64,000 nucleotides of DNA, from the NCBI GenBank assembly GCA_014803525.1, contig JAAVBP010000009.1, positions 5,995 through 69,994 of the forward strand, written 5' to 3'. The notes below the pieces were generated by a model that ran no database searches, was not told the origin of the DNA, and saw only the letters and a list, made by a program, of their open reading frames with translations. The position numbers were made by a program, and so were the translations under genes. The DNA is from a bacterium (lineage in GTDB: Bacteria; Pseudomonadota; Alphaproteobacteria; Rs-D84). This document shows positions 1-64,000 of the stretch, one piece after another (positions within the stretch are counted from its first letter, which is position 1; every line of letters begins with the position of its first letter).

Positions 1-2847
1 TTTGTTCTTTGTTTTGTCCACCGGCAGATACCGTTTCAGATACCGCCCGGTCGGCGAATCGGTTGCAGCGACCTGCTCTGGCGTACCAACGGCGATCACC
101 TGGCCACCGGCGGCGCCGCCTGTCGGCCCTAAATCGATTATCCAGTCGGCCGTCTTAATAACCTCTAAGTTATGCTCTATTACTATAACAGTATTTCCTT
201 GTTCTACCAACTCGTGCAATACAGATAGCAACATTTTTATATCTTCGAAATGCAAGCCCGTCGTCGGTTCGTCCAGGATATACAGTGTCTGCCCCGTGCT
301 GCGCGCCGCCAATTCTTTGGATAATTTGATGCGCTGCGCTTCGCCCCCCGACAGGTCCAGCGAACTCTGCCCCAGTTTGATATAATCCAATCCCACACGC
401 TTTAACAATTCTAATTTACGCGCAATTTGTGGAACATTGATAAAGAAACGATATGCTTCGTCCACTGTCATATTCAATACATCGGCAATAGACTTACCTT
501 TGTACTTTACAGCCAATGTTTCTTCGTTATAACGCGCACCATGACACTTGTCACATTCGACATATACGTCGGCCAAGAAATTCATTTCAATCTTTATCTG
601 GCCGTCACCTTGGCACGCCTCGCACCGGCCACCCTTTACATTGAACGAGAATCGGCCTGATGTATAGCCGCGGGCCTTGGCCTCGGGCAATCCCGCAAAG
701 AAATCACGAATATTGGAAAACACACCGGTGTATGTCGCCGGATTACTGCGCGGCGTACGGCCGATTGGCGATTGGTCAATATCAACAACCTTGTCTATAT
801 TTTCCATACCACGGATAATGTCATGCGCGCCGATTTCCATCTTGGAATTATACAGCGCACGCATCAATGCCGGATACAATGTTCGCAATAACAATGTCGA
901 TTTACCCGACCCTGATACACCAGTCAATGCAATGAATTTCCCCAGCGGAAATTCAACATCCACATTTTTCAGATTATGTTCTCGCGCCCCATGCACCGTG
1001 ATTGATTGCCCATTACCTGCGCGACGCGACTTTGGCACATCAATCTTTTTCTTGCCCGACAAATATTGTCCCGTCAACGATTCTTTATTCTTAATCACCT
1101 GGGCGGGCGTGCCGGCCGCGATAATACGACCACCATTTACACCAGCGTTCCGCCCAATATCAACCAGATAATCCGCCGCACGCATTGCGTCTTCGTCATG
1201 TTCAACAACGATAACCGTATTATCCTTGTCACGCAGCATTTTCAGCGTATCAATCAGTTTATCATTATCACTTTGATGCAGGCCGATTGACGGTTCATCC
1301 AAAACGTATAACACGCCGGACAGACCACTGCCGATTTGGGACGCAAGTCTGATACGCTGCGCTTCGCCCCCCGACAGCGTTCCCGCCATACGCGACATGG
1401 TTAAATACCCCAGGCCAACGTTTTTTAAAAACTCTAATCGGCTAGTAATTTCACGCAAGACTATACGCGCAATGTCGTTATCTTTCTGGGACAGATGATT
1501 CGGCAAATCGTTAAACCAATCGGTCGCGTCATCCACCGCCATTTCACAGACATCCATAATATCCATGCCGTTTATTTTCACACACAACGCCTGGATATTT
1601 AGACGTTTCCCATGACACATCGGGCACGGCTTTTCAGACTGATATTTGGCCAAGTCTGCCTTTGTCGCCTCGGAATCCGATTCGCGCCAGCGACGTTCAA
1701 TATTTGGAATCACGCCTTCATACGGTTTTTCATAAACAAAACCATTCCAATTTATCTTGATTGGTTCATCACCACTGCCGTACAAGATCAAGTTCTTTTG
1801 ATCTTCGGTCAATGTATGCCACGGTTTGGTCATTGGGATTTTATATTGTTTATGCAGCGCACTTAACAAGTGATCATACTGACTAAGCATACCACCACGC
1901 GACCATGGCGCAATCGCACCGTCCAAAATCGACTTACTGGGGTCTGGAACGACCAAATCTGGGGACATATTTAACTGCACCCCCAAACCATCACACGTTG
2001 GACAGGCGCCAACCGGCGCATTGAATGAAAACAGACGCGGTTCAATCTTGGGCACTGTAAAACCACTGACCGGGCATGCATAGTTTTGCGAATACAACGT
2101 ATCTTCATTTGTATCCAACCGACGCACCAAAACAGAACCTGGCACCAGACGCAAAGACCCTTCAAACGACGCATACAGGCGCGAACGAAATTCGTCCACA
2201 TCCGCATCCCCCGCCGGCATGGCCAGGCGATCCACAATCACCATAATATTGTGTTTTTTATTCTTGTCCAATGGCGGCACAGACGATAAATCATATAATT
2301 CGCCATCAATAATTGCGCGCTGATAGCCCTGCTTTACCAAAAATGCGATTTCTTTTTTATACTCACCCTTGCGGTCACGCACCAATGGTGCCATAACATA
2401 AATTTTTGTACCCGCCGGAATTTTCATGGTCCAATCGACCATTTCCGATATAGATTGTGATTTAATCGGCAGGCCCGTCACCGGCGAATACGGCACACCA
2501 ATACGCGCCCATAACAGCCGCAGATAATCATAAATTTCCGTCACCGTACCAACAGTTGAGCGCGGGTTTTTCGATGTTGTTTTTTGCTCGATCGATATCG
2601 CCGGCGCCAATCCCTCTATCAAATCCACATCCGGCTTTTTCTGCATATCCAAGAACTGGCGCGCGTATGACGACAAACTTTCGACATATCTGCGCTGGCC
2701 CTCGGCATAAATGGTATTAAATGCCAGCGAAGACTTGCCCGAACCAGATACACCTGTAAAGACCACCAATTTATTTTTTGGTATGTCCAGATCAACATTT
2801 TTAAGATTATGCTCGCGTGCGCCGCGAATTTTTATCACGTTTGCCAT
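1..2847 (-). CDS. uvrA: Excinuclease ABC subunit A (UvrA); the C-terminal last few residues are cut off by the window edge
   Basis: Minus-strand translation from the ATG at 2847 reads [17 protein letters not shown]. Both ABC signatures are present, and the C-terminal block reads [39 protein letters not shown] then TPEQVAANPTSYTGRYLKR. The ORF track only shows antisense ORFs here because the true ORF has no stop inside the window. Confidence 0.9.
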
Positions 2848-3056
2848 TTTCTTCACCAAATATAGATATTTTACCAAAAATTTCAACCAAAAGGGCAAAA
2901 AATATATTTACCTCACCATGTATAAATCCCCAACAATAAACAAATACACGAATTTATACTGGCCAATCATATACACACCGCCGCATTTTGTCAATTATTT
3001 TATCAAACGATAAAAGGGGGCCAACCGACCCCCAACTAATAAAAATCCCGTCCATA

Positions 3057-3971
3057 TTATTCTGCATCTGCCACAGTATCCGAATCATCCTTTTGTTCTT
3101 CATCGGATTTTTTGGCACCGCCCGTATTTTTCAGCAATGCGTCCGCATCCATCTCTATACCAGTTTTTCTGGTATGTGGCGCACCAACCTTGTCAACAGA
3201 CGCACCATCAACCCAAATATCTATACCACCGGCATTTCCAAATGTGGCCCGATACCCATTACCATTGGGCACATAGTAAACATCACCTGGTACCAAAACG
3301 CGACTAAATACAGTATTGCCACGCCCATCTTCAATTTTTACCCATGATTCGTGTACAGCCTGCAAAATTATACGCGACGAATTACGATTTTCCGTACCAA
3401 AACGTTCGCGAACAGTTTTGGTAAACTTTGGCTCTGACACGGTCTGGGTCGTTACCACCTCAACAACATCTGATTGAACATCTGGAACCGGTTCCCCACG
3501 TTTCACAAACATACCCAAAGCTAAAACCGTCAAAATCACCAGTCCAGCCACCGCGATCAAAACCCATTTCCATTTGCGGCGCACGAATGCCATTGCACGC
3601 TTTGCAACACCCGCCCCAGGTATCGCCCCCCCTGACGCACGCGCCGACACATCAGCCGAATCATCCGACAATCCATCACCAACGATACCCATTTCACGTT
3701 TTATCTTGGCAACAACCTCGTCCGGGTCCAGCCCCAATTCCATTGCATAATTACGTGCAAAGCCCAATATATAAACCTGTTCTGGGATCGCAGCATAATC
3801 ACCATCTTCCAACGCTTGCAGAAACTCTTCACGTATGCACAGCTGCTTGGATATTGTCGGTATTTCACGCTTGCGCCGGCCGGTTGTACGCGCATTACGC
3901 AACATTTCGCCCGCAGTCAATTCAACCGGTGCCGATGTTTCAATCTCATTTATATTTGTATTTTCGTTCAT
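3057..3971 (-). CDS. RodZ-like cytoskeleton/HTH (XRE) protein with a C-terminal DUF4115-like domain
   Basis: It has an N-terminal HTH (TAGEMLRNAR...IPTISKQLCI...YILGFARNYA), a central transmembrane segment (WVLIAVAGLVILTVLALGMF) and a C-terminal beta-rich domain. The start is moved to the internal ATG (MNENTN), which has a GGGGAA ribosome-binding site; the track ORF begins at an upstream TTG. Confidence 0.55.
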   Translation of the reverse strand: MNENTNINEIETSAPVELTAGEMLRNARTTGRRKREIPTISKQLCIREEFLQALEDGDYAAIPEQVYILGFARNYAMELGLDPDEVVAKIKREMGIVGDGLSDDSADVSARASGGAIPGAGVAKRAMAFVRRKWKWVLIAVAGLVILTVLALGMFVKRGEPVPDVQSDVVEVVTTQTVSEPKFTKTVRERFGTENRNSSRIILQAVHESWVKIEDGRGNTVFSRVLVPGDVYYVPNGNGYRATFGNAGGIDIWVDGASVDKVGAPHTRKTGIEMDADALLKNTGGAKKSDEEQKDDSDTVADAE

Positions 3972-4010
3972 ATTGATTATTCCCCTGATATTCAACGCCC
4001 ATCATAGAAT

Positions 4011-4953
4011 CTATATATTTAATTCGCAACCCCAAAATTTACAAATTTCTGCCTTTAATTCCGCAACATCCGTTATGGAATTCACACGTATGCGAAATTC
4101 CGCAGAATTTGGCATGCCGGCACTGTACCACGCGGCATGCTTTCGAAACATCGGCACCGCAACAGATGCACCATAATATTCCACCGCATATTCCAGATGC
4201 CGCAATACAACATCCCCAACATTATTTGGTACCACACCACCCGACAAAGTACCAATCAACCATGGCCGCCCCATCAGTGCCCGCCCAATCATCACACCAC
4301 AATAACCCAATTCACCTGCACGAACCAGGTCATCCGCGGTCTTGATATCGCCATTTGCAATAATTGGAATCGAACATCCATGCACATCCGGATGCACCGC
4401 CGGGCCAACATATAATTGCGCACGTGTCCGTCCATGCAACGCAGCAAAACGCACACCAGAATCAGCGGCAATTTGTATCAGTTCACGCCAATCACGATGT
4501 GCATCATCCCACCCCAGGCGGGTTTTAATAGATACCGGAATATCAACCGCGCGAACAACCGCCCGCATTATATCGCCCGCCAGTTTATGATCGCGCATTA
4601 AAAACGCACCCGCACCCGCGCGCGTTGCAACCTTTGGCACAGGACATCCCATATTTATATCAATCCAGCGCGCCCCACTATCGGCCAACATTTTTGCCGC
4701 AGTCGCCATCAAATCTGGATCTGCACCAAATATCTGGGCACCAACAGAACCTTCTGCACCATACCGATCAAAATTACGCAGGCAATTTTTATGTTGTCCG
4801 ACCAAAGAATGACACGAAATCATCTCTGTCACCAGTGGGGCTTCGGGTGCAAACTCGCGCAGGATACGACGAAATGGCCGGTCGGTCACACCGGCAAGCG
4901 GTGCAGCAAAAATTTGATTATTAGTAAACATTTGTGATATAATGCCAGACATG
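4011..4953 (-). CDS. dusB: tRNA-dihydrouridine synthase (DusB-like)
   Basis: FAAPLAGVTDRPFRRI, IDINMGCP, TRLGWD and HGRTRAQLY motifs match the Dus family. The start is either MSGIISQ (4953) or MFTNNQ (4931); the upstream 55 codons of the track ORF are not coding. Confidence 0.8.
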
Positions 4954-5277
4954 AATGAAAAAATCAAAAATTTCTTTGGATTTATCGCACGCGCCTGGTC
5001 CGGCGGCATTCGTGGCAAAGTCGGCATTTTAATTGCAATATTTGCTGCATTTATGTTTATACGTATATTCTGGGGCGAGGTTAATATACAAAAATTCGTC
5101 ATAAATATATGGCGCCTGAACAGTGAACAGCAACAACTGGCCCGGGAACAAAATAAACTAGAAGCGATGCAGCGTCATATATCCCTGTTGCAAGGATACA
5201 GCCCCGATTATATCGAAGAACTGGGGCTGAAATACCTGAACATTGGCGATGCAAACTTTAAAACACTTAAACTGTAA
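4942..5277 (+). CDS. ftsB: FtsB/DivIC-type septum formation initiator
   Basis: About 110 aa with an N-terminal transmembrane segment (ILIAIFAAFMFI), a coiled coil (LNSEQQQLAREQNKLEAMQRHI) and a DYIEELGLKYLN tail. The start is probably MNEKIK at 4951. It is divergent from dusB and overlaps it. Confidence 0.55.
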   Translation: MPDMNEKIKNFFGFIARAWSGGIRGKVGILIAIFAAFMFIRIFWGEVNIQKFVINIWRLNSEQQQLAREQNKLEAMQRHISLLQGYSPDYIEELGLKYLNIGDANFKTLKL

Positions 5278-5278
5278 T

Positions 5279-5752
5279 TTAATTCAGATATAGTATAACC
5301 CCGTTTAAATAAGCGGCAAATATCAGCCATAATATATATGGAATAACCAGGTATGACGCACTGCGATTAACCGGCCGGAATGCACGCATCATCTTTATCG
5401 ATATTATAATCAACGCCAAAATTACCACGAATGCGGGCAAAACCTGATGCAGCCCAAAGAATAAAAACGACCACAACCCATTCAGAACCAGTTGCAGCCC
5501 AAACAACAGGTACGATCTTGTTTTAGCAGACCCACGCCGCGGACTGTTCATAATCAAGAACAACGCAATTCCCAATATTGCATACAATACCGCCCAGGCC
5601 GCACCAAACACCCATCCATCCGGCGTCATAACAGACTTGTTCAAAATATTATACCACGCATCGGATGTGCCACTGGGCGTAAACATTATGCCAAACAGCC
5701 CTGGCAAGAATGCTAACACCACCGCGAATATAAACTTTAAAATTTTTTTCAT
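5279..5752 (-). CDS. tspO: TspO/MBR family tryptophan-rich sensory protein
   Basis: 157 aa with five predicted transmembrane segments. Family motifs are present: WYNILNKSVMTPDGWVFGAAWAVLY, LVLNGLWSFLFF and VIPYILWLIFAAYLN. Confidence 0.8.
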   Translation of the reverse strand: MKKILKFIFAVVLAFLPGLFGIMFTPSGTSDAWYNILNKSVMTPDGWVFGAAWAVLYAILGIALFLIMNSPRRGSAKTRSYLLFGLQLVLNGLWSFLFFGLHQVLPAFVVILALIIISIKMMRAFRPVNRSASYLVIPYILWLIFAAYLNGVILYLN

Positions 5753-5973
5753 TTACCCCCCCTTTCTCACCCAGGATTATACCACCCAATCCCCCACAAT
5801 GCGCACAGGAACCTTTTCAGAAAAAATATTAGAATTTATTTTTACCATGTGTAATAATGTATAACGGAGCTGAGAAGGCGCACACACCCGGTCCAAACGG
5901 ACCGGGAAATATTTTAATAATAAAAAACGGACCACCAAATTTGGTGGCCCGTTTTTTATATTTTACCCAGATT

Positions 5974-6336
5974 TTACTGTTCGCAAACTTCTACGGCATA
6001 CATCGCTTCGCCATCAACAGTCGGTTCCGCACCCAATACACGATAACAATTTACATCTACACCTTCAACTGTGCCAGCCGGAACAACGTCGATATAAACA
6101 TTTTCAACATCTGCGATGATTTCTTCGCTTGGGTTTACAGACAAGAACACCGCGTTCTTACCCGCATTGCGAATTGCATCAAATTCCGGAACAACCGGGC
6201 ATTTCGCCAAGAAATCACCACTTTCGCCAGTCGCGATTTTTTCGCATTTCTGACCCAGAACTTCAACCGAGTTATCTTTGCTGCAGCCAGCCAACAATGC
6301 GCCACACAGCAGCGGCAATACCAATAATTTTTTCAT
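5974..6336 (-). CDS. Small lipoprotein (signal peptide plus lipobox LAGC), function unknown
   Basis: MKKLLVLPLLCGALLAGCSK is a signal-peptidase-II-type signal. The protein is acidic with no recognisable domain. Confidence 0.5.
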   Translation of the reverse strand: MKKLLVLPLLCGALLAGCSKDNSVEVLGQKCEKIATGESGDFLAKCPVVPEFDAIRNAGKNAVFLSVNPSEEIIADVENVYIDVVPAGTVEGVDVNCYRVLGAEPTVDGEAMYAVEVCEQ

Positions 6337-6570
6337 TATATTTCTCCTTTCACTTTTAAGTAAGAACTATTACGCCCCCTGCTTTTTGCCACACCCGATC
6401 AACCCTACGGATTCATACAGATGCGGTAAATCACTTGAGTTAACACAATCATAGCCATTAAAAAATCACCCCGCAACAATTATTTTTAAGAAATATAGCC
6501 TGACATCATGCACAAAAAATATACCAACTGACTTGAAATTGACAAATTTTTATTATACAATAACCCCGAT

Positions 6571-6647
6571 GCGCCCTTAGCCCAGCTGGATAGAGCATCG
6601 GATTTCTAATCCGCAGGTCGCAGGTTCGAATCCTGCAGGGCGCGCCA
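6571..6647 (+). tRNA. tRNA-Arg (anticodon TCT), CCA encoded
   Basis: Cloverleaf: acceptor GCGCCCT/AGGGCGC, D arm GCCC-AGCTGGATA-GAGC, anticodon stem TCGGA/TCCGC with loop TTTCTAA, T arm GCAGG-TTCGAAT-CCTGC, discriminator G, then CCA. Confidence 0.9.
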
Positions 6648-6654
6648 TAAATTT

Positions 6655-6682
6655 AAACCGGCCTTGTGCCGGTTTTAATTTA
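6655..6682. terminator. Bidirectional intrinsic terminator (AAACCGGC-CTTGT-GCCGGTTTT)
   Basis: GC stem with T-runs on both strands, immediately 3-prime of tRNA-Arg and 3-prime of the minus-strand tRNA-like fragment. Confidence 0.6.
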
Positions 6683-6713
6683 TGCTGTGCGTCCCAGGAT
6701 TTGAACCTGCGAG
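6683..6713 (-). pseudogene. Degenerate inverted copy of the tRNA-Arg 3-prime half (T arm plus acceptor), a tRNA-like fragment
   Basis: The minus strand reads CGCAGGTTCAAATCCTGGGACGCACAGCA. The neighbouring tRNA-Arg 3-prime half reads CGCAGGTTCGAATCCTGCAGGGCGCGCCA. No matching 5-prime acceptor strand was found, so it is not an intact tRNA. Confidence 0.4.
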
Positions 6714-6889
6714 GCAAGCAGGTCGAACCGCCGCAAAAAGGCAGACGAACGTATGCCGGTTTGCATCAGCAAATTTTGCAAGGTCGGCGAAGCCAATCCT
6801 GCAGGGGCACCCAGCATGGCTAACAAATAATTTTTTTACTATTGAAAAAAAATTGTATTTCACATAAACTAATGCATTGAACAGCAGAG

Positions 6890-7099
6890 ATGTGTGTTCG
6901 GGGCCTTAGAAAGCCTTAGATCATTCGGTGCGAAACGGCATCGTAAATCTTTATATCCGGTGCCATCGCACCGTTGCAACCCCGGCAAGTGCCGGGGGGC
7001 CGTCGTTATAAAACAGGGTTCACCTAAAAGCGTCGGGAATCACTGATGATCTGATTTTTCTAACCCCCCGGCCACCAAATCTGTTTGGTGGTTTTTATT
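6890..7099 (+). promoter_or_regulatory. Structured leader upstream of the Cys-rich gene pair, ending in an intrinsic terminator (possible riboswitch or attenuator; class not recognised)
   Basis: Nested hairpins are GGTGCGAAACGGCA...TGCCATCGCACC and CCCCGGCAAGTGCCGGGG. The leader ends with CCACCAAATCTGTTTGGTGGTTTTTATTTT only 27 nt before the ATG at 7127, and a ribosome-binding site AAGGGGG follows the terminator. Confidence 0.35.
7072..7099 (+). terminator. Rho-independent terminator (CCACCAAA-TCTG-TTTGGTGG plus T5)
   Basis: Perfect 8-bp stem followed by TTTTTATTTT on the plus strand. Confidence 0.7.
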
Positions 7100-7126
7100 T
7101 TGATGCACAAAAAAAGGGGGACATCA

Positions 7127-7990
7127 ATGAACAAAATACTAATTATCGGCGCATTTATACTAATCCCATTTATTAGCCATGTATATGCGGGCGAACATAA
7201 GGCCGGTGCAGATAATTCGTGCTTTTACGACAGTAATCCAGGTAAATCGAAGTGGCACTACTATTTTTGCGGCAAGGAACCCATTGACAAAAACAACAAA
7301 ATAAAGTGCAGCGGCAAAGAGTACAAAGGCGCCGATAGACTAGACGGCGAAAAACCCAATGGAGATATGAAAAAACAGTTGATGAATCATGAAGTATTCA
7401 CTTTTACCACCAAAGAAGAAGATACATACTGTTGTTGCGGCGGGACAAGCAACACTGCCGGCCGCTTTGAAAAAGCGAAAAACACCCAGAACTGTTATAC
7501 AGACGACAAACCCACAGAAGAAATAAAGAACTTGGGAAATGGCAAGGCATGTAAAATGCTGACATATAAAACAGTGTGCGGCGATACACATACGATCGAC
7601 TGCAACACACCAGAAAACGAAACATGTGGCACAGGATACATATGGCGTAATAACGAATGCGCACCAATATGTGGAGGCGACACAGTATACGAATCGGAAT
7701 ACACAAACACATGCATAATATGCAAAACCACCGTATACCAGGGAATTTTTGGCGACGCGCAAAACAAATATTGCAAACGATGCGACAAAGACACCGAATT
7801 CTTTAATCGCACAACAAAACAATGCATAAAAAAATCAACATTGATGGCACATTCCAAATTGGCAATCCATGAATGCTGGCAATGCCCAACAACCAACACG
7901 CAAAAACAATGTGTCCAAGCGGTAACAAACCACAACACCACAGGCACCCCAATCCCCGACAACATAAAAAAGATATGCAACCTAACCTAA
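7127..7990 (+). CDS. Secreted cysteine-rich protein, paralogue A (family unknown)
   Basis: Signal peptide MNKILIIGAFILIPFISHVYA. About 30 Cys. Blocks shared with paralogue B: DNSCFY, YYFCG, FTF, CCCGGT, TYKTVCG.T.T..CNTPE.ETCGTGY.WR, C..C.TT.YQGI, YC..CD.DT.FF.R.TK.C and CWQC. Confidence 0.75.
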   Translation: MNKILIIGAFILIPFISHVYAGEHKAGADNSCFYDSNPGKSKWHYYFCGKEPIDKNNKIKCSGKEYKGADRLDGEKPNGDMKKQLMNHEVFTFTTKEEDTYCCCGGTSNTAGRFEKAKNTQNCYTDDKPTEEIKNLGNGKACKMLTYKTVCGDTHTIDCNTPENETCGTGYIWRNNECAPICGGDTVYESEYTNTCIICKTTVYQGIFGDAQNKYCKRCDKDTEFFNRTTKQCIKKSTLMAHSKLAIHECWQCPTTNTQKQCVQAVTNHNTTGTPIPDNIKKICNLT

Positions 7991-8101
7991 TAGCCAACAC
8001 AACCGCACCACCAAGGACAAAAAAGCGTTTCAAAATCCTGTTGAATAAAGTTCTGGTTTTCAGTAAGATACCATAAACAAAACCTGAGAAGAGAACCAGT
8101 C

Positions 8102-8923
8102 ATGAAATATTTGTCCGCTACAATTGCCGTATTAATGTTAATAACACCGGGGGCATTTGCCAGAAATTACAAGCACGCATCTGATAATTCGTGTTGGTAC
8201 GAAACAGAGTATGGCAAAAAAAGCACTGGCGACAACTGGGGATACTATTTCTGCGGGCCAATGGCACAAAAATGTGACGGAAAAAAGCACAAAGGGCATG
8301 ACTTTGCAAAATCTTATATGGATATGGAAATGTTTACGTTTAAGAATAAACGTACAAATGAACCCAATTCATTTTGCTGTTGCGGCGGCACTGAAACCAC
8401 TAATGGTCAATTTGTGGCCGCGGATTCAAAGTCAGGCAACTGCTTTGTCGGTGATCCCATAGAAGAAAAAAAGCCCCTGGGCAACAATGAATTTTGCACA
8501 AGACGAACCTATAAAACCGTTTGCGGTGGCACATATACTGTTGAATGCAATACCCCAGAACCCGAAACATGCGGCACGGGATACGTGTGGCGCGACACGA
8601 CAAAGTCATGCGCACAAATATGTACCGACGGCCAGGTGTTTGAAGAATATACAAACAAATGCATCTCTTGCGAAACAACCGCATACCAGGGAATCGCAGA
8701 TGAAATGCCCAAACTGTATTGTATGAAATGCGACAGGGACACCCAATTTTTTGACAGACAAACAAAAACGTGCGTATCCAAAAAATCAGGCAACTTTATG
8801 GAACGTCAAAAAATGATCCTGCAAAAATGCTGGCAATGCGCAACACTGGCAGACACCACAAAATGCGTTACAGCCAACGGGGAACCAACCGATTCCAGTG
8901 TTAAATCCAGCTGTCAGTTGTAA
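8102..8923 (+). CDS. Secreted cysteine-rich protein, paralogue B
   Basis: Signal peptide MKYLSATIAVLMLITPGAFA. Same cysteine framework as 7127..7990. There is no terminator between the two genes, so they are likely co-transcribed. Confidence 0.75.
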   Translation: MKYLSATIAVLMLITPGAFARNYKHASDNSCWYETEYGKKSTGDNWGYYFCGPMAQKCDGKKHKGHDFAKSYMDMEMFTFKNKRTNEPNSFCCCGGTETTNGQFVAADSKSGNCFVGDPIEEKKPLGNNEFCTRRTYKTVCGGTYTVECNTPEPETCGTGYVWRDTTKSCAQICTDGQVFEEYTNKCISCETTAYQGIADEMPKLYCMKCDRDTQFFDRQTKTCVSKKSGNFMERQKMILQKCWQCATLADTTKCVTANGEPTDSSVKSSCQL

Positions 8924-8940
8924 TCAAAAACACAAAAAAA

Positions 8941-8966
8941 TAAGCCCCATTCCGGGGCTTATTTTC
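8941..8966. terminator. Bidirectional intrinsic terminator (AAGCCCCATTCCGGGGCTT)
   Basis: GC hairpin flanked by A-run and T-run, between convergent genes. Confidence 0.6.
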
Positions 8967-9582
8967 ATTCTTTGATCTGATTTTTTAAGTGAAACAATTC
9001 GATAAACATGTATATATCTGACGCAGCAAACATTAATAAAATTACCGCTAACAAATATACCATCGCCACCGCCCCGACAATCGGAAAGAACATCAACAAC
9101 ACGGTCAACAAAAACAATACCACCGCCACAGTTAAATCTAGTGCATAATGTCCAATACGCGCACGCGCCATATTGATCGCGAATATCAATGCCTTGATCG
9201 CCTTGAACAATAACAACGCAATAAACACATACACCAGTCCAACCGAAGAATCCATCGGATAAACACAAAACAAAACACCCAAAACAATATTCATTAAACC
9301 AAATATAACATCTATCCAACCACCACCAGGCGCACGTGACACAGTAAAGCCTGCAATTGTACGATACAGACCAAATAAAATCAAACCAACCCCAATCACA
9401 AATGTCATCATCGACAGCATTGCAATCGGCCGGAATATCATAAGTACAGCCGCAAAAAACAGCAATGCAGCCTCGCATATCAGTAATGGCGCACTGCGAT
9501 TATACAGGCCCTGAATATATTCATAAACAGGATTAACTTTTTTATTTACCGTCTTGTCTTTACGTGTTTTATTTTTTTGCAT
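8965..9582 (-). CDS. HdeD/DUF308-like multi-pass membrane protein
   Basis: 205 aa with six or more hydrophobic helices after a basic N-terminus. GGGGG ribosome-binding site 8 nt upstream of the ATG at 9582. The overlapping 8924..9478 ORF in another frame is rejected. Confidence 0.6.
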   Translation of the reverse strand: MQKNKTRKDKTVNKKVNPVYEYIQGLYNRSAPLLICEAALLFFAAVLMIFRPIAMLSMMTFVIGVGLILFGLYRTIAGFTVSRAPGGGWIDVIFGLMNIVLGVLFCVYPMDSSVGLVYVFIALLLFKAIKALIFAINMARARIGHYALDLTVAVVLFLLTVLLMFFPIVGAVAMVYLLAVILLMFAASDIYMFIELFHLKNQIKE

Positions 9583-9652
9583 ATAACGCCCCCATGTTTA
9601 AATATTACACACAAATATTATATCACACAGGGACGTAAATACCTTTAGGCAC

Positions 9653-10594
9653 CTATTCCGCTGCGCGGCGCGCCATACGACGCTGATGCAGCGACATGCG
9701 CGCATATATAATCCAATAAAACGGTTTCGGCACACGATAAAAACGCGCCAACGCAACCGCCAGATTCTTTTTTATAAAATAATCATCACGCGGTTGGAAT
9801 TTTCCATCAGGGAATATGCGGCGACGCCATAAAAATTCTATCACCGCCAGATCCGCAATACGTGCCGGGTCTGGTTGTGCCCCGGTCAATCTTTTATATT
9901 CACGCAAAATCTGCCGGAATAACGCACGATTACGCCCCAAATACGGCAACACAAAATCACGCCAGCGTTCATATAATCCACCACTGCAAAAATCAAATAC
10001 ACCACAAATATTTCCATCATTATCCACAACGGAATTAGCACCCTTCATCCCCATATGAATAAAGACAATATCATTTTTATCTATCGGCGCACCCGTAATA
10101 CGCAGGTAATTACGCCAAAAACATTTCATCTGCGCCGGCGTCATAAAACGTGACAAAAAGTCTTTGACCTCGTCCCAATCACAATACGGTATATATCCCG
10201 CCGCACCCGGCACACGATGACACAGTTCGTTCGTATTCACACCATGCAGTTCGGCCAAAAATCCGGCATATGTCCGCGCCAGATTATCCTGACGCGCGCG
10301 TTGCCACGAAAATTTATGCCACGACCATTTATTCCCCATTATCATATCATGAACAGCAAATATATATTTCCCATCCTGAACAATTTCAACATTCGGAATC
10401 GGAACAGATATGTTTGGACGAATAAAGTTACACAAATCCGCCTCTATTTTATAGATATCTGCGTCACGATGCGGGAAACGACATATTTTATTTCCAACAC
10501 GAAACGCGGTAGAATCCGTACCCGCCCCAACAAATTTAATCTTTTCTCCTGGGAATTTTCGTTCCAAAAAAGATTGTATTTCATCCCTGCTCAT
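9653..10594 (-). CDS. Aminoglycoside/choline-kinase-fold phosphotransferase family protein, probably a pseudokinase
   Basis: Has the APH-fold N-lobe (KFVGAGTDSTAFRVG) and a DFG-like GVFDFCSGG. The catalytic HGD..N block reads IHMGMKGAN, so the catalytic Asp appears replaced. Confidence 0.65.
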   Translation of the reverse strand: MSRDEIQSFLERKFPGEKIKFVGAGTDSTAFRVGNKICRFPHRDADIYKIEADLCNFIRPNISVPIPNVEIVQDGKYIFAVHDMIMGNKWSWHKFSWQRARQDNLARTYAGFLAELHGVNTNELCHRVPGAAGYIPYCDWDEVKDFLSRFMTPAQMKCFWRNYLRITGAPIDKNDIVFIHMGMKGANSVVDNDGNICGVFDFCSGGLYERWRDFVLPYLGRNRALFRQILREYKRLTGAQPDPARIADLAVIEFLWRRRIFPDGKFQPRDDYFIKKNLAVALARFYRVPKPFYWIIYARMSLHQRRMARRAAE

Positions 10595-10608
10595 ACCTTG
10601 CCCTTTTT

Positions 10609-11904
10609 TTACTCATCAGTGTCAGCAACCACAACACCTAAATTTTCCGCACTCAGCTGACCCATCGCAGCCAACACCGCAAAATACGCCGCCACCTGAC
10701 CATGGCGGGCCCGCGCCAATGCAACCCGCGAATTCAACAGTTCCTGTTCCGCATTCAGCACATCCAGGACCGTTCTGCGTCCACGCGATTGTTCCGCACG
10801 CGTCCCATCTAACGCCAATTTATTTGCATCAACCGTGGCATTCGCCGCCGTTATCGCATACGTTTGTGCGTCATACGTATTCCACGCCTGATGCAATTGT
10901 TCTATAATTATACGACGCATGTCAATAGCCCTGTTCTGGATCCCGGCAACGGTACTGCGAACCTTGTCCACATTTGCAGAAGCCGTTCCCCGATCATACA
11001 GTGGCAAACTGACATAAACGCCAACGCGGCCATCACGCAATTTATCCGCAATAGGAATGTCATTTATCTGCATTGCAGACGCCTTGACATCAACCGACGG
11101 CAATCTGGACGCACGCGCAACAGTTATGCTTTCACGGGCGGCGGCCTCTTGCGCGGCCAACGCGACTAAGACTGGATGATGTTTTATGGCATATTCCTCT
11201 GCCGAATCCACCGATGCCGGAAACAGGTGCTGAACGCGTGCCAGACTGATATCCGTATATTTTTTTTCATCTTTACCATATATTCTTTTAAATGTCTCTA
11301 TTGCATTATCATATTCGGCACGCGCATTGTTGGTTTGATACTTGGCACTTTCCAGGCGGGCAGACGCCTGGGCCACATCGGTTGATGTCAGCGCCCCAAC
11401 CTGTTGCCGTGCCACACATTGATCATAATATTGCTGCAAAACGCGCTGATTATTTTTGGATAAATCCATTACTTCCTGGGCATTTAATACATTTATATAT
11501 GCATTTATCGCATCTAAAAAGACACTTTGCTGGGTCGCATACAATGACGCCGTACTGGCGGCAAGATTACTTTTGGCACCCTTTATTTTTGCGATTGTTG
11601 AAAATCCTTGGAAAATATTTTGTTGGAACGTTGCACCAAATTCAGTGGGCGTGGTATCAAACGTTTGGTCAAATACTTTGCTGCGCGCCAACCCCGCATT
11701 TGCATTCACCCCCAGGTACGGTCGTGAACCCGTCCGCGCCAAATCCAAGTCTGCATTGGCACCATCTACCGCCGCACGAGATTCCGATATAACCGGATTT
11801 GAATCATATACTGATTGCAATGCAGCATACATATCCGCACGCGCCACGCACGGCATCATCCCAATAATAAATAACCCCAGACAAAATGTTATTTTCATGT
11901 TCAT
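10609..11904 (-). CDS. TolC-family outer-membrane efflux protein
   Basis: Signal peptide, two-repeat alpha/beta architecture, and a typical TolC N-terminus (LQSVYDSNPVISESRAAVDGANADLDLAR). Confidence 0.85.
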   Translation of the reverse strand: MNMKITFCLGLFIIGMMPCVARADMYAALQSVYDSNPVISESRAAVDGANADLDLARTGSRPYLGVNANAGLARSKVFDQTFDTTPTEFGATFQQNIFQGFSTIAKIKGAKSNLAASTASLYATQQSVFLDAINAYINVLNAQEVMDLSKNNQRVLQQYYDQCVARQQVGALTSTDVAQASARLESAKYQTNNARAEYDNAIETFKRIYGKDEKKYTDISLARVQHLFPASVDSAEEYAIKHHPVLVALAAQEAAARESITVARASRLPSVDVKASAMQINDIPIADKLRDGRVGVYVSLPLYDRGTASANVDKVRSTVAGIQNRAIDMRRIIIEQLHQAWNTYDAQTYAITAANATVDANKLALDGTRAEQSRGRRTVLDVLNAEQELLNSRVALARARHGQVAAYFAVLAAMGQLSAENLGVVVADTDE

Positions 11905-11919
11905 CCTCCCATTTCTTTA

Positions 11920-13011
11920 TTACAAAGTTGTTTTAAATTTTTTAATCGCAATTATCCATACGCCAATTCCAACAATCACCATCACAAACGCATGACAGGC
12001 AAAATAAGACCAATCAGGCCCCTTTAAAATAATACTGCGCACCATATAGGAATAATGGCTTAGCGGATTTATCTGGCTGATGTACTGCAAAATCAACGGC
12101 ATATTTTCCGTCGGCACCAAGGCTCCAGATAACATCAAAGCCAAAAACGCAACAATAACAATTCCCAGCAGTGCCTGTTGCTGGTTCCGGGTATATGCAG
12201 CCAACAAGACCGCAACGGCGGACGCCGGCACACAAAATGCCAAAAATCCCAAAACAAACATTAATCCCGAGCCTATAAATGGCAAATGAAATACAATTAA
12301 TCCCATAAATAAAATCGACAGCATTATCAAAAATGACATCAAAATATACGGAACCACCTTGCCCACGATAATATCATACTTTGATATCGGATAGGACATC
12401 AGGGTTTCAATGGTGCCACTTTCTTTTTCTTTGGCAATTGAAATTGTTATCAAAACCAAGATTGCAATAAATACCAATATTGCAATCATCGCCGGCACCA
12501 TAAACCATTTGGTATTTAATTGTGGATTAAACAATATTCGTATATCAAATACAATCGGCTGGGCGGCCGGGGCAATATTTGATTCCAACATAGCATGCGC
12601 GGCAACACCTTGCAGATACGCCTCTATGCTTTGCGCCTTTAAAATGTTCATTGAATCTATTAAAACCTGGACCACGGCACCATCACGCATTCCACCACGG
12701 GTTAGCCCTCCATCCGGCGCAACAATTGCAACATCGGCCGCGCCTGTTTGCACCGCGCGAACTGCATCTTTGTCTGTATCCGGCGCCCGCACAAACCACC
12801 CAGAACCAATGGCATGGTTATAAATTTTTTCTATCATAACGTCATTTGTACCAGAATCCACTGCCAGACGCAGGTTTTGCGCCTCTAACGTAATTGCGCC
12901 AGACAACACAACCAACTGTACCGCTGGCATTATCATAACCGCCGCCATTAATACCGGATCACGCAACAGCGCGATAGTTTCCTTCTTTAAAAAGCCAAAA
13001 AACTTTTTCAT
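11920..13011 (-). CDS. ABC-2 family transporter permease (YbhR/YbhS-like)
   Basis: A large periplasmic loop followed by six C-terminal transmembrane segments. Its start overlaps the upstream gene by 4 nt. Confidence 0.8.
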   Translation of the reverse strand: MKKFFGFLKKETIALLRDPVLMAAVMIMPAVQLVVLSGAITLEAQNLRLAVDSGTNDVMIEKIYNHAIGSGWFVRAPDTDKDAVRAVQTGAADVAIVAPDGGLTRGGMRDGAVVQVLIDSMNILKAQSIEAYLQGVAAHAMLESNIAPAAQPIVFDIRILFNPQLNTKWFMVPAMIAILVFIAILVLITISIAKEKESGTIETLMSYPISKYDIIVGKVVPYILMSFLIMLSILFMGLIVFHLPFIGSGLMFVLGFLAFCVPASAVAVLLAAYTRNQQQALLGIVIVAFLALMLSGALVPTENMPLILQYISQINPLSHYSYMVRSIILKGPDWSYFACHAFVMVIVGIGVWIIAIKKFKTTL

Positions 13012-14126
13012 TCCAATGTCCTTTTAAACCGCATTAGACATAAAACCATCAACACCAATGCCAAAACCACCAACATTACAAAAGGCACCCATAAATCCGC
13101 AATTGAACTGCCCTTTAGGAATTGATCGCGCGTTATATCCATATAAAATCGCGCCGGAAACATCGATGAAAATAATTGATATCCGCGACTCATATATTCC
13201 ACCGGAAAGAAAAATCCAGACAGCACGATGGTTGGCAACAACCCAATTATACACGCAAATTGGATCGCAACCTCTTGCTTGTGCGTTGAAACCGATATAA
13301 ATAACCCTATTTCTAAATAACCCAAGATAAACAGTAATGTCGCCAATATCAATGTTGCATAATTCCCCATAAACGGTACCCCAAACACAACACGCGCAAC
13401 AACAAACACCAAAACAAATCCGACAAAACTTAAAATCGCATATGGTAAAACCTTGCCTATTATTATTTCCAGCGTGGTCGCCGGTGTAGACAACAGCATT
13501 TCCATAGAACCACGTTCCCATTCACGACAGACCGTCAATGTCGTCAACATTATTGCCACCAACGCAATTATTACCGCCGATAATCCCGGCACAGAAAACC
13601 ATCTGGAATTCAATTCAGGGTTAAACAAATATCGTGTTTTAAAAGACAATCCACGCACCGCAATCGGCGCATCCAATATCTTGGCTGTCGCAATGCGATT
13701 AATCGTATTCATGTAATTTGTCACCGCCATAACAGACGAATTATCCGTTCCATCCAACAGGATTTGTACATGCGCCACACCACCACCCAAGACATCTTTT
13801 TCAAATCCGGTTGGAATTGAAACCATGGCACGCGCATTCTCGTCGACAATATCATCAAAACCCTGCTCTGGATTATCTATTGCATACGGATGAAAATAAT
13901 TTGAACTGGCAAAGGTTTCCATCAATCTGCGTGAACTTTCCGTACGATCAGCATCATGATACGCCATATCAATGGATCGGACATTAAATTCTATGGAATT
14001 CCCCAATATCAATACGATTGCCAGCGGTAACATCAGTGCCATCAGCAACGTGAACGGATCACGAAATATATGCTTAAATTCCTTTGAGAAAATAGCACGT
14101 GCCCGGCGCACGGAAAATCGTGTCAT
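13008..14126 (-). CDS. ABC-2 family transporter permease (second copy)
   Basis: Same architecture as 11920..13011. Overlapping start and stop. Confidence 0.8.
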   Translation of the reverse strand: MTRFSVRRARAIFSKEFKHIFRDPFTLLMALMLPLAIVLILGNSIEFNVRSIDMAYHDADRTESSRRLMETFASSNYFHPYAIDNPEQGFDDIVDENARAMVSIPTGFEKDVLGGGVAHVQILLDGTDNSSVMAVTNYMNTINRIATAKILDAPIAVRGLSFKTRYLFNPELNSRWFSVPGLSAVIIALVAIMLTTLTVCREWERGSMEMLLSTPATTLEIIIGKVLPYAILSFVGFVLVFVVARVVFGVPFMGNYATLILATLLFILGYLEIGLFISVSTHKQEVAIQFACIIGLLPTIVLSGFFFPVEYMSRGYQLFSSMFPARFYMDITRDQFLKGSSIADLWVPFVMLVVLALVLMVLCLMRFKRTLE

Positions 14127-15031
14127 CGATTATCACCTTCTACCAGTTTTATAAAAACATCCTCTAACGACGGGGATATTTTCGTAATGTCAAAATCAGC
14201 CTTGTATTTCATCAACGCGCGCGATACATTCACATTAGTATGAAATTTAACATGCCAATTACGACCATACGGCTCACACATTTCCATGTCTTTGTCCGCG
14301 ATTAACATTGCACCACCGCGCGGTGCAAAGTTGTATAACGTATCCCCAAACGCAGTGCGTTTTAATTCCGCGGGCGATGCCGCTGCAACAATCTGTCCCG
14401 CGCGCATCAACGCTATACGGTTACAATTTTCCGCCTCGTCCATATAATGCGTTGTAACAAAGACCGTTTTTCCAGCCGCGGCCAAATCTTGAATCAGCCG
14501 CCAAAATCTGTTCCGCGCAACAGGCGCCACACCGGCGGTCGGTTCATCTAAAAATATAATTTTAGGGTCATGCAATAATGACACACACAATGCAACCTCT
14601 TGCTTTATCCCACCAGGCAAATCCTTGACAACCGTATTTAAATTTTCTGAAAAACCGATAAAATCCAGTAATTTGGCACGATTGGACATGTATACATCAC
14701 GTGATAATCCGCGCATCGCCGCCGCAAAATCAAAGTTTTCCCCAACCGACAGGCCATCATATAACGTAAAACGTTGGGACATATAACCGACCTTTTGCTT
14801 TATTATATTTTCGCGTCCCGGAATAAATTCCGCCCCGTCAATGATAACCTTGCCGCGACTGGCCGGCAACAGTCCACACAACACGCGGATCGTAGTCGTC
14901 TTGCCCGCGCCATTCGCCCCCAAAAATCCAAATATTTCCCCAGGCGCAACACTGAACGAAACATCGCGCACGGCATAAAAGTCCCCAAATATTACAGACA
15001 AATTGCGAACATCAACAATCGGTTCTGTCAT
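14123..15031 (-). CDS. ABC transporter ATP-binding protein
   Basis: Walker A GANGAGKTT, signature motif and Walker B IIFLDEPTAG. Confidence 0.85.
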   Translation of the reverse strand: MTEPIVDVRNLSVIFGDFYAVRDVSFSVAPGEIFGFLGANGAGKTTTIRVLCGLLPASRGKVIIDGAEFIPGRENIIKQKVGYMSQRFTLYDGLSVGENFDFAAAMRGLSRDVYMSNRAKLLDFIGFSENLNTVVKDLPGGIKQEVALCVSLLHDPKIIFLDEPTAGVAPVARNRFWRLIQDLAAAGKTVFVTTHYMDEAENCNRIALMRAGQIVAAASPAELKRTAFGDTLYNFAPRGGAMLIADKDMEMCEPYGRNWHVKFHTNVNVSRALMKYKADFDITKISPSLEDVFIKLVEGDNR

Positions 15032-15756
15032 CGCACACCCCCGCGCACCAAAAATAATTCATCAAAATTACGCACATCATATTGCCGCAGCAAATCAACC
15101 GGCGCCCCCGTATCCAGAACACGCCCCGATTCCATTAACACAACATCACTGCAACGTTCGGCCTCGTCCATGTATGCGGTGGTCAATATTATCAACATAC
15201 CCTTTGATAAAGATGCATGTAACAGGCTCCAAAATTCGCGCCGACTAATTGGATCAACACCGTTTGTAGGCTCGTCCAACAACATAACCCGCGGCGATCG
15301 CAGCAATGCGCACATCAACCCCAGCTTTTTATACATCCCCCCCGACAGATTCCCTGCCGGTCTGTCCAAAAACTTTTCCAATCGCGTCAGTTGTAGCAAC
15401 TCTTGCGTGCGGGATTTAAACTCCGCATCACTGATACCATACAACTGCTTAAAGAAATCTAAATGTTCCGCCACCGACAGATCCGCATACAAACTTTGAC
15501 TTTGTGGCATGTACGCGATATTGCCACTAAAATCTGCAAATTTTGTTTTACGACCATCAACCAGATATTCTATATCACCAGCGCCCGCCTGCATCAAATG
15601 CAACATTATTCGAAACAGCGTTGTTTTTCCTGCACCCGCCGGCCCAATAACACCATACAGACGCCCTGTTTCAAAATGCATCGACACATTATCCAATGCC
15701 CGCACCGACTTGAAATCTTTGATCAGATTCGAAATATTTATTTCAATTTTATTCAT
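15028..15756 (-). CDS. ABC transporter ATP-binding protein
   Basis: Walker A GPAGAGKTT, signature LSGGMYKKLGL and Walker B VMLLDEPTNGVD. Confidence 0.85.
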   Translation of the reverse strand: MNKIEINISNLIKDFKSVRALDNVSMHFETGRLYGVIGPAGAGKTTLFRIMLHLMQAGAGDIEYLVDGRKTKFADFSGNIAYMPQSQSLYADLSVAEHLDFFKQLYGISDAEFKSRTQELLQLTRLEKFLDRPAGNLSGGMYKKLGLMCALLRSPRVMLLDEPTNGVDPISRREFWSLLHASLSKGMLIILTTAYMDEAERCSDVVLMESGRVLDTGAPVDLLRQYDVRNFDELFLVRGGVR

Positions 15757-16555
15757 TTCCCAGACTGCTTTCGATTGTCATCCCGGCCTTTAACGCCAAA
15801 TCTGAATTATCGAAACGAACCTTTATCCCATATACCAGACGTGTTCGTTCTGCCCGCGTCTGAACATTTTTCGGGGTAAATTCTGCCTGTTCATTAATCT
15901 TGATAATTTTACCATGAAATTTACGATCGGGGGCCTCTGGCAATATACCAACCACACTGTCCCCAACACGCAATTGATACAGCATGTTATATGGCACATA
16001 AAAATAAGCCCATATTTCATAAGGATTGGCCAACGACAACAAAACCGTACCTGGGGCTACAACCTCGCCCGGTTCACGAAATCGCGTCACCACAACACCG
16101 TCTGTTGGGGCCGTCACCTGGCACCACCCCAGTTTTAAATCGTTATCTTGTTTATTACGTGTTAAAACATCAAATTCTGCCTGGGACATATGTCCACGTT
16201 CGGTCAATGCACGCGCACGATCAAAATCATTATCTATCTGCGTCGCCAATATTTTATATGTATCACAACTAAGTTCCATTAAGGTTTGCCCACGCACAAC
16301 CATATCACCTTCGGCAACATATATATCTGAGATATCAGATGCCACACGCGCAGTCATCATGACCTTGGTGGTTTCCAGCGTCCCCGCATACATAAACGGC
16401 TTTGCCGACATAAAATATTTTATTCCAACCGCAATCGCACACACCAACGCAACCGCGGCAACAATATACGCCATTCGACGTGCTTTCTTTTTATTGGCAA
16501 TATTTTCATCCGTATACTGCACGGACGTTACAGTATCCTTTTTTCCCTTTGGCAT
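15749..16555 (-). CDS. HlyD-family membrane-fusion (periplasmic adaptor) protein
   Basis: N-terminal transmembrane anchor, coiled-coil hairpin and beta-barrel domain. It is first in an operon with the four ABC genes and TolC. Confidence 0.8.
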   Translation of the reverse strand: MPKGKKDTVTSVQYTDENIANKKKARRMAYIVAAVALVCAIAVGIKYFMSAKPFMYAGTLETTKVMMTARVASDISDIYVAEGDMVVRGQTLMELSCDTYKILATQIDNDFDRARALTERGHMSQAEFDVLTRNKQDNDLKLGWCQVTAPTDGVVVTRFREPGEVVAPGTVLLSLANPYEIWAYFYVPYNMLYQLRVGDSVVGILPEAPDRKFHGKIIKINEQAEFTPKNVQTRAERTRLVYGIKVRFDNSDLALKAGMTIESSLGNE

Positions 16556-16882
16556 TTCTCTCTCCTGGGTATTTATTAAAATACAGAATGTTTTTCCATT
16601 TTAATAAAAGCCACATATATTTCAAGCAAAATTCACACAAAAATAACAGAGAATCCGAGTTAGCAATTTATTTCTATTACAAGGATACACGCAGGCTCGC
16701 ACCGCAACCGAGAGATCTGTTCAAACAGGACAAACAACAGTTTGCGTTCGAAAACAAGTAGGTGAGACAAATGCAATGTAGTCGAACCGTTACGGTTTCC
16801 ACGCAGACGCGAAGCGTCGAGAGAATCATGGGGCCCGTCCTAACATAAAATTAAAACCGCCCATACGGCGGTTTTAATTTTA

Positions 16883-16895
16883 TGGTCGGGGCGAC
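16883..16895 (+). other. 13-nt copy of the tRNA-Pro 3-prime end (TGGTCGGGGCGAC), att-like direct repeat
   Basis: Identical to 26714..26726, the CCA end plus acceptor stem of tRNA-Pro on the plus strand. Confidence 0.5.
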
Positions 16896-17084
16896 TATGA
16901 GTAGTTGAGGACAAGCCCAAAGGGCGCCGTTCGAAAAGTCACGAATGCCGCGCAGTCTCGGCGGGCATAGCACGACGGACGAGCGACCTGTTCGAACACA
17001 AACCAACGATTTGTTGTTCGTATTCAGGATTGTCACAACCAAATTTAATAAAACGGGCACCACTTGGTGCCCGTTTTATTAAAC

Positions 17085-17093
17085 CTGGTCGGG
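17085..17093 (+). other. Second, shorter copy of the tRNA-Pro 3-prime end (TGGTCGGGG) directly 5-prime of an X repeat
   Basis: Same orientation as the tRNA-Pro end. Preceded by the hairpin AATAAAACGGGCACCACTTGGTGCCCGTTTTATT. Confidence 0.4.
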
Positions 17094-17448
17094 GTGAAAA
17101 CAAGTAGGCAAGACAAGCAAAGCGCAGTCTAGCCGTCACGGTTTCCCCGCAGGCACGAATGTGCCGAGGGACACGTTCGAACATAGCAAACGACAGTTTG
17201 CGTTCGAATCATGGATCCGTCCTAACATAAAATTAAAACCGCTCATGCGGCGGTTTGAATTTTATGGTCGGTCAGTATTATGTTGCTACGAAACGAATAC
17301 AGGAACCCCATTTTCAGCGATTTACAGCGAATTTCGCACATCGCAACCACACAAAAACGCCATATTTCCGCACTTTTTATCCAAAAATCCAGTAAAATAA
17401 CAGGGAATTTATTATGTTATATCAAAAAAACAACCTATCTCTACAGAC

Positions 17449-20400
17449 TTATTTCAACTGGCGCAAATATTGTTTTATAAATGCTAGATTGTTCCTAAAA
17501 CCACCTAAACCGCCATCAGCATGAGTCTGTGGAGCATAGGGGAAATACTTGTTAATATCATTAATATCTATAGACTTAAAATCATTCAATGTCGCAACAA
17601 TACCTTGGCCTCCCAAACTTTCGCGTCCCATTGTTTCCAAGACCATTTCTGTATTTCTTAAATCACCAACTTCAGAATCCAAAATATTCGCAATTTGTTT
17701 TAATTCAACAGAATCATAGTGGCGAATAATATCATCACCGCCTTTATTGAACCAACCGTCGCGCCCAATACCGCCAAAGAATTCCCATTTACCGGTCGGA
17801 ACATTTGTTTTACCTGCGGTTCCCGTGGATATATAGAACGGTAATTTGATATCGCCAACTTTTACCATACATATTGCGCGCCCATGTATTGCGCCAACGT
17901 CACTAAGGCTTTCAATATATACTGGACGACCATGTATATCCCCCAAAGTACGACCAATTTTACTTTCCAAACTAGCGAGATTCGGATTTGAAATTGTGCG
18001 TGTTAAGGTACGGCCTCTGATGTTTAAGCCTTGTGCAATGGCATCATCACGCGTCATTGCAATTACGATATGGGGCGATGATTCACCATAACCAAGGGTA
18101 TCTAAGGCGACCGCAAAATCTCCTTTCGCAAAAGTAATATTTGCCATAGTTTCTGCAGTAGACGCTCTCATCGGGGACGATATATATACATTTTGATCTG
18201 CATATGTCTTATTTATGGGACCTGCCCTGGCCAAACGATTTTCAATAATCTGTCGATTGGGGGATGGCGCATTATTTGCGGGTTTGACTGTTGTGGCTGT
18301 TGCAGATTTAGTCGCACCAGCCGAATATTTCGGCTTCTGTATAAATGGGAGCAAGCTTTCATAGCTTGCTGAATCTTCTACTATTGCAACCATATATTGA
18401 TTACCGCGTTGTATTTTCCCAGCATAGATATTCTGTGCCTGCAGACGCGCAACTATTTTATCTGCCTCCTCTTCGGATGCGACGGCTTTACGGAACTGTC
18501 TGACACCAGCAGAATTTTGGTTGGCCGCAGATTCAAATAAATCATTCAGCCCCGTACGCGCACTCATATTATCAAGAGAGGTGTTTGTAGCACGGTTAGC
18601 AGATTTTAATCCGCTTAGATAATTTGTTATATCATCAGTGTTGCTTATAAACTGATAATTGCGCCCAGGTGTAATTTTCATATATCGATTAACCTCCTCA
18701 ACACTTATGGAACGAAAGTTTTCTATTACGGCCACTGGGCCACGCCCCCCCAAACTCTGACGCCCCAAGGTTTCCAAAACATATTCCGTATTTCGCAAAT
18801 CGCCAATCTTGTCATCTAACATTGTAGCAATTTGTTTTAATTCCTCAGACCCATAATGATTTAAAATATCGTCCAAATATCCCTTATTAAACCAACCAGA
18901 TTTCGGGTCAATTCCGGCAAAGAACTCCCATTTTCCTGTTGGAATATCCGTCTTGCCTGCTGTACCCGTGGATATATAGAATGGAATTTTTCGGTCACCA
19001 ACCTTTACCATGCATATCGGACGACCACTTATTACCCCAACATCATTAAGACTTTCAATATATACTGGCGTGCCATGTATATCACCTAATGTCTGACCAA
19101 TTTTACTATTCAATGTGGTCAGATTAGAATTGGAAATTTTACGCACTAATTTGTTGCCATTGACAGCTAGCCCTTGCGCTTCGGCATCAGCACGAGTCAT
19201 TGCGATTACTATCTCGTCCGCATTACTTGCTCCCTCTGTATTCAAACTTACCGCAAAATCCCCTTTAGCCCGAATGTGTCGTACAGCATCACTCGCATCA
19301 ACATTGGAGGCCGGCGCAGATATATATACATTATGTCCTTCATACACTTTGTTGACAGGACCAAGTTCTGCAATCTCGTCCTTAATAAATTCACGACTCA
19401 AAACGACGGGGTTCTCCGCCTTGCGTGCTTCTTCTGCTTTGCGAGCTTCTTCAGCTTTACGAGCTTCCTCGGCCTTGCGTGCTTCTTCAGCTTTACGCGC
19501 CTCTTCTGCTTTGCGTGCCTCTTCAGCTTTACGAGCTTCCTCGGCCTTGCGTGCTTCTTCAGCTTTACGCGCTTCTTCAGCTTTGCGAGCCTCTTCAGCT
19601 TTGCGAGCCTCTTCAGCTTTGCGAGCTTCCTCGGCCTTGCGTGCTTCTTCTGCTTTGCGTGCTTCTTCTGCTTTACGAGCTTCCTCGGCCTTGCGTGCTT
19701 CTTCTGCTTTACGAGCTTCCTCGGCCTTGCGTGCTTCTTCAGCTTTGCGAGCCTCTTCTGCTTTACGAGCATCGGTGGCTACTTCAGACTCACGATGTGC
19801 CTTGGATACATCATCAGCCTGGCGTTCCGCAACAACGGCCGTTTCAGCATTATTAACAGCATTCGCATTATCAGCGACATCGCCTGCACGGGATGCCGCG
19901 CGGACGGTATCATCCGCGTGGGATGCAGCACCGGCCGCACCGCGTCCCCCATTGCGCAATGCTGCGGTGGCACGCGGCAGTTTCTTAACACCCCAGCTGA
20001 CCACGCTCTTTATAATACTGGCCAATTGCAGTGTTAATCCAACCGCACGCCAAATCTCTTCGGGCTGCCATGATGACATTCCCTTATTATTTGCACCGGT
20101 AGATGTGCCGTTTTTCATTAAATCTTTATAAAACCGTGAATTTGGTTGTATCAACCCAGCCAAACGTGCCAATTCGTTATCAATTCCATTTACAACCGCA
20201 TCTGGCAAATCATTTGCCAAATCAGCCATACGCTGTAAATCACGTTTCAGCATACTTTCCGCGCACGATGCATCGTTGCACTTTCTGCTCTCTGCCAGAA
20301 ATTCATCACCGGCATTTTGCATACGGCGCGTAGCTTCAAATTCTATTGCGGCACCGGCTGTTTCCACTGCCAGTAACGCCAATGCCGGCGCGCCAGCACC

Positions 20401-22371
20401 CCCGGTTGCCACAGTCAACACCACGCCAGCCGTCGCACCTGCTGCAATAATCAACAATTGTTCGTTGTTTTGTAAATCTTTTGCATCCTCAGCACTGGGC
20501 ATACGACAAACCTCGCCATCCCAATATATAGTTTTACATTTTGCACATGTTGCAGCATTTGTTGCCATTAACCTGTTGCACGCCTCCTTGCCCAGGTACA
20601 TACATTCGCGACCGTTATACTGGCCCCCTAGCACCTTGCAATCTATATTTTGCAGACTGCCTTTGTGCAGAGCGTTCTCAAATTCCGACATATCGTCAAA
20701 TACAAAGTCAACCTCTTGATTGCCATTAATAGTGCAACGCAACACATCATCCGTGGACCCCTTGACACTATGCCCTTCAATCTTTGACATTTGACGTGGG
20801 TTTTGAACACAAGAAAAGCTTTTTACGCCACTTTTAACGTTCTGTACATATTTACGCAAACTGCCCTCTATTGTTGGGACCGCCTGAAACTGGATAGCAC
20901 CGGAATAAAAATAATACGAATCAATGCCCGGGATTTCTTTGATTTTATTCTTGCCGCCGCTGTCACCGCCAATTGTAACAAAGACACACTTTCCATTTTC
21001 CCACTTTACGTTATACCCAAGCTTTTTAGCGGTTTTTGCGAAGTTACCATTACACGTTGCAGCAGATATTTTTGTACACTCATTTATCCCCACGCCGCCA
21101 TATATTCCATGGCAAATTGAATACATTACCGATGTCTGAATCATTCCATCAAAAGATTCCTTCACATCATCGAATTTAAATTCGTAATAAACCACCCCGT
21201 CTGTTGTAGCGCATTTTATATAATCGTCATTCCAACTGGTTCGACGATCATTTTGACATACAATTGTATTGCCGTGTTTTACCCGCGCATATTCCTGGGC
21301 TAGTGCAATCGCCTGCATTATCTGAATATTTGTGCTGGAAAAGGCATCAGTTATGCAATATTCTTTCTTGCCGGTTTTGCCTTTGTCTGCACCACAAACC
21401 GCGCGATACATATTACTGTGCTGAAATTCGTCTGTTCCTGGATTACAGACACACTGGTTCTTTGAATGCTGAATAATACTGCCTGTATGTTTACAGTTAT
21501 TTGTATTTGCGTGTTGCTTGCAAAACGCAGTACACAACGCTAATGTATTATTTTGCGATGTTTCCGGATGCATACTGGTGGGACATGCAACGTTTTTGGC
21601 AGCACGCGCCATAGATTCCTTGGCTGCATCAACCTCTGTCGTTTGGGCGTTACAGATACATTCTTTGGTACTGTGCCGCATAACAACATTTGTCACCGCA
21701 CAATTTTCGCGTGTACCCTTGGCCTTGCAAAAGTCGAGACATTTAGCAGATGTATTATTGTCTTTGTTTTCTTTGTGTATGCTGCGCGCACAAAGTGGTG
21801 TTCCAACGGGTATAGGCGTATTGCACGCGCCACCACGCAAGTCATAATTTCCTTTGCACACCAACGCCATACAGGTACAACTGTAACTTTCGTTACGTTG
21901 AAATACAACCTCGCCCATGGCGATATGCGAAGAAGTACATATATCCCCAACACGGGTTTTATCTGTAATAGAGCTTAATTTGTTCGGATTTTTACCATTT
22001 TCATCCAATCCAGGACAAAATCCACCAAGCGCATTTTCATCTACTTCATTGCCGGTATTATTCAACAGTGCCGTCACAAAATTCCGACAGGTTTCAAAGC
22101 CGTTTGCGTGATATGTATTCAGGCCACCCGCACGGCATATTGCAAACAGGTCTGCGATTGATACGGCACCAGTTTCCGGATTCATCAATGTAATATACTT
22201 TTGCGCCATTGCTATCTGACGTTTATCATCAGTAATAAAATCCGGTATCGTAGCCGCCAGATTTTCAGCCGTAAATATATATTTTTGTTCGGCATCCGCA
22301 TAAGTCTTGGGCGCACCAAATGCCGACACTATCATAATCAGTGATAAAAACGCCAGGGCTATTTTCTTCAT
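17449..22371 (-). CDS. Giant secreted/surface multidomain protein (1640 aa) with a Cys-rich N-terminal part, a Gly/Ala-rich hydrophobic segment, about 20 KAEEAR repeats and a tandemly duplicated ~280-aa C-terminal domain
   Basis: Signal peptide MKKIALAFLSLIMIVSAFGAPKTYA. Two ~55-aa Cys modules (C..FCK.....NC...CNxxT.E). Hydrophobic LLIIAAGATAGVVLTVATGGAGAPALALLAV. C-terminal domain A (~aa 1000..1290) and domain B (~aa 1400..1646) share GDFAV, IVIAMTRxDA.AQGL, GDIHGxPVYIESL, ICMVKVGD, PFYISTGTAGKT, PTGKWEFF and GDLRNTE.VLET. The start is set to MKK at 22371; the track ORF starts 6 codons upstream. Confidence 0.8.
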   Translation of the reverse strand: MKKIALAFLSLIMIVSAFGAPKTYADAEQKYIFTAENLAATIPDFITDDKRQIAMAQKYITLMNPETGAVSIADLFAICRAGGLNTYHANGFETCRNFVTALLNNTGNEVDENALGGFCPGLDENGKNPNKLSSITDKTRVGDICTSSHIAMGEVVFQRNESYSCTCMALVCKGNYDLRGGACNTPIPVGTPLCARSIHKENKDNNTSAKCLDFCKAKGTRENCAVTNVVMRHSTKECICNAQTTEVDAAKESMARAAKNVACPTSMHPETSQNNTLALCTAFCKQHANTNNCKHTGSIIQHSKNQCVCNPGTDEFQHSNMYRAVCGADKGKTGKKEYCITDAFSSTNIQIMQAIALAQEYARVKHGNTIVCQNDRRTSWNDDYIKCATTDGVVYYEFKFDDVKESFDGMIQTSVMYSICHGIYGGVGINECTKISAATCNGNFAKTAKKLGYNVKWENGKCVFVTIGGDSGGKNKIKEIPGIDSYYFYSGAIQFQAVPTIEGSLRKYVQNVKSGVKSFSCVQNPRQMSKIEGHSVKGSTDDVLRCTINGNQEVDFVFDDMSEFENALHKGSLQNIDCKVLGGQYNGRECMYLGKEACNRLMATNAATCAKCKTIYWDGEVCRMPSAEDAKDLQNNEQLLIIAAGATAGVVLTVATGGAGAPALALLAVETAGAAIEFEATRRMQNAGDEFLAESRKCNDASCAESMLKRDLQRMADLANDLPDAVVNGIDNELARLAGLIQPNSRFYKDLMKNGTSTGANNKGMSSWQPEEIWRAVGLTLQLASIIKSVVSWGVKKLPRATAALRNGGRGAAGAASHADDTVRAASRAGDVADNANAVNNAETAVVAERQADDVSKAHRESEVATDARKAEEARKAEEARKAEEARKAEEARKAEEARKAEEARKAEEARKAEEARKAEEARKAEEARKAEEARKAEEARKAEEARKAEEARKAEEARKAEEARKAEEARKAEEARKAEEARKAENPVVLSREFIKDEIAELGPVNKVYEGHNVYISAPASNVDASDAVRHIRAKGDFAVSLNTEGASNADEIVIAMTRADAEAQGLAVNGNKLVRKISNSNLTTLNSKIGQTLGDIHGTPVYIESLNDVGVISGRPICMVKVGDRKIPFYISTGTAGKTDIPTGKWEFFAGIDPKSGWFNKGYLDDILNHYGSEELKQIATMLDDKIGDLRNTEYVLETLGRQSLGGRGPVAVIENFRSISVEEVNRYMKITPGRNYQFISNTDDITNYLSGLKSANRATNTSLDNMSARTGLNDLFESAANQNSAGVRQFRKAVASEEEADKIVARLQAQNIYAGKIQRGNQYMVAIVEDSASYESLLPFIQKPKYSAGATKSATATTVKPANNAPSPNRQIIENRLARAGPINKTYADQNVYISSPMRASTAETMANITFAKGDFAVALDTLGYGESSPHIVIAMTRDDAIAQGLNIRGRTLTRTISNPNLASLESKIGRTLGDIHGRPVYIESLSDVGAIHGRAICMVKVGDIKLPFYISTGTAGKTNVPTGKWEFFGGIGRDGWFNKGGDDIIRHYDSVELKQIANILDSEVGDLRNTEMVLETMGRESLGGQGIVATLNDFKSIDINDINKYFPYAPQTHADGGLGGFRNNLAFIKQYLRQLK
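19407..19771 (-). repeat. Coding 18-nt tandem repeat, about 20 copies, translating to (KAEEAR)n
   Basis: GCTTTGCGAGCTTCTTCA-type units with synonymous wobble variation inside the giant ORF. The plus-strand ORFs 19115..20131 and 19174..20037 are antisense artefacts of this repeat. Confidence 0.9.
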
Positions 22372-23324
22372 TTCAATACCCCCGTGCATTTTTCAGCGAT
22401 GGTTGCCACTTTCTTTATCGCGCTGATTTGCGTTGCATTAAATACCGTCGCCGTCGCGGATGCCACCGTGGTTGCACCAGACAGGACATTTGCCGCCGTG
22501 TTTAGATTTTTTTCTTTCTGTTTGCCCGCATCCGTATTATCGTTGCGCGTTTTATCCGTATTTGCGATTGCCGATGTTACCGTACCCGCCGCACCGGTTG
22601 TTGCGCCGACAATCGATGATATCATCGCACCTTTGGCCCGATTGTTTATCTTTGACACATCAACATAATCGTATTCAGCGCAGGCAGCGATAATCTCTTG
22701 CGCCTCTGATACGTCTTCGCCATTGACGCGTGCCTGCATCATAGACTGGCGCAGCTGACTTACCGACGCTTTGCAATCATCAATTTGCGCCTTTAAATCC
22801 TTATCGACCTTATTATTTCCGGCGATAATCGCGCCCGCCACATTGGTCGCAGTACTGCCCGCAATCAGGCCAGTTCGCCAATTACCCAGACGCTTTGATT
22901 GTTTGGTCAGTTTTTCAATTTCATCTTCGATGTCCCGCTTTTCGTCTTTGTTGGCGTCATAGTAATCTTGCATCCGGGCCAATATTTCCGCCCGATTGAT
23001 TTCCGGTGTCGGATTTCCGCGTGTTATTTCTTTTAATTTTTCCAACTCTTTTTCAAGATTTGCAATTTGTTTATCTTTGTTCACCTTTACAATACCAACA
23101 ACGGTTGCACCCGCACCGGCCGCCGTACCAACCGCAGTCACCGCCGTGTTTATTCCAGCCATCTTTTTCAAATCGGCTAATTCATCATCAATGCCAACAC
23201 ATGCAGTATATGTCGCCCGCAACGCATCATCCAATGACAAAATATCAGCATGCGCAACAAGCGGCATAAAACAACACAATAAAGCAACGAAACGCTCTCT
23301 CATTTTTCCCTGGCCGACTGGCAC
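22368..23324 (-). CDS. Secreted coiled-coil protein with four Gly/Ala/Thr-rich hydrophobic segments
   Basis: Signal peptide MRERFVALLCCFMPLVAHA. Segments AVTAVGTAAGAGATVVGIV, TGLIAGSTATNVAGAIIAG, ISSIVGATTGAAGTVTSAIA and LSGATTVASATATV alternate with charged coiled coils. It lies immediately upstream of the giant gene and its stop overlaps the giant gene's start. Confidence 0.6.
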   Translation of the reverse strand: MPVGQGKMRERFVALLCCFMPLVAHADILSLDDALRATYTACVGIDDELADLKKMAGINTAVTAVGTAAGAGATVVGIVKVNKDKQIANLEKELEKLKEITRGNPTPEINRAEILARMQDYYDANKDEKRDIEDEIEKLTKQSKRLGNWRTGLIAGSTATNVAGAIIAGNNKVDKDLKAQIDDCKASVSQLRQSMMQARVNGEDVSEAQEIIAACAEYDYVDVSKINNRAKGAMISSIVGATTGAAGTVTSAIANTDKTRNDNTDAGKQKEKNLNTAANVLSGATTVASATATVFNATQISAIKKVATIAEKCTGVLK

Positions 23325-23406
23325 ATCTATACGAAGGGATTGTTGTAATATTAAATGGGTTGATTTTCCGACTTTTTTTGTTTATAATTTTGGAACAATA
23401 AAAGGT

Positions 23407-24003
23407 TCATATTTTTGAAACAAGGAACCTGGTTATCGTCGGTGGACTGACCCGAATTTTACGTGCAATTTCCCGCTTTGATACACCTGCCGCATACATA
23501 TCCAGAATTAAATTCTCGTGTCCATCTAATATATGGGTCGGATTACGCCCGCCCGCCGGTCGCCCCAGTTTTACACCCCGCATTTGCAGGACGGATAGTG
23601 CCTCCTTGGTTCGCTGGGCGATTAAATTTCTCTCTATTTCTGCGGACAGGCCGAATGCAAACGCTAAAACCTTTGACTGAATATTGTCCCCCAATTCATA
23701 CCCATCTTTGACCGTGTACAGGCGTGCGCCAATTTTCATACAATGTTCCAAAATCCGCATAATCATGAACATCTTTCGCCCAAGACGCGACAGTTCGCTG
23801 CATATTATCACGTCACCCGGTTGCAATCGGCGCAGCATACCACCTAGCGCACGTTCCTCTGGCTCTTTTGTCCCAGATATGCCGGAATCTTCTATATATT
23901 TATCTATGCAAATTCCCAGTTTCGCGGCTTTCGCCTCTATCCCTAGTTTTTGATTTGCGCAGTCTTGTTTGTCGGTTGAAACCCGAATATAGCCATATAT
24001 CAT
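23407..24003 (-). CDS. Small serine recombinase (resolvase/invertase, Hin/TnpR type)
   Basis: MIYGYIRVSTDKQ catalytic serine motif. SELSRLGRKMFMIMRILEHC. C-terminal HTH. About 60% identical to the 57479..58114 protein. Confidence 0.85.
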   Translation of the reverse strand: MIYGYIRVSTDKQDCANQKLGIEAKAAKLGICIDKYIEDSGISGTKEPEERALGGMLRRLQPGDVIICSELSRLGRKMFMIMRILEHCMKIGARLYTVKDGYELGDNIQSKVLAFAFGLSAEIERNLIAQRTKEALSVLQMRGVKLGRPAGGRNPTHILDGHENLILDMYAAGVSKREIARKIRVSPPTITRFLVSKI

Positions 24004-24449
24004 TCAGTGCTCCTTTTATTATCAAATCCAAAGAAATGGTTGCCGGACATTTTGTGGCCGCATATTTCTGTCGCAATCGCCGACAATGTTGAATAAGGCT
24101 TGCCGTTATATGTAAACCTATCATCTGCCAGAACGCGCACGACATGTTCCGTACCACGGAACTTTTTCACTAATTCAGTTCCTGGCTTTAAATGATATTT
24201 AACCTTGTGCGAGCGTCCGCTATATAACTCCGGATCCTTGGCATATTTGTACAAGCGGCTCAAATGTCGTGATTCTATTTTGTATCCCATTTGTTCGCAT
24301 TGAATTTTGTGCCATAAAGGTTTCATCTGGGGCTTGCCGCCAGTAAAGTAATGTCCCCATAATTGCGTTATCTTTTCCTTAGGCATCGCCCGTAAATCCG
24401 CCATATTTTTAGGCAATTCGCCGCAATATTTTCTTAATGCCATAGCCAT
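24000..24449 (-). CDS. Hypothetical protein translationally coupled to the resolvase (possibly a DUF2924-type recombinase partner)
   Basis: 149 aa. Its stop overlaps the resolvase start (ATGA). Ribosome-binding site AAAAGGAC. The DUF assignment is from memory of the recombinase-adjacent family, not verified. Confidence 0.45.
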   Translation of the reverse strand: MAMALRKYCGELPKNMADLRAMPKEKITQLWGHYFTGGKPQMKPLWHKIQCEQMGYKIESRHLSRLYKYAKDPELYSGRSHKVKYHLKPGTELVKKFRGTEHVVRVLADDRFTYNGKPYSTLSAIATEICGHKMSGNHFFGFDNKRSTE

Positions 24450-24559
24450 GTCCTTTTTGTTGCAATTACTGCTTACGTCGCCCCATAAGTCAAGTTAATA
24501 AACCACTGGACTTCTCTCGCTTTGTAAGCACTAATGCCAGCACCCAAGAGGAAAAAAAC

Positions 24560-26191
24560 ATGCAAATTGTTAACTGTGCCGTATATGTTAGAAAATCCAG
24601 CGAACGCGGATTAGACCAAGAATTCAACAGTCTGGACAACCAGGAATTGGCCTGTAAATCATATATCGCATCCCAAACATTCCAAGGATGGCAGTATTTC
24701 AAAACATATAGCGATGGCGGTATCTCTGGCGGGACAATGGCGCGACCGGGGCTGCAAGAAATGCTGAGTGATATAAAAACAGGCAAGATTCAATGCGTAT
24801 TGGTGTATAAAATTGACCGCCTGTCACGCAGCATTTATGACTTTAAGAGCATGATGAAAAAGGATTTTGAACCACATAACTGCAATCTGGTCAGCATTAC
24901 ACAGAGTTTTGACACAAACACAGCCATGGGGAAATTGACACTGAACATGCTACTGTCGTTTGCAGAGTTTGAACGAGAGGTTGCCAGTGAACGCGTCCGT
25001 GATAAAATGCGCGCAACTAAATCAAAAGGCCTGTGGGTCGGTGGGGTGCCGCCGCTGGGCTATGACGTACAATTTGGAAAATTGGTTCCAAATGAAACCG
25101 AGGTTCCATTGGTCAAAACCATATTTGAAACGTATCTAAACAGCACCGGTATACTGGACTGCCGCAATCGTATTGCCGCACTTGGCATTCGGGGCAAAGC
25201 CTGGCAAACCCGAAAAGGCGAAATGCGTGGTGGCCGGGAAATGACCGCGAATATCATTGAACGGGTTTTGAAAAATCAAATTTACCTGGGCAAACTGCCC
25301 AACAAATCAACCGGCGAAGTCTTTGATGGTAAACACCCAGCCATAATCGACAAAACGCTGTTTGACGCAGTCCAAGCTAAAATCCAAGCAAACAACAATC
25401 ACCCAGGTTCCGGATATCGCCTTGGGACGGCATTATTACACAACAAAATACAGACCGCAGACGGAACCATCCTAAAGAATAAATCCGGCCAGAAAAACTA
25501 TAACTCACACCGGCGGTACAGATACTATTACGGTGGCGGCGTATCCCTGCCTATGGGGGATATTGACGCCATTGTAATCGATACAATAAAAAAGTTCCTG
25601 GATTCAGACCTGGGGTGTTTTAATGATGAGAAACGACTATGCTTCAAACAAACCGCGTTTTCACCAGAGCTTATCGCCCCAATGATTGCCAAGATTGTGT
25701 ATTATTGCCAAAAACTGGTAATATTTATAAACATTGCAGACCTAGGATACCTGACCCAATTCCGCAACACAGGTCCTATAAATACAAATAACCATCCAAT
25801 GCCGTGTGCTATATCGGCCGATGGAAAATACGCCATAATTGAGACAGACGTTATTATATCCAGTCGAACATGCATAAACCATCGAAACAGTGGCGGCAGT
25901 CGGGATTTATTAACCAAAACCGAAAACGCAACAATGTTAATCAAGGCCCTGGGATACGCATGGAAATACAAGCAACAATACGAAAGCGGAACCGGAATTC
26001 GTGAACTGGCCGAAACAGAAAAACGCGACCAGCGCACGATTTACAAATACTTAAATCTGGCATACCTGTCGCCACGGATTATCAATGATATCATGGACAG
26101 CAAAATCCCACCCCACATCAACCTGCAGACCTTGTTCCAGATTGCAAGTAAGTATGATAATTTCGCGGAACAGGAACGGGAGTTTTATTAA
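24560..26191 (+). CDS. Large serine recombinase
   Basis: Resolvase-type N-terminal domain (VYVRKSSERGLDQEFNSLDNQ, DRLSRS). Recombinase domain GLWVGGVPPLGYDV. Long C-terminal extension. GAGGAAAAAAAC ribosome-binding site. Divergent from the resolvase pair. Confidence 0.85.
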   Translation: MQIVNCAVYVRKSSERGLDQEFNSLDNQELACKSYIASQTFQGWQYFKTYSDGGISGGTMARPGLQEMLSDIKTGKIQCVLVYKIDRLSRSIYDFKSMMKKDFEPHNCNLVSITQSFDTNTAMGKLTLNMLLSFAEFEREVASERVRDKMRATKSKGLWVGGVPPLGYDVQFGKLVPNETEVPLVKTIFETYLNSTGILDCRNRIAALGIRGKAWQTRKGEMRGGREMTANIIERVLKNQIYLGKLPNKSTGEVFDGKHPAIIDKTLFDAVQAKIQANNNHPGSGYRLGTALLHNKIQTADGTILKNKSGQKNYNSHRRYRYYYGGGVSLPMGDIDAIVIDTIKKFLDSDLGCFNDEKRLCFKQTAFSPELIAPMIAKIVYYCQKLVIFINIADLGYLTQFRNTGPINTNNHPMPCAISADGKYAIIETDVIISSRTCINHRNSGGSRDLLTKTENATMLIKALGYAWKYKQQYESGTGIRELAETEKRDQRTIYKYLNLAYLSPRIINDIMDSKIPPHINLQTLFQIASKYDNFAEQEREFY

Positions 26192-26496
26192 CTCTTGAGA
26201 TTGGACTTTATAAAATCAATAACACGCGTTTTATATTCGTCATCACCATTTAAAACACTGATATTTAGCCGTGTATCAAAATTTGTCTCAGCCGAGCCTT
26301 CTTGCACATCAACAACCCTTATTACAACCTCTGGTTTCACCCCTGTTTCATCCTGGTAAGTCAACGCCAACTGCTTGGCCCTTTCATTAAGTTTGTTCTC
26401 TATTATTGACGGATTTTGCTTTATTTTTTGTTTTGCTGCATTCAGTATATCTTTTTCTATTTTTTTTGAATCAAATTTTGTTGTAACTTTAAACAT
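26188..26496 (-). CDS. Hypothetical small protein (102 aa), convergent with and overlapping the large serine recombinase
   Basis: AGGAGAAAAC ribosome-binding site 6 nt before ATG (MFKVTTKFDS). Lys/Glu-rich. No recognised domain. Confidence 0.45.
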   Translation of the reverse strand: MFKVTTKFDSKKIEKDILNAAKQKIKQNPSIIENKLNERAKQLALTYQDETGVKPEVVIRVVDVQEGSAETNFDTRLNISVLNGDDEYKTRVIDFIKSNLKS

Positions 26497-26713
26497 GTTT
26501 TCTCCTATATTTATCACGGTACATATAGGTATTTGAGCTAACATTTTCAACCCCAATTGACTCCGCGAAAATGGGCATTGTATACCTTCTGGTATATTAT
26601 GGGCAGATTTGCGTATATTCGGTGAATACCAGAGTCAATGCATTTCGCAAATGCCCGCGTTTTGCGGCGGACACATAAAAAAAGCCGCGACAATGCGCGA
26701 CCTTTCTAATTAC

Positions 26714-26790
26714 TGGTCGGGGCGACATGATTCGAACATGCGACATCTTGCTCCCAAAGCAAGCACTCTACCAGACTGAGCTACGCCCCG
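26714..26790 (-). tRNA. tRNA-Pro (anticodon TGG), CCA encoded
   Basis: Minus-strand cloverleaf: CGGGGCG acceptor, D arm, anticodon stem CTTGC/GCAAG with loop TTTGGGA, T arm GCATG-TTCGAAT-CATGT, acceptor CGCCCCG, then A and CCA. Confidence 0.9.
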
Positions 26791-26887
26791 AAACAGAACC
26801 GATTATAACAAGTTTTTTCTAAAATGCAAATATTTAGCGCGATTTTATGCTTGTCTATAAATATAAAACTGTACTATCATATAATCG

Positions 26888-27874
26888 ATGGTAAGGATTG
26901 TCTGCTTTTTTACATTGATAATATCGTCTATTGCGCCGGTGATGGCCGTGACCGCACGCAATACCAGCGCACGCAGCGCAACCGCTTCACCTGCCGCCGC
27001 ATACAATTACAATTATATGTATCCATACCTAAACAATCAGATGAAAACGGATTTAAACCCCGGCGTCACACCCGCCCAGGGCAGCAATCCTATCAATGTT
27101 ATAACACGCACGGAAAAACTGTCATCAGATCGACGCGTTGTCCCACGCACCGCACGCAGTGCCACAAAAACCGGCACATCCGCAACCACGACACGCAGCG
27201 CCACCCCCACAGGCGGCACAACATATGCCGCACGCAACGCCCAGTCATCATCCACACGTCGCGTCGTCGCACGCAGTGGCACAGCATCCGCCCCAATACG
27301 CAGTACACGCACCGACGCAAGCAAGGTCCAAGCCATCACAAACAACATTAACACCAATGTGTATACCACCACAGACACAGCAATATCGTCCGCCAGATGC
27401 TTGGCAGACTATATAGAATGCATGAACGGGTATTGCGCACGCGAAAAAACGGCATATAACCGTTGCTATTGCAGCACAAAATTGACCCAGATAGACGCCC
27501 AATACCAGCCGGCCATAGATAGCCTAATAAAACAGATTTTACAACTGCAGAGTTCGAACACATGGTCCGAAGCCGAAATGAATCAATATTGGATGGATAC
27601 AATCGGCAAATATACAGGTGATAATTCATGGGCAAATCTGGACGAGGCATTAAATATCGACTGGGCCAACACGGAAAGTCGCGTCCGTGGAGCACAGGCA
27701 TTTGCAACCGGCCATGAATATTGTGCCCAGCATTTACGCGGTTGTGCATATATGGCATCAAACATGCGGGACGCATACCGTTCTGAAATCGCGCGCGATT
27801 GCGCATCATATGAATCCGGCCTGATGAAGATTAAAAATGCGGCCGAAAGTATAGTGGAGGCATACAGTGACTAA
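26888..27874 (+). CDS. Secreted hypothetical protein with a Ser/Thr/Arg-rich low-complexity region and a Cys-containing C-terminal domain
   Basis: Signal peptide MVRIVCFFTLIISSIAPVMAVTA. Repeated RSAT/TRSAT motifs. A possible sigma-70 promoter (TTGTCT-17-TACTAT) lies upstream. Confidence 0.55.
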   Translation: MVRIVCFFTLIISSIAPVMAVTARNTSARSATASPAAAYNYNYMYPYLNNQMKTDLNPGVTPAQGSNPINVITRTEKLSSDRRVVPRTARSATKTGTSATTTRSATPTGGTTYAARNAQSSSTRRVVARSGTASAPIRSTRTDASKVQAITNNINTNVYTTTDTAISSARCLADYIECMNGYCAREKTAYNRCYCSTKLTQIDAQYQPAIDSLIKQILQLQSSNTWSEAEMNQYWMDTIGKYTGDNSWANLDEALNIDWANTESRVRGAQAFATGHEYCAQHLRGCAYMASNMRDAYRSEIARDCASYESGLMKIKNAAESIVEAYSD

Positions 27875-28703
27875 ATTTTTAGGTATTGAATATGGACGTG
27901 GCGCAACCGCCAATATAGTAGAAGGCGGCCCAGCATTGGGCCCGGCGGCCGTGCAAAAAATGTTTCCAGATGCAGACTGGACAATTGTAACCGCACCGGA
28001 TGTGTCCGCCGCCGAATGCATGGCAGATCGATTTGGCGATGCATTTGAGGTTCATAAGAAGATATATGCCGCCACACCGCACGGCCATCACATATTGATT
28101 GGCGGCGACCATTCTGTAAACTTTGGACATTTTGTTGCCTTGGCCGATCAAATACCGGACGAAGACCTGTGCCTGGTATATATTGATGCGCATTTGGATA
28201 TACACACCCCAGAAAGTTCAACCGCAGAGGCATCCGGCGCCCCACACGGAACAAATGTTCGCGCAAACCTGGGGATGGGCGATTCGCGTTGGATGACACT
28301 GATGCATAAATTCCCTGCCCTGCGTCCGGAAAACCTGTTTTATTTGGCCAGTCGGTCTTATGAACCATCTGAAATACAATTTGTTCGTGATAATAACATT
28401 TTCATGCGCACAGCCGACATATTACAAAGTGAAGATGATTTGGAAGACGCGATCGCCGAAATTCGTCGTCGCCTGGACGGCCGTCCGTTTGTGGTTTCAT
28501 TTGACTTTGATGCGATCGATCCAAAATATTTCAAGGACGTATTGGTTCCAGAAGATGGTGGTATCAGCATGGATGCCGCACGCAGATTGACGCGCGAGTT
28601 TTCAGATGCGCACAGCTTTGAATTCGTAGAATACGCACCAAACGGTGATGCACCAACCGCCGACGCGGTCCGCGAACTGATTAATATTGTTCTGAAAAAA
28701 TAA
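27867..28703 (+). CDS. Arginase/agmatinase/formiminoglutamase (ureohydrolase) family protein
   Basis: Metal-binding motifs are present in order: GGDHS, DAHLDIHT and SFDFDAIDP. Confidence 0.75.
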   Translation: MTKFLGIEYGRGATANIVEGGPALGPAAVQKMFPDADWTIVTAPDVSAAECMADRFGDAFEVHKKIYAATPHGHHILIGGDHSVNFGHFVALADQIPDEDLCLVYIDAHLDIHTPESSTAEASGAPHGTNVRANLGMGDSRWMTLMHKFPALRPENLFYLASRSYEPSEIQFVRDNNIFMRTADILQSEDDLEDAIAEIRRRLDGRPFVVSFDFDAIDPKYFKDVLVPEDGGISMDAARRLTREFSDAHSFEFVEYAPNGDAPTADAVRELINIVLKK

Positions 28704-28707
28704 AGAA

Positions 28708-29625
28708 TTATCGCGTATACGTATCCAATTTTACCAATACATCACGCAATTGCGATGATGGATTCACATGCGCCAAATGCATGGCAGCATCGATATCCGC
28801 CTTGCCAAACTGCGTAGACGCATTTTCAACCAGTGACGCTAGTTGTTCCGGATTTGCTGCCGCATCTTCCATCTTACGATATAGTTTGCGCGCCCTATAC
28901 GATGCGGCGCCATACAGCGTGCGATACGTGCGCCCATAATCAATCCGACGCCCACCGCGCCAATTACCACCATGCATTTCCGGGCCAAGGGTTGTAAATA
29001 TCTCATATCTATTTTCGCGTACTGCGTTACCAACATCTTTTTCTTCCCCGGCCCACGACGACAGCATATATTTCACCGACCCAAGTGACGCCATATACAA
29101 AGGATTATTATCTTTACATTCAGCCCGATATGCCGCAAAAGCTGCTGGAATTTCATACCATGGACCATGCGCCGCATTATACTTATCCATACGAAAAACT
29201 TTCAGTGCATATGATGCCCCGATTTCCGGAAAAGATATACGACAAACCGTCGCAATTGCGCCACGCCAAGGCTCGCTGTCCGGGTCTGGCGCACGATTAC
29301 GACATTCCACAACACAAGGCGTACCAAACAACGCACTCAGCCCGTTCCACTGCATACTAAACACAGTCTTATGCGATAATAATTCCCGGCGATTTTCTGA
29401 AATAAATTCCGCAATATTCAAATGAAATGCCGCCGTCACATCTGCACGGTCCTGTGGCGCAATGCGCCCGCATAATTCCGGTGGCAAGCCACCTAAATCA
29501 GGCGAGACATTAAAGTTTTCTAAAATATACTGCAGCCGCGGCAACGTCAGCCACGTATCATGCCGCAACAAATGTGTTAAAGATGTATATTTAAACTTTT
29601 TCATATCACGCACACTATGTGACAA
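28708..29625 (-). CDS. Hypothetical protein (305 aa)
   Basis: Long ORF with coding-like composition and no recognised motif. Confidence 0.5.
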   Translation of the reverse strand: MSHSVRDMKKFKYTSLTHLLRHDTWLTLPRLQYILENFNVSPDLGGLPPELCGRIAPQDRADVTAAFHLNIAEFISENRRELLSHKTVFSMQWNGLSALFGTPCVVECRNRAPDPDSEPWRGAIATVCRISFPEIGASYALKVFRMDKYNAAHGPWYEIPAAFAAYRAECKDNNPLYMASLGSVKYMLSSWAGEEKDVGNAVRENRYEIFTTLGPEMHGGNWRGGRRIDYGRTYRTLYGAASYRARKLYRKMEDAAANPEQLASLVENASTQFGKADIDAAMHLAHVNPSSQLRDVLVKLDTYTR

Positions 29626-29638
29626 ATTTTATACAATG

Positions 29639-29833
29639 TCAATTATTCATTTCTTCGCACATTCGATTATGGCGATATATATTGCGCGCCAAATCATCAC
29701 TGATCACATCCCAGTCCGACGCACGGCCATAAATCGGTTGACATGGACATACGCCCCTATCAATCGACAATTGTGTATTTTTCGCGCAGGACGTTACGAA
29801 TATCAGCGGCACTATGACTAACAACCTCTGCAT
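29639..29833 (-). CDS. Possible small lipoprotein (64 aa)
   Basis: MQRLLVIVPLIFVTSC signal and lipobox. GGAG ribosome-binding site 8 nt upstream. Overlaps 29760..29987 in another frame. Confidence 0.3.
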   Translation of the reverse strand: MQRLLVIVPLIFVTSCAKNTQLSIDRGVCPCQPIYGRASDWDVISDDLARNIYRHNRMCEEMNN

Positions 29834-29987
29834 TTATATTCTCCATTTGTTTTAATAAATAAATCCGGGTCTGAAGCCCGGCACTTAGCGCATCCGCGCG
29901 CGCACGGGCACGCCCAACATGCACCCCAACGGTATACGCACAAATAACAACCGTCACAACCGATGTGACTATATAAATGTAACGCAT
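29760..29987 (-). CDS. Possible small membrane protein (75 aa)
   Basis: AAGGGGGAG ribosome-binding site before the ATG. One transmembrane helix followed by an amphipathic tail. Confidence 0.3.
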   Translation of the reverse strand: MRYIYIVTSVVTVVICAYTVGVHVGRARARADALSAGLQTRIYLLKQMENINAEVVSHSAADIRNVLREKYTIVD

Positions 29988-30102
29988 TTATTCTCCCCCT
30001 TAATATTATGTGTATTATGGATTTTTCTGTTGACATTATTGAAATGCCTAGCCTAATATTCCATCCAAGATAAACGTTATAATTTTTATAAAAGACATAT
30101 CT

Positions 30103-30783
30103 ATGAAGCGCCACATTTTATTTCTTGCCGCAATTGCATTGTTCTGCATACCCCCCGATTTGGCCAGGGCCGCTGCCACCGTATCTTGCACCCAACACTA
30201 TTCTTGCGATGGCAAAACTATTAAAGGGACACGCGGCACATCCGTAAATTGCGAAAACTATACCGAAACATGCTACCCACTCAATACTAGTGACCTATCA
30301 CAAGGATATTATAAGGTAATAAACTGTACATCTTGCAAGGGAAGCTATACTAAGCAAACACACAGTTCAACCACGGAACCTATTTGCCCAAACATTACCA
30401 CAACCTCTTGCGATTATTGCACATGCAGCTGTCAAACAACCTGGACAACCAGTGGCGCCAATACAGGATATGAAAGAAGAACGCATAATGGCAGCAGCGC
30501 GTGCGACTGTAGCGGCAGTACCGCAAAATGCACCGTAACAACGATGGAATACCGCTGTGCTGCTGGATATTATGGCACCGCAAATTCAACCGGCACGTCT
30601 GGGTGCACAAGATGCCCAGCGGCCACAAATGTCTTTACCAACAGCGCAAAAACCACCAAAGCACAGGGCACCACAAACGATGGCGGCAGAGAATTACTAA
30701 GCAGTTGTTACCTGGCACCTGGTACGTATTACGATAATACCGGAACATTTATGATCCCCAGTGGCAAAACATGCCCATATTAA
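30103..30783 (+). CDS. Secreted Cys/Thr-rich protein, a third Cys-rich protein with a different framework from the 7127 and 8102 pair
   Basis: Signal peptide MKRHILFLAAIALFCIPPDLARA. 24 Cys. Thr/Ser/Gly-rich. Confidence 0.6.
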   Translation: MKRHILFLAAIALFCIPPDLARAAATVSCTQHYSCDGKTIKGTRGTSVNCENYTETCYPLNTSDLSQGYYKVINCTSCKGSYTKQTHSSTTEPICPNITTTSCDYCTCSCQTTWTTSGANTGYERRTHNGSSACDCSGSTAKCTVTTMEYRCAAGYYGTANSTGTSGCTRCPAATNVFTNSAKTTKAQGTTNDGGRELLSSCYLAPGTYYDNTGTFMIPSGKTCPY

Positions 30784-30804
30784 AACAATCCCCATATTAA
30801 ACAA

Positions 30805-30833
30805 GGCGCCCGTTCTGGGCGCCCCGCTTTTTA
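30805..30833. terminator. Intrinsic terminator (GGCGCCCGTTCTGGGCGCC plus T-run) between convergent genes
   Basis: 9-bp GC stem, followed by CCGCTTTTTACT. Confidence 0.6.
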
Positions 30834-32099
30834 CTGATTCATGGACCCAAAAAAGTCCGAATTTGTTTTTGTCATTCGCAATTTATCCAGCAAGAACTCC
30901 ATGGCCTCTAACGTACCCATCGGATTAATGATACGACGCAAAACATACATTTTGGACAGCAAATCCTTGCCAACCAACAGATCTTCTTTGCGCGTGCCGG
31001 ATTTTGTGATATCAATCGCCGGATATACGCGCTTATCAGACAGCTTTCGATCCAGGATTATTTCGCTGTTGCCGGTACCCTTAAATTCTTCAAAAATAAC
31101 CTCGTCCATCTTGGACCCTGTATCGACCAATGCCGTTGCGATAATTGTCAGGCTGCCGCCACCTTCGATATTACGGGCGGCACCGAAAAAGCGTTTCGGA
31201 CGCTGCAAGGCATATGCGTCAACACCACCGGTCAAAACCTTGCCACTTGACGGCACAACCGTATTGTATGCACGCCCCAAACGCGTAATGGAATCAAGCA
31301 AGATAACAACGTCTTGGCCCGCCTCTACCAAACGTTTTGCCTTTTCTATAACCATTTCGGCGACCTGGATATGACGCGCGGCCGGTTCATCAAATGTGGA
31401 TGAAATAACTTCGCCCTTAACGCTGCGTTGCATATCTGTCACTTCTTCGGGACGTTCATCAATCAACAGAACAATTAATTTTACATCTGGATAATTCGTC
31501 GCAATCGAATGCGCAATGTTTTGCAGCATAACCGTCTTACCGGTACGCGGCGGCGCAACAATAAGACTGCGCTGACCCTTGCCGGTTGGCGAAATCAGAT
31601 CAATCACACGCGCAGACAGACTGTGCCCCTTGTCTTTATCGCCCTCTATTTCCATCTTTAACTGTTCGTCAGGATACAATGGTGTCATATCATCAAAAGA
31701 CACACGATGCTTTAACTTCTCTGGATCGGCGCCATTTACACGCTCAATCGTTTCCAATGCGAAATAGCGTTCTGATTCGTTCTGTGGTGCCTGAATCTGC
31801 CCCTCTACATAATCGCCTGTTTTCAGGCCATACTTTTTAATCAACGCGGGCGATACATATAAATCATCGGGCCCCGCCAAATAATTACTTTCCGGTGCGC
31901 GCAGAAAACCAAAACCATCCTGCATACGTTCCAGAACACCATCGCCGATTAATGTAACATTATTATCGGCCGCATGCGCGCGCATTACGGCAAAACGTAA
32001 TTGCTGAACATTTAACTGGGCCGGATTTTCAATCCCCATATCTTCGGCCATTTTCAACAGCTGCTTTGGCGATTTCGCCTTTAGTTCATTTATATGCAT
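30831..32099 (-). CDS. rho: Transcription termination factor Rho
   Basis: N-terminal RNA-binding domain. P-loop APPRTGKTV. Walker [14 protein letters not shown]-terminus [22 protein letters not shown]. Confidence 0.9.
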
Positions 32100-32260
32100 A
32101 ATAAAACCCTTTATTGGAAAAAACGAGCCATGGAACCACGCTCTTTACACCATGTATTATAACACAAAAAGCACCAAAAAGTCAAGTTCAGCGTTTTTCC
32201 CTTGCTTTTATTAGGTTTTCCTGCTCAAATCCAGTATGGAATTAACAAAAAGGAAGTGAT

Positions 32261-32725
32261 ATGGCAGGCAGCATAAATAAAGTTATACTGGTTGGAAACG
32301 TAGGACAAGATCCCCAAGTTCGCACAATGAACAGTGGTCAAAAAGTGGTCAGTTTTTCACTGGCGACATCGGAACGCTGGCGCGACCGTCAATCTGGCGA
32401 ACAGAAAGAACAAACCGAATGGCATCGCGTTGTGATATTTAACCCGAATCTGGTAGATGTTGCCGAACGCATGTTGCAAAAGGGAACGAAACTGTACCTG
32501 GAAGGTTCATTGAAAACCCGCAAGTGGCAGAACCAGCAAGGCATGGACGTTTATACAACCGAAGTTGTATTAAATCCGTTCATGGGCCAGATGGTTATCT
32601 TAAGCGGTGTTAAGGCAATGGATGGTGGCATGCCGGGCGAGTATGGCCCTGCCCCGTCTGCGGCGCCGATGGCCCCACGTGAAGAAATTTCTGTGGCCGA
32701 AATCGGCGACGACATTCCGTTTTAA
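32261..32725 (+). CDS. ssb: Single-stranded DNA-binding protein
   Basis: OB-fold N-terminus NKVILVGNVGQDPQVR. Gly/Pro-rich linker. Acidic tail ending DDIPF. Confidence 0.9.
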   Translation: MAGSINKVILVGNVGQDPQVRTMNSGQKVVSFSLATSERWRDRQSGEQKEQTEWHRVVIFNPNLVDVAERMLQKGTKLYLEGSLKTRKWQNQQGMDVYTTEVVLNPFMGQMVILSGVKAMDGGMPGEYGPAPSAAPMAPREEISVAEIGDDIPF

Positions 32726-32750
32726 ACGGAATGGAGGAGCCGAAGGGGAT

Positions 32751-32829
32751 GAAAACAAGTAGGCAAGACAAGCGATAGCGTAGTCGAGCCGTCACGGTTT
32801 CCCCACAGGCACGCAAGTGCCGAGGGACA
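32751..32829 (+). repeat. Third copy of the X repeat element, inserted at the ssb 3-prime end with a 13-bp duplication
   Basis: GAAAACAAGTAGGCAAGACAAGCGATAGCGTAGTCGAGCCGTCACGGTTTCCCCACAGGCACGCAAGTGCCGAGGGACA. Flanked by GACATTCCGTTTT (32711..32723) and GACATTCCGTTCT (32826..32838). Confidence 0.6.
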
Positions 32830-32845
32830 TTCCGTTCTAAAAAAA

Positions 32846-32873
32846 TCCCCCATTTGGGGGATTTTTTTTATTT
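32846..32873. terminator. Bidirectional intrinsic terminator (ATCCCCCATTTGGGGGAT with A and T runs)
   Basis: Perfect 7-bp GC stem. A8 upstream and T9 downstream. Confidence 0.7.
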
Positions 32874-33074
32874 ACGTACCGCCCACCACAGGGCCCACAA
32901 CCATCCAACACCGGTCCATCCGAACAGCCAGCTGGCCACACGAACAAAGCCCATATCCGTTTTACTCTTTTTTGTTTGTCGCGCCAACCACGCCGGTGCC
33001 AGTATTATTATCATCAATACCACCGCGGCCCCGACATATCGCGCATATAACAAAATTTCTGACGGTACTTGCAT
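32868..33074 (-). CDS. Possible small membrane protein (68 aa)
   Basis: Two hydrophobic helices (AAVVLMIIILAPAWL and WLFGWTGVGWLWALWW). Ends at the terminator. Weak support. Confidence 0.3.
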   Translation of the reverse strand: MQVPSEILLYARYVGAAVVLMIIILAPAWLARQTKKSKTDMGFVRVASWLFGWTGVGWLWALWWAVRK

Positions 33075-33134
33075 TTTGTTTAATCCTGCATTCCTGGATT
33101 GCCGCGGTTATCCGGGCAATCCAGTCTTCATTAA

Positions 33135-34433
<1,299 letters not shown>

Positions 34434-34513
34434 TCAGATTTTTTAGCTTGCCTTACCCAGCTAATTTGTAGAACAATAAGAGCACATCTAAAGAGAAAAA
34501 GAAACAAAAAAAT

Positions 34514-37500
34514 ATGATAAAAAAGCTATTTTCTTTTATTTTCTGCCTGGCGCCGGTTGGTGCAATGGCGGCAACGGTTGACCTGGTTCCGGGGGATGGA
34601 AATGGAAATATAGAAATCCCCAGCACGCAATATCCGGAATATCCGACCGGATTAAACATACCCGCAACAGGTAACAGTGCGGTTATTCAAAACGCCCTGA
34701 ACGATGATGGGACCACAAAATATATAGCCAAGTATTTGTCACTGGGCAATAATGGGATGAATGTGGCAAATCTGTCAGTTGGGGATTATGCATCCGGCGA
34801 AATCGGCTGGGGCGAAAAAGGCTTCTTATATATAGCAAATGATACGGCATCCAGCACCGCAGATGGATTCCTGATCAGTTCAACGGGAAGCGTTTCTATT
34901 GCAACTTTGTTACGCGTATTATCTGATCAATCGTTAACCATTGCGGGTACAACCAATACACTGATTGATCTAAGCGTTGGTGACGGCACAACAAACAGCG
35001 GAATTCAAAATGCAGGTGTTTTAAATCTGACAAATATTGACGGTTTTGTCGCAGGATCGCCAGTTTCCAATACCGGCAGCATCTTGGCCATCGATGCAAA
35101 CACGGTAAACATGCAATCACTTGACACAACAAATGGCAATGTGACGGTCAATGCAAATGAAGCGGATGCACTAAAAATATCGGCATATATCCAAAATAAT
35201 ATAACCAGTGGCGGCGCCGCAGAATCAACGAAACTTACGGCATATAATATGACCGTTGGCGGCACAATACAAAATGGTTCCGGGACAATGGATATTACAA
35301 TGAATGGCGGAAACCTGCTGGTGGGTGGTTCCATTGAAAACAAGTCCGGCAGTGATATGAACATCACCTATTCCGATGCATCCATTACCACATCAACAAT
35401 ATCGGTAAACGGCGCCATCACAAATGAAGGTAATTCGTCATCTATGGTAATCAAAACCGGCGGAAACCTGAATATATCTGGCCAGTATACACCAGAATCC
35501 GGCGAACCCACATATGGCAATGCATCAATTGTAAATGGGGGTAATTTGTACATTGATGTTGGCGGAACAATAACGCTGAATAACGGTTTTGATATCAGCA
35601 CAATGGCCCAGACCAATACGTTGGAAATCAAAACAGGCAAATTGACCGTCGGAAACAGTGACGCATCACATTGGCTAGACCTGTTTTCAAACAGATTGAA
35701 TAAATATGTGCTGAACATAACAAACGATTCGCTAAATTTGGGCACAACCGGCATAACCAACGGGTCTGATAACAACGCAAATGCCAATATGACACTAAGC
35801 GCACAGAATGTAACGGCCGGCCTGGTTACAAATAACGGCGACAAGTTATATATTGCGTTACCATCACTGGATAACAACGGGACCGAGGTTGTAAATCCAA
35901 TAACCGGAAACATTACGATTACCGGTAATGTTACAGGGAATTCGGGTGTAACGACCCTGGCTGCGGGCGGAACACTGGGAACCGGCGCGGTTAACAACAG
36001 CGCCACAATGAATCTTAGCGGCGAAGGCGGTACAACCATTGCATCTGTTTCAAATTCTGGAACATTAACAGTATCATCATTAACCAGCAGTACCGGCAAT
36101 ATTAATATCATTGGTGACGTTACAAATACCGGCAATGCAACAATTACATCACGCGCAATCACAATTGGCGGCAACATCGTAAACAATGCCGGGAATTTAG
36201 CCATATTAGGATCTGATGATGGCACAGGGGCCGCGGTCAACCTGGGGGCATTAACAGCGGCCGGCGGTCAAACAACATTGAACGCACTGGTCGGGCAGAT
36301 AACCATGAATGGAAATTTGGATGTTACCAGTGGTGGCCTGAATATGGGTGGCGCAACAACCAACCTTGATGTAACAGGTGCAACAACGGTAAATGGGGAC
36401 ATTACATTGGCTGCAATTGATAACAGCACCATTTTACCGGCTGGGACAATGAATATCAGCAACAGTGGCACCCAAAAATTTGTTCTGACATCCACCGATG
36501 GAATAACGGTTGGCGGTAATATTCTGGCCACACAAAATGATTTTGCGCGCACGGCCCAGTTTGTAGCAAAAAACCAGTCTGACGGCACCGTCCAGAAAAT
36601 AACCGTCGGTACATCTGATACAAATGGAAATATCACAGCCACAGGGCGTGGTCATCTGATATTCGGTGACGCAGGAAATCAATCCGAACTAACCGCCACG
36701 GGTACTGTTTCTGCTACAAAATCTAATAATAATATCGGCAGCATTGAATTTTATGGCAACCAGACAACAGTTGGCGCCTTGGCCGGCGACGGCTTATTCA
36801 TTGCGCATGGAACAATGAATGACGATGATGCCGAAACATCCATTACGGCAACAACCGGGAATATAAATATAACCGACGCAATTTACTTTAATAATCCGGC
36901 AACCGACCCGTCAACCGGATTGATTATCAAAGACACCAAGAATTTTACACTTAACACGAACAGCGGCAGCATTGGTGTCGGTGGAATTGAATTAACCACA
37001 GGCAACACATTAAAACTGGATTCTGCATCCAACCTGGCGGTAACAGGTACAATTGAAAATACAGGCAACCTGACGTTACAGGCGGCGGAACTGGCATTCC
37101 TGGCCCAGGATTTGACCAACAACGGCACAATCAAAATTGATGCCGCAACAATTGATATGCAGGATATAACGAATAATGCAGCGGCCGACCTGGTCGCTAG
37201 GGATATCCGTGCCGGCAATATTACCGCAAACGCGAACAGCGCCATGACCATTACATCCGATGATTTGGCGGCGGGTGCACTGGATATCGCAGAAAGCGGC
37301 GTTGTAAATTATGATGTAGGTGACGCCACATTCACAGGCGCCATAACTGTAAACGGGAATATTGTCCAGGGTACACCGGACAATACAGATGGTGCATTGA
37401 ATATAATACGCGCAACAAATCTGACCGCCGATTCATTAAATTTAACCGGCAGCTTTATCACGAAATCTGGTGCGGGCGTATATGATTTTAAAAACAACGT

Positions 37501-39787
37501 TACCATATCCGGGGACATAAGCACAACTGGTGGCCAGACACATATTTTCGCCAGAAACGGTAAATTAACCGCAAAAGATATAAATAATACAGCAACATTA
37601 ACACTGTCCGGCGCGAATGGCATTGATATCACAGACACCATTGCATCCACTGGTAATTTAACATTAGATTCTGGCACAGGCTTGACAACAGCAGATACAA
37701 TTTCGTTGGCCGGCACAACAACATTATTGGGCACAGGGTTAAGCACACCGAACACATTCGCGCAAAATACACTGTACCAAAATTATGGCGGCACATTGAT
37801 GGGCGGTGATGTAAATGTTATATCTTCTGATTATACAATAACGGCATCTGATGTGGCCCTGGGCAGCCTGGCGCAAATATATGGCCACATGACATTGAAT
37901 ACCAGTGATCTAAGGGTTGTCGATAGTATTGATGCAACAGATCTGCGCGTTGCAGCAAACCCGTCGACAACATGGCTGACGGTCGATGTTGGCGGCAACG
38001 TTTCAGGCAACACACAATTCATCGGACTGGGTCACATGAAAATTGGCGGAAATTATACATATAATTCCAACAGCAACCTGATGATGGCAATATTGTCACC
38101 GAACGATGCCGGACGTGATTATTGGGCTGATATTAGCATGACCGACGATCAAACATTCGGTCAGATAACAAATCGCAGCCCAGACGCCGAACCGTTAATA
38201 TCTGTGGGCGGGACATTTATCACAGATTTGACAATGAATTTCTCTGATCGGGCGGGTCTACAGAGCAATGGCGAAATGGGTGTCGAAATATTCGACATGA
38301 TTGACCAAGGAACCGCAATATGGTTACTGAATGCCCAAGGCGGCATCCGCGAAGAAGGATCAAAAATTCGCAATATTGTGGTTAAATTCTGTAATGCCGA
38401 CGGTACGAAATGCTTTGATTACTTTAAACCCGCGGTTGGTCTGAATGAAACAGGTACGGATCTGCCGGCATACATATCCGTACGCGACACGACCAGCGAT
38501 GGTATCGCCGACAGCCTGTATCTGGTATTTGATCCGCGCTTTGGCGGCCCGGTAGAGGTGTTTAAGATCCAACCAATTGTCGGTCGTGAAAATGACCATA
38601 CAAAAAATGAATATCTAACTGCGGGCGCACTGGACGATATGATTGCAGGCGGTCTGGCCGATGCAAAATTCAATAATCGCACCCCGATAGAGGCGATCCC
38701 GGTCGCATTTGCCGGCACGAACATGGAAACCGCCGCAAATGAAATCTATAAGCGTATGGAATATTATACCGAAACACATGATGGCCACAGTCTGGCCCGT
38801 ATCAGCCGCCTGTTCCAGCCACGCGAAACAGAACAGATATCGGGCGCAATTGTGCTGAATGAACATACATCTTTCCGCGATTTCGAAGACCACATGCTGG
38901 ACGAATTTATCTGGAATCGCAATCGCAACCTGCGCAAGGCCTGGGGTGAATTTGACTTTGGCTTGGTCCGTCAAAACACCTCCGATGACGAGCGCGCGTC
39001 TGCGAACCGTTTCAGTTTTACCGGTGGATATGATTGGCAGGAAACCCAAACCCTGATATTGGGTCTGGCCGCGCGTGTATCCCACACATCCGGCAACAAT
39101 AATACCCATATAGACTTAAGCTATATCCCAGGCCAATCGATTGCCGGGAATGTCGATATAGATGTTGCGGATACAGATTTTGGCGTGGGCGCATATATGT
39201 TGAAAAACATGGGGACCAAGATGCGGGTATACGGCAACGCATTCTTGGATCTGCACTGGCTGGACGTGACACGTAATCAGACATATATGTCATCAATATC
39301 CGGCGACACTACTGCATTTAGTCTGATATCCGAATGGGGATTGATGCACGATTGGTTAAACCAATATATTGTTGGCAATGCATATGCACGCGTCGGGTAT
39401 AATTTTGGATTCTCGATGACGGAAGAAGCGGCCGGCGATGAGTATCTGAAGCTGAAATCAGATGGTTACTTTATCGTAACACCGGGATATACCCTGACCG
39501 CCCAAAAGCGTATATATCCGTCCCCGTGGTTCCAGATGCGCCCCTATGCGTCCGTCGGTGTCGAATACGATGTATTGGGCGCACCGGATAATGCGAAATA
39601 CAAGTTTGCGGCGGCACAAAACTTTACAAAATATGATATCGAGATTGATCCGCTGTGGGCAAATATCGGTGGCGGTATGGAATTCCTGTCGGTGACGGGC
39701 GTCCAGGTTGGCCTGGATTACCGGTACCAGTATAATGCCGACATCCAAATGCATAAGATAAAGTTGTCCGGATCATACCGCTTCTAA
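34514..39787 (+). CDS. Large autotransporter (type Va) outer-membrane protein with a ~1450-aa Gly/Asn/Thr-rich beta-helical passenger
   Basis: Signal peptide MIKKLFSFIFCLAPVGAMA. Repetitive passenger (NGTIKID and GNLTL motifs). C-terminal ~280-aa beta-barrel with alternating hydrophobics, ending ...KLSGSYRF. Confidence 0.85.
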   Translation: MIKKLFSFIFCLAPVGAMAATVDLVPGDGNGNIEIPSTQYPEYPTGLNIPATGNSAVIQNALNDDGTTKYIAKYLSLGNNGMNVANLSVGDYASGEIGWGEKGFLYIANDTASSTADGFLISSTGSVSIATLLRVLSDQSLTIAGTTNTLIDLSVGDGTTNSGIQNAGVLNLTNIDGFVAGSPVSNTGSILAIDANTVNMQSLDTTNGNVTVNANEADALKISAYIQNNITSGGAAESTKLTAYNMTVGGTIQNGSGTMDITMNGGNLLVGGSIENKSGSDMNITYSDASITTSTISVNGAITNEGNSSSMVIKTGGNLNISGQYTPESGEPTYGNASIVNGGNLYIDVGGTITLNNGFDISTMAQTNTLEIKTGKLTVGNSDASHWLDLFSNRLNKYVLNITNDSLNLGTTGITNGSDNNANANMTLSAQNVTAGLVTNNGDKLYIALPSLDNNGTEVVNPITGNITITGNVTGNSGVTTLAAGGTLGTGAVNNSATMNLSGEGGTTIASVSNSGTLTVSSLTSSTGNINIIGDVTNTGNATITSRAITIGGNIVNNAGNLAILGSDDGTGAAVNLGALTAAGGQTTLNALVGQITMNGNLDVTSGGLNMGGATTNLDVTGATTVNGDITLAAIDNSTILPAGTMNISNSGTQKFVLTSTDGITVGGNILATQNDFARTAQFVAKNQSDGTVQKITVGTSDTNGNITATGRGHLIFGDAGNQSELTATGTVSATKSNNNIGSIEFYGNQTTVGALAGDGLFIAHGTMNDDDAETSITATTGNINITDAIYFNNPATDPSTGLIIKDTKNFTLNTNSGSIGVGGIELTTGNTLKLDSASNLAVTGTIENTGNLTLQAAELAFLAQDLTNNGTIKIDAATIDMQDITNNAAADLVARDIRAGNITANANSAMTITSDDLAAGALDIAESGVVNYDVGDATFTGAITVNGNIVQGTPDNTDGALNIIRATNLTADSLNLTGSFITKSGAGVYDFKNNVTISGDISTTGGQTHIFARNGKLTAKDINNTATLTLSGANGIDITDTIASTGNLTLDSGTGLTTADTISLAGTTTLLGTGLSTPNTFAQNTLYQNYGGTLMGGDVNVISSDYTITASDVALGSLAQIYGHMTLNTSDLRVVDSIDATDLRVAANPSTTWLTVDVGGNVSGNTQFIGLGHMKIGGNYTYNSNSNLMMAILSPNDAGRDYWADISMTDDQTFGQITNRSPDAEPLISVGGTFITDLTMNFSDRAGLQSNGEMGVEIFDMIDQGTAIWLLNAQGGIREEGSKIRNIVVKFCNADGTKCFDYFKPAVGLNETGTDLPAYISVRDTTSDGIADSLYLVFDPRFGGPVEVFKIQPIVGRENDHTKNEYLTAGALDDMIAGGLADAKFNNRTPIEAIPVAFAGTNMETAANEIYKRMEYYTETHDGHSLARISRLFQPRETEQISGAIVLNEHTSFRDFEDHMLDEFIWNRNRNLRKAWGEFDFGLVRQNTSDDERASANRFSFTGGYDWQETQTLILGLAARVSHTSGNNNTHIDLSYIPGQSIAGNVDIDVADTDFGVGAYMLKNMGTKMRVYGNAFLDLHWLDVTRNQTYMSSISGDTTAFSLISEWGLMHDWLNQYIVGNAYARVGYNFGFSMTEEAAGDEYLKLKSDGYFIVTPGYTLTAQKRIYPSPWFQMRPYASVGVEYDVLGAPDNAKYKFAAAQNFTKYDIEIDPLWANIGGGMEFLSVTGVQVGLDYRYQYNADIQMHKIKLSGSYRF

Positions 39788-39791
39788 ACAA

Positions 39792-39816
39792 AACGCCCCA
39801 CCCGGGGCGTTTTTAT
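39792..39816 (+). terminator. Intrinsic terminator (AACGCCCCACCCGGGGCGTTTTT)
   Basis: GC stem plus T5, directly after the autotransporter stop. Confidence 0.7.
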
Positions 39817-39888
39817 CCCCCCCCGCAAAACAGTTGACACTAATAACATTTGTACTATAATCAACTAATAACAAAAGGGGATGCATAT

Positions 39889-40953
39889 ATGTCAACAACA
39901 GGTTTTTATGCCGGCAGTTTTAATCCGTTTACACGTGGCCATATGGAGGTTGCCGCCCGCGCACTGGAGCATGTAGACCGCCTGATTATCGGCGTTGGTG
40001 TAAACCCGGCCAAGCCCGCACATGCCGCAGGCACCGACGCAATCATCGGCTCTATCAAAAACTGTGTTGAGTCATATAGATTCTCTGACATAATTCGTGA
40101 TGCGCCTGGCGTACGCGCAAACCTGGCAGCAAAATATATAGAAGATCCGGATATTATTCGGGTTGTGGAATACACAGGATCAACCGTTGACGCCGCATAT
40201 AACATGGGATGCCAGTACTTGGTTCGCGGCGTGCGCGCCACTGGCGGCGATAAGGTATATGAGCAGAATCTGGAAACAATAAACCAGCTGTTGTGCGATA
40301 CAAAAAAATATGATTTAAAAAACATAATTATTTCAACCGAGGTAAAAGATGCCCATCTTAGCTCTTCTAATGCGCGCGCATTAGCCGCATGTGGTGAGTT
40401 TGAGGCACTGAAATCAATATGCTATCCATGTGCGGTGGAACATATGGCCACAAATTACCTGCGCGCCAAAGGGTTGCAGCCAATGCCATCGGACGGCTAT
40501 CACAACAACACCCATGTCGCATGCATGATAAATTGGATAAATGCCGCCGGCGGTAAAAACATGGACTTTGCAGCGTCTGTACACGACGCGGCCCCATTGC
40601 CCGCATTGGTAGAAAAACATCCAGATATTGCGAATTTGATACTGGCGACCGACCACACTGGCGAATGTGATATAAAGTGCACCTGGGACGACGATGCCAA
40701 ATTGTTCCACGATGCGGATTTATCCATTTTATTCAGCCGACATTACGGATGGTACGCATACCAGGTATTCTGTGAATACAAAGACAGATTTTCAATTCCC
40801 GAATATGCAAACGGCCGCATTCAGGTCTTAAACAAACTGTTACAGACCGAATACAAAACAGACTATTTCAAAAGGTTTCAAGCCGACGCAATTCGCAATA
40901 TAAATTGGGAAATCGCATATTGGCGCAAACGATTGACACAGTGTTCGCGTTAA
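39889..40953 (+). CDS. Cytidylyltransferase-fold (CoaD/PPAT-like) protein fused to a ~170-aa C-terminal domain of unknown function
   Basis: N-terminal GSFNPFTRGHMEV (the T/HxGH nucleotidyltransferase motif). YLVRGVRATGGDKVYEQNL resembles the CoaD LIRGLR..DFEYE block. The C-terminal part carries His/Asp clusters (YHNNTHVACM, SVHDAAP, ATDHTGE, FHDADLS). The start is moved to MSTTGF. Confidence 0.6.
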   Translation: MSTTGFYAGSFNPFTRGHMEVAARALEHVDRLIIGVGVNPAKPAHAAGTDAIIGSIKNCVESYRFSDIIRDAPGVRANLAAKYIEDPDIIRVVEYTGSTVDAAYNMGCQYLVRGVRATGGDKVYEQNLETINQLLCDTKKYDLKNIIISTEVKDAHLSSSNARALAACGEFEALKSICYPCAVEHMATNYLRAKGLQPMPSDGYHNNTHVACMINWINAAGGKNMDFAASVHDAAPLPALVEKHPDIANLILATDHTGECDIKCTWDDDAKLFHDADLSILFSRHYGWYAYQVFCEYKDRFSIPEYANGRIQVLNKLLQTEYKTDYFKRFQADAIRNINWEIAYWRKRLTQCSR

Positions 40954-41043
40954 TAATCAGTTATCATACCACGTACGAACCAGTTTTCGCGGGCGGTTGA
41001 AGGGTGCCGACACCCACACGGATACCGGATGACGAGTAACGAA

Positions 41044-41069
41044 AAATCGCCCTTTCGGGCGATTTTTTG
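41044..41069. terminator. Bidirectional terminator-like hairpin (AAAATCGCCCTTTCGGGCGATTTTTT)
   Basis: 7-bp GC stem flanked by A and T runs, between convergent genes. Confidence 0.5.
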
Positions 41070-41078
41070 TAAATCAAT

Positions 41079-41150
41079 TAGAATGATGCAGATATGAGAA
41101 ATCCCGGCAACGTAGTGTACAAGACGTACATGAGTTGCCGGGATTGCGCA
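41079..41150. repeat. Hairpin repeat element H (copy 1): 11-bp stem ATCCCGGCAAC/GTTGCCGGGAT around the conserved loop GTACAAGACGTACATGAG
   Basis: Shares the 18-nt loop core and a TTAGAATGA leader with 53573..53670, while the stems differ but remain complementary. Confidence 0.5.
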
Positions 41151-41172
41151 TAGATGCGTTATTATAATCGAT

Positions 41173-44100
41173 TTACCCTTCGCCGTTGCGCTTCTTTTCT
41201 GGCATATCATGCATCGCAAACTGTGCCAGATATTTTTTCAGCTCAGTCTTGTACTGATTATTCGCCTTGGCCATTTCAACCAGCATGTCAAAGTGCGGAT
41301 TGTTTGCGCTGGCGGCCTTGAAACGCGATTCTGTTTTCAAGAAATCTTCCAATGCCACCGTCGTTGCAGTCGGCGAATCCATCATCAGCGGGTTTTCGCC
41401 CTGCTCTACGCGTCGTGGGTCAAAACGATACAGCGGCCACGCCCCGGTGTTTACCATGTCGGCCTGATGTTGCGGTCCATTCTGCAATGCGTATCCGTGT
41501 GCAATACACGGCGCATATGCCAGGATGATTGATGGACCGGGATAGCTTTCTGCCTCACGAAAGGCTTTTATTGCCTGGGCCTGGTTTGCACCCATGGCGA
41601 TTTGTGCCACATATGCACCAGACATCATCGCAATCATGCCCAAATCTTTTTTCGCATGTTCTTTACCGCCGATGGCGAACTTCATACTGGCGCCGAACGG
41701 TGTAGATTTGGACTGTTGCCCACCGGTATTCGAATACCCCTCGGTATCCAGAACCAGGATATTCACATTTTCACCGCTGTGCAGAATATGATCCAAACCG
41801 CCATAACCGATGTCATACGCCCAACCGTCACCACCGATAATCCATACAGATTTATCAACGATTTCGCCAATCAAGCTCTCGGCAAGTCTCGCACGTGGCC
41901 CATCGATTTTAGCCAGTTTTCCGCGCAGTTCATCCGCGGCCACGCGCGCGTCACTACCGGTCTTATCAAACAATTCTTCGACATTTTCAAAGCCCAGTTC
42001 GAACAATAATGATTTCAGCGTGTCGCGTTTCTGATTCAGCGCAAGGCGCATCCCCAAACCGTATTCCGCATTATCTTCGAACAATGAATTAGACCATGCC
42101 GGCCCACGACCATTTGCATCCGTTGTCCACGGTGTTGTCGGCAAATTCGCACCATAGATAGATGAACAACCCGTCGCATTCGCAACAACCATGCGGTCAC
42201 CGAATAATTGCGCCAGCATACGAACGTACGGCGTTTCGCCACACCCCGCACATGCGCCCGGGAACTCGAAATAGTTTGGCAATAATTCCAAATGTTTTGG
42301 AATATTCAGATTTAATTTTTCGCGCGGGAATTCCGGGAATTTTTCGGCCGCATCGAACTGCGCCTGTTCGCGCATACCAACCTCAGCCGCCGCCTTTAAT
42401 GACAATGCCTTTACCGGGCAATTATTCACACAGATATTGCACCCTGTGCAATCCGCCGCAGAAATATTCAGCGTAAAGTACATATCCGGCCCCAGTTCTG
42501 GCGTCTTCATCGGAACGACAATGATACCTTCCTTGCGGGCGGCATCGGCCTGCTCTGCTGTCAAGGCCTTGATACGAATAACCGCATGCGGACACAGCAT
42601 TGCGCATTTTCCACACTGGATACATTTATCCAAATCGCACGCAGCAACCATGTCGGATACGGCACGTTTTTCATACTTCGATGTGCCAACCGGATACTGA
42701 CCACCACCAAAAGCGCCATCTACACGGAAACGTGATACCGGTATTGCGTCACCACGCTGCGCGGCAATCTCGCCAAGTGTCCCCGCGATTTCCGCCGGCG
42801 CATTGTGTGTCATCGCCGGGACAAAGTCTGGCGCATTTTCATCAATCGATGATGGCAGGTTTACCTTCTGCAAGAATTCGGACGCCCTGTCAACCGCAGC
42901 CCAATTGGCCTGAACGATTTCCATACCCTTTTTCTTATATGTTTTTTCAATTGCAACCTTGGCCGCATCCGCCGCGACAGATGGGTCAATCACATGCGTC
43001 AAATTAAAGAAGTTCAGCATGATGAATGTGTTAATACGATTCCCCAGTCCCAATTCACGCGCCGCACGGTTCGCATCCAATACGTAAACATTTGCACGCA
43101 TACGTATCAAGTGCTCCTGGGCATCACGTGGCAGGCTTGCAAATGCTGCGCTTGGGGTCATGGACGTATTAATCATGACCGTACCGCCCGCGCGCAACCC
43201 CTTAAACACATCAAAACGTTGCGCAATCATAAAGTTTGAAACGCTGATGAAATCCGCGACTTCAATCAAGTACTGACTTTTAATCGGGCTGTCCGAAAAA
43301 CGAATATGCGACGCCGTAAGTCCCCCCGACTTCTTCGAATCGTATACCGCATAAGACTGGGGATATAAATCAGAATTTTCGCCAACGATTTTCACGATAT
43401 TTTTAACCGCGCCAACCGTACCATCCGAACCAATACCATACAGAATGGCCGTTTTGAAATTCGGATCTTCGACCGCGAATGCCGGGTCTGTTTTCAAAGA
43501 CAAGTTCGTCAAATCATCGTCAATACCAACCGTGAAATTATGTTTCAAAGTATCACGCATCAGGTTTTCATACACCGCCTTGACATCGCGCGGTTTAAAT
43601 TCCTTGGACCCCAGGCCATAACGCCCACCAAACACTGCCGCCGCGTCACCGACAACAGTCTTGACATCTTGGTACAGCGGTTCGCCAAGTGCGCCTGGTT
43701 CCTTGGTACGGTCCAGCACCGCAATACGCTTTACCGATTTCGGCAATGCCGCCAAGAAAGCGTCGCGCGGGAACGGGCGATACAAATGAATTTTCAGCAG
43801 CCCCAGTCCCTTTGGCAAATGCGCCAGTGTTTCCTCTATCGTTTCGCACGCGCTGCCCATTGCGACGATAACATTTTCAGCATTTAGGTCACCAACATAG
43901 TCAACCAAGTTGTACGCACGACCAGTGAGCTGGGCAAACTTATCCATACATTCCTGCACGATTTCAGGTGTTTTATCATACAGCGGATTTGCAGCCTCGC
44001 GCCCCTGGAAATAAACGTCCGGATTCTGGGCCGTACCACGAATTGTCGGCCGATCCGGGGTCATACCACGGGCCCGATTTTCAAGAACGAGTGCATCCGG

Positions 44101-44679
44101 GATCATTTCATGCAGCACTTCGTCTGGCACGCGCGTTAAACGCGATTCTTCGTGACTGGTACGGAACCCGTCGAAGAAATGCAGGAACGGAACACGACTG
44201 CGCAGTGTTGCCGCGTGTGCAATCGCGGCCATGTCGGATGCCTGTTGCACATTGTGACTGGACAATAACGCAAATCCCGTCTGGCGCACAGCCATAACGT
44301 CACTGTGGTCGCCAAAGATTGACAACGCATGCGTCGCAAGTGCGCGCGCCGCAACGTGCATAACGAACGGCGTCTGTTCACCGGCGATTTTATACATATT
44401 CGGAATCATCAGCAACAGGCCTTGGGACGCAGTAAACGTGGTCGCGAGCGCCCCCATCTGCAACGCACCGTGCATCGCACCGGCGGCACCTGCCTCGGAC
44501 TGCATTTCAATTATCTGTGGGATTGCACCCCATATATTCTTTTTATGTTGAAACGACCATTCATCCGCCAGTTCGCCCATCGTACTGCTGGGCGTAATTG
44601 GATAAATTGCCGCGAAATCCACACATCTGTATGCGACGTCGGCCGCCGCCCAGTTTCCATCAACTATCAATTTTGACAT
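41173..44679 (-). CDS. nifJ: Pyruvate:ferredoxin (flavodoxin) oxidoreductase, single-chain PFOR
   Basis: 1168 aa. N-terminal PFOR domain I (VDGNWAAADVAYRCVDFAAIYPITPSS). Two 4Fe-4S ferredoxin motifs (CIQCGKCAMLCP, CTGCNICVNNCP). TPP-binding GGDGWAYDIGYGGLDH. Confidence 0.9.
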   Translation of the reverse strand: MSKLIVDGNWAAADVAYRCVDFAAIYPITPSSTMGELADEWSFQHKKNIWGAIPQIIEMQSEAGAAGAMHGALQMGALATTFTASQGLLLMIPNMYKIAGEQTPFVMHVAARALATHALSIFGDHSDVMAVRQTGFALLSSHNVQQASDMAAIAHAATLRSRVPFLHFFDGFRTSHEESRLTRVPDEVLHEMIPDALVLENRARGMTPDRPTIRGTAQNPDVYFQGREAANPLYDKTPEIVQECMDKFAQLTGRAYNLVDYVGDLNAENVIVAMGSACETIEETLAHLPKGLGLLKIHLYRPFPRDAFLAALPKSVKRIAVLDRTKEPGALGEPLYQDVKTVVGDAAAVFGGRYGLGSKEFKPRDVKAVYENLMRDTLKHNFTVGIDDDLTNLSLKTDPAFAVEDPNFKTAILYGIGSDGTVGAVKNIVKIVGENSDLYPQSYAVYDSKKSGGLTASHIRFSDSPIKSQYLIEVADFISVSNFMIAQRFDVFKGLRAGGTVMINTSMTPSAAFASLPRDAQEHLIRMRANVYVLDANRAARELGLGNRINTFIMLNFFNLTHVIDPSVAADAAKVAIEKTYKKKGMEIVQANWAAVDRASEFLQKVNLPSSIDENAPDFVPAMTHNAPAEIAGTLGEIAAQRGDAIPVSRFRVDGAFGGGQYPVGTSKYEKRAVSDMVAACDLDKCIQCGKCAMLCPHAVIRIKALTAEQADAARKEGIIVVPMKTPELGPDMYFTLNISAADCTGCNICVNNCPVKALSLKAAAEVGMREQAQFDAAEKFPEFPREKLNLNIPKHLELLPNYFEFPGACAGCGETPYVRMLAQLFGDRMVVANATGCSSIYGANLPTTPWTTDANGRGPAWSNSLFEDNAEYGLGMRLALNQKRDTLKSLLFELGFENVEELFDKTGSDARVAADELRGKLAKIDGPRARLAESLIGEIVDKSVWIIGGDGWAYDIGYGGLDHILHSGENVNILVLDTEGYSNTGGQQSKSTPFGASMKFAIGGKEHAKKDLGMIAMMSGAYVAQIAMGANQAQAIKAFREAESYPGPSIILAYAPCIAHGYALQNGPQHQADMVNTGAWPLYRFDPRRVEQGENPLMMDSPTATTVALEDFLKTESRFKAASANNPHFDMLVEMAKANNQYKTELKKYLAQFAMHDMPEKKRNGEG

Positions 44680-44746
44680 GTCATATTTCCTTGGTAACCA
44701 ATATTGTACACTTGCGAAATGATACCCCTAAAATACCATTAAGGCA

Positions 44747-44776
44747 AGTGAATTAAAACAGGGGCAAATGCCCCCA
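44747..44776 (-). terminator. Intrinsic terminator for ctpA (GGGGGCATTTGCCCC plus T-run on the minus strand)
   Basis: Located 5 nt after the ctpA stop. Confidence 0.6.
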
Positions 44777-44780
44777 TTTT

Positions 44781-46232
44781 TTATTTCTGTTTTTTATCCG
44801 TATCAGACTTTTCCGCACGGATGTCGGTCTGCGGCAGGCTTTGCGTTTCCGTGCCAACCGGCATGTTCGGATCAGCCGGCGCGGCCACAGCACGACGCTG
44901 AATTTTATCCAATGCACGCACCATATCCATAGCGCGCTGTAACTGATAATCCATCGCATCTTTCTCTGCATCCGTCAGTTCTTGGTCCGCATCACCATCT
45001 TTATCTTTGTCTTTCTTATCGGCTTTCTTTTTGGCCGCATCGTTTTTCAAAGAATTTTTGAACGACGCCTCAGAGTACAGGCTCTCTTTCTTTTCCAGAA
45101 CCTCTATCTTGCTCTGCAGGACTTCGATATCTGGCGTAATCCCTTCGTTCTGAATAGAATGACCCGACGGCGTATAGTAACGCGCAATTGTGATATGTAT
45201 CGCCGTTCCATCCCCCAGGGGCTTTTGCTGTTGCACGCTGCCCTTGCCAAAGGATTGGGATCCCATAATCAGCGCACGCCCGTTATCCTGCAACGCGCCG
45301 GCCACAATCTCTGACGCAGATGCCGATCCATGATTAATCAGAACAACAACCGGCTTACCCCCCGTCAGATCACCTGGCGTTGCATACGCACGGTCAATGT
45401 CATTTTTCTCTTTGCCACGGGTCGATACAATTTCACCCCCGTCCAAGAATGCATCCGATACCTCTATTGCGGCGGTCAGATATCCGCCCGGATTATTACG
45501 CACATCCAAAACATAACCTATAACGTCTTTCTTTTCCAAAGCATCGATCGCCTCTTTCAATTCTTTGGTTGTTGTCGCACCAAAGTCCGAGATTCGGATA
45601 TATCCGATTTTTGCCGGATTTTCCGAATCATCATCCGCCAATGTTTTATCCTCAAACTTTACCGACTTTACCTTAATAATCGCACGCTTTAACGTAATAT
45701 CACGCGGTTCTTCACCATCAGATATAACCTTTAATTTAACTTTAGTTCCCGGGCGCCCCTTCATTTTTTGTGTCGCCTGGTTCAGGGTCAAATCAAACAC
45801 CTGTTCATCATCAATATGCGTGATGTAATCGCCGGCCTTGATCCCGGCATGCGCCGCCGGCGTATCGTCAATCGGCGCAATAACACGAACCGCACCACGA
45901 TCACTGGTAATCTGAATGCCCAAGCCCCCAAATTCACCATGCGATTTATCGTTAAAGTCTTTGAAATCATCCTTGGATAAATATGAAGAATGCGGATCCA
46001 GCGCACCCAGCATACCACTCATTGCGCCTTCTAACATCTTTTTCTCGTCTGCTTCTTCAACAAAGCTATCTCGTGCAACCTCAAACACCAGGGCCAGTTT
46101 TTTCAGCTCTTCATAAATCTGCTCATCTGTTAAATGAACAACCGGTTCTTCTTTTTTCTTTTTTACATCCGGCGCACAAAAGCCCGCAACCGGAACAATT
46201 ACAGCCAATAAAACCAGCAATTTCTTAAACAT
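44781..46232 (-). CDS. ctpA: Carboxy-terminal processing peptidase (S41 family, PDZ-containing)
   Basis: Signal peptide, PDZ domain (GLGIQI...DDTPAAHAGIKAGDYI), S41 catalytic region (GYIRISDF...GGYLTAA, SASASEI) and a long acidic tail. Confidence 0.85.
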   Translation of the reverse strand: MFKKLLVLLAVIVPVAGFCAPDVKKKKEEPVVHLTDEQIYEELKKLALVFEVARDSFVEEADEKKMLEGAMSGMLGALDPHSSYLSKDDFKDFNDKSHGEFGGLGIQITSDRGAVRVIAPIDDTPAAHAGIKAGDYITHIDDEQVFDLTLNQATQKMKGRPGTKVKLKVISDGEEPRDITLKRAIIKVKSVKFEDKTLADDDSENPAKIGYIRISDFGATTTKELKEAIDALEKKDVIGYVLDVRNNPGGYLTAAIEVSDAFLDGGEIVSTRGKEKNDIDRAYATPGDLTGGKPVVVLINHGSASASEIVAGALQDNGRALIMGSQSFGKGSVQQQKPLGDGTAIHITIARYYTPSGHSIQNEGITPDIEVLQSKIEVLEKKESLYSEASFKNSLKNDAAKKKADKKDKDKDGDADQELTDAEKDAMDYQLQRAMDMVRALDKIQRRAVAAPADPNMPVGTETQSLPQTDIRAEKSDTDKKQK

Positions 46233-46443
46233 AGCCCTTCCTTACATTTTCCCTGTGCGCAACCACACAAATACACCCTGGGCACAATCATAGAACAAAA
46301 CACAAAATGCTGCAAGCATGTTTTTCACCAAACCACTTGACAAAATCGCATTTTTGAACTATATAATTAATACTATAAATATACGATTTATGACGTACCC
46401 AAATCAAACTTTGGATTGGGCAGAAAAATTAAGGGGGGCTAAT

Positions 46444-47178
46444 ATGACAAAATCATCAAAAAAACCGAGAATTAAAAACAGAATCGAAAAAAATAAAGAA
46501 ATTATTACCAATATGTTAAGCGGCGGCGATACTGTTAAGCGATTAAACAATGTCAATTGGATTCGTCATGAGCTATCATATACAGAACCGCGCACATTGT
46601 TCCAAATGCCGTCCAAAGAACAGGCGGCACATTTGGATTTCAATAATATGAAAAACATTGGAACCGCGTATGATTACATTATTGCCAACGCATCTCTACC
46701 GATTACAAGCAATGAAATATACAGAATCCACAGCATTCTGTGCGAAGGCACGAATATTATCGGCGGCATTCAGCGCACAACAAACAAAGTACTGCAATTA
46801 AGCGACAGCGGTTGCCGATTTCATGCGCCCGACCAGCGGGAAATTATGAGCCGCTTAAACGACATTGTATATCAGCTGAACAATCCGCAAACAGATACAT
46901 TAACACGTGCATTTGAAACGCACTATGAATTGATTGCACTGCAACCATTTGACGATTTCAACAAACGTACAGCCCGCCTTATCATGAACTGGATATTAAT
47001 CCAGGGTGGATACCGTCCCATTATCTTTAACAAGCGCACAGACAAACAAAAGTACATTGCTGCAATTGCCGCAATGAACAACGGAGATCGGAAAAGCTAT
47101 ACCACATATATGAATCAAATGCTGGTGCGGTCACAAGACGACATTATCAAACAGTTGAACAAGTCAAAAATAAAGTAA
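46444..47178 (+). CDS. Fic/DOC family protein with a degenerate Fic motif
   Basis: The motif region reads ALQPFDDFNKRTAR. The canonical motif is HPFx[DE]GNGRxxR. His is replaced by Gln and the Gly-Asn-Gly core reads Phe-Asn-Lys. AAGGGGGG ribosome-binding site before ATG (MTKSSKK). Confidence 0.6.
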   Translation: MTKSSKKPRIKNRIEKNKEIITNMLSGGDTVKRLNNVNWIRHELSYTEPRTLFQMPSKEQAAHLDFNNMKNIGTAYDYIIANASLPITSNEIYRIHSILCEGTNIIGGIQRTTNKVLQLSDSGCRFHAPDQREIMSRLNDIVYQLNNPQTDTLTRAFETHYELIALQPFDDFNKRTARLIMNWILIQGGYRPIIFNKRTDKQKYIAAIAAMNNGDRKSYTTYMNQMLVRSQDDIIKQLNKSKIK

Positions 47179-47184
47179 AAAGAA

Positions 47185-47215
47185 ACATCCCCCGATTTTT
47201 CGGGGGATGTTTATA
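47185..47215. terminator. Bidirectional intrinsic terminator (CATCCCCCGATTTTTCGGGGGATG)
   Basis: 8-bp stem between the convergent Fic and kinase genes. Confidence 0.7.
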
Positions 47216-47231
47216 TACACTATATCCTGTT

Positions 47232-48140
47232 TTATTTTTCCAATGCCTCTATCTCGCGCATGACGCCACGCATAAAGGCAACCTTGTCTTCGTTGTTTTT
47301 AACACTTTTTTCATTTGCCGGATTCACACGCAGGTCATCGGCCGCCTTAATAAACCGCCGCAACAACACCGTCATCAGGCGATATTTCATTATCTTTTTG
47401 ACTTCTTCACTGTCGGCATCTGGCATATCGAACAGGTCGGTATTGTGAATACTAGTGTATTCTTGGTATATACGCGCACCAACCCCCAATTGCATTGCCA
47501 CAGGTGAAAATATATCACGATAGATAAAGTGATAATCCGCCTCAGCAAAATCAATAAATGACAAACGACTGCGATCCGCATCATACAAAACATTTCCAGG
47601 ATTTAAATCACAATGTGACCATGCCGGACGCGTTGTATATTCAAACATTCCTATTTCATTGCGAACTCTGTCCATAAGGCGCATTTCATCATTTGAAAAC
47701 CAACGCGCCATTTTATTGTTTATAAAATTATCCAAGCGCGCAAACTTTATTTCATCCGAAATTTTATGTTTTTGCCAATCTTTGACTGGCCGCACCTCGT
47801 TCATATCGACCAGGAAATTCGCTATACTGATAACAATTTCCACCTTTTGACGACGGCTTAATTTTTCAAACAATTGGGCTGTCAAGGGCTCGCCAAACGC
47901 ACGTTCTTCCAAAATCTGATATTCGGCATCGTTTATGAACACCATTTGTGGAATATTATATACCGGATTTCCAACACCACGAATTATATCAATATTATCC
48001 TTGGTTTTGCGCTGTTTCGCCAACCATTGTTCGCGCGCCGCATCCCCCAGACGTGGCAACGGACGCTTTAATACATATTCACCATAATAAGAAACATAAG
48101 ATTCGCGGCCATGCGGCACTTTTTCAATGTTTTCAGTCAT
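47232..48140 (-). CDS. Phosphotransferase (APH/choline-kinase fold) family protein, catalytic motifs intact
   Basis: Catalytic loop SHCDLNPGNVLYD (HxDxxxxN) and IDFAEAD (DFG equivalent). Confidence 0.7.
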   Translation of the reverse strand: MTENIEKVPHGRESYVSYYGEYVLKRPLPRLGDAAREQWLAKQRKTKDNIDIIRGVGNPVYNIPQMVFINDAEYQILEERAFGEPLTAQLFEKLSRRQKVEIVISIANFLVDMNEVRPVKDWQKHKISDEIKFARLDNFINNKMARWFSNDEMRLMDRVRNEIGMFEYTTRPAWSHCDLNPGNVLYDADRSRLSFIDFAEADYHFIYRDIFSPVAMQLGVGARIYQEYTSIHNTDLFDMPDADSEEVKKIMKYRLMTVLLRRFIKAADDLRVNPANEKSVKNNEDKVAFMRGVMREIEALEK

Positions 48141-48156
48141 TTTTTACCTCCGAATA

Positions 48157-48258
48157 TATGCCTAATCCAAAGGACCGTTTTTGGTGGCATTTTTTATTCC
48201 CAGCACACGCCCAGAAATCAGCCAGTTTTTCATCACCGAATATGCCTAATCAAAACGG
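48157..48258 (-). promoter_or_regulatory. Two tandem copies of an ATATGCCTAATC(C/A)AAA...GGTGGC(A)TTT..ATT motif in the 5-prime region of the kinase gene
   Basis: Copy 1 is 48157..48174. Copy 2 is 48238..48258. A third copy at 52479..52497 lies 100 nt upstream of the 50824..52380 gene start. Confidence 0.35.
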
Positions 48259-48326
48259 TGGCTTTATTTCTGTGCAAATTCCCTGTTCATACAGATATAT
48301 TTATACAAAATAATCCCTTTGTCAAT

Positions 48327-49406
48327 CTATTGTTCCGGCTCTTTAAACAAGTTTGCCGGATCAACAGCTTTGTTACCGCGTCGCACTTCTAGATACATTT
48401 CCGGCTTAGACGCATCCATGCGCCCAATAGGCTCGCCCGCCAAAACATCCTGGCCGATGACAGCATCAATACGTCCTAAATTTGTCATAACGGTATTATA
48501 TCCATTTTTATGAGACATAATTATAACCTTGCCAAAACCTTTGAAATTATCGGCAAACTTAACCTCGCCATCGGCTGGCGCCATAACCAGCGCATCCCCG
48601 CGCGTGCGAATGCGCCACCCGTCTGAATTCAGCCCCAGGGCCGTCTTCTCGCCAAAGCGGACGGTTAACCGACCATGCACCGGCGTATTTAATTTTCTTT
48701 TTGAAAAACGCGCATCACCAGACATCTTGGAACTCCCCACCCCGGCAGACAGTTCGGAAATATTTTTCGCGCGCGCCGACAATTCACGCAATTTTTTTCG
48801 CACTGCCGCCTGTTGATTTTTTAATTTTTCATTTTGTGCCGCACGCTGGCGCAACAGTTTATCCAGTTGGGTCTTTTCGGCCACGTACTTTTTTGCCGTC
48901 CGATCCAGCTTTTCTTTTTCAATTGCACGCGCATCACGCGCAGCGGCCAACTCTTTTATCTGAACCTCGGCACGTTGCATTTCTTCGTCAAAGCGTATCG
49001 CCGCCCCCGACAGCACCGCCGATGTCAACGCATATTCATGCATGTCATCTGTATTGAAACTGGGGTGCGACGCAACGAACAAAACACTGGCCGCGGCATC
49101 GGCAATACGTTCCCGGTTCGCATCTATTTCCCGGCTTAAACTATCGATTTTCGAATCTAATTCCGTGATTTTTTTTGCAATTGCACCACGCTGTTCTTCC
49201 AGCGTGCTAACCTGGTCGGCGGCCCGAACCAGTTTCTTTTTTGTTGCCTCTACATCACGTTCTGACGACTTTACCTGTTGGCTTAATTTTTTATCCTGCT
49301 GTTCTGTCTGCTTGATCTGGGCATTAATTTTAGCAAGCTCGCTGGCCCCATGGGCCGGTGCGGCCAATGTAATCGCCATTGCAAAGATCAAGAACACGCG
49401 ACGCAT
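48327..49406 (-). CDS. EnvC-like murein hydrolase activator (coiled coil plus degenerate M23/LytM domain)
   Basis: Signal peptide, ~220 aa of coiled coil, then a C-terminal LytM-like domain (GWRIRTRGDALVMAPADGEV...VIIMSHKNGYNTV). Confidence 0.75.
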   Translation of the reverse strand: MRRVFLIFAMAITLAAPAHGASELAKINAQIKQTEQQDKKLSQQVKSSERDVEATKKKLVRAADQVSTLEEQRGAIAKKITELDSKIDSLSREIDANRERIADAAASVLFVASHPSFNTDDMHEYALTSAVLSGAAIRFDEEMQRAEVQIKELAAARDARAIEKEKLDRTAKKYVAEKTQLDKLLRQRAAQNEKLKNQQAAVRKKLRELSARAKNISELSAGVGSSKMSGDARFSKRKLNTPVHGRLTVRFGEKTALGLNSDGWRIRTRGDALVMAPADGEVKFADNFKGFGKVIIMSHKNGYNTVMTNLGRIDAVIGQDVLAGEPIGRMDASKPEMYLEVRRGNKAVDPANLFKEPEQ

Positions 49407-50617
49407 TATTTTCGCACCACCCGCAAGAATACTTTCTTGCCCTTTTGAACCATATGACTGTTAGCCGATGCGATTTCGGCACGCGGATCCGTTATCTTTT
49501 GCCCATCGATTTGAATCCCCCCCTGCTCTACCATACGGCGCGCCTCTGATTTTGATGTGAATAACCCGGCTGCACACAGGAAATCAACAACCCCCATATC
49601 GCCCGGCATTTCAATTTCAACCATTGGCGCATTATCGGCCGCCGCGCCACCAAATAATGCCGCTGCTGCCGCCGCCGCATCATCTGCGGCCGCGGTGCCA
49701 TGCGCAATCTCGGTCGCGGCATGGGCCAAAATCTTTTTCGCCTCGTTTAATTCCGCCCCTTGCAATGCTGACAGGCGCGCAATTTCATCCAGCGGAATTT
49801 CTGTAAATATTTTCAAGAACTTTTCCACCAAATCATCCGGTGTATTGCGGAAGTATTGATAATATTCATATGGCGACGTTTTATCTTCATTTACCCAGAT
49901 TGCGTTACCAGCAGACTTTCCGATTTTTTTGCCATTGGAATCGGTGATCAGTGATGTAGACAAAACAAATGCCTCTTTCCCTAATTTCTTGCGTATCAGT
50001 TCAATCCCCATAATAGCATTACCCCACTGGTCCGCACCACAGGTCTGCAATACGCATCCATAATTTTTATACAGTGTTAAAAAGTCCACCGCCTGGAACG
50101 TCATATAGTTAAATTCCAAAAATGTCATGCCGGTTTCCAAACGACGCTTTACACTTTCCATGGACAGCATGCGCGGCACAGTGAAATCAGTGCCAAAATC
50201 GCGCAGGAAATCCAAATGCGAATAAGTTTTCATCCAATCATAGTTATCAACCATAATTGCATCCGACGCCCCGTCACCAAAATGAAAGAATTTAGAATAA
50301 GATTTTTTTAATCCTGCGATATTATGGGATAAAACCTCTTCAGTCATCATGGGGCGACCACTGTCACGGCCCGACGGGTCGCCAATACGCCCCGTCGCGC
50401 CACCAACCAACATAATTGGACGATGGCCATATTTTTGCAGCCATCGCATCATCATCACCGGCACCAAATGCCCCACATGCAGCGAATCCGCCGTCGGATC
50501 CGATCCCAAATATGCGGCAATTTTGCCATTATTCAACGCATCATTCAGCGCATCAATATTAGAAACCTGGTTTATAAATCCGCGTGCTGACAGTTCACGC
50601 AACAATTCATTTTGCAT
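49406..50617 (-). CDS. tyrS: Tyrosine--tRNA ligase
   Basis: HIGH motif (DPTADSLHVGHLV), KMSKS-type KIGKS and a C-terminal S4-like domain. The start is set to MQNELLRELSARG, which aligns with the TyrRS N-terminus and has an AAGGG ribosome-binding site. Confidence 0.9.
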   Translation of the reverse strand: MQNELLRELSARGFINQVSNIDALNDALNNGKIAAYLGSDPTADSLHVGHLVPVMMMRWLQKYGHRPIMLVGGATGRIGDPSGRDSGRPMMTEEVLSHNIAGLKKSYSKFFHFGDGASDAIMVDNYDWMKTYSHLDFLRDFGTDFTVPRMLSMESVKRRLETGMTFLEFNYMTFQAVDFLTLYKNYGCVLQTCGADQWGNAIMGIELIRKKLGKEAFVLSTSLITDSNGKKIGKSAGNAIWVNEDKTSPYEYYQYFRNTPDDLVEKFLKIFTEIPLDEIARLSALQGAELNEAKKILAHAATEIAHGTAAADDAAAAAAALFGGAAADNAPMVEIEMPGDMGVVDFLCAAGLFTSKSEARRMVEQGGIQIDGQKITDPRAEIASANSHMVQKGKKVFLRVVRK

Positions 50618-50823
50618 AACATAACCCTTTATCAAGTATGATAATATCAGAGTTTCCGCACCCGCGCAACTTTTTCATTTACCACACGCACATAATTCGA
50701 CTTTATTTCCAGCCCACCACAAATCCCAAAAATATTTTTGTTATAAAAAACGTATTACCACCGTCGTCTAACTTTTTTATGATACGCTTGATTCAAGCAG
50801 CCCCCCCCGAAAACTGGGGATTT

Positions 50824-52380
50824 CTATCTCCATTCAGCCGGAACACTATCATAATCAGACAGTTGAAGGTCGCCATAATAACATTCCCGAACCGCCCAAT
50901 TATCCGTCGGTATATCGGACCAGATTTCATACAACGGCGTGCCGTTTATTCGTGCCGATGGGCCGGTTAAATTTGTGCAATTATAAAATGTTCTAAAAAA
51001 CATTCCGGTAACCGCATCGCCAGATATATTTCCGAACAGATCGGCTGGAATTTCGCCGTCCAGATTATGACAGCCACTGAATGTAGCATCAAACATATAC
51101 GCCGCAGGTGCACCGGTTGGTGTCCCAAACAGCTTTGACGGGATAGAACCGGTTAGGCCATAACAGCCTCTGAAAGTGCTGTCAAACATGCCGTATTGTG
51201 GCGCACCGGTCGGGCTACCGAATAATCCGGACGGAATCTCGCCCGACAGCCCTACGCAGCCCGAAAAAGTATAAGCAAACATAGATACAGCTATATTGCC
51301 CGATATGTTACCGAATAGCCCGGATGGAATTGCATCTGTCAACCCTGCACAATCAGCGAATGTAAACTGAAACATGCCGGTAGCCGGCGCACCGGTCAAG
51401 TCGCCGAATAATCCGGACGGAATCTCGCCCGACAATTTTTCACATCCATTAAAAGTATAGCTGAACATATACCCAGCCGGATTGCCGGACAATTCCCCAA
51501 ACAGTCCTGGTGGAATTTTACCGGATATATTTTTACAGCCTGAAAATGTCTTTTCGAACATTCTGTATTGCGGTACTCCGACCAATTCGCCGAACAGCCC
51601 GGCCGGTATTTCACCGTTCAGTTTTGTACATCCTTCGAAGGTACTGGCAAACATGCCGGCTCTGGGTTGGCCGCGTATACCGGCGAACAGTTTTTCCGGA
51701 ATAGGCCCGTCCAGATTTGTGCAATTTTTAAATAAATTTGCAAATTCTGGCAGTTTGGGGCCGCTATCGGTATTTATGGCCGGGAATATTTCACCAAGTG
51801 ATCCGCGTATTTTCGATATATTCAGGTTCTCGCTAAAAGATATTACTGTGTAATAGTATGCCGTTGCGCGTCCACCAATGCTGATTTCATATTTTCCGGG
51901 CGCATCATACGTGTGCGTATATGTTGACAGTGTTGTATTATGAGGGCGCAGAATTTTATCTTTTTTTCCGTCGCCCCAATCGACCATGAACGTGCCAGCC
52001 GCACCGATAGAAAATTCAAAATCAGATGTATTATCAGTCGTGGTTATAAAAAATTTAGGTTCTATTTTCACCAGACGACTCACTGCCGCGATTGACGCAT
52101 CCGTATCAGCGGCATATTTGGTTGCGTATTCTGTATGCTGATAACCCGTGATTGTGTGCCGGTTAAGTTCTTTGTTCGTTATATCCACCATCCCCAACAA
52201 GTATTCCATATTGGCAGCAATCTTTGGATTTACGATAGCGGGATTATACGGAATCCAGACACCCCATTGTTGCTCTATCAATTTATGAATGTATTCCACA
52301 TTCACCATCTGACCAGCGTGAGTCGGGACACTAAACAGTAACACCATACAACATGTTAGCAACAGACGAATTTTCCGCAC
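50824..52380 (-). CDS. Secreted protein built of about eleven 24-residue repeats (MFxxTFxGCxxLxGxIPxGLFGxxxGxP), reminiscent of BspA/LRR-type surface proteins
   Basis: Signal peptide RKIRLLLTCCMVLLFSVPTHA. GTG start with a GGAGGGG ribosome-binding site. An N-terminal ~200-aa non-repeat domain is followed by the tandem repeats. Confidence 0.7.
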   Translation of the reverse strand: MRKIRLLLTCCMVLLFSVPTHAGQMVNVEYIHKLIEQQWGVWIPYNPAIVNPKIAANMEYLLGMVDITNKELNRHTITGYQHTEYATKYAADTDASIAAVSRLVKIEPKFFITTTDNTSDFEFSIGAAGTFMVDWGDGKKDKILRPHNTTLSTYTHTYDAPGKYEISIGGRATAYYYTVISFSENLNISKIRGSLGEIFPAINTDSGPKLPEFANLFKNCTNLDGPIPEKLFAGIRGQPRAGMFASTFEGCTKLNGEIPAGLFGELVGVPQYRMFEKTFSGCKNISGKIPPGLFGELSGNPAGYMFSYTFNGCEKLSGEIPSGLFGDLTGAPATGMFQFTFADCAGLTDAIPSGLFGNISGNIAVSMFAYTFSGCVGLSGEIPSGLFGSPTGAPQYGMFDSTFRGCYGLTGSIPSKLFGTPTGAPAAYMFDATFSGCHNLDGEIPADLFGNISGDAVTGMFFRTFYNCTNLTGPSARINGTPLYEIWSDIPTDNWAVRECYYGDLQLSDYDSVPAEWR

Positions 52381-52478
52381 TTTTACCCCTCCGCCCCCCT
52401 GCCTAAAAAAAAGGGAGGTTTGTTTTCGTGTAAATACTATAAAAAAATTCCCCGTAAATCTAGTGTTTTTTTGACCAA

Positions 52479-52497
52479 AATTATGCCTAATCGAAAC
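52479..52497 (-). promoter_or_regulatory. Third copy of the ATTATGCCTAATCGAAAC motif upstream of the repeat-protein gene
   Basis: Same core as 48157..48258, same orientation relative to the downstream minus-strand gene. Confidence 0.3.
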
Positions 52498-53081
52498 CTC
52501 CCTTTTTTACGGCATCCTACCCATCACAATGGCCCATATAATAAATAAATTTGGACACTGTTCGTATGATATTTTTTATTTTATATGCATAACTGTGCAT
52601 ATCATTTATTGACAGCATTCAAACACCCCGGTATATATTATCCCTTGCAACAGGATAAAAATATGATATAATTCCTATCGCATCGGCGAGAGTCGATGTG
52701 AGGCATCTAAACCTCTTGCGAACACGTGCCGGGGCACGTTAAATTACCTCTGGCCTTATTTTTGGTTGGAGGGCGATGAAATACACAGAATAAGTCGCGC
52801 TATCTTGTTTGCATAGTTTAGAACCTCCAACCGCTTGATTTTCATGTGGTTATTTTTTTACGTTGAAAAAATACGGCGATATAAAAGATCCCCGTTAATG
52901 GATTCGACGCAATAAAACAACATTATTGGGCATGTTGCTTCTTGCCGTCTTCTCATCTCCAATCACAAAGAAGTAGCTATGCAACATGCCCGACCTATGT
53001 TATTATGCAAACAAAAAAAACAATCTGGCCCGGCGTGGCTACCCCCGGCTCTGGCATAAAAAATGCCGGGCCGCATGGATC

Positions 53082-53507
53082 TTAATACCCCTTGTACAAA
53101 TTATGATGAATAGCATACATCTTTAAGTCTGTTTTCAGATGCCCCGTATAAATCATTCCAAAATTACGCAATGTACGACGCATACTGTATTTAAACAACA
53201 AACTGTCCAGACTTAAACTGCATACGTCACGCAATTGCGATACCAAAGTATTAATTTCAGCATCCGTGGTCGGCGGCACCGGAAAAAACAATGTCCACCC
53301 CAAGCCATATGCAATCGGCATACCGTCAACATTTTTAAAGACACGCAAACGCTGTCCCCGCTTTACGCGTTCAAAATTCTCATTCGGTATTGTCGCCGAC
53401 ACACGTTCACCATGGCGATTCCAAAAATCCAAATATCCATCATAACCCGGCGTTACCACCGCAATTTTATATTGCTTCATAATATCACCCCATAATAAAT
53501 CCGGCAA
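53082..53507 (-). CDS. Hypothetical protein (141 aa)
   Basis: ORF with no recognised motif. A possible alternative start is MKQYKIAVV. Confidence 0.4.
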   Translation of the reverse strand: MPDLLWGDIMKQYKIAVVTPGYDGYLDFWNRHGERVSATIPNENFERVKRGQRLRVFKNVDGMPIAYGLGWTLFFPVPPTTDAEINTLVSQLRDVCSLSLDSLLFKYSMRRTLRNFGMIYTGHLKTDLKMYAIHHNLYKGY

Positions 53508-53572
53508 CCGCCGGATTTTTATAAATTTGCCAGAATGCCATAATCAATTAGCCATCCGATTCCTGGGAAACT

Positions 53573-53670
53573 AATTAGAACGGCCTATCGTAAATTAGTT
53601 AGAATGAGATAAGTGCGCCGTTGCCGACAAGCGTAATGTACAAGACGTACATGAGCGCGTCGGCAACAAG
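53573..53670. repeat. Hairpin repeat element H (copy 2): stem GTTGCCGAC/GTCGGCAAC around the loop ...TGTACAAGACGTACATGAG
   Basis: Same 18-nt core and TTAGAATGAG leader as 41079..41150. Directly 3-prime of tsf. Confidence 0.5.
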
Positions 53671-53686
53671 CAATTGTCCATTATAA

Positions 53687-54556
53687 TTAATTTAACATCT
53701 TGGCGACTTCGTCGGCCAAATTATCCTCTGCCTTTTCGATACCTTCGCCCAGCACATAGTATGCAAAGCCCGCCAATTTACCGCCGGCCTCGGCAACTAC
53801 TTCCTTAACTGTCTTGCTTGGGTCCATAACGAACGGCTGTTCTTCCAGAACGGATTCCGCATACCATTTTTTGATGCGGCCTTCGACCATCTTGTCAACA
53901 ACCTGTTCCGGCTTACCCGCGGTAACCCCAGATTCAATGAATACTTTCTTTTCGCGTTCAACGGCGACCGGGTCAACATCGGCGATTGTCATGAATTCCG
54001 GCTTGTTCGCAGCAATATGCATCGCGATTTTGGAACCGATTTCATCGATTGCCGCACCATCGCCATTGATTGCAACGGCAACACCAATCTGGCCCATACC
54101 CGGCACCATGGCGTTGTGTACATATGTATAAATATGGTCACCAGATACCTTTGCAATACGACGCAGTGTCATATTTTCACCAATCGTGGAAATTGTCGCC
54201 GCGATATCGTCTTTGACCGCCGCCAGTGTAGAATCAAAATCGCCCTTCAGTTCCAATGCCTTGGCCGCAACATTTGCAACCAATTTCTGGAACAAATCGT
54301 TTTTCGCAACAAAGTCTGTTTCCGCGTTCAATTCAACAACGCAACCCAAACCGTCGCATTTTACAACCGTAACCAAACCAGATGCCGCAACACGGCCGGC
54401 CTTGGACGCGGCCTTTACAATACCTTTCTGGCGCAACCAATCGGCAGCAGCCTCAATATCTCCGTTGTTTTCAGTCAACGCTTTTTTACAATCCATCATA
54501 CCTGCGGATGTTTTTTCACGCAGCTGTTGAATCAGTTTTGCTGTAATTTCTGCCAT
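53687..54556 (-). CDS. tsf: Elongation factor Ts
   Basis: N-terminal UBA-like LREKTSAGMMDCKKAL. Full-length EF-Ts. Downstream of rpsB as usual. Confidence 0.9.
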   Translation of the reverse strand: MAEITAKLIQQLREKTSAGMMDCKKALTENNGDIEAAADWLRQKGIVKAASKAGRVAASGLVTVVKCDGLGCVVELNAETDFVAKNDLFQKLVANVAAKALELKGDFDSTLAAVKDDIAATISTIGENMTLRRIAKVSGDHIYTYVHNAMVPGMGQIGVAVAINGDGAAIDEIGSKIAMHIAANKPEFMTIADVDPVAVEREKKVFIESGVTAGKPEQVVDKMVEGRIKKWYAESVLEEQPFVMDPSKTVKEVVAEAGGKLAGFAYYVLGEGIEKAEDNLADEVAKMLN

Positions 54557-54635
54557 TGTTTTCTCCCATCATTAATTATTATTTTTGAAACATGCCGGGG
54601 CGCGCAAATGGACGCCCCATATCGGCACACTTATA

Positions 54636-55487
54636 TTATTTATCCGCCTTTTCGGCCAGTTTGCCACGACGTTCTGCACGGGCTTCGGTCATTTTGGACT
54701 TTGCATGCGCTGCGCGTTCTTTGGCATCGGCTTCGAATTCGTCGGCCGCAGCTGCTTTCATGTCGGATTCGACTTTTTTACCGGCGGCACCGCCCAGACG
54801 CTTTTCAATACCGGACAGGATTGCGTCTACGAACAGGTCGCAGTACAGCTGTGTCGCGCGCGCCGCGTCGTCATTACCCGGCACCGGATAGTCAACCATT
54901 TCCGGATTCGCGTTTGTATCGCAGATTGCGATTGTCGGGATATCCAAAGTTTTCGCTTCGCGAACAGCATTCATTTCGCGCGGAACATCGATTACAACCA
55001 TCGCCTGGGGCGTGCCGTGCATTTCCAAGATACCGCCGAAAATGCTACGCAGTTTTTCAACTTCTTTGGTCATAACACCAACTTCTTTCTTGGTCAGGCC
55101 CAATTTATCGGCGTTTGCAATGTCCGCTTCCATCTTCTTCAAACGACGAATAGACTGAGAAACCGTTGTCCAGTTTGTCAGCATACCACCCAACCAGCGG
55201 TTGTTAACATAATACTGGCCGCAACGTTCCGCCGCGTCTTTTACAATATCTTTGGCCTGGTGCTTGGTCGCAACAAACAGGATTTTACCACCGGCGGCCG
55301 CGATTGCCTCCAGTGCAACCAGACTGCGATGCAACAGCGGTGCTGTCTTATTCAAATTGATGATGTGAATCTTATCCTTGACCCCATAAACATACGGTGT
55401 CATCAGCGGGTTCCAGCGACGTGTGTGGTGACCGAAATGTACGCCCGCTTCCATCAGCTGTTTCATAGTAAATGTTGGCAATGCCAT
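54636..55487 (-). CDS. rpsB: 30S ribosomal protein S2
   Basis: MALPTFTMKQLMEAGVHFGHHTRRWNP. The start is moved to the internal ATG at 55487; the track ORF extends 27 codons further upstream. Confidence 0.9.
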   Translation of the reverse strand: MALPTFTMKQLMEAGVHFGHHTRRWNPLMTPYVYGVKDKIHIINLNKTAPLLHRSLVALEAIAAAGGKILFVATKHQAKDIVKDAAERCGQYYVNNRWLGGMLTNWTTVSQSIRRLKKMEADIANADKLGLTKKEVGVMTKEVEKLRSIFGGILEMHGTPQAMVVIDVPREMNAVREAKTLDIPTIAICDTNANPEMVDYPVPGNDDAARATQLYCDLFVDAILSGIEKRLGGAAGKKVESDMKAAAADEFEADAKERAAHAKSKMTEARAERRGKLAEKADK

Positions 55488-55674
55488 GATTTTATCCTTT
55501 TTTCTGTTGTTATCCTCACCCAGTGCGCTTATGGCCGAAATATACATATACGGACAGAATGTTGGCACATGGGCTGTGTTCTTCGCATAAAATGCGTACC
55601 GCGATCATAGCGCAAGTGCCACAGAAAATCAAGACTTTTTTGACACTTATTTACATATTGACAAAACCGCAATT

Positions 55675-57510
55675 TTGTGTTTATATTTTACACAAAACAT
55701 GTTTATTGTACGCAATATTTTAATCACAGCCACGCTTATCGCACCTTTTGCGACATATGGCGCCACACAAAAAAAATGTGATGATGAAACATATAAGAAA
55801 AGTCATCCATATGAATGTCGAATAACAAATAATTATATGATTGGCGCGGGGATTATTGGCACGGCGGCCATTGCCGCGGGTGGTATGGCGTTCGCCGGTG
55901 GTGGATCAGGTGGCGGTGGCGCCGGATCCGCCCCCGCACCCACCCCCACAATAAACACATATAATTACGTTGGGGCCGATGTGACAGAAGCCCACCTGGC
56001 CGCAATTACAACAGGTGCACAATACACCCAGAATCAAACCCAATATGACACAATACGTCTGGGCTATTCCCTGGCCCGCGGATTTACCGGCAAAGATGTA
56101 AGTATTGCCGTAATGGATTCTGATTCATGGCATGGGCGCACAGTCACCGCCATTGCCGCCGGCCCAATTGCACCGGATGCCACCGTGACCAGATATGCAA
56201 TCGCCGACACAGAAAACACTTTCATGTCATATGCGGAGATCGGTAACATAATCCGCAACGTCGACGCAGATATTATTAACGCCAGCTGGAATTCACAAAT
56301 GCGGGCAACCGATATTAAATCCAGCACCCAGATCGCGCATTTAACCCACATCTATTTCATAGATGGTCTCAAAGCCGCCGCCGAACGCGATGCCATATTC
56401 GTATGGGCCGCCGGAAACGAAGGCGCGACACAATCGGGGGCATTATCCGCCCTGCCCCGGGTTGTTCCGGAATTAAACGGCCACTTTATAAACGTTGTCG
56501 CATGGGATGATAATACAGGTGCATTGGCCGAATACAGCAACGCATGCGGCACAACAATGCAGTACTGCATCACCGCCCCAGGCACAGATATTAACGCGAA
56601 CGGACGCAATGTTTCCGGCACATCTTTTGCCGCGCCCATGGTATCCGCCGCCATTGCCACAATAAAACAGGCATTCCCATACATGACCGCACCCCAGATA
56701 ACAGATCTGTTATTAACCACGGCGCGTGATATCGGCACCCCCGGCGTGGATGCAACATATGGCCACGGTATGCTGGACCTGGAACGCGCAACGCGCCCCG
56801 TAGGCACCCCACTGGTACCATTAAAGGGCGGCGGAAATGCACAATTACAGACCGCACGTGTTTCCGGCACAATCGGTAAAAAGATTAATAATACAGGTTT
56901 AAAATTGGCATTTATCGATGATTACGGACGCGCATTTCAGACAGACCTGCGCAAACATATCAAGATATCAAACTACAGTCGCGGATATGAAATGCTGCGC
57001 CACCCAAATAAACGTTCCGCATCGGCCGGCCCAATTGAATTCGGGTTCCGACACAGCGAATTCTTGGCCGCCGACGGATGGTTGGAAACAGATGCACACA
57101 ATACCATAACCTTTATCGCAGTTAATAAAGAATTTTATATCCCGCATAACAGCAAAATATTTATACGACCCGAAGTTGGATCCGCACACCCACGCGGCCG
57201 CACAGATTCCATCATTACCAAATTTTCCAACATATATACCGCCAACATGTCTGTGGGAATAAACCGTGGTGATTGGACATTTGGGGTGACGGTACCGGAC
57301 ATGATACTGGACGGCAACATGTACATGAATATCCCACAGGGACGTGATGAAAACGGCGATATAATATTCAAAAACATAAAAACATCCTTAACCGGTGACG
57401 CCCCAATTGAATACTCGGTATCATATAAATATATAACCGCCGCATTTGTGGATAACCCCATCGGCACAGACGAATTTTTTATTCTAGCCCGGCGCGCAAT
57501 CGCCTTTTAG
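55675..57510 (+). CDS. Subtilisin-like (S8) serine peptidase with a Gly-rich linker and a ~190-aa beta-rich C-terminal tail (a possible short or truncated autotransporter-like domain)
   Basis: Catalytic triad blocks are VSIAVMDSDS (Asp), WHGRTVTAIAAG (His) and GTSFAAPMVSAA (Ser). Ends in ...AIAF. The probable start is MFIVRN at 55699. Confidence 0.8.
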   Translation: MCLYFTQNMFIVRNILITATLIAPFATYGATQKKCDDETYKKSHPYECRITNNYMIGAGIIGTAAIAAGGMAFAGGGSGGGGAGSAPAPTPTINTYNYVGADVTEAHLAAITTGAQYTQNQTQYDTIRLGYSLARGFTGKDVSIAVMDSDSWHGRTVTAIAAGPIAPDATVTRYAIADTENTFMSYAEIGNIIRNVDADIINASWNSQMRATDIKSSTQIAHLTHIYFIDGLKAAAERDAIFVWAAGNEGATQSGALSALPRVVPELNGHFINVVAWDDNTGALAEYSNACGTTMQYCITAPGTDINANGRNVSGTSFAAPMVSAAIATIKQAFPYMTAPQITDLLLTTARDIGTPGVDATYGHGMLDLERATRPVGTPLVPLKGGGNAQLQTARVSGTIGKKINNTGLKLAFIDDYGRAFQTDLRKHIKISNYSRGYEMLRHPNKRSASAGPIEFGFRHSEFLAADGWLETDAHNTITFIAVNKEFYIPHNSKIFIRPEVGSAHPRGRTDSIITKFSNIYTANMSVGINRGDWTFGVTVPDMILDGNMYMNIPQGRDENGDIIFKNIKTSLTGDAPIEYSVSYKYITAAFVDNPIGTDEFFILARRAIAF

Positions 57511-58114
57511 CACGATGTTTTGAAATACCGTTTGTTTCCATAAATCGGTTAAGCGTATCACGATGGACACGTAACCGCCTGGCTATTTCATATTTGCTGT
57601 TCCCGTCACTTAGCTTTTGCACAATATATTTCTCACGACCGGTTAGTTTGCATGTATTTGCACTGCCACGCGGTCGGCCGACCCGCTTTCCTTCGGCCCT
57701 GATACGCGCCAACGCCTCTTTCGTTCGCTGGGAAATCAGGTTACGTTCTATTTCAGCTGATAACCCAAAGGCAAACGCCAAAACCTTGCTGGTAATATCC
57801 GACCCCAGACGATAGTTATCTTTTATTGTCCATACGGCCGCACCAACATCCATGCAATGGTGCAAAATACTCATAATCTGTAATAAATTACGCCCTAACC
57901 TAGATAACTCGGACGCGATTATCAAATCATCTTTCTGAATTTTCTTCAAAAGACGCCCCAGTTTTCTTTTATTTAAATCGGACACCCCAGATATTGTTTC
58001 TTCTATCCAGCTGTCTATTTTTAGATCATTTTTCTTGCAAAAGCATTGTATTTCAAATTTTTGGTTTTCCGTGGTCTGATGATCAGTAGATACACGAATA
58101 TACCCATATACCAT
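57479..58114 (-). CDS. Small serine recombinase (resolvase/invertase), paralogue of 23407..24003
   Basis: MVYGYIRVSTDHQ. The SKVLAFAFGLSAEIERNLI block is identical to its paralogue. C-terminal HTH. Its 3-prime end overlaps the S8 gene stop by 32 nt. Confidence 0.8.
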   Translation of the reverse strand: MVYGYIRVSTDHQTTENQKFEIQCFCKKNDLKIDSWIEETISGVSDLNKRKLGRLLKKIQKDDLIIASELSRLGRNLLQIMSILHHCMDVGAAVWTIKDNYRLGSDITSKVLAFAFGLSAEIERNLISQRTKEALARIRAEGKRVGRPRGSANTCKLTGREKYIVQKLSDGNSKYEIARRLRVHRDTLNRFMETNGISKHRAKRRLRAGLE

Positions 58115-58305
58115 AATATTAATCCTTTTTGTCTTGTGGCATAAAAAACTTTGCCCTCCGGACGGACGCACACACATACTGTTATAACAGATTGTTTTCA
58201 CTGTGTAATTAGTATTTAACAAAAAATTATCATAAATTAAACAAAAAACTTGTGTTTGCGCAACTGGCATCCTAATATACCAATATTGAATGGAAGGTCT
58301 GTCAT

Positions 58306-61300
58306 ATGCATAAAAGAACGGGTGGCACAAAAGACACCACACAACGTAAATTATTTCGTATACTCAACAGATTACGCACATCCAGCCCACTGTACAAAAT
58401 TGTAATTGTGGGCATATCGACATTGGTTATTATCGGCGCAATAATTGTGGCAATTTATTCACGCGGATCCGCCGACACCGCAAAATTTAAGATAACCGTT
58501 AATCAACCAACCGTCGCCACGTTCCAAGACAACGCAGTTGCAGACTTTGTAGGCCCGAACGCCATCCCAGAACCAAACAATAATCGCAAGATCGGTGCCC
58601 CCGGCGAACTGGTTATTTCTTATGACCAGATATCCGGTCCATATGCACCGGTATTCCGAATGGATGTCTCAGATGCAGACATCACCGCAAATGTTAGACT
58701 GGCCCCCGCCATTGCCGGATCATGGCGCCGCATCGGCCCCAGCGCATTGGCATTTCGCCCAGCCCATAATTGGCCCGCCAATACACGTTTTTCGGTCAAA
58801 ATCAATCCAACACTTATCAATTCAGACGTTCGTACTAATAAAACAGGCGCGTCTTTTACCACCCCAGACGCCCGCGCCACCGTCGACAGCTTTAATGTAT
58901 ATCCGTCATCAACCCCACAATCGGTTATCGGGATTGCAATTGTGTCTTTTAATTACCCCGTAAACACCAATAAGTTTGCAGAACGCGCAACAATGCGCCT
59001 GGACGGCAAGTCTGTTGATTTTACGGTAAAATTTGACCGTTTCCACAGAACAGCCTTTCTGGTCACATCACCAATCAAGATTGATAACATCCCCCAGATA
59101 TTAAGACTAAAGATCAATCGGATCCCATCTGAGAATGCTGATTCCATGACCCAAAAAATAACCGCCAATGTCACAATCGATGCCGCCGACAATATATTCA
59201 AAGTATCCGACATTGAAACAACCGTTGCCGATGATATGGCGGGGATCCCGCGGCAAATATTGTTGATTAATACAACATCACCCACGGATTCAACCGCCGA
59301 TTTATCAAAATATGTTGATTTATATTTATTACCACGCAATCGCAACGACGAAGATACAGATGGCCCCACACACAAATGGGCAGCGGACGAAATAACAAAC
59401 ACGGTTATAAAACAGTCTAAAAAAATCCCGTTACATCAAATAGATTTTAATACCCCCAATGGCATATATCAATATGCATTCGCGTATAACGTGTCTGAAC
59501 AGGAAGATCGTTTCTTATACGCTATGGCCAAGGCAGGTATGCCATCTTCGTATGATTTTACATTAAAAAATGATACCGGTCGCGTTCTACCAGTGCCATA
59601 TCCCCAGCGCAGCGTGAAAATCGCCGGCACAGGTGCATTACTGGCCATGGGTGGCGATAAAAAATTGGCGATATCTGCACGTGGTGGTACAGATGCGGCA
59701 TATATCAACCTGTACAAAGTGAAATCGTCAGAAATAAATCATTTAATATCCCAGACATACAATATCTTTGGCGATATGGAATTTAAATCATGGTCTTTTG
59801 ATGCATATGACATGTCGGTTGTATTTAAAAAGAAAATCGGATTTGCAGATACGTCAATGACAGCCGTCAATTATGCATCTGTGGATTTGGGCGACTATCT
59901 GGACAGAACGCACGCCGACAAAACCGGTATATTTATCGTTCAGACCGGCCCAACCCAATCCAGCGCAGATTACAGCGACCGCCGCCTGATATTACTGACG
60001 GACCTCGGCATCCTGCGCAAGGTGAATATGGACCAAACGTCCACAGTATTTGTATCATCAATAACAAATGGCGCACCCGCATGTGATGTTGAGGTATACG
60101 TCCTGGGACGTAATGGTAATTCAATATGGGCCAGCCGCACAAATGATATGGGCCGCGTGGATATTCCCGCCCTGCCCTGGAATGAATATAAAAATGAAAA
60201 AGCCCCGGTTGCAATCGTTGCACGTCATGGCAATGACATATCATTCATACCATATGACATATATGATCAGCGTGTTGAATATTCCAAGTACGATATCGAA
60301 GGTGTCTATGCATCCAATACAAATAACATCAATGCGTTTTTATTTACAGACCGTGGAATTTATCGCCCGGGCGAAAACGTTGTCATTGGCGGAATTGTAA
60401 AAACACGGTCTTTTAAATCAATTGCCGGAGTCCCGGTCCAGTTGAATATTCGTGATGCCCGTGGTCGCATTATCTTGGAAAAAATATTTTCTTTGAATGC
60501 GGACGGAATGTTTGATGCAACATTTGATTTGGGCGACGATACGGCCCTGGGCGAATATTACGTACAGATGTATTCACTGAACGCAAAGAATAAAATCCAA
60601 GACACATTGGGAAATGCCAGTTTTTGGGTATCAGAATTTACACCAGACAACCTGAAAATATCGGCCAATCTGAACAGCGATAATACAAACGGTTGGATAA
60701 ACCCAGATGAAATATCGGCAACCGTAACACTTCGCAATATGTTTGGCACACCCGCCACCAACCGACGTATCGGCACACAAATTATATTAACACCAATGCC
60801 CTTTAAATTTGATAAATATCCGGAATATAAATTTACAGACAACTTTATATCCGGCACAGATCTGTCATCAAATGCAGCCGCCCAGACGATTTCCGTCGAA
60901 ACCAACGACACCCAAACAGATTCAGACGGCATCGCACAAATTAATGCCGCCATTGGGGCCCAGATATCAGATAATGTAACATATGGCCTGACCATGATAA
61001 TCCGCGGATTCGAAAGTGGCGGCCACAGTGTTCAGACCATATTAAAGGCACGTGTCGCCACATCTAAATACATTGTCGGATGGCATGCAAATTCTGATTT
61101 ATCATATATTAATCGTGGTGCCACGCGCAGTGTCAATATCATCGCAGTGGACAACACCGGCAACCAAACATCGGCGACAGATTTAAAAATGCGCATCATT
61201 AAACGCGAAAACTTAACCAGTCTGATCAAGGACGCATCCGGATACTATAAATATCAAACGGTATCACGCGACAAGGTAATCGCTGAAAACCCAATATCAT

Positions 61301-64000
61301 TGGGCCGCAACGGCATGGATGTAAATCTGGATACGGGTACCCCCGGCACATATTATATGCAGGTTATTGATGCTGGTGACAATATGTTGGCTAATATTGA
61401 ATATTTTGTGTCTGGCGATGAAAACACCACTATGCAATCAGATATGCAGGCAGAATTAAAAATTAAACTGAATTCAACTAAATACAAACCAGGCGATGAA
61501 ATTAAGGTTGGTGTTACCGCCCCATATTCGGGTTACGGATTGATCACAATAGAACGCGATAAAATATACGCAGCAAAATGGTTTCGCGCCAGCACAACCC
61601 AATCGGTCCAGACAATAACAGTTCCGGCAGAATTCGAAGGCACCGGATATGTAAACGTTTCCTTTGTCCGCGATTTGAACAGTCGGGATATATTCACAAC
61701 ACCGTACGCATATGCTGTCGCGCCATTTGCCAGCGACACAACACACCGCACAATTGATATAAAACTAAGTGCACCAGATATTGTCACAGACCATAAACTG
61801 ACTGTTAAATACGAAACAAATCGTGACGCACGCATTATGATATTTGCTGTTAATGATGGCATCCTGCAGGTTGCGAAATATTCCATGCCCAATCCAATCG
61901 CGCATTTTTTTAAAAAGGCCGCCCTGCAGGTGGAAACGTATCAAACACTGTCGCTGATTTTACCTGAATATAAAATACTGCGCGAATTTGCCAAGACCGG
62001 CGGTGGCGATTACGATGGTGGCATTGCCGAAAATGGCGCCGCCACAAACCCATTTGCACGTCGCACAGATGCACCGGTTGCATTCTATTCCGGAATTATA
62101 AATACCATTGCAAACACGCCCGGCGAAATTATGTTTGATATACATGCCAACTTTAATGGGAACCTGCGCGTATTTGCAGTGGCATCCGGAACATCGGCCG
62201 TGGGCGCAACCAACAGGGATGTACGTGTTCAATCCCCAATAATTATGACAATTAACGCACCGACAACCGTCGCCCCCGGTGATACATTTGACATAAATAC
62301 CGTTATATCTAACCTTAGCGGGGATGACCAAAATAATATAATAAATGTGAATGCCACCGCCACGGGCCCAATAACATTGGATAAAAATACAGCGTCCGAA
62401 TTCAACATCCCAAAGGGTGACGAACGCCTGTGGACATTTGGGGCCGCGGCCGCAATGCAACCGGGCGCCGCAGAAATAAATGCAACCGCAAAAATGACGA
62501 ACATTCCAACGATGCATGGCACCGCCACATTATCCGTACGACCACTGACCCCATTTACAACAGATATTCATGCAGGTATTTTAAACAGAAAATCTACAAC
62601 ATTACCGATATCCGGGCCAAATATGTATTCAGATGGCACAACACGCCGAATATATATATCTTATGGCGCAGATGCATTGATACGGCCATTGGTTGAATAC
62701 CTGGGGCATTATGAGTGGAATTGCACAGAGCAATTGGTGTCACGGGCGATACCATATGTAATATTATCCGGCCCAGATACAGATGCCCAGATTGCAAAAA
62801 CAATCTCAGACCTAAAAAATCGTCAAAATGGCAACGGTTCATTTGCAATGTGGCCGGGAGACACCCCCAGTGCACGCGACACAGAATCAGATGCATCAAC
62901 CGCATACATAACCGCATACGTGGCTGAATTCTTGACATTGGCACGCGAACGTAACATCGATATACCAACCGATATGTTATCACGTGCGCTGGATTACCTG
63001 CGCACATATGCGGGCGCACCAATCAACACACCAATCGATGCCGATGCACATGCATTTGCAATATATGTGATTACCGCAAATCAATATGTCACAACAGCAT
63101 ATATCAACATGTTCGAAGAATGGGTGGACAAAAACATCCCAGATTGGCGCACACGTCTGATGGGCACATACATCGCCGCAGCATATAAAATCATGCATCA
63201 GTCTGATTATGCAGATAAAATTATCGGGCAATATAAATCAAATGACGCAATAAAATATACATCTGTCTTTGATAACACAATTGCAAATAATGCGATGCAT
63301 CAATATATTATGCGAAAATACTTTGCATCCGCGGCCGCAATGCCAACAGATACCCAAATGGAATATATAAACCGTGGCGAATACACTTCATTTACCGCGG
63401 CGGCAATTATCATGGGACTGGGGACGGGTACGGTAAATACCACCCAAACAATCGCCGATGCGGTAACCGTAACCGCAGATGGCAAACTAATCAAATCCGC
63501 AACCACCCCAGGTAATTTTGTTGGCGATATTCCGCAAAATACAAAAAAGATAGAAGTCAAATGCCCAGAATGCGGGACCAGCACTTCTTTGACATGGACC
63601 GTAATCGACCAAGGCTTTCCCACAGCCACATCATCGCGATCTGATGGAATTGATATCATCCGCGAATACTATGACATGGATGGAAATCGCATAACCCGTG
63701 CGAAAATCGGCGACCGCATTATGGTCAAGATATTTGTACGCACGACACGCGGCACATCCGTCGTATCATCGGCCGTGATAACGGATTTATTGCCGGGCGG
63801 ATTTATTCCAGACACAACCAGCCTGGATGGAACATACGATTTTGCAGAGGTACGTGCAGATCGCGTGATAATATACACCACCCTGGACCGCACAGAATCC
63901 GTATATTCATACACGGTCCAGGCAGGCACCACGGGACACTTTGCAATTCCACCAATTCGCGCAGAATCAATGTATAATGCGGCCCTGGGCGCGGTGGGTA
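58306..64000 (+). CDS. Bacterial alpha-2-macroglobulin family protein (partial; continues past the window end)
   Basis: ATG at 58306 with a GGAAGG ribosome-binding site. N-terminal signal anchor. Continuous >1890-codon ORF. Thioester motif YEWNCTEQLVSRA. MG-domain beta-sandwich repeats. Absent from the ORF track because it has no in-window stop. Confidence 0.85.
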   Translation, partial: MHKRTGGTKDTTQRKLFRILNRLRTSSPLYKIVIVGISTLVIIGAIIVAIYSRGSADTAKFKITVNQPTVATFQDNAVADFVGPNAIPEPNNNRKIGAPGELVISYDQISGPYAPVFRMDVSDADITANVRLAPAIAGSWRRIGPSALAFRPAHNWPANTRFSVKINPTLINSDVRTNKTGASFTTPDARATVDSFNVYPSSTPQSVIGIAIVSFNYPVNTNKFAERATMRLDGKSVDFTVKFDRFHRTAFLVTSPIKIDNIPQILRLKINRIPSENADSMTQKITANVTIDAADNIFKVSDIETTVADDMAGIPRQILLINTTSPTDSTADLSKYVDLYLLPRNRNDEDTDGPTHKWAADEITNTVIKQSKKIPLHQIDFNTPNGIYQYAFAYNVSEQEDRFLYAMAKAGMPSSYDFTLKNDTGRVLPVPYPQRSVKIAGTGALLAMGGDKKLAISARGGTDAAYINLYKVKSSEINHLISQTYNIFGDMEFKSWSFDAYDMSVVFKKKIGFADTSMTAVNYASVDLGDYLDRTHADKTGIFIVQTGPTQSSADYSDRRLILLTDLGILRKVNMDQTSTVFVSSITNGAPACDVEVYVLGRNGNSIWASRTNDMGRVDIPALPWNEYKNEKAPVAIVARHGNDISFIPYDIYDQRVEYSKYDIEGVYASNTNNINAFLFTDRGIYRPGENVVIGGIVKTRSFKSIAGVPVQLNIRDARGRIILEKIFSLNADGMFDATFDLGDDTALGEYYVQMYSLNAKNKIQDTLGNASFWVSEFTPDNLKISANLNSDNTNGWINPDEISATVTLRNMFGTPATNRRIGTQIILTPMPFKFDKYPEYKFTDNFISGTDLSSNAAAQTISVETNDTQTDSDGIAQINAAIGAQISDNVTYGLTMIIRGFESGGHSVQTILKARVATSKYIVGWHANSDLSYINRGATRSVNIIAVDNTGNQTSATDLKMRIIKRENLTSLIKDASGYYKYQTVSRDKVIAENPISLGRNGMDVNLDTGTPGTYYMQVIDAGDNMLANIEYFVSGDENTTMQSDMQAELKIKLNSTKYKPGDEIKVGVTAPYSGYGLITIERDKIYAAKWFRASTTQSVQTITVPAEFEGTGYVNVSFVRDLNSRDIFTTPYAYAVAPFASDTTHRTIDIKLSAPDIVTDHKLTVKYETNRDARIMIFAVNDGILQVAKYSMPNPIAHFFKKAALQVETYQTLSLILPEYKILREFAKTGGGDYDGGIAENGAATNPFARRTDAPVAFYSGIINTIANTPGEIMFDIHANFNGNLRVFAVASGTSAVGATNRDVRVQSPIIMTINAPTTVAPGDTFDINTVISNLSGDDQNNIINVNATATGPITLDKNTASEFNIPKGDERLWTFGAAAAMQPGAAEINATAKMTNIPTMHGTATLSVRPLTPFTTDIHAGILNRKSTTLPISGPNMYSDGTTRRIYISYGADALIRPLVEYLGHYEWNCTEQLVSRAIPYVILSGPDTDAQIAKTISDLKNRQNGNGSFAMWPGDTPSARDTESDASTAYITAYVAEFLTLARERNIDIPTDMLSRALDYLRTYAGAPINTPIDADAHAFAIYVITANQYVTTAYINMFEEWVDKNIPDWRTRLMGTYIAAAYKIMHQSDYADKIIGQYKSNDAIKYTSVFDNTIANNAMHQYIMRKYFASAAAMPTDTQMEYINRGEYTSFTAAAIIMGLGTGTVNTTQTIADAVTVTADGKLIKSATTPGNFVGDIPQNTKKIEVKCPECGTSTSLTWTVIDQGFPTATSSRSDGIDIIREYYDMDGNRITRAKIGDRIMVKIFVRTTRGTSVVSSAVITDLLPGGFIPDTTSLDGTYDFAEVRADRVIIYTTLDRTESVYSYTVQAGTTGHFAIPPIRAESMYNAALGAVG

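Follow-up and report, generated by a model that had tools for sequence, protein, structure and literature searches.

In the window (the whole stretch of DNA that was analysed, 64,000 nt long), two neighbouring genes encoding cysteine-rich proteins lie behind a segment predicted to fold into nested hairpins. What kind of RNA is this segment, and does it act on the genes that follow it? Our best reading, which we consider fairly probable when all its parts are taken together, is that the locus is a two-gene operon in which a promoter at 6842..6870 is followed by a leader of about 250 nt and then by paralogous, putatively Sec-exported proteins; that this leader belongs, as a divergent, full-length representative, to the RNA class of which Rfam models the 3' part as sRNA-Xcc1; and that it would be a c4-like, self-targeting antisense leader directed against the ribosome-binding site, reused for secreted Cys-rich proteins. 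The features of the locus are located in Table 1.

Table 1. Features of the leader and the gene pair (positions are those of the window)
Feature	Position	Strand	Remarks
Sigma-70-like promoter	6842..6870	+	TTGAAA, 17 nt, TAAACT
5' leader RNA, ~250 nt	6877..7126	+	Probable full-length sRNA-Xcc1-type; nhmmer copies and covariation
P1 hairpin, putative transcript 5' end	6879..6899	+	Compensatory changes in 4 pairs
S1 hairpin, GGGC/GCCU	6901..6916	+	Compensatory changes in 3/4 pairs
S2 5' strand UAGAAA, in S1 loop	6907..6912	+	Partner 7057..7062; H-type pseudoknot
P4 5' strand, UAGAUCAU	6917..6924	+	Partner 7046..7053
Pa and Pb, two CGGUGC hairpins	6926..6973	+	Inside P4-closed junction
X (CCCCGGC, 6980..6986) and Y (GCCGGGGGG, 6991..6999)	6980..6999	+	X:Y local hairpin
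sRNA-Xcc1-like 3' domain: Y:Z stem, P5, hairpin-2 region	6990..7081	+	RF02221, 37.8 bits (sub-threshold)
P5 hairpin	7000..7036	+	4 compensatory pairs
P4 3' strand (7046..7053); S2 3' strand UUUCUA (7057..7062)	7046..7062	+	
Z, C-run CCCCCCGGC, candidate anti-SD	7064..7072	+	Complementary to Y and to Shine-Dalgarno
Intrinsic terminator, 10-bp stem and UUUUUAUUUU	7070..7101	+	Hairpin 7070..7093, then TTTTTATTTT to 7101
A-tract, then GGGGG Shine-Dalgarno	7109..7120	+	GGGGG at 7116..7120
Gene 1, 287 aa, P0001 (NCBI 'hypothetical protein HDR61_03535')	7127..7990	+	ATG at 7127
Gene 2, paralog of gene 1, 273 aa, P0006	8102..8923	+	
Bidirectional terminator, end of gene pair	8937..8965	.	

Promoter counterparts were found in the relatives at the aligned position (TTGACA-17-TACAAT/TTCAAT), and from the position of the window promoter we infer a transcript start at about 6877. 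The end of the T-run was measured about 26-28 nt 5' of 7127, in agreement with the original prediction of a terminator about 27 nt before the ATG. Because the 111-nt spacer between genes 1 and 2 was found to hold no separate leader and no separate terminator, gene 2 is presumably co-transcribed with gene 1.

The two products could be aligned over their full length with 42% identity (E 6e-72), which identifies them as tandem paralogs, as first proposed. All the motifs quoted at that stage (DNSC[FW]Y, YYFCG, CCCGGT, TYKTVCG..CNTPE.ETCGTGY.WR and CWQC) were retrieved in both proteins; the shared framework, announced as comprising about 30 Cys, amounts to 22 in each of them. Their presumed secretion is consistent with a Sec-type signal peptide read from the N-terminal sequence of both: a basic n-region, a hydrophobic core and a small-x-small cleavage motif are present, with no lipobox Cys, and cleavage would take place between MNKILIIGAFILIPFISHVYA and G for gene 1 and between MKYLSATIAVLMLITPGAFA and R for gene 2 (contexts FISHVYA/GEHK and TPGAFA/RNYK, read by eye). 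An N-terminus of the same type was observed in 43 out of 43 aligned family members. The family comprises 66 clusters; its proteins are about 255-300 aa long and have 12 invariant Cys, and all the homologs found, as genome matches, belong to gut Alphaproteobacteria MAGs. The proteins had been described as impossible to assign to a known family, and Pfam, NCBIfam, PDB-sequence and fold searches were indeed all without match: neither protein matched a Pfam or NCBIfam entry (for Pfam, not even at E<=1), the profile search against PDB sequences gave nothing at E<=1, and Foldseek gave nothing at E<=1e-3 in PDB and BFVD (best values: E 0.087 with TM <= 0.15 in PDB, E 0.02 in BFVD). The product of gene 1 was modelled by AF2 with a pLDDT of 92.2. 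The family is thus unannotated, seen only in gut Alphaproteobacteria, and has a confident structure model but an orphan fold.

The spacing of the cysteines had also suggested eukaryotic mimicry or lateral acquisition. As in the Cys-rich modules of eukaryotic receptors, the C-terminal half (residues ~160-235) carries serial C-x2-C, C-x(n)-C beta-hairpin modules, and weak local Foldseek matches fall on the Cys-rich domains of CD40, EGFR/HER, Elapor1 and CaSR, the TNFR/EGFR repeats being non-significant. Unlike the TNFR, furin-like, Ephrin_rec_like and GF_recep_IV modules, the proteins possess an N-terminal beta domain and C-terminal helices that have no counterpart there. Mimicry or lateral acquisition was not supported, given that Pfam matches stayed sub-threshold (PF07699, Ephrin_rec_like, in 2 of 43 members with a best E of 0.0011; PF14843, GF_recep_IV, in 1 of 43 with E 0.0082), that Foldseek matches were non-significant, that the base composition of the gene pair is unremarkable (GC 0.42 vs about 0.45) and that homologs were found in gut Alphaproteobacteria only. 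As to their role, the best guess is that they are disulfide-rich proteins with a binding or structural task outside the cytoplasm. A TolC/ABC system is encoded next to them.

We then consider the leader. The 225 nt at 6876..7100 fold with -92.4 kcal/mol (z = -5.56), and 0 of 200 shuffles folds as well. With nhmmer, 14 full-length copies of the leader were recovered, including 13 at other loci, with E values of 1e-19 to 1e-66. In the corresponding alignment (A6), 91.4% of the cells are paired vs about 43% in slid controls, and double-sided changes occur in 32 of the 63 pairs. The nested hairpins initially read ahead of gene 1 are thus backed both by a strong fold and by covariation, compensatory changes being abundant across the 14 copies. 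In 12 loci the leader is located 5' of family genes, whose proteins are 25-55% identical; one copy precedes a UvrD helicase gene and another an unrelated Cys-rich ORF. In five loci (L004, L009, L013, L061 and L062) a family gene has no leader before it. Conservation of the leader in relatives keeping the genes, on which the prediction had been made to depend, is therefore observed in most of them. The leader-to-gene spacing and an atypical G-run Shine-Dalgarno are conserved with the RNA in 14/14 copies. Judging from these comparisons, a conserved, structured and cis-located leader very probably controls the gene pair. A DNA-pattern scan of metagenomes for the 5' motif returned 45 loci, 44 being coding-sequence false positives and only L025 real; neither a pattern scan of viral contigs nor blastn of this leader against plasmid and phage sequences returned anything.

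The strands of S2 vary together among the leader relatives (UAGCAA/CUGCUA, UCAAAA/UUUUGA, UGAAAAA/UUUUUCA), with compensatory changes in 3 of its 6 pairs. P4 is a long-range helix, complementary over 7-10 bp in 14/14 copies with a sequence different in each; its compensatory changes affect 8/8 pairs, and it is locus-specific and hypervariable. Pa and Pb are paired in 98-99% of cells, with mostly one-sided changes. Two helices share the G-run Y: X:Y is paired in 95% of cells, with compensatory changes in 2 pairs, and Y:Z forms 9 bp in 14/14 copies (99.2% of cells paired, 4 compensatory pairs). These two helices are mutually exclusive, each having compensatory support. The terminator stem covaries among relatives (5 compensatory pairs) and loses at most about 3 bp in either alternative fold. 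Two unpaired stretches, UAUAAAACAGG and GGAAUCA, are strongly conserved.

Other readings of the same region were discarded. A helix W:Z proposed by RNAalifold between GGGG at 6900..6903 and CCCC was demoted, as L063 and L061 carry changes that do not compensate each other within W:Z; the Gs of 6900..6903 covary within the local S1 hairpin instead. The CCACCA of the terminator resembles a tRNA 3' end and could evoke a T-box, but the sequence covaries freely (CCGCC, CCACU, CCGCU). Translation of a leader peptide from the ORF at 6894..7046 does not appear to be supported, the substitution pattern being stem-compensatory. Finally, the tRNA-like stretch at 6680..6830, considered as a two-piece tmRNA, corresponds to partial copies of the tRNA-Arg 3' half; ARAGORN detected tRNA-Arg only.

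The RNA class, at first taken for an unrecognised aptamer, is not an unknown one: the 3' half resembles sRNA-Xcc1, and the full architecture is common to bona fide sRNA-Xcc1 loci. The score stays under the gathering threshold: 6990..7081 matches RF02221 with 37.8 bits where 53 would be needed (E 2.8e-4 when 3.5 kb were searched, 5e-3 for the 64 kb). L005, L008 (with two copies) and L012 gave equivalent sub-threshold matches, likewise placed within the leader, so that 5 copies in all show them, the sister copies scoring 35-41 bits; the bona fide loci (n=9) score 65-75 bits. The closing stem around two hairpins, a trait of sRNA-Xcc1, is present, and the second hairpin is conserved with no compensatory change. 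In the leader as in sRNA-Xcc1, the closing stem is G/C-rich and 9 bp long (GYCGGGG.. / ..CCCCGRC), the inner hairpin contains the internal loop AUA(A/C)AA(C/U)A, a UUUCUA-type U-rich strand lies just 5' of the C-run, and a same-strand CDS follows directly. The two further share an upstream S1/S2 and P4 domain, found here and lying outside the Rfam definition: the S1/S2 pseudoknot and P4 were recovered in 9/9 bona fide loci (S2 pairs UCGAAA/UUUCGA, UAAGAA/UUCUUA and UGGAAA/UUUCCA) as in the 14 Alphaproteobacteria leaders. The duplex energy between the 5' and 3' domains averages -19.4 kcal/mol within the own locus vs -11.0 kcal/mol across loci, with 0/20,000 permutations as low. In contrast with sRNA-Xcc1, the inner hairpin of the window is GGG..CCU, of opposite G/C polarity to CCC..GGG, a canonical terminator hairpin follows Z, and the downstream genes are of the secreted Cys-rich/UvrD kind, not antirepressor-type or symE. 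In the Rfam model and the literature, sRNA-Xcc1 is a stand-alone sRNA of ~88 nt without the 5' domain. Our comparisons indicate that what Rfam models may be no more than the 3' domain of a ~200-250 nt leader, in which a pseudoknot and a long-range helix specific to each locus would be accompanied by complementarity to the ribosome-binding site that follows.

Could the leader, and the whole Xcc1 class with it, be a ligand-sensing riboswitch? It would then combine a pseudoknotted junction aptamer with a platform made of X:Y/Y:Z, the terminator and Shine-Dalgarno sequestration. The complex conserved fold with its pseudoknot and strongly conserved unpaired stretches, the two mutually exclusive helices with covariation on both sides, and the presence of a terminator and of a strand complementary to the Shine-Dalgarno fit this generic layout of a covarying structured domain followed by an expression platform. 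The class would have to be a new one, for, even with permissive thresholds, scanning the window with Rfam gave only tRNAs and the sub-threshold Xcc1, and no riboswitch, T-box, leader-peptide or tmRNA model. We nevertheless regard a riboswitch as unlikely: the downstream genes have no metabolic coherence (Cys-rich, UvrD, Bro-N/KilA-N/Rha, symE; bioRxiv 10.1101/2025.06.18.660453), the terminator does not clearly compete with either fold, and a hypervariable helix whose strands are repeated at the target Shine-Dalgarno in bona fide loci is a signature of antisense specificity. Thus, of the riboswitch or attenuator layout first put forward, the control function and the placement of the terminator are retained, and an antisense/anti-SD action is preferred to a metabolite riboswitch because the genes that follow are so varied and because one of the helices is hypervariable and specific to its locus. 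It is rather doubtful that the whole sRNA-Xcc1 class is a signal-responsive switch of a new, riboswitch-like kind, the pseudoknotted 5' domain sensing a small molecule or the cell state and gating release of the anti-SD; if so, the class would control both phage/plasmid antirepressors and host-facing secreted Cys-rich proteins of gut Alphaproteobacteria.

Coming back to the antisense reading, we analysed the pairing with the target. Z is complementary to the Shine-Dalgarno in 14/14 copies, with a clean compensatory case in L063 (matched change CCACCC/GGGUGG). The antisense part of the bona fide loci matches the translation start region that follows it in the same locus (1/20,000 permutations as low), and the pairing boxes are found again at the ribosome-binding site of the next gene. 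For the Alphaproteobacteria leaders, the match between Z and SD is less strong yet locus-specific (150/20,000 permutations as low), and these leaders, unlike the bona fide loci, have no clear repeat of the P4/S2 boxes beside the Shine-Dalgarno. In the window, target pairing is confined to CCCCC/GGGGG and to the 5-bp UGAUG/CAUCA (-12.6 kcal/mol). On these grounds, the leader probably turns off the genes behind it through base pairing to their ribosome-binding site.

The published view is different. sRNA-Xcc1 (RF02221) is a Xanthomonas campestris integron-cassette sRNA also found on plasmids and phages; Northern blots showed it as a discrete species of ~88-100 nt (PMC2996969), it is considered to be a trans-acting sRNA (PMC2996969; PMC12189769), and in Xylella it forms tandem arrays and, in one genome, adjoins C4 and isrK (PMC12189769). 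By analogy, the ~225-nt RNA could be an independent trans-acting sRNA gene with no cis effect on the adjoining Cys-rich genes, and its own promoter and intrinsic terminator, like the Northern blot bands and the Xylella arrays, are compatible with that. We hold this to be improbable, as the T-run ends too close to the ATG (about 26-28 nt) to accommodate a separate promoter, both the spacing and the G-run are conserved in all 14 copies, and complementarity to the Shine-Dalgarno region is locus-specific. Moreover, wherever a gene is called or predicted downstream of a bona fide copy (8 copies), the copy is located 25-60 nt 5' of a same-strand CDS. The genes following bona fide loci are phage or plasmid antirepressor-type genes (Bro-N/KilA-N/Rha), as in Stx phage TL-2011c, where the copy at about 590..830 of L071 precedes the antirepressor, and class-wide they include symE beside antirepressors, UvrD and Cys-rich genes (cf. 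bioRxiv 10.1101/2025.06.18.660453).

As the comparative analysis shows, the leader folds into a 5' hairpin, the S1/S2 pseudoknot and a P4-closed junction bearing Pa, Pb, X:Y and P5. Y can pair either with X or with the downstream C-run Z, which is followed by the terminator. In the proposed mechanism, Z, as a candidate anti-SD, would pair with the GGGGG Shine-Dalgarno. The choice between the alternative helices might also be set by a protein, an antiterminator or translational repressor bound to the leader as its platform. Conserved single-stranded motifs and a terminator that the RNA folds themselves do not obviously regulate would suit such a factor; no conserved regulator gene was found next to the leader across its differing contexts, and we deem this explanation very improbable.

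The self-targeting reading bears on more than one locus. Annotations of sRNA-Xcc1 exist for many genomes, among them those of Stx phages, IncL/M plasmids, Xanthomonas, Xylella and Neisseria, and published work treats it as a virulence-linked sRNA acting in trans; the class would be recast as a self-targeting, c4-like regulator that acts on the next gene. In uncultured gut Alphaproteobacteria, an Xcc1-type module would be attached to a private family of disulfide-rich secreted proteins, and would offer a handle on when these proteins are made.

Another close known system, beside sRNA-Xcc1, is c4 of phages P1/P7 (RF01695), an antisense RNA that forms part of the leader of the very operon it represses. 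Its complementary boxes reportedly lie upstream (a1/b1) and at the ribosome-binding site (a2/b2). c4 represses Ant synthesis, its processed RNA has 77 bases, and a c4-a1b1 motif exists. Covariance-model searches gave no C4 or isrK match, neither for the window (E<=5) nor for the bona fide Xcc1 loci (E<=1). The leader studied here differs from c4 in its fold, a pseudoknot and three-way junction instead of two hairpins with a' and b' loops, in its downstream genes, which in the window encode secreted Cys-rich proteins and not a phage antirepressor operon, and in the target, where in the window the C-run/SD pairing alone is evident. It resembles c4 in carrying the upstream complementary site within the leader (S2, P4), and the bona fide Xcc1 loci precede antirepressor-type genes with the same three-site layout. 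The logic may accordingly be that of c4, with the antisense RNA located inside the leader of the operon it would repress.

The proteins encoded by genes 1 and 2 align end to end with 42% identity (E 6e-72), and both carry a Sec signal peptide without lipobox, ending VYA/G and AFA/R, respectively, as read from the sequence. The proposed pair of secreted Cys-rich paralogs was thus recovered. Every motif quoted for their common Cys framework was found in both proteins, although each contains 22 cysteines and not about 30. The 111-nt spacer between the genes harbours neither a terminator nor a second leader copy and a terminator follows gene 2, so that the pair looks like a single operon. At 0.42, the GC content of both genes differs little from the window mean (about 0.45), and the gene 1 protein is deposited at NCBI as 'hypothetical protein HDR61_03535 [bacterium]'. 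Upstream, two partial copies of the 3' half of tRNA-Arg(TCT) (6571..6647) lie behind this tRNA, the first inverted (6668..6712, 45-nt arms, 80% complementary), the second direct (6781..6806, 77%). Both resemble scars left at the tRNA by site-specific recombination. In the related locus L001, an integrase/HTH/SocA island lies at the same tRNA and adjoins the Cys-rich gene. Elsewhere, the window contains two very large ORFs of 1646 and 1757 aa (17449..22389, minus strand, and 34514..39787, plus strand).

Neither protein matched Pfam or NCBIfam. An exhaustive phmmer search among 1.8 billion cluster representatives retrieved 66 clusters at E<1e-3, of which 38 also passed E<1e-10; almost all measure 255-300 aa. 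In an alignment of 43 members 12 cysteines are invariant and further ones near-invariant. Matches in genome collections were confined to gut or rumen MAGs; one of these is labelled Muribaculaceae, and all the others Alphaproteobacteria or proteobacterium. The AlphaFold2 model built with the family alignment is confident (pLDDT 92.2, pTM 0.64) and displays a beta-rich N-terminal half, small serial beta-hairpin Cys modules around residues 160-235 and a helical C-terminus. Foldseek returned no significant match in PDB (best E 0.087, TM <= 0.15) or BFVD (best E 0.02), and a profile search of PDB sequences with the family gave nothing at E<=1. These negative searches agree with the original prediction, in which no known bacterial family could be assigned, and on sequence and model grounds we consider the family as genuine, unnamed, fold-orphan, disulfide-rich and secreted. 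The suggested eukaryotic mimicry was not borne out: the weak local Foldseek matches in PDB concern Cys-rich regions of CD40/TNFR, EGFR/HER, Elapor1 and CaSR, only 2-3 of the 43 members touch Ephrin_rec_like or GF_recep_IV (E 1e-3 to 1e-2), and the resemblance to eukaryotic Cys-rich receptors, weak at most, is limited to the C-terminal repeats.

The family appears to split in two. One subfamily, gene 1 with its orthologs, is placed between tRNA-Arg and a conserved block (DUF308, APH-like kinase, TolC/OEP, ABC-2 transporter), a site at which relatives have a single copy, and gene 2 resembles members located elsewhere, each with its own leader (L008, L063, L064). In L009, a locus without leader, a small secreted Cys-rich ORF of 93 aa (2681..2962) directly 5' of the family gene may be another member of the Cys-rich secretome.

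Transcription of the leader probably starts near 6877, because a promoter-like site at 6842..6870 aligns with the TTGACA-17-TACAAT promoters of relatives. Folding of 6876..7100 gave -92.4 kcal/mol (z = -5.56). The predicted elements are collected in the table below.

Predicted features of the leader and gene pair (window coordinates) and positions of bona fide sRNA-Xcc1 copies (locus coordinates)
Feature	Position	Strand	Remark
Promoter-like site	6842..6870	+	
P1 hairpin	6879..6899		
S1 hairpin	6901..6904 / 6913..6916		compensatory changes in 3/4 pairs
S2, S1 loop UAGAAA : UUUCUA	6907..6912 : 7057..7062		four complementary versions among copies
P4	6917..6924 : 7046..7053		compensatory changes in 8/8 pairs
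Pa hairpin	6926..6943		inside P4
Pb hairpin	6958..6973		inside P4
X:Y hairpin	6980..6986 / 6991..6999		inside P4
P5	7000..7036		inside P4
Terminator	7070..7101		stem with 5 compensatory pairs
A-tract and GGGGG SD	7109..7120		
Gene 1 start ATG	7127		
Gene 1 ORF	7127..7990	+	287 aa
Gene 2 ORF	8102..8923	+	273 aa
Bidirectional terminator	8937..8965		downstream of gene 2
sRNA-Xcc1, L069	1385..1620		bona fide
sRNA-Xcc1, L070	1380..1612		bona fide
sRNA-Xcc1, L071	~50..830		bona fide
sRNA-Xcc1, L072-L076	~560..830		bona fide

The whole leader was found 5' of family genes in 11 other loci (L005, L008, L010, L011, L012, L025, L060, L063, L064, L065, L068), and the proteins behind conserved copies share only 25-55% identity. 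Partial copies occur in L066 and L067, and a variant keeping the long-range pairings with a different middle in L001-L003 and L007; five loci have the family gene without leader (L004, L009, L013, L061, L062). Every module contains a terminator-type hairpin, behind which come a G-run Shine-Dalgarno, about 15-25 nt further on, and a start codon. In pattern scans the 5' motif ATGT..YGGGGYCKTAGMAARCC is a false-positive trap (L015-L059, L025 excepted): many environmental metagenomes encode an unrelated enzyme with a conserved coding segment whose antisense strand fits the pattern.

The pairings were evaluated on an alignment of 14 full-length copies. Standard pairs occupy 91.4% of cells, versus 40-46% in slid controls, and 32 of 63 pairs changed on both sides, measures reached by none of 500 shuffles. 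S1 and S2 combine into an H-type pseudoknot whose first loop measures 2 nt. P4, the most striking element, retains 7-10 complementary bp in all 14 copies with an essentially different sequence in each. The strand Y (GCCGGGGGG) can alternatively pair with Z (CCCCCCGGC): Y:Z comprises 9 bp in 14/14 copies (99.2% of cells paired, compensatory changes in 4 pairs), with matched changes such as GGGUGG/CCACCC in L063 and GGGGAG/CUCCCC in L011, L064 and L061. X:Y and Y:Z are mutually exclusive, yet each is kept by compensatory changes, the hallmark of alternative conformations, which would make up a built-in switch. Nearest-neighbour energies favour the X:Y/P4 fold by 1-13 kcal/mol over a fold with Y:Z forced, and the terminator stem loses no more than about 3 bp in either, too little to establish regulated termination. 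Comparative analysis thus shows a conserved and pseudoknotted leader of about 250 nt that combines SD complementarity and a terminator with two exclusive helices; the structured, terminator-bearing leader originally described recurs, covarying, in most loci keeping the gene.

Scanning Rfam 15 yielded, besides tRNAs, a single match withstanding scrutiny, to sRNA-Xcc1 (RF02221) at 6990..7081 (37.8 bits, below the gathering score of 53). L005, L012 and both copies in L008 give equivalent sub-threshold matches (35-41 bits) at the corresponding position. We compared them with nine bona fide copies (65-75 bits) from a P. aeruginosa plasmid, an Aeromonas caviae record, Stx phage TL-2011c (two copies in tandem), a Klebsiella IncL/M plasmid, Azospirillum, Pantoea and Pasteurella plasmids and a Neisseria gonorrhoeae record. 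The Klebsiella plasmid also carries an RNA-OUT (IS10 antisense RNA; L072 255..323, 85.9 bits) about 375 nt upstream of its copy. In all nine, a leader-type 5' domain, spanned by no Rfam model, precedes the modelled part by about 90-135 nt. The loop of its hairpin is complementary to the U-rich strand in front of Z, and the next strand to the loop of Xcc1 hairpin 2. Over 23 RNAs, the duplex energy of a locus' own 5' and 3' domains averaged -19.4 kcal/mol versus -11.0 for mismatched loci (0/20,000 permutations as low). On these pairings the leader architecture is shown to be homologous with that of bona fide loci. The leader RNA is a variant of sRNA-Xcc1, and what is new is the 5' extension of the Xcc1 architecture and the gene association. 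This extension was previously unrecorded, the protein family is unannotated, and recent literature still takes sRNA-Xcc1 as a stand-alone trans-acting sRNA (PMC2996969; PMC12189769).

For eight of the nine bona fide copies, a gene on the same strand begins 25-60 nt downstream (7 annotated CDSs and a predicted Aeromonas ORF), the Neisseria record having no annotation downstream. These genes are mostly of antirepressor type (BRO, Bro-N, KilA-N, Rha, 'putative antirepressor', an ORF6N-like ORF), which agrees with Xcc1 being reported 5' of symE in Xanthomonas integrons (bioRxiv 10.1101/2025.06.18.660453) and of an ORF6N gene in APSE phages. In bona fide loci both boxes recur at the SD, either overlapping it or immediately 5' of it, e.g. 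UUCGAAAAAACAGUAAGGGG in L072, and the match of the antisense part is specific to its own translation start region (1/20,000 permutations as low). The Alphaproteobacteria leaders, in which P4 is hypervariable, exhibit no P4-like repeat at the SD. Two leader copies precede other genes: in L008 a second copy (925..641, minus strand) lies 5' of an ORF (646..32, minus strand) for a secreted Cys-rich protein of 204 aa unrelated to the family (hhalign probability 3%), and in L061 a copy (1744..1520, minus strand) directly precedes a UvrD-family helicase gene (1512..1, minus strand), 1.3 kb from the leaderless family gene.

The riboswitch or attenuator layout of the original prediction holds in part, as a structured and very probably cis-regulatory leader, but not as an unrecognised aptamer class, since the architecture is that of sRNA-Xcc1. 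That the leader senses a ligand is unlikely, its regulon being incoherent and its helices locus-specific. The leader would rather be a c4-like, self-targeting antisense/anti-SD regulator of the gene pair, and the RNA may also act in trans once terminated. In gut Alphaproteobacteria, this module would have been placed in front of genes for secreted Cys-rich proteins and, in occasional cases, of others.

According to Citron & Schuster, c4 reportedly has the layout a1b1 / a'b' / a2b2. The three-site layout of the phage P1/P7 c4 antisense RNA (upstream copy, antisense RNA, ribosome-binding-site copy) matches that of the bona fide Xcc1 loci, and Xcc1, isrK and C4 lie in tandem in a Xylella genome (PMC12189769).

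Follow-up and report, generated by a model that had tools for sequence, protein, structure and literature searches.

A probable serine-recombinase cargo island at the 3′ end of a tRNA-Pro gene in an uncultured alphaproteobacterium

SCC elements carry large serine recombinase (LSR) genes, use rlmH as their target, encode the CcrA/CcrB pair and transport resistance cargo. By their described features, SCC, SCCmec and the cassette chromosomes related to them, such as that of Enterococcus, resemble the island considered here in being compact cargo islands with one or more LSR genes and no transfer genes. On both sides, insertion is into a conserved housekeeping gene at its 3′ end, short direct repeats enclose variable cargo, and tandem arrays and remnants accumulate at the insertion site. 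In contrast to rlmH and CcrA/CcrB, the target here is a tRNA 3′ end, and the enzymes are one LSR, a DUF2924 protein and a small resolvase. Instead of resistance cargo, the relatives of the island carry defence cargo, and the host is an uncultured, reduced-genome alphaproteobacterium.

The tycheposons of Prochlorococcus are likewise cargo-carrying integrative elements beside tRNA genes, including Pro(tgg) and Arg(tct), and they also form additive islands with partial tRNA remnants (10.1101/2020.12.28.424599). Nearly all of them (910 of 937) use tyrosine recombinases and a minority encode an LSR; many carry replication genes such as primase and helicase (10.1101/2020.12.28.424599). Compared by description, the island differs in having no replication module, another recombinase module and a host from another phylum. 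Phage serine integrases (TP901-1, Bxb1, phiC31, SPbeta SprA) share the catalytic and recombinase domains of the island LSR, and the 7-bp core found here lies within their range of 5–8 bp (PMC8092301). They typically insert within, and disrupt, protein-coding genes (PMC8092301), whereas the island targets the final 7 nt of a tRNA and leaves this intact. Moreover, no zinc ribbon was detected in the island LSR with Pfam, and the element is not a phage.

Islands placed at tRNA genes by tyrosine integrases resemble the present one in their insertion at the tRNA 3′ end, the integrase gene beside the tRNA, the displaced copy of the tRNA end at the far side and tandem accretion. The window island, however, has no tyrosine recombinase, and its core measures 7 bp, whereas theirs extends tens of bp into the T-loop or anticodon loop (PMC8092301). 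Common cores of serine integrases span 5–8 bp and those of tyrosine integrases at tRNAs 25–76 bp; a 7-bp core thus fits serine integrases, while a long tRNA-end repeat is the signature of tyrosine integrases (PMC8092301). The longer tRNA-end repeats of 13–25 nt near the island belong to other small units. A tRNA is an unusual target for a serine integrase.

The window, i.e., the whole 64-kb stretch of DNA analysed, contains an island of about 9.4 kb at 17265–26720 with the direct repeat TGGTCGG on both flanks. It is quite probably an integrative cargo island of the LSR family, inserted by serine recombination at the 3′ end, CCGACCA, of tRNA-Pro(UGG). This reading draws on what was observed directly, namely the anatomy of the locus, its conservation in the family, one empty/occupied pair in relatives and a deviation in composition. 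From these we infer that the LSR acts as the catalyst, with a crossover inside the 7 bp and a role for DUF2924, and that the island is currently mobile.

The target gene, tRNA-Pro(UGG), lies on the minus strand at 26714–26790 (ARAGORN; Rfam tRNA, 65.6 bits), downstream of a promoter-like site at 26830–26802 on the same strand. Its last 7 nt, CCGACCA, comprise the last three acceptor-stem bases, the discriminator and CCA; they form the attL core at 26714–26720, which reads TGGTCGG on the plus strand. The displaced copy of these 7 nt, identified by repeats (families D4 and I5) and end alignment, is the attR core at 17265–17271 on the plus strand. It is preceded on that strand by the old terminator hairpin, H1′ (17217–17264), and a terminator-like site lies at 17256–17236 on the minus strand. 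The hairpin is 95% identical to the one that precedes position 16883 (repeat family D4).

An earlier, sequence-only reading had described a tRNA-anchored insertion of about 9.6 kb bounded by longer copies of the tRNA end. Its 13-mer, TGGTCGGGGCGAC, does recur at 16883 in the same orientation, with exactly two copies in the 64 kb (16883–16895 and 26714–26726, both on the plus strand), against 0.03 matches expected; two copies were reached in none of 100 shuffles. The 9-mer TGGTCGGGG has a further copy at 17086–17094, one position off the 17085–17093 first given, and its 3 matches against 0.5 expected are weakly significant taken alone. Neither copy marks the island boundary. As the boundary sits at the core at 17265–17271, a copy absent from that reading, the island is 9.4 kb long. 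What the comparison supports is the site-specific insertion at the tRNA-Pro 3′ end, with module and ends conserved in relatives around unrelated cargo. The 7-mer TGGTCGG is not rare in the window (7 copies on the plus and 5 on the minus strand, 12 in total), and its significance comes from the comparison with relatives.

In this comparison, both island ends are conserved in five to six elements, and conservation stops exactly at TGGTCGG. The distal end (17272–17414) begins with TCAGTATT directly after the core and carries repeated ACAG(C/G)GAAT-type motifs; in alignment A1, which covers the window, L003, L082, L094 and L093, conservation starts precisely at the 7-mer. The tRNA-proximal end (26557–26713) contains the motifs TTGACTCCGCG...CATTGTATAC and GAATACCAGAGTCAATG. 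Its alignment over six elements (A2) has a mean identity of 76%, with TGGTCGGGGCGA invariant. A G+C hairpin followed by a T-run can be read from the sequence of this end and is a candidate replacement terminator for tRNA-Pro. The attP inferred from the two ends had dyad symmetry no better than shuffled controls, and a by-eye TAC...GTA pair was dropped as a sign of such symmetry on the same ground. Composition, which the earlier reading had proposed as a check, gave a divided answer. The GC content of the island (0.441 vs 0.458) is not deviant and falls inside the background range, but its tetranucleotide distance to the remaining window is 0.176 (0.157 if the repeat array is excluded), against 0.113 ± 0.012 and a maximum of 0.137 for windows of the same size elsewhere.

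The genes enclosed were those listed from the sequence at first sight, as open reading frames and Pfam matches confirmed. The LSR, the presumed integrase, is encoded on the plus strand at 24560–26191 by an intact open reading frame (543 aa, against around 450–700 aa for such enzymes). Its resolvase-type catalytic domain, of the kind with a serine nucleophile (PF00239, E=1.7e-35), covers residues 7–158, with an N-terminal YVRKSS motif at residues 9–14, and is followed by the recombinase domain (PF07508, E=1.7e-12) at residues 180–277. The protein matches the integrase family phrog_95 (E=2.8e-91) and the catalytic domain of the TP901-1 integrase (E=1.9e-23). Its last 90 aa match phrog_14161, a ‘recombinase’; no zinc-ribbon or coiled-coil domain was found in the C-terminal half with Pfam at E<=0.01, and the sequence shows no CxxC pairs.

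Divergent from the LSR gene, the DUF2924 gene (24000–24449, minus strand) encodes a RAMA-like DNA-binding protein of 149 aa with a PF11149 match (E=9.6e-23) and a weak RAMA match. A connection between DUF2924 and RAMA has been stated before (PMC11342252). The gene overlaps by 4 nt with, and is translationally coupled to, that of a small serine recombinase of the resolvase/invertase type (198 aa, 23407–24003, minus strand; PF00239, E=4.7e-31; HTH_38; phrog_125 DNA invertase, E=2.2e-40). The small enzyme is built like Hin/Tn3-type proteins of about 190 aa, its catalytic domain being N-terminal and its HTH C-terminal; cognate res or hix sites were not found for it. It is missing in L093, L154 and L155 and is therefore dispensable for the association with a tRNA. 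DUF2924, in contrast, is present beside the LSR at every locus examined. The strongest candidate for an accessory or directionality factor is DUF2924, by itself or together with the small recombinase. Three recombinase-family proteins had been counted at first; two of them are serine recombinases, and DUF2924 is a DNA-binding protein and not a third one.

The remaining genes form the cargo. A protein of 1646 aa (17449–22389, minus strand) is putatively exported, judging from its signal-like N-terminus. It has a Cys-rich region with 36 Cys in the first 700 aa, one hydrophobic segment (aa 645–667), about 28 ARKAEE repeats, which stem from an 18-nt tandem array at 19343–19863, and two copies of a domain of about 260 aa. 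A fold search gave no recognisable match for this domain, and its use as a mobility marker was dropped, its homologues lying in ordinary chromosomal contexts. The translation of the second cargo gene (318 aa, 22368–23324, minus strand) shows a signal-like N-terminus, coiled-coil stretches and Gly/Ala-rich segments, and has a sub-threshold DUF6944 match. The third, of 122 aa, lies between LSR gene and tRNA in a slot of variable content (26188–26556, minus strand, GC 0.336) and has no Pfam, PHROG or PADLOC match. For none of the three proteins did PADLOC, Pfam (at threshold) or PHROGs give a function, and no PADLOC match places them in a defence family. The effector or host-interaction role first suggested for this cargo drew neither support nor contradiction from the searches, which gave no Pfam, PADLOC or fold match; the sister islands carry defence genes. 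PHROG matches in the island were confined to integrase/invertase families, apart from one family of unknown function for DUF2924 and another for the 1646-aa protein. No structural, packaging, conjugation or replication genes (primase, helicase, polymerase) were found in 17265–26720 with Pfam and PHROGs, so that transfer between cells must use another vehicle.

In related genomes, eight further loci (L082, L083, L084, L087, L090, L092, L093 and L094) represent six distinct islands with the LSR–DUF2924 pair beside tRNA-Pro(tgg), five of which also contain the small resolvase. These genomes belong to uncultured, reduced-genome gut Alphaproteobacteria similar to Ca. Enterousia. The placement of the LSR next to tRNA-Pro, as first reported for the window, recurs in them: their LSRs, homologues at 61–95% identity, lie 0.2–1.3 kb from the tRNA 3′ end with the same geometry. 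Between the conserved parts, the cargo is unrelated in each island. It includes an Eco57I-like MTase with ResIII/T5orf172 and HNH; an N6_N4 MTase with Cas9; Cas9-Cas1-Cas2; a HaeIII restriction-modification system with a KAP NTPase and AAA_21; an ABC transporter; and SocA/Panacea. The slot between LSR gene and tRNA also holds unrelated open reading frames (183 aa, DUF4238, 259+84 aa, 300 aa).

An unoccupied site was found in the relative L005. Compared with the occupied L082, it shows a clean difference of 9292 bp with flanks that are 86–96% identical. The tRNA-Pro of L005 runs directly into a hairpin and an S unit, a stretch 96% identical to the sequence beyond the distal junction of L082; positions 1298–10589 of L082 have no counterpart in L005, and 8 nt, TGGTCGGG, are common to both alignments. 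Between tRNA and island, L082 has a small Z unit that brings a tRNA-end copy of its own, which makes the exact history of insertions at that locus ambiguous. No empty site was found for the flank arrangement of the window itself, with the HlyD operon on the distal side, and an exact-protein look-up of the HlyD flank gene gave no match and hence no direct synteny via that gene. The idea that tRNA-Pro belongs to the island, with which it travels in L003 and L092, was rejected, as L005 has the tRNA without the island.

From this evidence, the following course can be proposed. The two conserved island ends, joined around TGGTCGG, would make up the attP. The 543-aa LSR would pair it with the tRNA-Pro end (attB), and strands would be exchanged inside the 7-bp common core. 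The tRNA would stay intact, the island would bring a new terminator hairpin just downstream of it, and the old terminator with the 7-bp tRNA-end copy would be displaced by 9.4 kb. The module, made up of LSR, DUF2924 and small serine recombinase, is conserved together with both ends, and two cargo slots are freely exchanged among family members, with restriction-modification, type II CRISPR-Cas and other defence systems in the sisters and the 1646-, 318- and 122-aa products here. The 13-mer and 9-mer copies at 16.9–17.1 kb stem from earlier small insertions at the same site and not from the integration of the island.

Alternatively, the site could be a fixed hypervariable spot, where cargo is swapped by homologous recombination between an old, immobile module, the conserved ends and the tRNA, and whole islands are neither excised nor integrated. 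In all related genomes examined, the module was indeed seen at this one locus, and it was seen at no second site within Enterousia-like genomes; owing to this confinement, present-day mobility is something we only infer. Many metagenome contigs break at the module edges (L001, for instance, corresponds exactly to window 23324–26216), as is expected from conserved anchors with variable cargo, and no excised circle or attP junction was seen. L005, however, lacks the whole island yet retains the site, and the conserved ends reach exactly to the 7-bp tRNA-end repeat on both sides, a repeat that homologous exchange does not need. Furthermore, the LSR frame is intact, and two remote LSR relatives, L154 and L155 (52–53% identity), abut tRNA-Ser(GGA) with the same geometry, which indicates that the family has moved between targets. 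There, DUF2924 lies directly upstream of the LSR in the same operon, without the small resolvase, and the motif ATACCAGAGTCA of the proximal end recurs about 75 nt from tRNA-Ser. Targeting of tRNA ends is thus a trait of the family and goes with the LSR/DUF2924 pair. In neither locus did a further copy of the tRNA-Ser end turn up within 10 kb, which leaves their far boundaries undefined. On balance, an immobile spot is unlikely.

It is considerably less likely still that the island is a decayed prophage, phage satellite or conjugative element with the serine recombinase as its surviving integrase. The best LSR match is a phage integrase family (phrog_95), a terminase large-subunit fragment and a ParB-MTase lie close by in L155, and DUF2924-recombinase pairs have been noted in Wolbachia phage WO regions (PMC10299305). 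Yet capsid, tail, terminase, relaxase and type IV secretion genes occur in none of the six sister islands, and the compact module-plus-cargo design is kept from species to species, evidence for a functional minimal element rather than independent decay. A phage origin is not supported, as the LSR has no close relative among 2.9 million IMG/VR contigs. That the 9.4 kb are ordinary chromosome without any insertion, the repeats being by-products of a small S/Y/Z repeat family, is almost certainly wrong: such units do contain the 13-mer and the 9-mer and also stand, without any island, behind tRNA-Arg and ssb in the window and behind other tRNAs in metagenomes, but the core at 17265 leads into a conserved end common to four other elements with different cargo, the tetranucleotide composition of the island departs from the rest of the window, and the end alignments and the clean L005/L082 presence/absence largely refute this explanation.

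Serine integrases are valued tools of genome engineering, and in nature they mostly target protein-coding genes. The range of att sites on record would grow with a clade that acts on the final 7 nt of tRNA genes and leaves these genes undamaged, and the constant DUF2924/RAMA-type partner of the clade offers a testable candidate for an accessory or directionality factor. The family also shows a route, a three-gene module at a single hotspot, for exchanging restriction-modification systems, Cas9 loci and large surface proteins among uncultured, reduced-genome gut Alphaproteobacteria. A wider, two-part reading is possible, though rather doubtful. The LSR–DUF2924 pair would define a serine-integrase clade specialised on the terminal nucleotides of tRNA genes, targeting Pro(UGG) here and Ser(GGA) in remote relatives and serving, in reduced-genome gut Alphaproteobacteria, as minimal shuttles of defence systems, complete type II CRISPR-Cas among them. 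Together with this, the S/Y/E/Z units would be undescribed structured miniature insertion elements, each of which repeats as a palindrome the 3′ end of the gene it targets (tRNAs, ssb), integrated Campbell-style beside the target and possibly mobilised in trans by such recombinases. If these small repeats are mobile, their target-matching arms would be mechanistically unusual.

The sequence-only reading had rightly seen a mosaic of short repeats at 16.7–17.3 kb, as repeat families and blastn matches now show, and its suggestion of repeated insertion and decay at the site is reasonable in view of L094, where a tyrosine-integrase element lies in tandem. It had also named repeats scattered independently of tRNA-Pro as evidence against an insertion; such scatter was found in part for the 13-mer and 9-mer copies and not for the island. 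A search against Rfam at gathering and permissive thresholds gave only the two tRNAs and, over the mosaic, chance-level matches; the small insertions match no Rfam family. A ‘tRNA-Lys’ called by ARAGORN on the antisense strand of an S unit was rejected because its acceptor stem is mismatched and it reuses an inverted T-arm copy.

The mosaic is an older array of small repeat units outside the island (16700–17264; repeat families D3, D4, D8, D9, I2 and I3). It consists of an X-like segment (16708–16752), a Y copy (16750–16825), hairpin H1 (16835–16882), the 13-mer tRNA-end copy (16883–16895), a Z/W unit (16896–17037), hairpin H2 (17038–17085), the 9-mer copy (17086–17094), a second Y copy (17094–17175), an X unit (17170–17216) and hairpin H1′. 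By blastn, the array matches window 32750–32829 as well as L092, L082 and L003. The repeats that flank the island belong to small structured insertions, each reproducing the 3′ end of the gene it targets; several tRNAs and ssb are such targets.

The 3' end of the tRNA-Pro(tgg) gene, which ARAGORN and Rfam place on the minus strand at 26714-26790, reads TGGTCGGGGCGAC on the plus strand. As proposed in the sequence-only reading, this 13-mer recurs in the same orientation at 16883-16895, its sole other copy in the 64 kb (expected count 0.03; at least two copies in 0 of 100 shuffles). A 9-mer, TGGTCGGGG, is additionally present at 17086-17094, one base away from the earlier placement at 17085-17093, and a 7-mer copy at 17265-17271 was absent from the earlier list. 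On the plus strand, a terminator-like hairpin precedes every tRNA-end copy; in the tRNA sense, each of them reads "tRNA end, then terminator".

The boundaries of the island were drawn from two 200-bp alignments, A2 for the tRNA-proximal ends (six elements) and A1 for the distal ends (five elements). Mean identity is 76% for the proximal and 70% for the distal ends, and the conservation of both stops exactly at TGGTCGG. The proximal core runs on into the tRNA (GGCGA...), and the distal core into the element (TC(N)GTA..., then repeated ACAGGGAAT-type motifs). Therefore, the island of the window extends from 17265 to 26720. The 13-mer and 9-mer copies lie outside this interval, and taking them as bounds meant relying on the wrong repeat, since conservation ends at the 7-bp core instead. 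The rest of the earlier interpretation, an integrative island that is anchored at tRNA-Pro and encodes a serine recombinase, stands, and the island is a variant of a known element type.

The length of the core fits serine integrases. According to PMC8092301, Int-S systems have common cores of 5-8 bp, and tyrosine integrases acting at tRNAs have cores of 25-76 bp. Int-S phages insert within ORFs (PMC8092301), which makes a tRNA end unusual as the target of a serine integrase. The attP site would read ...GCGCGACCTTTCTAATTAC-TGGTCGG-TCAGTATTATGTTGC..., and its dyad symmetry does not exceed chance. The empty-site junction expected for the window would be ...GGTTTGAATTTTA-TGGTCGGGGCGACATGATTCG... 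No empty site with the window's own flank arrangement was found; a related species has one. There (contig L005), the sequence immediately after tRNA-Pro consists of a hairpin and an S unit, one of the small repeat insertions described below, and recombinase genes are absent. A blastn comparison with the occupied contig L082 gives three collinear blocks: the autotransporter end (94% identity), the S unit with hairpin and TGGTCGGG (96%), and tRNA-Pro with the right flank (86%). Positions 1298-10589 of L082 (9292 bp) have no counterpart in L005, and the 8 nt TGGTCGGG are common to both adjoining blocks. The difference reads as the attB versus attL/attR pattern expected of a site-specific insertion.

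The enclosed genes are those listed earlier between the repeats. They encode proteins of 1646 aa and 318 aa, a 198-aa resolvase/invertase with an HTH, a DUF2924 protein, the 543-aa large serine recombinase (LSR) and a 122-aa ORF; the DUF2924 and resolvase genes overlap by 4 nt. DUF2924 is related to the RAMA DNA-binding domain (PMC11342252). The LSR has catalytic and recombinase domains and the YVRKSS motif; a zinc ribbon was not detected in it, and IMG/VR holds no close relative. The island contains no phage or conjugation genes. Its GC content is unremarkable (0.441 vs 0.458). Its tetranucleotide usage deviates, with a distance of 0.176, or 0.157 without an 18-nt repeat array, vs 0.113 +/- 0.012 (maximum 0.137) in windows of the same size elsewhere. 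The left flank is a TolC/ABC-2/ABC-ATPase/HlyD operon, and the right flank carries, in order, a 328-aa ORF, an arginase-like gene, rho, ssb and enolase. The host is an uncultured gut alphaproteobacterium, as gut MAGs labelled Candidatus Enterousia or "uncultured Rickettsiales" share 92-95% identity with it in rho. Ca. Enterousia is reportedly mentioned in a study of bacterial lineages with reduced genomes from the gut of farm animals.

The evidence supports no more specific description of the window's cargo than predicted exported surface proteins, for which PADLOC gave no match. The 1646-aa protein combines a signal-like N-terminus with a region rich in Cys, a single hydrophobic segment, about 28 ARKAEE repeats and two copies of a roughly 260-aa domain. 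This domain has only 10 database homologues, none of them annotated, in ordinary chromosomal contexts. The ARKAEE repeats are encoded at 19343-19863 by an 18-nt unit repeated about 28 times in near-perfect tandem, and this array accounts for the local GC maximum (0.52) and for a "Plasmodium_HRP" Pfam match, rejected as spurious. The 318-aa protein is coiled-coil/Gly-rich and predicted to bear a signal.

Roughly 8000 homologues of the LSR were found, and contexts were examined at 95, 81, 80, 73 and 61% identity. DUF2924 accompanies the LSR in all of them, and the small resolvase in all except the 61% relative. In every case, tRNA-Pro(tgg) is encoded on the opposite strand, 0.2-1.3 kb past the LSR stop, and in most of these relatives a 348-aa/arginase-like/rho neighbourhood comes next. 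The cargo differs at every locus, and the small slot between LSR and tRNA varies too. The cargo comprises an Eco57I-like MTase, ResIII/T5orf172 and HNH in the L082 group, SocA/Panacea and ResIII/Eco57I in L003, an ABC transporter in L093, and HaeIII restriction-modification, AAA_21 and a KAP NTPase in L094. Contig L090 carries an N6_N4 MTase and Cas9 (L090:7-3084), and L092 carries Cas9-Cas1-Cas2 (Cas9 with Cas1 and Cas2 at L092:1-3963) and Eco57I/ResIII.

In two more remote LSR relatives (52-53% identity), one from a Desulfovibrionaceae MAG and one from an alphaproteobacterial MAG, DUF2924 directly precedes the LSR gene within one operon, and the small resolvase is missing. With the same geometry, both adjoin the tRNA-Ser(gga) 3' end; the ATACCAGAGTCA motif, too, is retained in both, some 75 nt away from the junction. 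The association with tRNA ends therefore follows the LSR/DUF2924 pair, and the small resolvase is dispensable for it. One of the two has defence cargo, namely restriction-modification, GmrSD and a Cas13a-like gene (L154:1-845). Given this gene and Cas9 in L090 and L092, complete CRISPR-Cas loci appear to ride on minimal serine-recombinase islands. The known systems closest in logic are SCC-type cassette elements and the LSR-bearing minority of tycheposons; the island differs from both in its tRNA-end target, its constant DUF2924 partner and its defence-rich sister islands.

Window positions 23324-26216, which hold the three-gene recombinase module, are 100% identical to a separate short contig of 2893 bp from SRR11425431 (L001), and many LSR homologues lie on contigs of 2-4 kb. 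An independent 3-kb transposon is not supported by such contigs, which probably result from assembly breakage at variable cargo in mixed strains.

In two comparisons, the unit of scars (the small repeat insertions outside the island), island and tRNA-Pro has the opposite orientation with respect to one flank. In L003:1-6260 vs L082, the 402-aa/arginase/rho flank joins the scar side. In L092:12700-19200, the HlyD/ABC/TolC operon is on the tRNA 5' side, vs the scar side in the window (10600-16900). The flips may reflect either site-specific inversion, e.g., by the Hin-like recombinase, or ordinary rearrangement. In L005 and L082, the tRNA-Pro site is flanked by an autotransporter-type gene, to which the 3' end of a 1757-aa ORF without a Pfam match (34514-39787, plus strand) is homologous. 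The ORF is located on the far side of rho and enolase in the genome of the window, a position indicative of local rearrangement.

The array at 16.7-17.26 kb is composed of small units that are not restricted to this site; none of the units has a match in Rfam. One Y copy in it (17094-17175) is 91% identical to 32750-32829, just past ssb. An S unit at 6648-6814, downstream of tRNA-Arg(tct) (6571-6647), comprises a terminator hairpin, an inverted T-arm/acceptor copy, a structured body of about 85 nt and a direct 3'-end copy (AATCCTGCAGGGGCACCCA). The unit after tRNA-Pro in L005 (8212-8390) is 79% identical to it. Downstream of the tRNA-Arg unit, 6990-7081 (plus strand) gave a sub-threshold Rfam match to sRNA-Xcc1 (RF02221; 37.8 bits, below the gathering score of 53; E=4.3e-5 over 541 nt searched). 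About 20 more S units came from a pattern scan of metagenomes, where they follow tRNA-Arg(tct), Pro(tgg), Pro(ggg) or Ser(gga). Their layout is constant: target 3' end, often a hairpin, an inverted copy of the end, a 70-110-nt body and a direct copy of the target's last 14-25 nt, which matches the cognate gene in every case. The body folds as a three-way junction, and compensatory changes in 8 of 21 pairs (15 copies) argue for selection on structure.

The ssb 3' end is a further target. In the window (32708-32846), a Y unit of about 110 nt directly follows the stop codon; it duplicates the last 14-15 nt of ssb (ACATTCCGTT[T/C]TAA) and starts with an inverted target copy. Two tandem 103-nt E units occupy the same spot in L003 (667-894), and the site is empty in L005, L082, L084, L087 and L094; it is thus polymorphic across these contigs and the window. 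Moreover, the target copy travels with the Z unit, since this unit bears its own CAT(A/T)GTCGCCCCGACCA even in L082, where the tRNA-Pro T-stem differs. Campbell-type integration of small circles carrying a palindromic att site formally fits the units. They also fit scars of other integrative elements, comparable to the tandem tyrosine-integrase element in L094. In that contig, a gene for a 501-aa tyrosine integrase (L094:139-1800) lies just past the distal junction of the LSR island and adjoins a further tRNA-end copy (TGGTCGGGAC at 1726). In L094, elements of two different types have accreted in tandem at tRNA-Pro.

Follow-up and report, generated by a model that had tools for sequence, protein, structure and literature searches.

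The repeat X of the window (the whole 64-kb stretch of DNA that was analysed) is best read as the version without a gene of a small selfish element that sits on the 3′ side of tRNA genes and is linked to a miniature GIY-YIG nuclease, a reading to which a probability of roughly 0.45 is assigned. A sequence-only reading of the window had described X as a structured, three-copy repeat family; the context it missed is the position of X in the tRNA T-loop, the duplications of tRNA 3′ ends around it and the link to GIY-YIG genes.

Within the window, GAAAACAAGTAGG occurs at three places and no others (16750, 17096 and 32751, each time on the plus strand), the chance expectation being about 0.95 matches even with two mismatches tolerated. 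A profile of X copies recovers the window copies with E-values of 1e-23 to 4e-26, which bears out the three-copy repeat. The copies lay where they had been placed, with their ends shifted: copy 2, given before as 17095–17172, was corrected to 17096–17169. The X family in the window is as follows:

16688–16715, plus strand: 3′ tail belonging to one more X-like unit (CACGCAGG..CCGAGAGA), without the 5′ domain
16750–16822, plus strand: X copy 1, consisting of GAAAACAAGTAGG, helix P1, CCGTTACGGTTTCC, hairpin P3 (GACGC-GAA-GCGTC) and GAGA, then GA (94.8 bits)
About 16902–16984, plus strand: Xvar, a diverged fourth family member (21.9 bits over 16888–16989)
17096–17169, plus strand: X copy 2, P3 being GGCAC-GAAT-GTGCC, then GA (96.3 bits)
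32751–32825, plus strand: X copy 3, in the ssb 3′ UTR, P3 being GGCAC-GCAA-GTGCC, then GA (93.7 bits)

The three copies share 77–91% identity with one another, carry CCGTTACGG (copy 1) or CCGTCACGG (copies 2 and 3), and contain the motifs and hairpins as first described. Between copy 1 and copies 2 and 3 the P3 stem shows two-sided differences at two of its five pairs, and GA stands directly 3′ of all three. Copies 2 and 3 fold better than shuffled sequences (z = −3.5 and −3.9), whereas copy 1 does not (z = −0.3). Xvar retains GTAG, GAGGACAAGC..GCGCCGTTCGA, GTCACG, CGCAG, a long hairpin and CGAGCGA, and has an orthologue in locus L019 (37 bits).

Three copies are insufficient as proof of covariation and 41 suffice; the covariation set comprised 41 X copies from approximately 25 metagenome-assembled genomes (MAGs). 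These define X as a module of 73–75 nt with two covarying helical domains, P0/P1 and P2/P3, linked by invariant strands and with an invariant AAGTAG directly 5′ of P1. Pairing was found in 98.0% of cells against 87.8% in shuffles, two-sided change occurred at 14 of 19 pairs against 5.7 expected, and the covariation score of 0.315 (shuffles 0.122; slid controls at most 0.071) was reached by none of 500 shuffles. The 41-copy alignment was fitted to the model, which biases it toward structure; MAFFT and RNAalifold, run independently of it, returned identical helices. X is under selection for secondary structure and is not a random duplication: the stem covariation proposed from three copies stood, with both hairpin domains covarying across many genomes. 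P3 varies in sequence, is a closed hairpin throughout and shows no strand bias. The few wobble pairs lie on the X strand, as U-G in P1, and the strand asymmetry they give is weak evidence with too few informative pairs. No short peptide ORF inside X is conserved. The stretch GAGCCGT..ACGGTT looks like group II domain V only superficially, and was rejected as such since it is the covarying 3′ strand of P1.

The position of X is exact, between C56 and G57 of a T-arm copy, in the layout GGTTC/GA..X..GAGG/GA-N59-TCC (slashes marking the junctions) and always with GA on both flanks. N59 3′ of X is that of the neighbouring tRNA, the sequence reading GAGTCC at Lys, GATTCC at Gly and GAATCC at Ser and Arg. 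A unit runs from an intact tRNA through a hairpin, an inverted T′ and a short direct piece L′ to X and a direct R; the T-arm copy hosting X is part of a direct-inverted-direct triplication of the 3′ segment of the target, and the functional tRNA is therefore spared. The systematic placing of GA opposite GA and this triplication point to a repair or recombination chemistry which, to our knowledge, matches no known mechanism. An intact tRNA lies upstream on the same strand, within about 350 nt, for 29 of the 41 copies; two others adjoin tRNA-Pro in inverted orientation and one lies inside a full tRNA. This last copy (L002) sits in an otherwise perfect, promoter-bearing tRNA-Gly(ccc) with an intact paralogue 1 kb away, and in-silico removal of the 73-nt X gives back a tRNA-Gly(ccc) detected by ARAGORN.

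Units with X were found at 13 tRNA species, with X in the orientation of the tRNA at 12 of these and inverted at tRNA-Pro. In 11 of 22 loci R reproduces the end of the local tRNA exactly (17/17), and in nine others nearly so. While R stays exact, T′, a degenerate inverted copy 5′ of X that also originates from the local tRNA, drifts; it shows a systematic TC-to-GA change, and its pairing includes the CCA. There are no terminal inverted repeats (TIRs) that belong to X; T′ and R, the inverted sequences flanking it, copy the local target. X is separated from the tRNA by a strong terminator and has no visible promoter. In the window, copies 1 and 2 stand in an array built from the 3′ end of tRNA-Pro, for which the features, together with the source tRNA and a sister unit, are:

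6648–6816, plus strand: sister unit 3′ of tRNA-Arg(tct) (6571–6647), with a terminator, T′ (6683–6712), a core named Y and R (6795–6816)
16716–16749, plus strand: W1, a short hairpin cassette with GTTC-GA repeats at its bounds, abutting X copy 1 upstream
16823–16845, plus strand: R, a degenerate direct copy of the tRNA-Pro 3′ end (GAATCATGGGGCCCGTCCTAACA), directly 3′ of X copy 1
16846–16882, no strand assigned: bidirectional terminator-like hairpin between R and T′, at the centre of the R/T′ palindrome
16883–16901, plus strand: T′, an inverted copy of the tRNA-Pro 3′ end (TGGTCGGGGCGACTATGAG), immediately 5′ of Xvar
16987–17020, plus strand: W2, a hairpin cassette of the W1 kind, 3′ of Xvar
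17042–17085, no strand assigned: terminator-like hairpin, homologous to that directly behind tRNA-Pro in L019
17086–17095, plus strand: T′, an inverted and truncated copy of the tRNA-Pro 3′ end (TGGTCGGGGT), directly adjoining X copy 2
17172–17205, plus strand: W3, a hairpin cassette of the W1 kind, between X copy 2 (GA) and R (GA)
17206–17227, plus strand: R, a degenerate copy of the tRNA-Pro 3′ end, 3′ of X copy 2 and W3
17228–17264, no strand assigned: terminator-like hairpin between R and T′
17265–17282, plus strand: T′, a degenerate inverted tRNA-Pro 3′ end (TGGTCGGTCAGTATTATG)
26714–26790, minus strand: tRNA-Pro(tgg), source of R and T′ in the array and attachment point of an island

On the minus strand, T′ at 17086–17095 is the far-end repeat (att core CCCCGACCAG) of this 9.6-kb island, which lies between tRNA-Pro and X copy 2 and has genes for an Mpi-like invertase and a large serine recombinase; CCCC-GA-CCAG is common to both of its junctions, and X abuts the far core. 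The Y core of the sister unit is unrelated to X; the architecture is shared and the cassette is different. Cassettes may also follow one another, joined at GA, as in L005 (L′-GA-Xvar-GA-X-GA-R) and in the window (X2-GA-W3-GA-R). X was rejected as an intrinsic terminator: P3 is followed by GAGGGAAT with no T-run, and the terminator-like sites are separate hairpins (16846–16882 and 17228–17264).

The same T′-X-R layout was found at a target which is not a tRNA, namely the last 15 nt of ssb at its stop codon:

32726–32750, plus strand: T′, the inverted ssb 3′ end, ACGGAATG-GA-G-GA-GCCGA, then AGGGGAT
32826–32840, plus strand: R, GACATTCCGTTCTAA, repeating in direct orientation the final 15 nt of ssb (32711–32725), with the true terminator next

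Both TC dinucleotides appear as GA in this T′. The ssb 3′ end holds the 115-nt unit in the window and in L053 and is uninterrupted in L054–L056, which have the same rho-ssb synteny. A look-up by exact SSB protein returned filled sites only; the empty site was reached through a homologue, the relatives concerned having an SSB identity of 92%. Occupants of tRNA-Arg(tct) also differ among related genomes, with Y in the window and two X in L027, and X, P3 and much of T′ are common to L026 and L027, which lie at two distinct tRNA-Arg genes. The same units recur at orthologous tRNAs of several species (for example tRNA-Gln in at least seven MAGs), which indicates long residence and purifying selection rather than recent bursts; a host function would fit this as well. 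Among the three suggestions first made for X (a small RNA, a terminator-like REP, a MITE end), that of a MITE end or mobile element came closest, given the precise insertion point, the 13 tRNA species plus ssb and the empty ssb site.

Genes for an 80-aa GIY-YIG protein (SLX1/UPF0213-like) were found beside or within X units at six X-bearing loci, lying at most 600 nt from X in L008, L014, L015 and L029. The two others, L040 and L049, were fetched by the protein alone: L040 runs from the ORF through T′ and L′ to Xvar (33.4 bits, E = 3e-6), and L049 contains an X-like module (56.4 bits, E = 2e-12). In L049 the 5′ and 3′ parts of X flank the ORF, and in L008 the X tail follows it; in both, only the last 14–20 nt of X lie 3′ of the ORF, followed by R. 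The other X loci have no such gene, and none was detected in the 64-kb window. In every context with upstream sequence the nuclease gene is directly behind a tRNA or tmRNA, which in L008 and L040 is a degenerate copy of a tRNA 3′ end. The nuclease cassettes begin where the CCA of a tRNA or tmRNA gene ends, with a structured leader, Z, ahead of the ORF; Z holds an internal copy of the CCA/NNN junction. Among solved structures, those closest to the protein are UPF0213 and the structure-specific nucleases of the SLX1 type. Cleavage by GIY-YIG enzymes, I-TevI and Eco29kI among them, produces 3′ overhangs of 2 nt, in agreement with the GA-bounded joints of X. A search of the literature on GIY-YIG proteins with tRNA, T-loop or tmRNA gave nothing relevant.

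Exact-pattern scans of sequence collections placed X solely in MAGs of one clade of uncultured gut Alphaproteobacteria, Candidatus Enterousia and relatives, where it extends across genera. A metagenome scan added only five loci, all with identical architecture, and phage records, plasmids and viral contigs gave no match. The copy number is low, with 3–4 per 64 kb and 1–3 exact-pattern matches per MAG, and no inverted doublets were found in the window or among the exact-pattern matches. An Rfam scan, which the sequence-only reading had suggested, matched X to no family: with 4227 models at the gathering threshold only tRNA and tmRNA were detected in the window and 29 loci, and at E ≤ 10 the region 16556–17449 gave only chance hairpin matches to terminators. 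Three serine recombinase genes are present in the window, and Pfam scans of 25 window ORFs detected no transposase domain and no RAYT. No recombinase gene was found within ±4 kb of X in the other loci fetched by DNA pattern (L001–L032). L019 holds a cas9 island and L013 a further island, both at the same kind of site.

A number of other candidates were also rejected. A tmRNA, two-piece tmRNA or tracrRNA/Cas9 guide was set aside as Cas9 lies beside X only in L019, as merely another island, and a TnpB/IS607-type guide RNA or IS110 bridge RNA as no such proteins occur in the scanned loci. The operon of a 318-aa and a giant protein is island cargo without domains and inconsistent in position, and was dismissed as the effector. 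The large serine recombinase or invertase as a general agent is missing at all other loci fetched by DNA pattern. For a hammerhead, the junction (A/C/G)(G/U)GAYGAG..CGAAA never has C3 and U4 together, the topology is wrong (the cleavage-site strand is parted from stem I by P2/P3) and cmscan gave no match. Group I and II introns have a core of at least 200 nt, against the 73–75 nt of X, and no intron model matched at E ≤ 10. With flanks of GAGAAC and GTTCGAA, position 4 not being a purine, an integron attC site was likewise discarded.

If X is indeed part of a nuclease-linked selfish element, the ORF-less units would be miniature derivatives or passengers of the nuclease-encoding elements. They may spread when DNA resembling a T-loop is cut at GA with a 2-nt stagger and then undergoes copy-repair, and the universal T-loop microhomologies GGTTCGA and GAATCC could permit movement between tRNA species. 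Presumably only insertions in the duplicated, dispensable 3′ segment would survive. A need for the element to fold when single-stranded may be what preserves the hairpins, the strand being either repair or replication DNA recognised by a structure-specific nuclease or the transcript. Such an element would resemble those of homing endonucleases of the GIY-YIG type, free-standing or intron-borne, with their cycle of gain, decay and loss: in both, a small nuclease gene occupies a highly conserved target, structured forms lacking the gene remain at that site, a closed hairpin adjoins or houses the ORF and the joints fit a 2-nt staggered cut. It differs from them in its protein, a catalytic domain of the SLX1/UPF0213 type that has only 80 aa and lacks a DNA-binding domain, and in its target, the tRNA T-loop and 3′ end with the 3′ segment triplicated; there is no intron fold, and homing would be a prediction.

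Several observations stand against a selfish element. The window has no GIY-YIG gene, only six X-bearing loci have one nearby, and as X and these genes both favour tRNA 3′ flanks, part of their co-occurrence could be coincidence. Copies have diverged within a genome, as the identities in the window show, units have long been resident at orthologous tRNAs, and X is inverted relative to the tRNA at tRNA-Pro. It should also be noted that the 2-nt GA joints are equally compatible with a serine recombinase.

The alternatives differ in the evidence that they accommodate. It is possible, though rather unlikely, that X is a structured RNA serving the host, T′-X-R folding into a tRNA-like shape that ends in the acceptor strand and CCA of a tRNA. 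Read-through from the tRNA or ssb promoter and processing by tRNA enzymes would then yield an sRNA, a processing or stability element or a 3′-end decoy. The strong conservation of sequence and structure across species at orthologous tRNAs, the invariant joining strands typical of functional RNAs, the exactness of R while T′ drifts, the wobble pairs on the X strand, the shared orientation at 12 of 13 tRNA species and the place of copy 3 within the ssb 3′ UTR, 5′ of the terminator, would all suit this. Minimum-energy folds of whole units also often pair T′ with R into a cloverleaf-like shape. However, such an RNA would have to be expressed past a strong terminator with no promoter visible, T′ is paired to the CCA, which would stay unpaired in a tRNA mimic, X at tRNA-Pro runs antisense to that tRNA, P3 has no strand bias, unrelated cassettes (Y, W, GIY-YIG) occupy the same slot and no Rfam relative exists. 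Less probable again is X as an attachment-site arm of recombinase islands at tRNA 3′ ends, the short units being scars or minimal cis-mobilisable remnants of decayed islands and the agents either serine recombinases that cross over at GA or tyrosine integrases that do so in the T-loop. Integration into tRNA genes classically leaves direct repeats of the tRNA 3′ segment that begin in the T-loop, and X units have such a repeat in R. As in tandem arrays at tRNA-gene integration sites, such as the tycheposons of Prochlorococcus, cassettes and islands stand in series behind one tRNA, which is restored. The large serine recombinases TnpX of Tn4451 and TndX of Tn5397 cross over at the dinucleotide GA, and the DNA they insert is GA-bounded on both sides as X is; all cassette joints are the 2-nt GA, and the 9.6-kb island with its large serine recombinase joins tRNA-Pro at CCCC-GA-CCAG and has X at its end, islands also being present in L013 and L019. 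Against this, X units are about 150 nt long with no integrase within, recombinases being found in the island of the window and not within ±4 kb of X at the other loci fetched by DNA pattern, and a cassette of 75 bp is too small for circularisation as duplex DNA. Hairpin covariation is not expected of duplex binding sites, X interrupts the T-loop copy instead of flanking an intact core, T′ is an additional inverted copy, and a single recombinase would need to accept 13 tRNA species and ssb.

Two further readings have very little probability. The sequence-only reading had considered a terminator-like REP, and an element of the REP/REPIN type served by a RAYT (HUH) transposase would share with X the invariant GTAG immediately 5′ of an imperfect palindrome (P1) and an intergenic place near gene 3′ ends and terminators. 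That suggestion is not supported, as there is no T-run 3′ of the hairpins, the real terminators are distinct hairpins nearby, the copy number is low, there are no doublets, no RAYT appeared among the 25 window ORFs scanned, the family is common to several genera of one clade rather than genome-specific, and the fixed T-loop position and strict tie to tRNA 3′-end copies are not REP features. Equally improbable is a tiny intron-like or self-cleaving T-loop RNA removed from the transcript, modelled on group I introns that house an endonuclease ORF in a loop, the GIY-YIG ORF in this case being placed in the P3 loop. The precise restoration of tRNA-Gly(ccc) in L002, the X parts on either side of the L049 ORF and the X tail behind that of L008, a P3 that is variable and always closed, as expected where an ORF has been lost, and a GAYGAG..CGAAA junction resembling a hammerhead core are in its favour. 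Yet only one of 41 copies lies in a full-length tRNA, in a genome with an intact paralogue; the hammerhead C3 and U4 are never present, ribozyme and intron families give no score even at E ≤ 10, 75 nt is far below known self-splicing introns, and working splicing would make the elaborate sparing of the intact tRNA unnecessary. A bolder extension of the nuclease link, improbable though not to the same degree as these two, is that T′-X-R and the Z leader could be nucleic-acid guides or scaffolds which programme the bare 80-aa SLX1-like domain to cut specific tRNA 3′ ends or the ssb end. It is prompted by a conserved structured core whose flanks of some 20 nt match the target or its complement, and if true would represent a previously unknown guided or structure-templated homing system; in a weaker variant, X could be a minimal T-loop intron.

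Other known elements resemble the proposed nuclease-linked element in part. MITEs and the Rickettsia palindromic elements (RPE) are, like X, short, non-coding, hairpin-forming and dispersed, lying beside or inside conserved and RNA genes. X differs from them by having no TIRs of its own, one fixed insertion point and a low copy number, and we know of no sequence similarity between them. Integron attC sites and the attP hairpin of phage CTX likewise keep structure above sequence in part of the element, form an imperfect fold-back with fixed crossover mismatches (GA facing GA in X) and occur in single-site cassette arrays. In contrast, X lacks the GTTRRRY/RYYYAAC cores and any link to IntI or Xer, its fold-back arms are target copies and most of its sequence is invariant.

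tRNA genes are classic landing pads of mobile DNA, the known occupants being integrase-bearing islands and phages. Here, the sites used are the T-loop and the CCA end, both of them universally conserved, and the occupants are a structured cassette of 75 nt and a nuclease gene of only 80 codons; a working tRNA is always left. If the model holds, these would be among the smallest nuclease-linked selfish elements described, with the universal T-loop sequence as a route for hopping between all tRNA species, and X and Z would be two new structured motifs for databases of RNA and DNA structure. It would also explain the mosaic intergenic repeats and island hot spots in these poorly known gut Alphaproteobacteria.

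The sequence-only reading had claimed three copies of a repeat, here termed X, and this was borne out for an element of about 75 bases with two hairpins, with the 13-mer GAAAACAAGTAGG found as an exact match at 16750, 17096 and 32751, all on the plus strand (approximately 0.95 matches are expected by chance even with two mismatches permitted). A profile of the three copies recovered them in the window at E-values of 1e-23 to 4e-26, with a hint of a fourth copy. Motifs and hairpins were as first described, with only the ends of the copies having to be moved, GA following each:

16750–16822, plus strand, X copy 1 (X1)
17096–17169, plus strand, X copy 2 (X2)
32751–32825, plus strand, X copy 3 (X3), behind ssb

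Compared with shuffled sequences, folding gave z = -3.5 for copy 2 and z = -3.9 for copy 3, with copy 1 no better than shuffles.

A single scan of species-representative genomes with the pattern GAAAACAAGTAGG-N25-35-ACGGTTTCC matched 27 stretches, nearly all from MAGs of uncultured gut Alphaproteobacteria, two Candidatus Enterousia species among them. A looser pattern scan of metagenome contigs yielded five further X loci, and no matches to the X pattern were found in viral contigs, phage records or plasmids. Three X-bearing contigs (L004, L010 and L025) belong to one bin (CAZJGX01) labelled uncultured Muribaculaceae and are probably mis-binned, since their tRNA/X architecture is the same as that of the alphaproteobacterial loci. 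Alignment of 29 copies (MAFFT, RNAalifold) showed four helices, joined by the invariant strands AACAAGUA, GUCACGG, GCAG and CGA..GGGAAU:

P0, GAAA/UUUC
P1, GGC-GA-GAC..GC-loop-GC..GUC-GA-GCC, with a tandem G.A internal loop
P2, CCC/GGG
P3, a variable hairpin, in which two of five pairs changed on both sides between copy 1 and copies 2 and 3

A covariance model made from this alignment picked out 41 copies (E < 1e-3) among the loci collected. Paired cells amounted to 98.0% (87.8% in shuffles), two-sided changes occurred at 14 of 19 pairs (5.7 expected), and the covariation score was 0.315 against 0.122 in shuffles and at most 0.071 with partners slid, none of 500 shuffles scoring as high; the 41-copy alignment is model-fitted and hence biased toward structure, and a structure-blind alignment backs the same pairs. 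The proposal of hairpin covariation and selection for structure is thus upheld. In locus L049, P1 is wholly different in sequence (GAUUGUGG..CCACAAUC) with the invariant strands around it unchanged, and in diverged relatives (Xvar) the retained parts are GUAG, GAGA(A)CAAGC..GCGC.G(U)UCGA, GUCAYG and CNCAG-hairpin-CGAGSGA. The Rfam scan proposed along with the original claim gave no family matches for X.

An intact tRNA lies on the same strand within about 350 nt upstream of X in 29 of the 41 copies, with thirteen tRNA species represented (Ser three times, Gly, Lys, Glu, Gln twice, Pro, Arg three times, Tyr). The order of the unit is constant: the tRNA with its CCA, an A/T-flanked terminator hairpin, T', a tight turn, L', GA, X, GA and R, often followed by another terminator. 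T' begins with TGG and corresponds, as a degenerate copy, to the reverse complement of tRNA positions 76 to 49; L' is a short direct piece of positions ~49–56 with GGTTC at its end, and R is a direct copy of positions 59–76 of the same tRNA. R matches the local tRNA exactly (17/17) in 11 of 22 loci and near-exactly in nine more, T' never comes within four mismatches of it, and N59, the base following the second GA, matches it. By this order, L'-GA-X-GA-R, X interrupts a partial tRNA copy within its T-loop, separating C56 from G57. In L002, X lies within a full, promoter-bearing tRNA-Gly(ccc), where a 73-nt deletion restores a gene called by ARAGORN; in L005, GA is the joint between tandem cassettes. 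In 12 units (Arg, Ser, Lys and others), T' has GA where TC would be expected as complement to the insertion dinucleotide, such segments lying in L003, L004, L007, L017, L020, L021, L024–L027, L031 and L040 and at window 32726–32750. The last of these, at ssb, has GA at both TC dinucleotides, the other 17 of its 21 positions being the exact reverse complement. Any T'/R fold-back therefore has tandem G.A opposite the insertion point. In L013 (152–4353), after the X that stands behind tRNA-Gln come a 3' end belonging to another tRNA (GAATCCGGTGCGCCGCGCCA) and then an operon of 319-aa and 1005-aa ORFs; this foreign end suggests exchange among X units of different tRNA loci.

As copy 3 shows, an X unit can do without a tRNA: after the last 15 nt of ssb come their inverted copy, X, a repeat of the 15 nt and the genuine terminator. 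This site is uninterrupted in genomes with a 92% identical SSB and unchanged rho-ssb synteny, the two making a filled/empty pair. The T'...R frame also holds an unrelated core, Y (~80 nt, GGCAAGCAGGTCGAACC...), at window 6648–6816 behind tRNA-Arg(tct) (at 6571), in the order terminator, inverted 3'-end copy, Y and direct 3'-end copy; the tRNA-Arg(tct) of L027 has two X instead. Tandem paralogous ORFs (41–42% identical) lie at 7085–7990 (301 aa) and 8102–8923 (273 aa), with no Pfam domain match for either and no NCBIfam match for the first.

The region 16688–17282 parses completely as a mosaic of cassettes and tRNA-end copies: X tail, W1, X1, R, terminator, T', Xvar, W2, an R-like piece, terminator, T', X2, W3, R, terminator and T'. 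The R and T' pieces stem from tRNA-Pro(tgg), 9.6 kb off on the opposite strand. W cassettes (NNNGTTCGAAC, a small hairpin, GTTC) are located between X units and R, with joints at GA.

16716–16749, 16987–17020 and 17172–17205, W cassettes (34 nt)
17283–26713, genes on minus strand, 9.6-kb island between tRNA-Pro and the X array
26706–26722 and 17086–17097, island junctions, common sequence CCCCGACCAG (CCCC-GA-CCAG)
24560–26191, minus strand, large serine recombinase
23407–24003, minus strand, Mpi-like invertase
17449–22389, minus strand, 1646-aa ORF

In the close relative L019 the site matching the island is uninterrupted, and tRNA-Pro is followed at once by the same array, in which X runs opposite to the tRNA. 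Just past that array (L019 3610–7951) lie a type II-C cas9 (1108 aa, HNH + RuvC) and convergent cas2 and cas1, with no repeat array within the locus; the block appears to be another island at a tRNA-Pro hot spot. Other genes of the window island encode a 122-aa ORF, a DUF2924 protein, a 318-aa protein and the 1646-aa repeat protein. The last, homologous to the 1005-aa ORF adjoining the tRNA-Gln unit of L013, contains an 18-nt unit that encodes KAEEAR and is repeated ~29 times in tandem (19343–19863), as well as an internal 1.14-kb repeat (17766–18065 vs 18909–19208, 74% identity). A second Mpi-family serine invertase, 54% identical to its island paralogue, lies at 57539–58114 (minus strand), and three serine recombinase genes are present in the 64-kb window.

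Small ORFs adjoining X in L008, L014, L015 and L029 encode GIY-YIG domains of 80–81 aa, a family with 134 close homologues, the closest solved relatives being SLX1 structure-specific nucleases and UPF0213 proteins. Wherever upstream sequence exists, the gene directly follows a tRNA (Thr, Tyr, Gln twice, Gly; one context being in cultured Amorphus coralli) or tmRNA, or, in L008 and L040, a degenerate tRNA 3'-end copy instead. From the CCA to the 80-aa ORF runs a conserved leader of ~100 nt, Z (CCA|NNCUUCGCG...CUUCG-GNNUGG-CARG-CCANNC...CGCGAAG.., then a second hairpin), with 10 of 29 pairs covarying and no match in Rfam. One of its helices begins at tRNA A76, and an inner hairpin carries an internal copy of the CCA|NNN junction.

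L008 2396–2500 and 2857–2975, Z, just past CCA
L033, L036, L040, L041, L043 and L047–L050, Z, just past CCA

In L043 and L044, 21 nt of the tRNA end are repeated on either side of the element. Two loci fetched only through the GIY-YIG protein also carry X-family modules: L040 (33.4 bits) reads ORF, T', L', GA, Xvar, R, and L049 (56.4 bits) reads tRNA-Gln, terminator, T', L', X 5' part, R, Z, ORF, X 3' tail (GTGCC..GAGGGAAT), R, terminator. In L008 an X tail and R follow the ORF, and a second unit (R, Z, terminator, T', L', X) has, from its arrangement, the look of a transitional stage between units with and without the ORF.

The data fit X as the conserved structured module of a family of tiny selfish cassettes exploiting tRNA 3' ends, the common units being ORF-less derivatives. 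In the proposed mechanism, a 2-nt staggered cut would be made at the GA flanking each cassette, and copy-repair into any tRNA would rely on microhomology from GGTTCGA and GAATCC, the universal halves of the T-loop. The direct-inverted-direct triplication looks like what strand-displacement synthesis would yield if the template were switched twice at a hairpin, and it accounts for the constant survival of an intact tRNA; we infer these steps of cutting, copy-repair and template switching. Two-nucleotide staggered cuts characterize GIY-YIG enzymes and serine recombinases alike, and a reading of X as a recombinase attachment site is kept in play by the serine recombinase island in the window.

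A simple active MITE is made less likely by the divergence of X copies within one genome, the retention of units at orthologous tRNAs across species and the lack of a GIY-YIG nuclease gene in the window, and the strand test was uninformative; an RNA serving the host therefore stays a serious rival to the selfish cassette. The initial interpretation of X holds as regards a structure-selected, mobile-element-like sequence, and fails as regards a terminator or REP. X and Z are two undescribed structured motifs, and the X units extend selfish-element biology with a new variant.

Follow-up and report, generated by a model that had tools for sequence, protein, structure and literature searches.

A giant modular protein of an Rs-D84 alphaproteobacterium carries two copies of a conserved domain whose core recurs in giant phage proteins

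We analyzed a 64,000-nucleotide stretch of DNA, in the following termed the window, from an alphaproteobacterium of the Rs-D84 lineage (GenBank assembly GCA_014803525.1, contig JAAVBP010000009.1). Its minus strand contains an open reading frame of 1646 aa at 17449..22389. The original prediction had recognized this ORF correctly and let it end at 22371, which corresponds to Met7 (MKKIAL...), while the frame reaches 22389. Met7 is probably the true start, because this ATG and the TGA at which the upstream ORF stops overlap as ATGA; moreover, homologues begin at an equivalent MKK. We hence place the giant gene at 17449..22371 (minus strand), with 1640 aa when read from Met7; a start at the ATG of position 22389 would give 1646 aa, and residue numbers given here count from the latter. 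Searches of Pfam, NCBIfam and PHROG with the whole protein and with 20 relatives gave no informative family and just compositional matches to its repeat, and PDB sequence searches with the whole protein or its N-terminal 798 aa yielded nothing useful.

The upstream ORF (22368..23324, minus strand) encodes a conserved 318-aa partner, in which a signal peptide, coiled-coil stretches, four conserved Cys and four hydrophobic segments rich in Gly, Ala and Thr can be recognized; it had no match in Pfam. At loci L012, L015, L017, L020 and L021, a homologue of the partner (45–59% identity) immediately precedes a family gene and overlaps it in the same way, and the gene arrangement predicts that partner and giant gene are translationally coupled. 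The partner is not a split-off form of the N-terminal module that is fused in P0015–P0018, since neither BLASTP nor an HMM of six orthologues gave a significant match.

Further upstream, Pfam identified a resolvase (23407-24003, minus strand), a DUF2924 protein (24000-24449, minus strand) and a large serine recombinase (24560-26191, plus strand). A tRNA-Pro(UGG) gene (26714..26790, minus strand) bounds this variable segment. The distance from an ABC operon to tRNA-Pro is 10.3 kb in the window and 2.4 kb, with different genes in between, at the syntenic MAG locus L005. Both marks of a tRNA-associated island are thus present, a recombinase next to a tRNA gene and a segment absent from the syntenic site of a related genome; no flanking direct repeats were found around the segment, as is expected for serine recombinases. 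Resolvase homologues also occur near family genes at L001 and L002. On the other side, the 900 nt downstream of the giant gene are non-coding repeats, including a long hairpin (17221..17271, minus strand) about 180 nt past the stop codon that is terminator-like on both strands and has a second copy at 16839-16889. The longest same-strand ORF in these 900 nt is an implausible Arg-rich one of 81 aa, i.e., no immunity gene was found downstream. With Rfam at gathering thresholds, the whole window including the downstream repeats contained two tRNAs only.

The original prediction had described, from N- to C-terminus, a signal peptide, two Cys modules, a Gly/Ala-rich stretch, KAEEAR repeats and two domain copies, and each of these parts could be located in this order. 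The N-terminus resembles a signal peptide (MKKIALAFLSLIMIVSAFGAPKTYA/DA), and we predict one of the Sec type at 22297..22371 (minus strand; aa 7–31, MKKIALAFLSLIMIVSAFGAPKTYA/D), read by eye and with a hydropathy peak of 1.91. The following, presumably exported ectodomain (20470..22296, minus strand; aa 32–640) contains 36 Cys and is homologous to the common "chassis" of the family; it has no relative in PDB or Pfam. Within it lie Cys module 1 (21634..21792, minus strand; aa 200–252, C-x16-C-x3-C-x8-C-x13-C-x-C) and Cys module 2 (21427..21585, minus strand; aa 269–321). Both are 53 aa long, and their local alignment scored 129 compared with 31 ± 6 for shuffled sequences (maximum 61).

From hydropathy, an alignment of 16 homologues and charge counts we assigned a membrane module to 19984..20469 (minus strand; aa 641–802). 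It begins with a Gly/Ala-rich helical hairpin at aa 642–687, i.e., the hydrophobic stretch already predicted, whose GxG[AS]P turn is conserved in the alignment. The hairpin leads into an acidic loop that contains a conserved CxxxxC (C704, C709), and this is followed by a third hydrophobic segment (aa 779–801) and a K/R-rich stretch. Kyte-Doolittle values of segments 2 and 3 were 1.24 and 1.14, respectively; both are thus marginally hydrophobic, and segment 2 contains about two acidic residues. The presence of membrane segments makes the earlier label "secreted" doubtful, and a membrane-anchored protein fits better.

The membrane module is followed by a low-complexity linker rich in Ala, Asp, Asn and Arg (19765..19983, minus strand; aa 803–875), read from the sequence. 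It is the variable region of the family, and relatives have unrelated repeats or low-complexity sequence at this site. Next come 19 exact KAEEAR units plus a partial one (19423..19764, minus strand; aa 876–989), in agreement with the predicted number of about 20. The DNA repeats are not perfect 18-nt copies as had been stated: the 19 units are coded by 10 different 18-mers, Tandem Repeats Finder (TRF) gave 80–86% matches, and the longest exact DNA repeat in the tract is 53 nt at an offset of 72 nt. All differences between the 18-mers are synonymous; the repeat peptide is under selection. The expectation of strain-to-strain length variation had been derived from perfect repeats, which do not exist; such variation is possible, as exact repeats of up to 53 nt would allow it. 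(KAEEAR)19 provides E3-K7 and R6-E10 pairs with Ala as the sole hydrophobic residue, as is characteristic of ER/K single α-helices. From this composition we infer an ER/K-type single α-helix spacer with a length of about 18 nm. The KAEEAR repeat was absent from all relatives examined.

Two copies of one domain form the C-terminus, copy A at 18604..19389 (minus strand; aa 1001–1262, core aa ~1094–1245, window positions 18655-19110) and copy B at 17452..18249 (minus strand; aa 1381–1646, core aa 1475–1625, window positions 17515-17967). All seven motifs listed in the original prediction occur once in A and once in B. BLASTP of A against B gave 57% protein identity (E = 2e-104). Their nucleotide identity, put earlier at about 75%, amounts to 62% over 260 aligned codons and to 46% at third positions, and reaches 68–78% in the conserved core only. 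With dN = 0.37 and a saturated dS of 1.69 (dN/dS about 0.22), the duplication is old and not recent as had been proposed. Copy A is also about equally similar to copy B (59%) and to the single domain of P0018 (58%). The inter-copy linker (18250..18603, minus strand; aa 1263–1380, ~118 aa) holds a small α/β module (FRKAVASEEEADKIVARLQAQNIYAGKIQ...MVAIVED) which by sequence comparison is found in P0018 as well. The P0018 module matched SPOR (PF05036) with 19 bits and E = 0.0019, below the 21-bit cut-off, and SPOR had no match in the giant protein of the window.

Each domain copy consists of a small α/β subdomain followed by a core of about 90–130 aa, in which an antiparallel β-sheet, a Gly-rich loop and helices are combined. 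AF2 models of copy B reached a pLDDT of 87.5 for the whole domain and 93.6 for the core. The Gly-rich loop, PFYxS[ST]GxxGK..V..GKW, is invariant. Among 160 core instances, the positions conserved to at least 90% (R, PFY.S.G..GK..V..G.W, G, W..K, Y, GD.R and N) are occupied by aromatic residues, basic residues and Gly, and none by His or Cys. The domain had been called unrecognized and stays so, as Pfam, NCBIfam and PDB sequence searches were empty and no convincing fold match was obtained. A search of PDB sequences with the core profile found nothing, and 54 diverse core members had no Pfam or NCBIfam family in common; the sole shared library family was phrog_32390 (function unknown), matched by 41 of the 54. 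The loop S-[ST]-G-x-x-G-K-x is not that of a P-loop NTPase: it has Ser at the first Gly position, the residue after the Lys is not conserved, and in the model no helix follows the loop. We tentatively suggest, as one possibility only, a role of the core in binding or acting on a ligand that bears phosphate (a nucleotide, a nucleic acid or the head group of a lipid), or in catalysis. Such a ligand, we propose, would be ubiquitous and not a lineage-specific protein.

Of the 554 cluster representatives matched by the core profile, 378 had E ≤ 1e-10; matches from outside the family cover just profile positions ~120–206. In IMG/VR, 213 stretches encode the core, and among the best 80 of these it lies in an ORF of at least 1000 aa in 56 cases. 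In a single-sequence search, aa 1692–1776 of Cellulophaga phage φ17:2 gp039 matched the family profile with 45.9 bits (E = 2.9e-16). This 1957-aa protein carries the GenBank annotation "structural protein", which is the sole basis for placing the core in virions. The motif of the PHROG 32390-type core is invariant in both copies of the giant protein, and the family profile links them to φ17:2 gp039 and the 213 IMG/VR stretches; the PHROG 32390 HMM does not reach copies A and B directly. Foldseek against BFVD returned two giant phage proteins (E = 3e-8 and 3e-7). Among small core proteins, P0065 is encoded between an SPP1-type portal gene and a gene for a 1096-aa protein, and the contig of P0061 also bears a terminase gene; the contexts of P0071, P0100 and P0072 were uninformative, their contigs being short or unannotated. 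The consensus core recovered Cellulophaga phages from INPHARED, where a single small phage core protein had no match. Three phage giants had no match among PDB sequences, and tblastn against PLSDB plasmids gave nothing useful.

Rs-D84 and Enterousia bacteria are common in animal guts and thought to live off other cells. All 22 family loci in GTDB genomes belong to uncultured Alphaproteobacteria or Candidatus Enterousia. For Candidatus Enterousia/Rs-D84, a host-dependent lifestyle and genomes below 1 Mb have been described (PMC12306168). The N-terminal 810 aa of the giant protein are homologous to many MAG proteins, e.g., P0016 (49% identity over 677 aa) and P0021 (76% over 271 aa), and the closest C-terminal relatives among 5.8 billion clusters are 46–53% identical. 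The chassis also occurs without a C-terminal domain (P0164), with an HExxH region (P0168), with other C-termini (P0170–P0172) or with J-domain-like segments. Most chassis proteins nonetheless bear the same C-terminal domain, which shows the highest conservation within the family. Paralogues with the domain and without a signal peptide sit at a fixed housekeeping locus, pta-X-ppdK; this short paralogue evolves much faster than its neighbour genes.

An N-out/C-in orientation, i.e., a cytoplasmic tail, appears slightly favoured. The distribution of Cys argues for it, because 38 of the 40 lie within aa 1–710, the last conserved pair being that of the acidic loop, and the 936 residues beyond hold just two, neither of them conserved. 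Likewise, the charge bias follows the positive-inside rule, with a net charge of −8.2 in the acidic loop and +3.4 in the 15 aa past the third segment. In addition, paralogues without signal peptide bear the same domain, and in three relatives (P0018, P0034, P0165) an HPD-containing J-like segment lies in the tail past the membrane module; J domains require Hsp70 and ATP. The segment of P0165 matched Pfam DnaJ with E = 0.0039, and hhalign gave 93.7% probability for the J-like segments against canonical J domains. The giant protein of the window has neither a J-like segment nor an HPD motif, hence this argument rests on relatives. The tail could also be periplasmic, given the marginal hydrophobicity of segments 2 and 3 and the acidic residues of segment 2. 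Moreover, a lytic-transglycosylase domain (LT_GEWL) accompanies the core in at least one phage protein, which would fit an envelope or periplasmic role and counts against a cytoplasmic tail.

Our preferred reading, to which we give a probability of roughly 0.45, is a modular envelope protein with an exported ectodomain, a membrane module and a cytoplasmic part made of a spacer and two core-bearing domains. In a host-dependent gut alphaproteobacterium of the Candidatus Enterousia/Rs-D84 kind, the Sec signal peptide would export the ~600-aa disulfide-rich ectodomain, which probably touches a partner or host. The conserved three-segment module would anchor the protein, N-terminus outside and C-terminus inside, and leave a tail of ~840 aa in the cytoplasm, where the rigid KAEEAR helix would keep the domains off the membrane. 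At the end of the tail, two old and separately conserved ~260-aa domain copies would bind or act on a phosphate-bearing ligand through the core that many phages use in giant proteins.

A rather unlikely alternative is a periplasmic tether resembling TolA. Here, the hairpin returns the chain to the periplasm, the KAEEAR helix spans this compartment like domain II of TolA, and the domains together with the SPOR-like module bind peptidoglycan or the outer membrane. The conserved GxG[AS]P turn followed by the conserved CxxxxC suits such a path, the helix would be about as long as the periplasm is wide, and weak compositional matches to TolA and cell-wall-binding proteins, the SPOR match of P0018 and the LT_GEWL domain beside a phage core point the same way. 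However, the TolA and SPOR matches are below threshold, a third hydrophobic segment and a strongly positive stretch follow the acidic loop, and the scarcity of Cys past aa 710, set against 36 in the exported part, the J-like segments of relatives and the domain in paralogues without signal peptide all speak against it. We consider it unlikely that the protein is a delivered effector, i.e., a polymorphic or AB toxin whose Cys-rich part binds a target, whose hairpin inserts into the target membrane and whose C-terminal cargo acts in the target cytoplasm like phage-ejected proteins. This would account for a chassis with different C-termini, for J-like segments that could engage the Hsp70 of the target, for a core that typifies those phage virion proteins which probably pass into the host cell, for the location in a variable segment with recombinases and for the fast-evolving short paralogue. 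Yet neither an outer-membrane secretion component nor a known trafficking domain was found, no candidate immunity gene lies in the non-coding repeats downstream, and after Sec export the hydrophobic segments would stay in the inner membrane of the producer itself. Furthermore, the C-terminal domain is the most conserved and not the most variable part of the family, and it also occurs in the signal-peptide-less paralogues at pta-X-ppdK.

It is quite improbable that a phage part was captured against phages, as a membrane-tethered decoy or exclusion factor binding the target of the phage domain. The core is predominantly viral, the segment lies beside serine recombinases, and resolvase homologues accompany the family genes of L001 and L002; but family members occur in many Rs-D84 genomes and paralogues occupy a fixed place in the chromosome, no genes known from defence were seen in the vicinity, and the large ectodomain and the 318-aa partner would be left without a role. 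Practically discounted is the permuted papain-fold (LRAT- or NlpC/P60-like) hydrolase of the original prediction, with catalytic residues in GDIHG (His) and ICMVKVGD (Cys). His precedes Cys in both copies, as in NlpC/P60 and LRAT proteins, yet the two residues are invariant between these copies only: in 12 homologues the His is replaced by N, K, R, G or D and the Cys by L, V or M, neither is among the positions conserved to at least 90% in 160 instances, and the predicted fold does not match. As lack of conservation in homologues had been named as the finding that would speak against it, the proposal failed by its own measure.

Beyond the modular envelope protein that we prefer, a wider scenario is conceivable, which we regard as speculative and rather doubtful. 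The core would be a new ligand-binding or catalytic fold that belongs to phage virion giants and acts in the infected cell, and the obligately partner-dependent gut bacteria Rs-D84/Enterousia would have acquired it as the working end of soluble paralogues and of a family of giant envelope proteins that evolve fast, for dealing with the cells they live on. What is new here is the domain family and the protein architecture; anatomy, family membership, distribution, the absence of known relatives, the age of the duplication and the selection on the repeat peptide are matters of observation. A 5-kb gene with a conserved partner, in a multi-copy and fast-evolving family, is a strong candidate for the interface of Rs-D84/Enterousia with other cells. 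The core represents a large domain family with more than 500 clusters at 50% identity, which has neither a Pfam or NCBIfam entry nor a relative of solved structure and is a hallmark of giant proteins in many uncultured phages. Few components of phage particles are as poorly understood as these giants; with a structure and a ligand for the confidently modelled ~130-aa core, hundreds of proteins from phages and bacteria could be annotated at once.

Among known systems, TolA likewise connects a membrane anchor with its globular C-terminal part through a charged helix, and TolA domain II and ER/K helices share with the KAEEAR tract long runs of Lys, Arg, Glu and Ala with opposite charges at i to i+3/i+4. 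In contrast, TolA is anchored at its N-terminus, lacks an exported N-domain and possesses a characteristic domain III, whereas the anchor of the giant protein is internal, after a 600-aa exported domain, and its helix is probably cytoplasmic. Accordingly, tolA_full matched with E = 0.93 in the repeat region only, which is compositional, and TolA domain III had no match in the giant protein. DjlA resembles P0018, P0034 and P0165 as a membrane-anchored protein with a J or J-like segment, a likeness that bears on topology only; DjlA is small with a single N-terminal anchor, and the giant protein of the window has no such segment. With CdiA, Rhs, MafB and MuF toxins the family shares the location in a variable, recombinase-bearing segment; its conserved N-terminal region with alternative C-termini in some members may be a further likeness, but most members carry the same domain. 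Unlike in these polymorphic toxins, neither a known trafficking domain nor an immunity gene downstream was found for the giant protein, and the C-terminal domain of the family is conserved, not hypervariable, and also found in proteins without signal peptide. The closest parallel to the domain itself is φ17:2 gp039 and φ4:1 gp38 (1957 aa, PHROG 32390), which share with the giant protein the ~90-aa core and its PFYxS[ST]GxxGK..G.WYPFFG..W..K signature. Compared with the ~260-aa bacterial domain, the phage core proteins lack the α/β subdomain and the C-terminal helices; they have no signal peptide, Cys-rich ectodomain or membrane module, and contain one core copy.

The giant gene is a single uninterrupted open reading frame of 1646 aa on the minus strand (17449..22389). 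The original prediction had ended it at 22371, i.e., at codon 7 of this frame, a Met. Because the ATG of Met7 shares bases with the TGA of the upstream frame (..AAATGAAG..) and homologues begin at the equivalent MKK, Met7 appears to be the likelier start. The extension at 22371-22389, MHGGIEM (MYGGIEM in the homologues P0008 and P0011), is only apparently conserved, being an other-frame reading of the conserved C-terminal end (..EKCTGVLK-stop) of the upstream protein, and the giant protein probably lacks it. The proposed anatomy was recovered: a signal-peptide-like N-terminus, two Cys modules of 53 aa with six Cys each (aa 200-252 and 269-321; alignment score 129 versus 31 ± 6 for shuffles), a Gly/Ala-rich hydrophobic stretch (aa 642-687), 19 exact KAEEAR units (aa 876-989) and two copies of one C-terminal domain, A (aa ~1001-1262) and B (aa ~1381-1646). 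All motifs described for this domain are common to both copies, which share 57% identity in BLASTP (E = 2e-104).

The duplication had been called recent, with copies ~75% identical in DNA. We measured 62% over 260 codons and 46% at third positions, with dN = 0.37 and dS = 1.69 between A and B. The duplication is hence old, with purifying selection acting on both copies. A neighbour-joining tree places A and B as sisters (59% identity), with the single domain of the homologue P0018 nearly as close (58% and 52%). The two copies of another homologue, P0013, group together in this tree, and its tandem duplication of the domain is independent of that in the giant protein. The 18-nt repeats, described as perfect, turned out to be diverged: TRF matches were 80-86%, and the 19 units comprise ten different 18-mers. 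Differences among these are synonymous without exception; therefore the KAEEAR peptide is under selection. Exact DNA repeats in this region reach 53 nt, at a 72-nt offset. KAEEAR was found in the variable region of none of the relatives compared.

A loose likeness to papain-fold enzymes had been drawn from an invariant His (GDIHG) and Cys (ICMVKVGD). Both are invariant only between A and B; in 12 aligned homologues N, K, R, G or D replace the His and L, V or M the Cys. Substitution in homologues, which the prediction itself had named as counterevidence, is thus what we found. A papain-fold enzyme was ruled out, as these residues vary among homologues and the predicted fold is not papain-like, and so was a P-loop NTPase, for which neither motif nor secondary structure fits. 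Invariant in the 12 homologues are R, PFYISTG, GK, TGKWEFF, G, F.KG, HY, E.K.IA, L, GD, R, G.G.V and N.

A profile search against 1.84 billion cluster representatives gave 554 matches (378 at E <= 1e-10, 49 at E <= 1e-30). The full ~260-aa domain was found in about 50 of these, which constitute the alphaproteobacterial family; the remaining matches cover profile positions ~120-206 only. This ~90-aa core has the consensus GR.IV.V..G..IPFY.STG.GGK..VP.GKWYPFFGI..GW.NK....I..YY.S..LK..A..LD...GD.R; at least 90% conserved among 160 instances are R, PFY.S.G..GK..V..G.W, G, W..K, Y, L..A..L, GD.R and N. The core profile matched nothing among PDB sequences, and 54 diverse core members had no Pfam or NCBIfam family in common. 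The only demonstrable relatives are unannotated, i.e., PHROG 32390, phi17:2 gp039 and hypothetical proteins of MAGs. We conclude that the domain family and the protein architecture are new, with no known family and no known fold, the latter relative to solved structures only; the function is putative. Given its extreme conservation between very distant phages and bacteria, its Gly-rich loop (Ser, Lys, Tyr and Trp invariant, Arg nearly so), and the lack of a conserved His or Cys, we tentatively suggest that the core might bind, or catalyse on, a ubiquitous phosphate-bearing ligand and not a lineage-specific protein.

Core-bearing proteins include small (150-270 aa) and giant (2000-5800 aa) ones. 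The small proteins and 41 of the 54 core members had phrog_32390 (function unknown) as their sole match. By tblastn the consensus core led to gp039/gp38 of the Cellulophaga phages phi17:2 and phi4:1, a 1957-aa 'structural protein', and Foldseek against BFVD returned two giant phage proteins (E = 3e-8 and 3e-7), one with an LT_GEWL domain. At least 213 viral stretches in IMG/VR encode the core; among the best 80 of these, it lies in ORFs of at least 1000 aa in 56 cases and in complete small ORFs in 15. The core is hence a widespread, undescribed domain, found for the most part in giant phage proteins. Of these, one carries a structural annotation; for the others the only connection to the virion is by way of adjacent head or packaging genes or of fused domains. 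The gene of core protein P0065 is flanked by an SPP1-type portal gene and one of 1096 aa, the contig of P0061 also has a terminase gene, P0066 carries an ADP-ribosyltransferase domain immediately ahead of the core, and an RNase T domain is present in P0063. On the phage contig of P0065 (L023), the terminase large subunit (5455-7758) is broken by intein/homing-endonuclease domains (Hom_end_hint, faint LAGLIDADG), and SAM synthetase, LuxS and a DNA methylase are also encoded.

The bacterial family is modular, i.e., a chassis is followed by a hypervariable low-complexity or repeat region, optional modules and the C-terminal domain. The chassis, the N-terminal ~810 aa with signal peptide, Cys-rich ectodomain and membrane module, is homologous in many members (49% identity over 677 aa in P0016, 76% over the first 271 aa in P0021). 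Its profile also matches P0164, a nearly tail-less protein of 603 aa (cluster of 46 member sequences), and P0168 and P0170-P0172, which have other, unrelated C-termini; for P0168 an HExxH motif (VAHENNHYLDE) and a faint SprT-like match were found there. A second class of ~460 aa has the same C-terminal domain without a signal peptide. These paralogues occupy a fixed locus between pta (phosphate acetyltransferase) and ppdK (pyruvate-phosphate dikinase) in ten MAGs (loci listed: L004, L006-L008, L010, L011, L013, L014, L016, L018 and L025). Across most of these they are only 41-59% identical, whereas PPDK is 96-99% identical; the paralogue evolves very fast beside an unusually conserved neighbour.

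With the C-terminal 654 aa as query, only 12 clusters among 5.8 billion were found (46-53% identity), the few with a named source being Alphaproteobacteria or Pseudomonadota MAGs. A scan with one genome per species gave 22 loci, all from uncultured Alphaproteobacteria or Candidatus Enterousia of animal guts. The window has gene order in common with one MAG of the Rs-D84/Enterousia group (proteins 57-68% identical), and its housekeeping genes include PFOR, enolase and Rho; from these similarities we infer that the organism belongs to this group. Bacteria of the order Rs-D84 have genomes under 1 Mb and a fermentative-only metabolism, and an obligate symbiont or parasite lifestyle is predicted (PMC12306168).

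Directly upstream of the giant gene and overlapping it lies a partner gene (22368..23324, minus strand). Its 318-aa product has a signal peptide as well as four hydrophobic segments rich in Gly, Ala and Thr. The same pair with identical overlap is found in L012, L015, L017, L020 and L021, and the two genes form a conserved, apparently translationally coupled unit. Upstream follow a resolvase, a DUF2924 protein, a large serine recombinase and then tRNA-Pro. From the ABC-exporter operon to tRNA-Pro the window spans 10.3 kb, compared with 2.4 kb in the syntenic MAG locus L005, where what lies between them is a MarR-like gene and the gene of another secreted Cys-rich protein, of 472 aa (7353-8771, plus strand). 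Because spacing and gene content differ, the giant-gene operon is in a variable segment, which was probably integrated. Beside tRNA-Pro there seems to be a hotspot for exported proteins rich in Cys. In loci L001 and L002, too, family genes have a resolvase homologue (67% identity) nearby.

Downstream, 16556-17448 is a 900-nt non-coding stretch of duplicated modules and long terminator-like hairpins. Repeats of 64 nt (16750/17096), 45 nt (16708/17164) and 55 nt (16835/17217, 95% identical) were found, the last forming a hairpin whose arms measure 22-23 nt and which resembles a terminator on either strand; at 17038-17089 there is a third hairpin. Rfam gave no match to this stretch, which may be a small mobile element or sRNA, and it holds no candidate immunity gene. 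The exporter operon (10609-16555, minus strand) follows directly and is complete, with an outer-membrane efflux protein, two ABC-2 permease-sized ORFs (assigned by size), an HlyD-like adaptor and two ABC ATPases (identified by sequence motifs). As the operon is also conserved in L005, which lacks the insert, a relation to the giant gene is improbable.

Elsewhere in the window, a second giant ORF (34514-39787, plus strand; 1757 aa) combines a signal peptide with a long repetitive region rich in Asn, Gly and Thr, and its C-terminus ends ..YRF. It resembles an autotransporter-type surface protein. Pfam gave no match at E <= 1e-4, nor did the chassis, domain or partner profiles, so it has no relation to the giant gene. 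Two further ORFs have no Pfam match, 26888-27874 (plus strand, 328 aa) and 50824-52380 (minus strand, 518 aa); a homologue of the former adjoins tRNA-Pro in L005 too (58% identity) and begins signal-peptide-like.

In the giant protein, 38 of the 40 Cys precede aa 710, and the last conserved pair (CxxxxC, 704/709) falls within the acidic loop that joins the Gly/Ala-rich hairpin to a third hydrophobic segment (aa 779-801). Over 16 homologues the net charge is -8.2 in this loop and +3.4 in the 15 residues after the third segment, which, read by the positive-inside rule, favours an N-terminus outside, three membrane segments and a C-terminus inside. Three relatives have a J-domain-like segment with HPD in the tail. 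That of P0165 matched Pfam DnaJ at E = 0.0039, and hhalign of all three with five canonical J domains, whose sequences may be approximate, gave 93.7% probability (E = 1.9e-7). J domains act with Hsp70 and ATP, both cytoplasmic. From Cys distribution, charge bias, these segments and the paralogues without signal peptide, we would place the tail in the cytoplasm (probability roughly 0.55), although the merely marginal hydrophobicity of membrane segments 2 and 3 counts against this model. A delivery-type function, for which the swappable tails on the chassis speak, we consider improbable; in its classical toxin form it is opposed by the same two features that set the protein apart from polymorphic toxins, i.e., it has no immunity gene and its C-terminal domain is conserved, not variable.

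A classical polymorphic toxin was ruled out on these two features. TolA was likewise ruled out, as the similarity is one of composition alone. In its charge pattern the (KAEEAR)19 region is like ER/K single alpha-helices, and we infer a single alpha-helix about 18 nm long. With phi17:2 gp039 the likeness lies in the core motif region, aa 1692-1776 of that phage protein, matched by the core profile at 45.9 bits.
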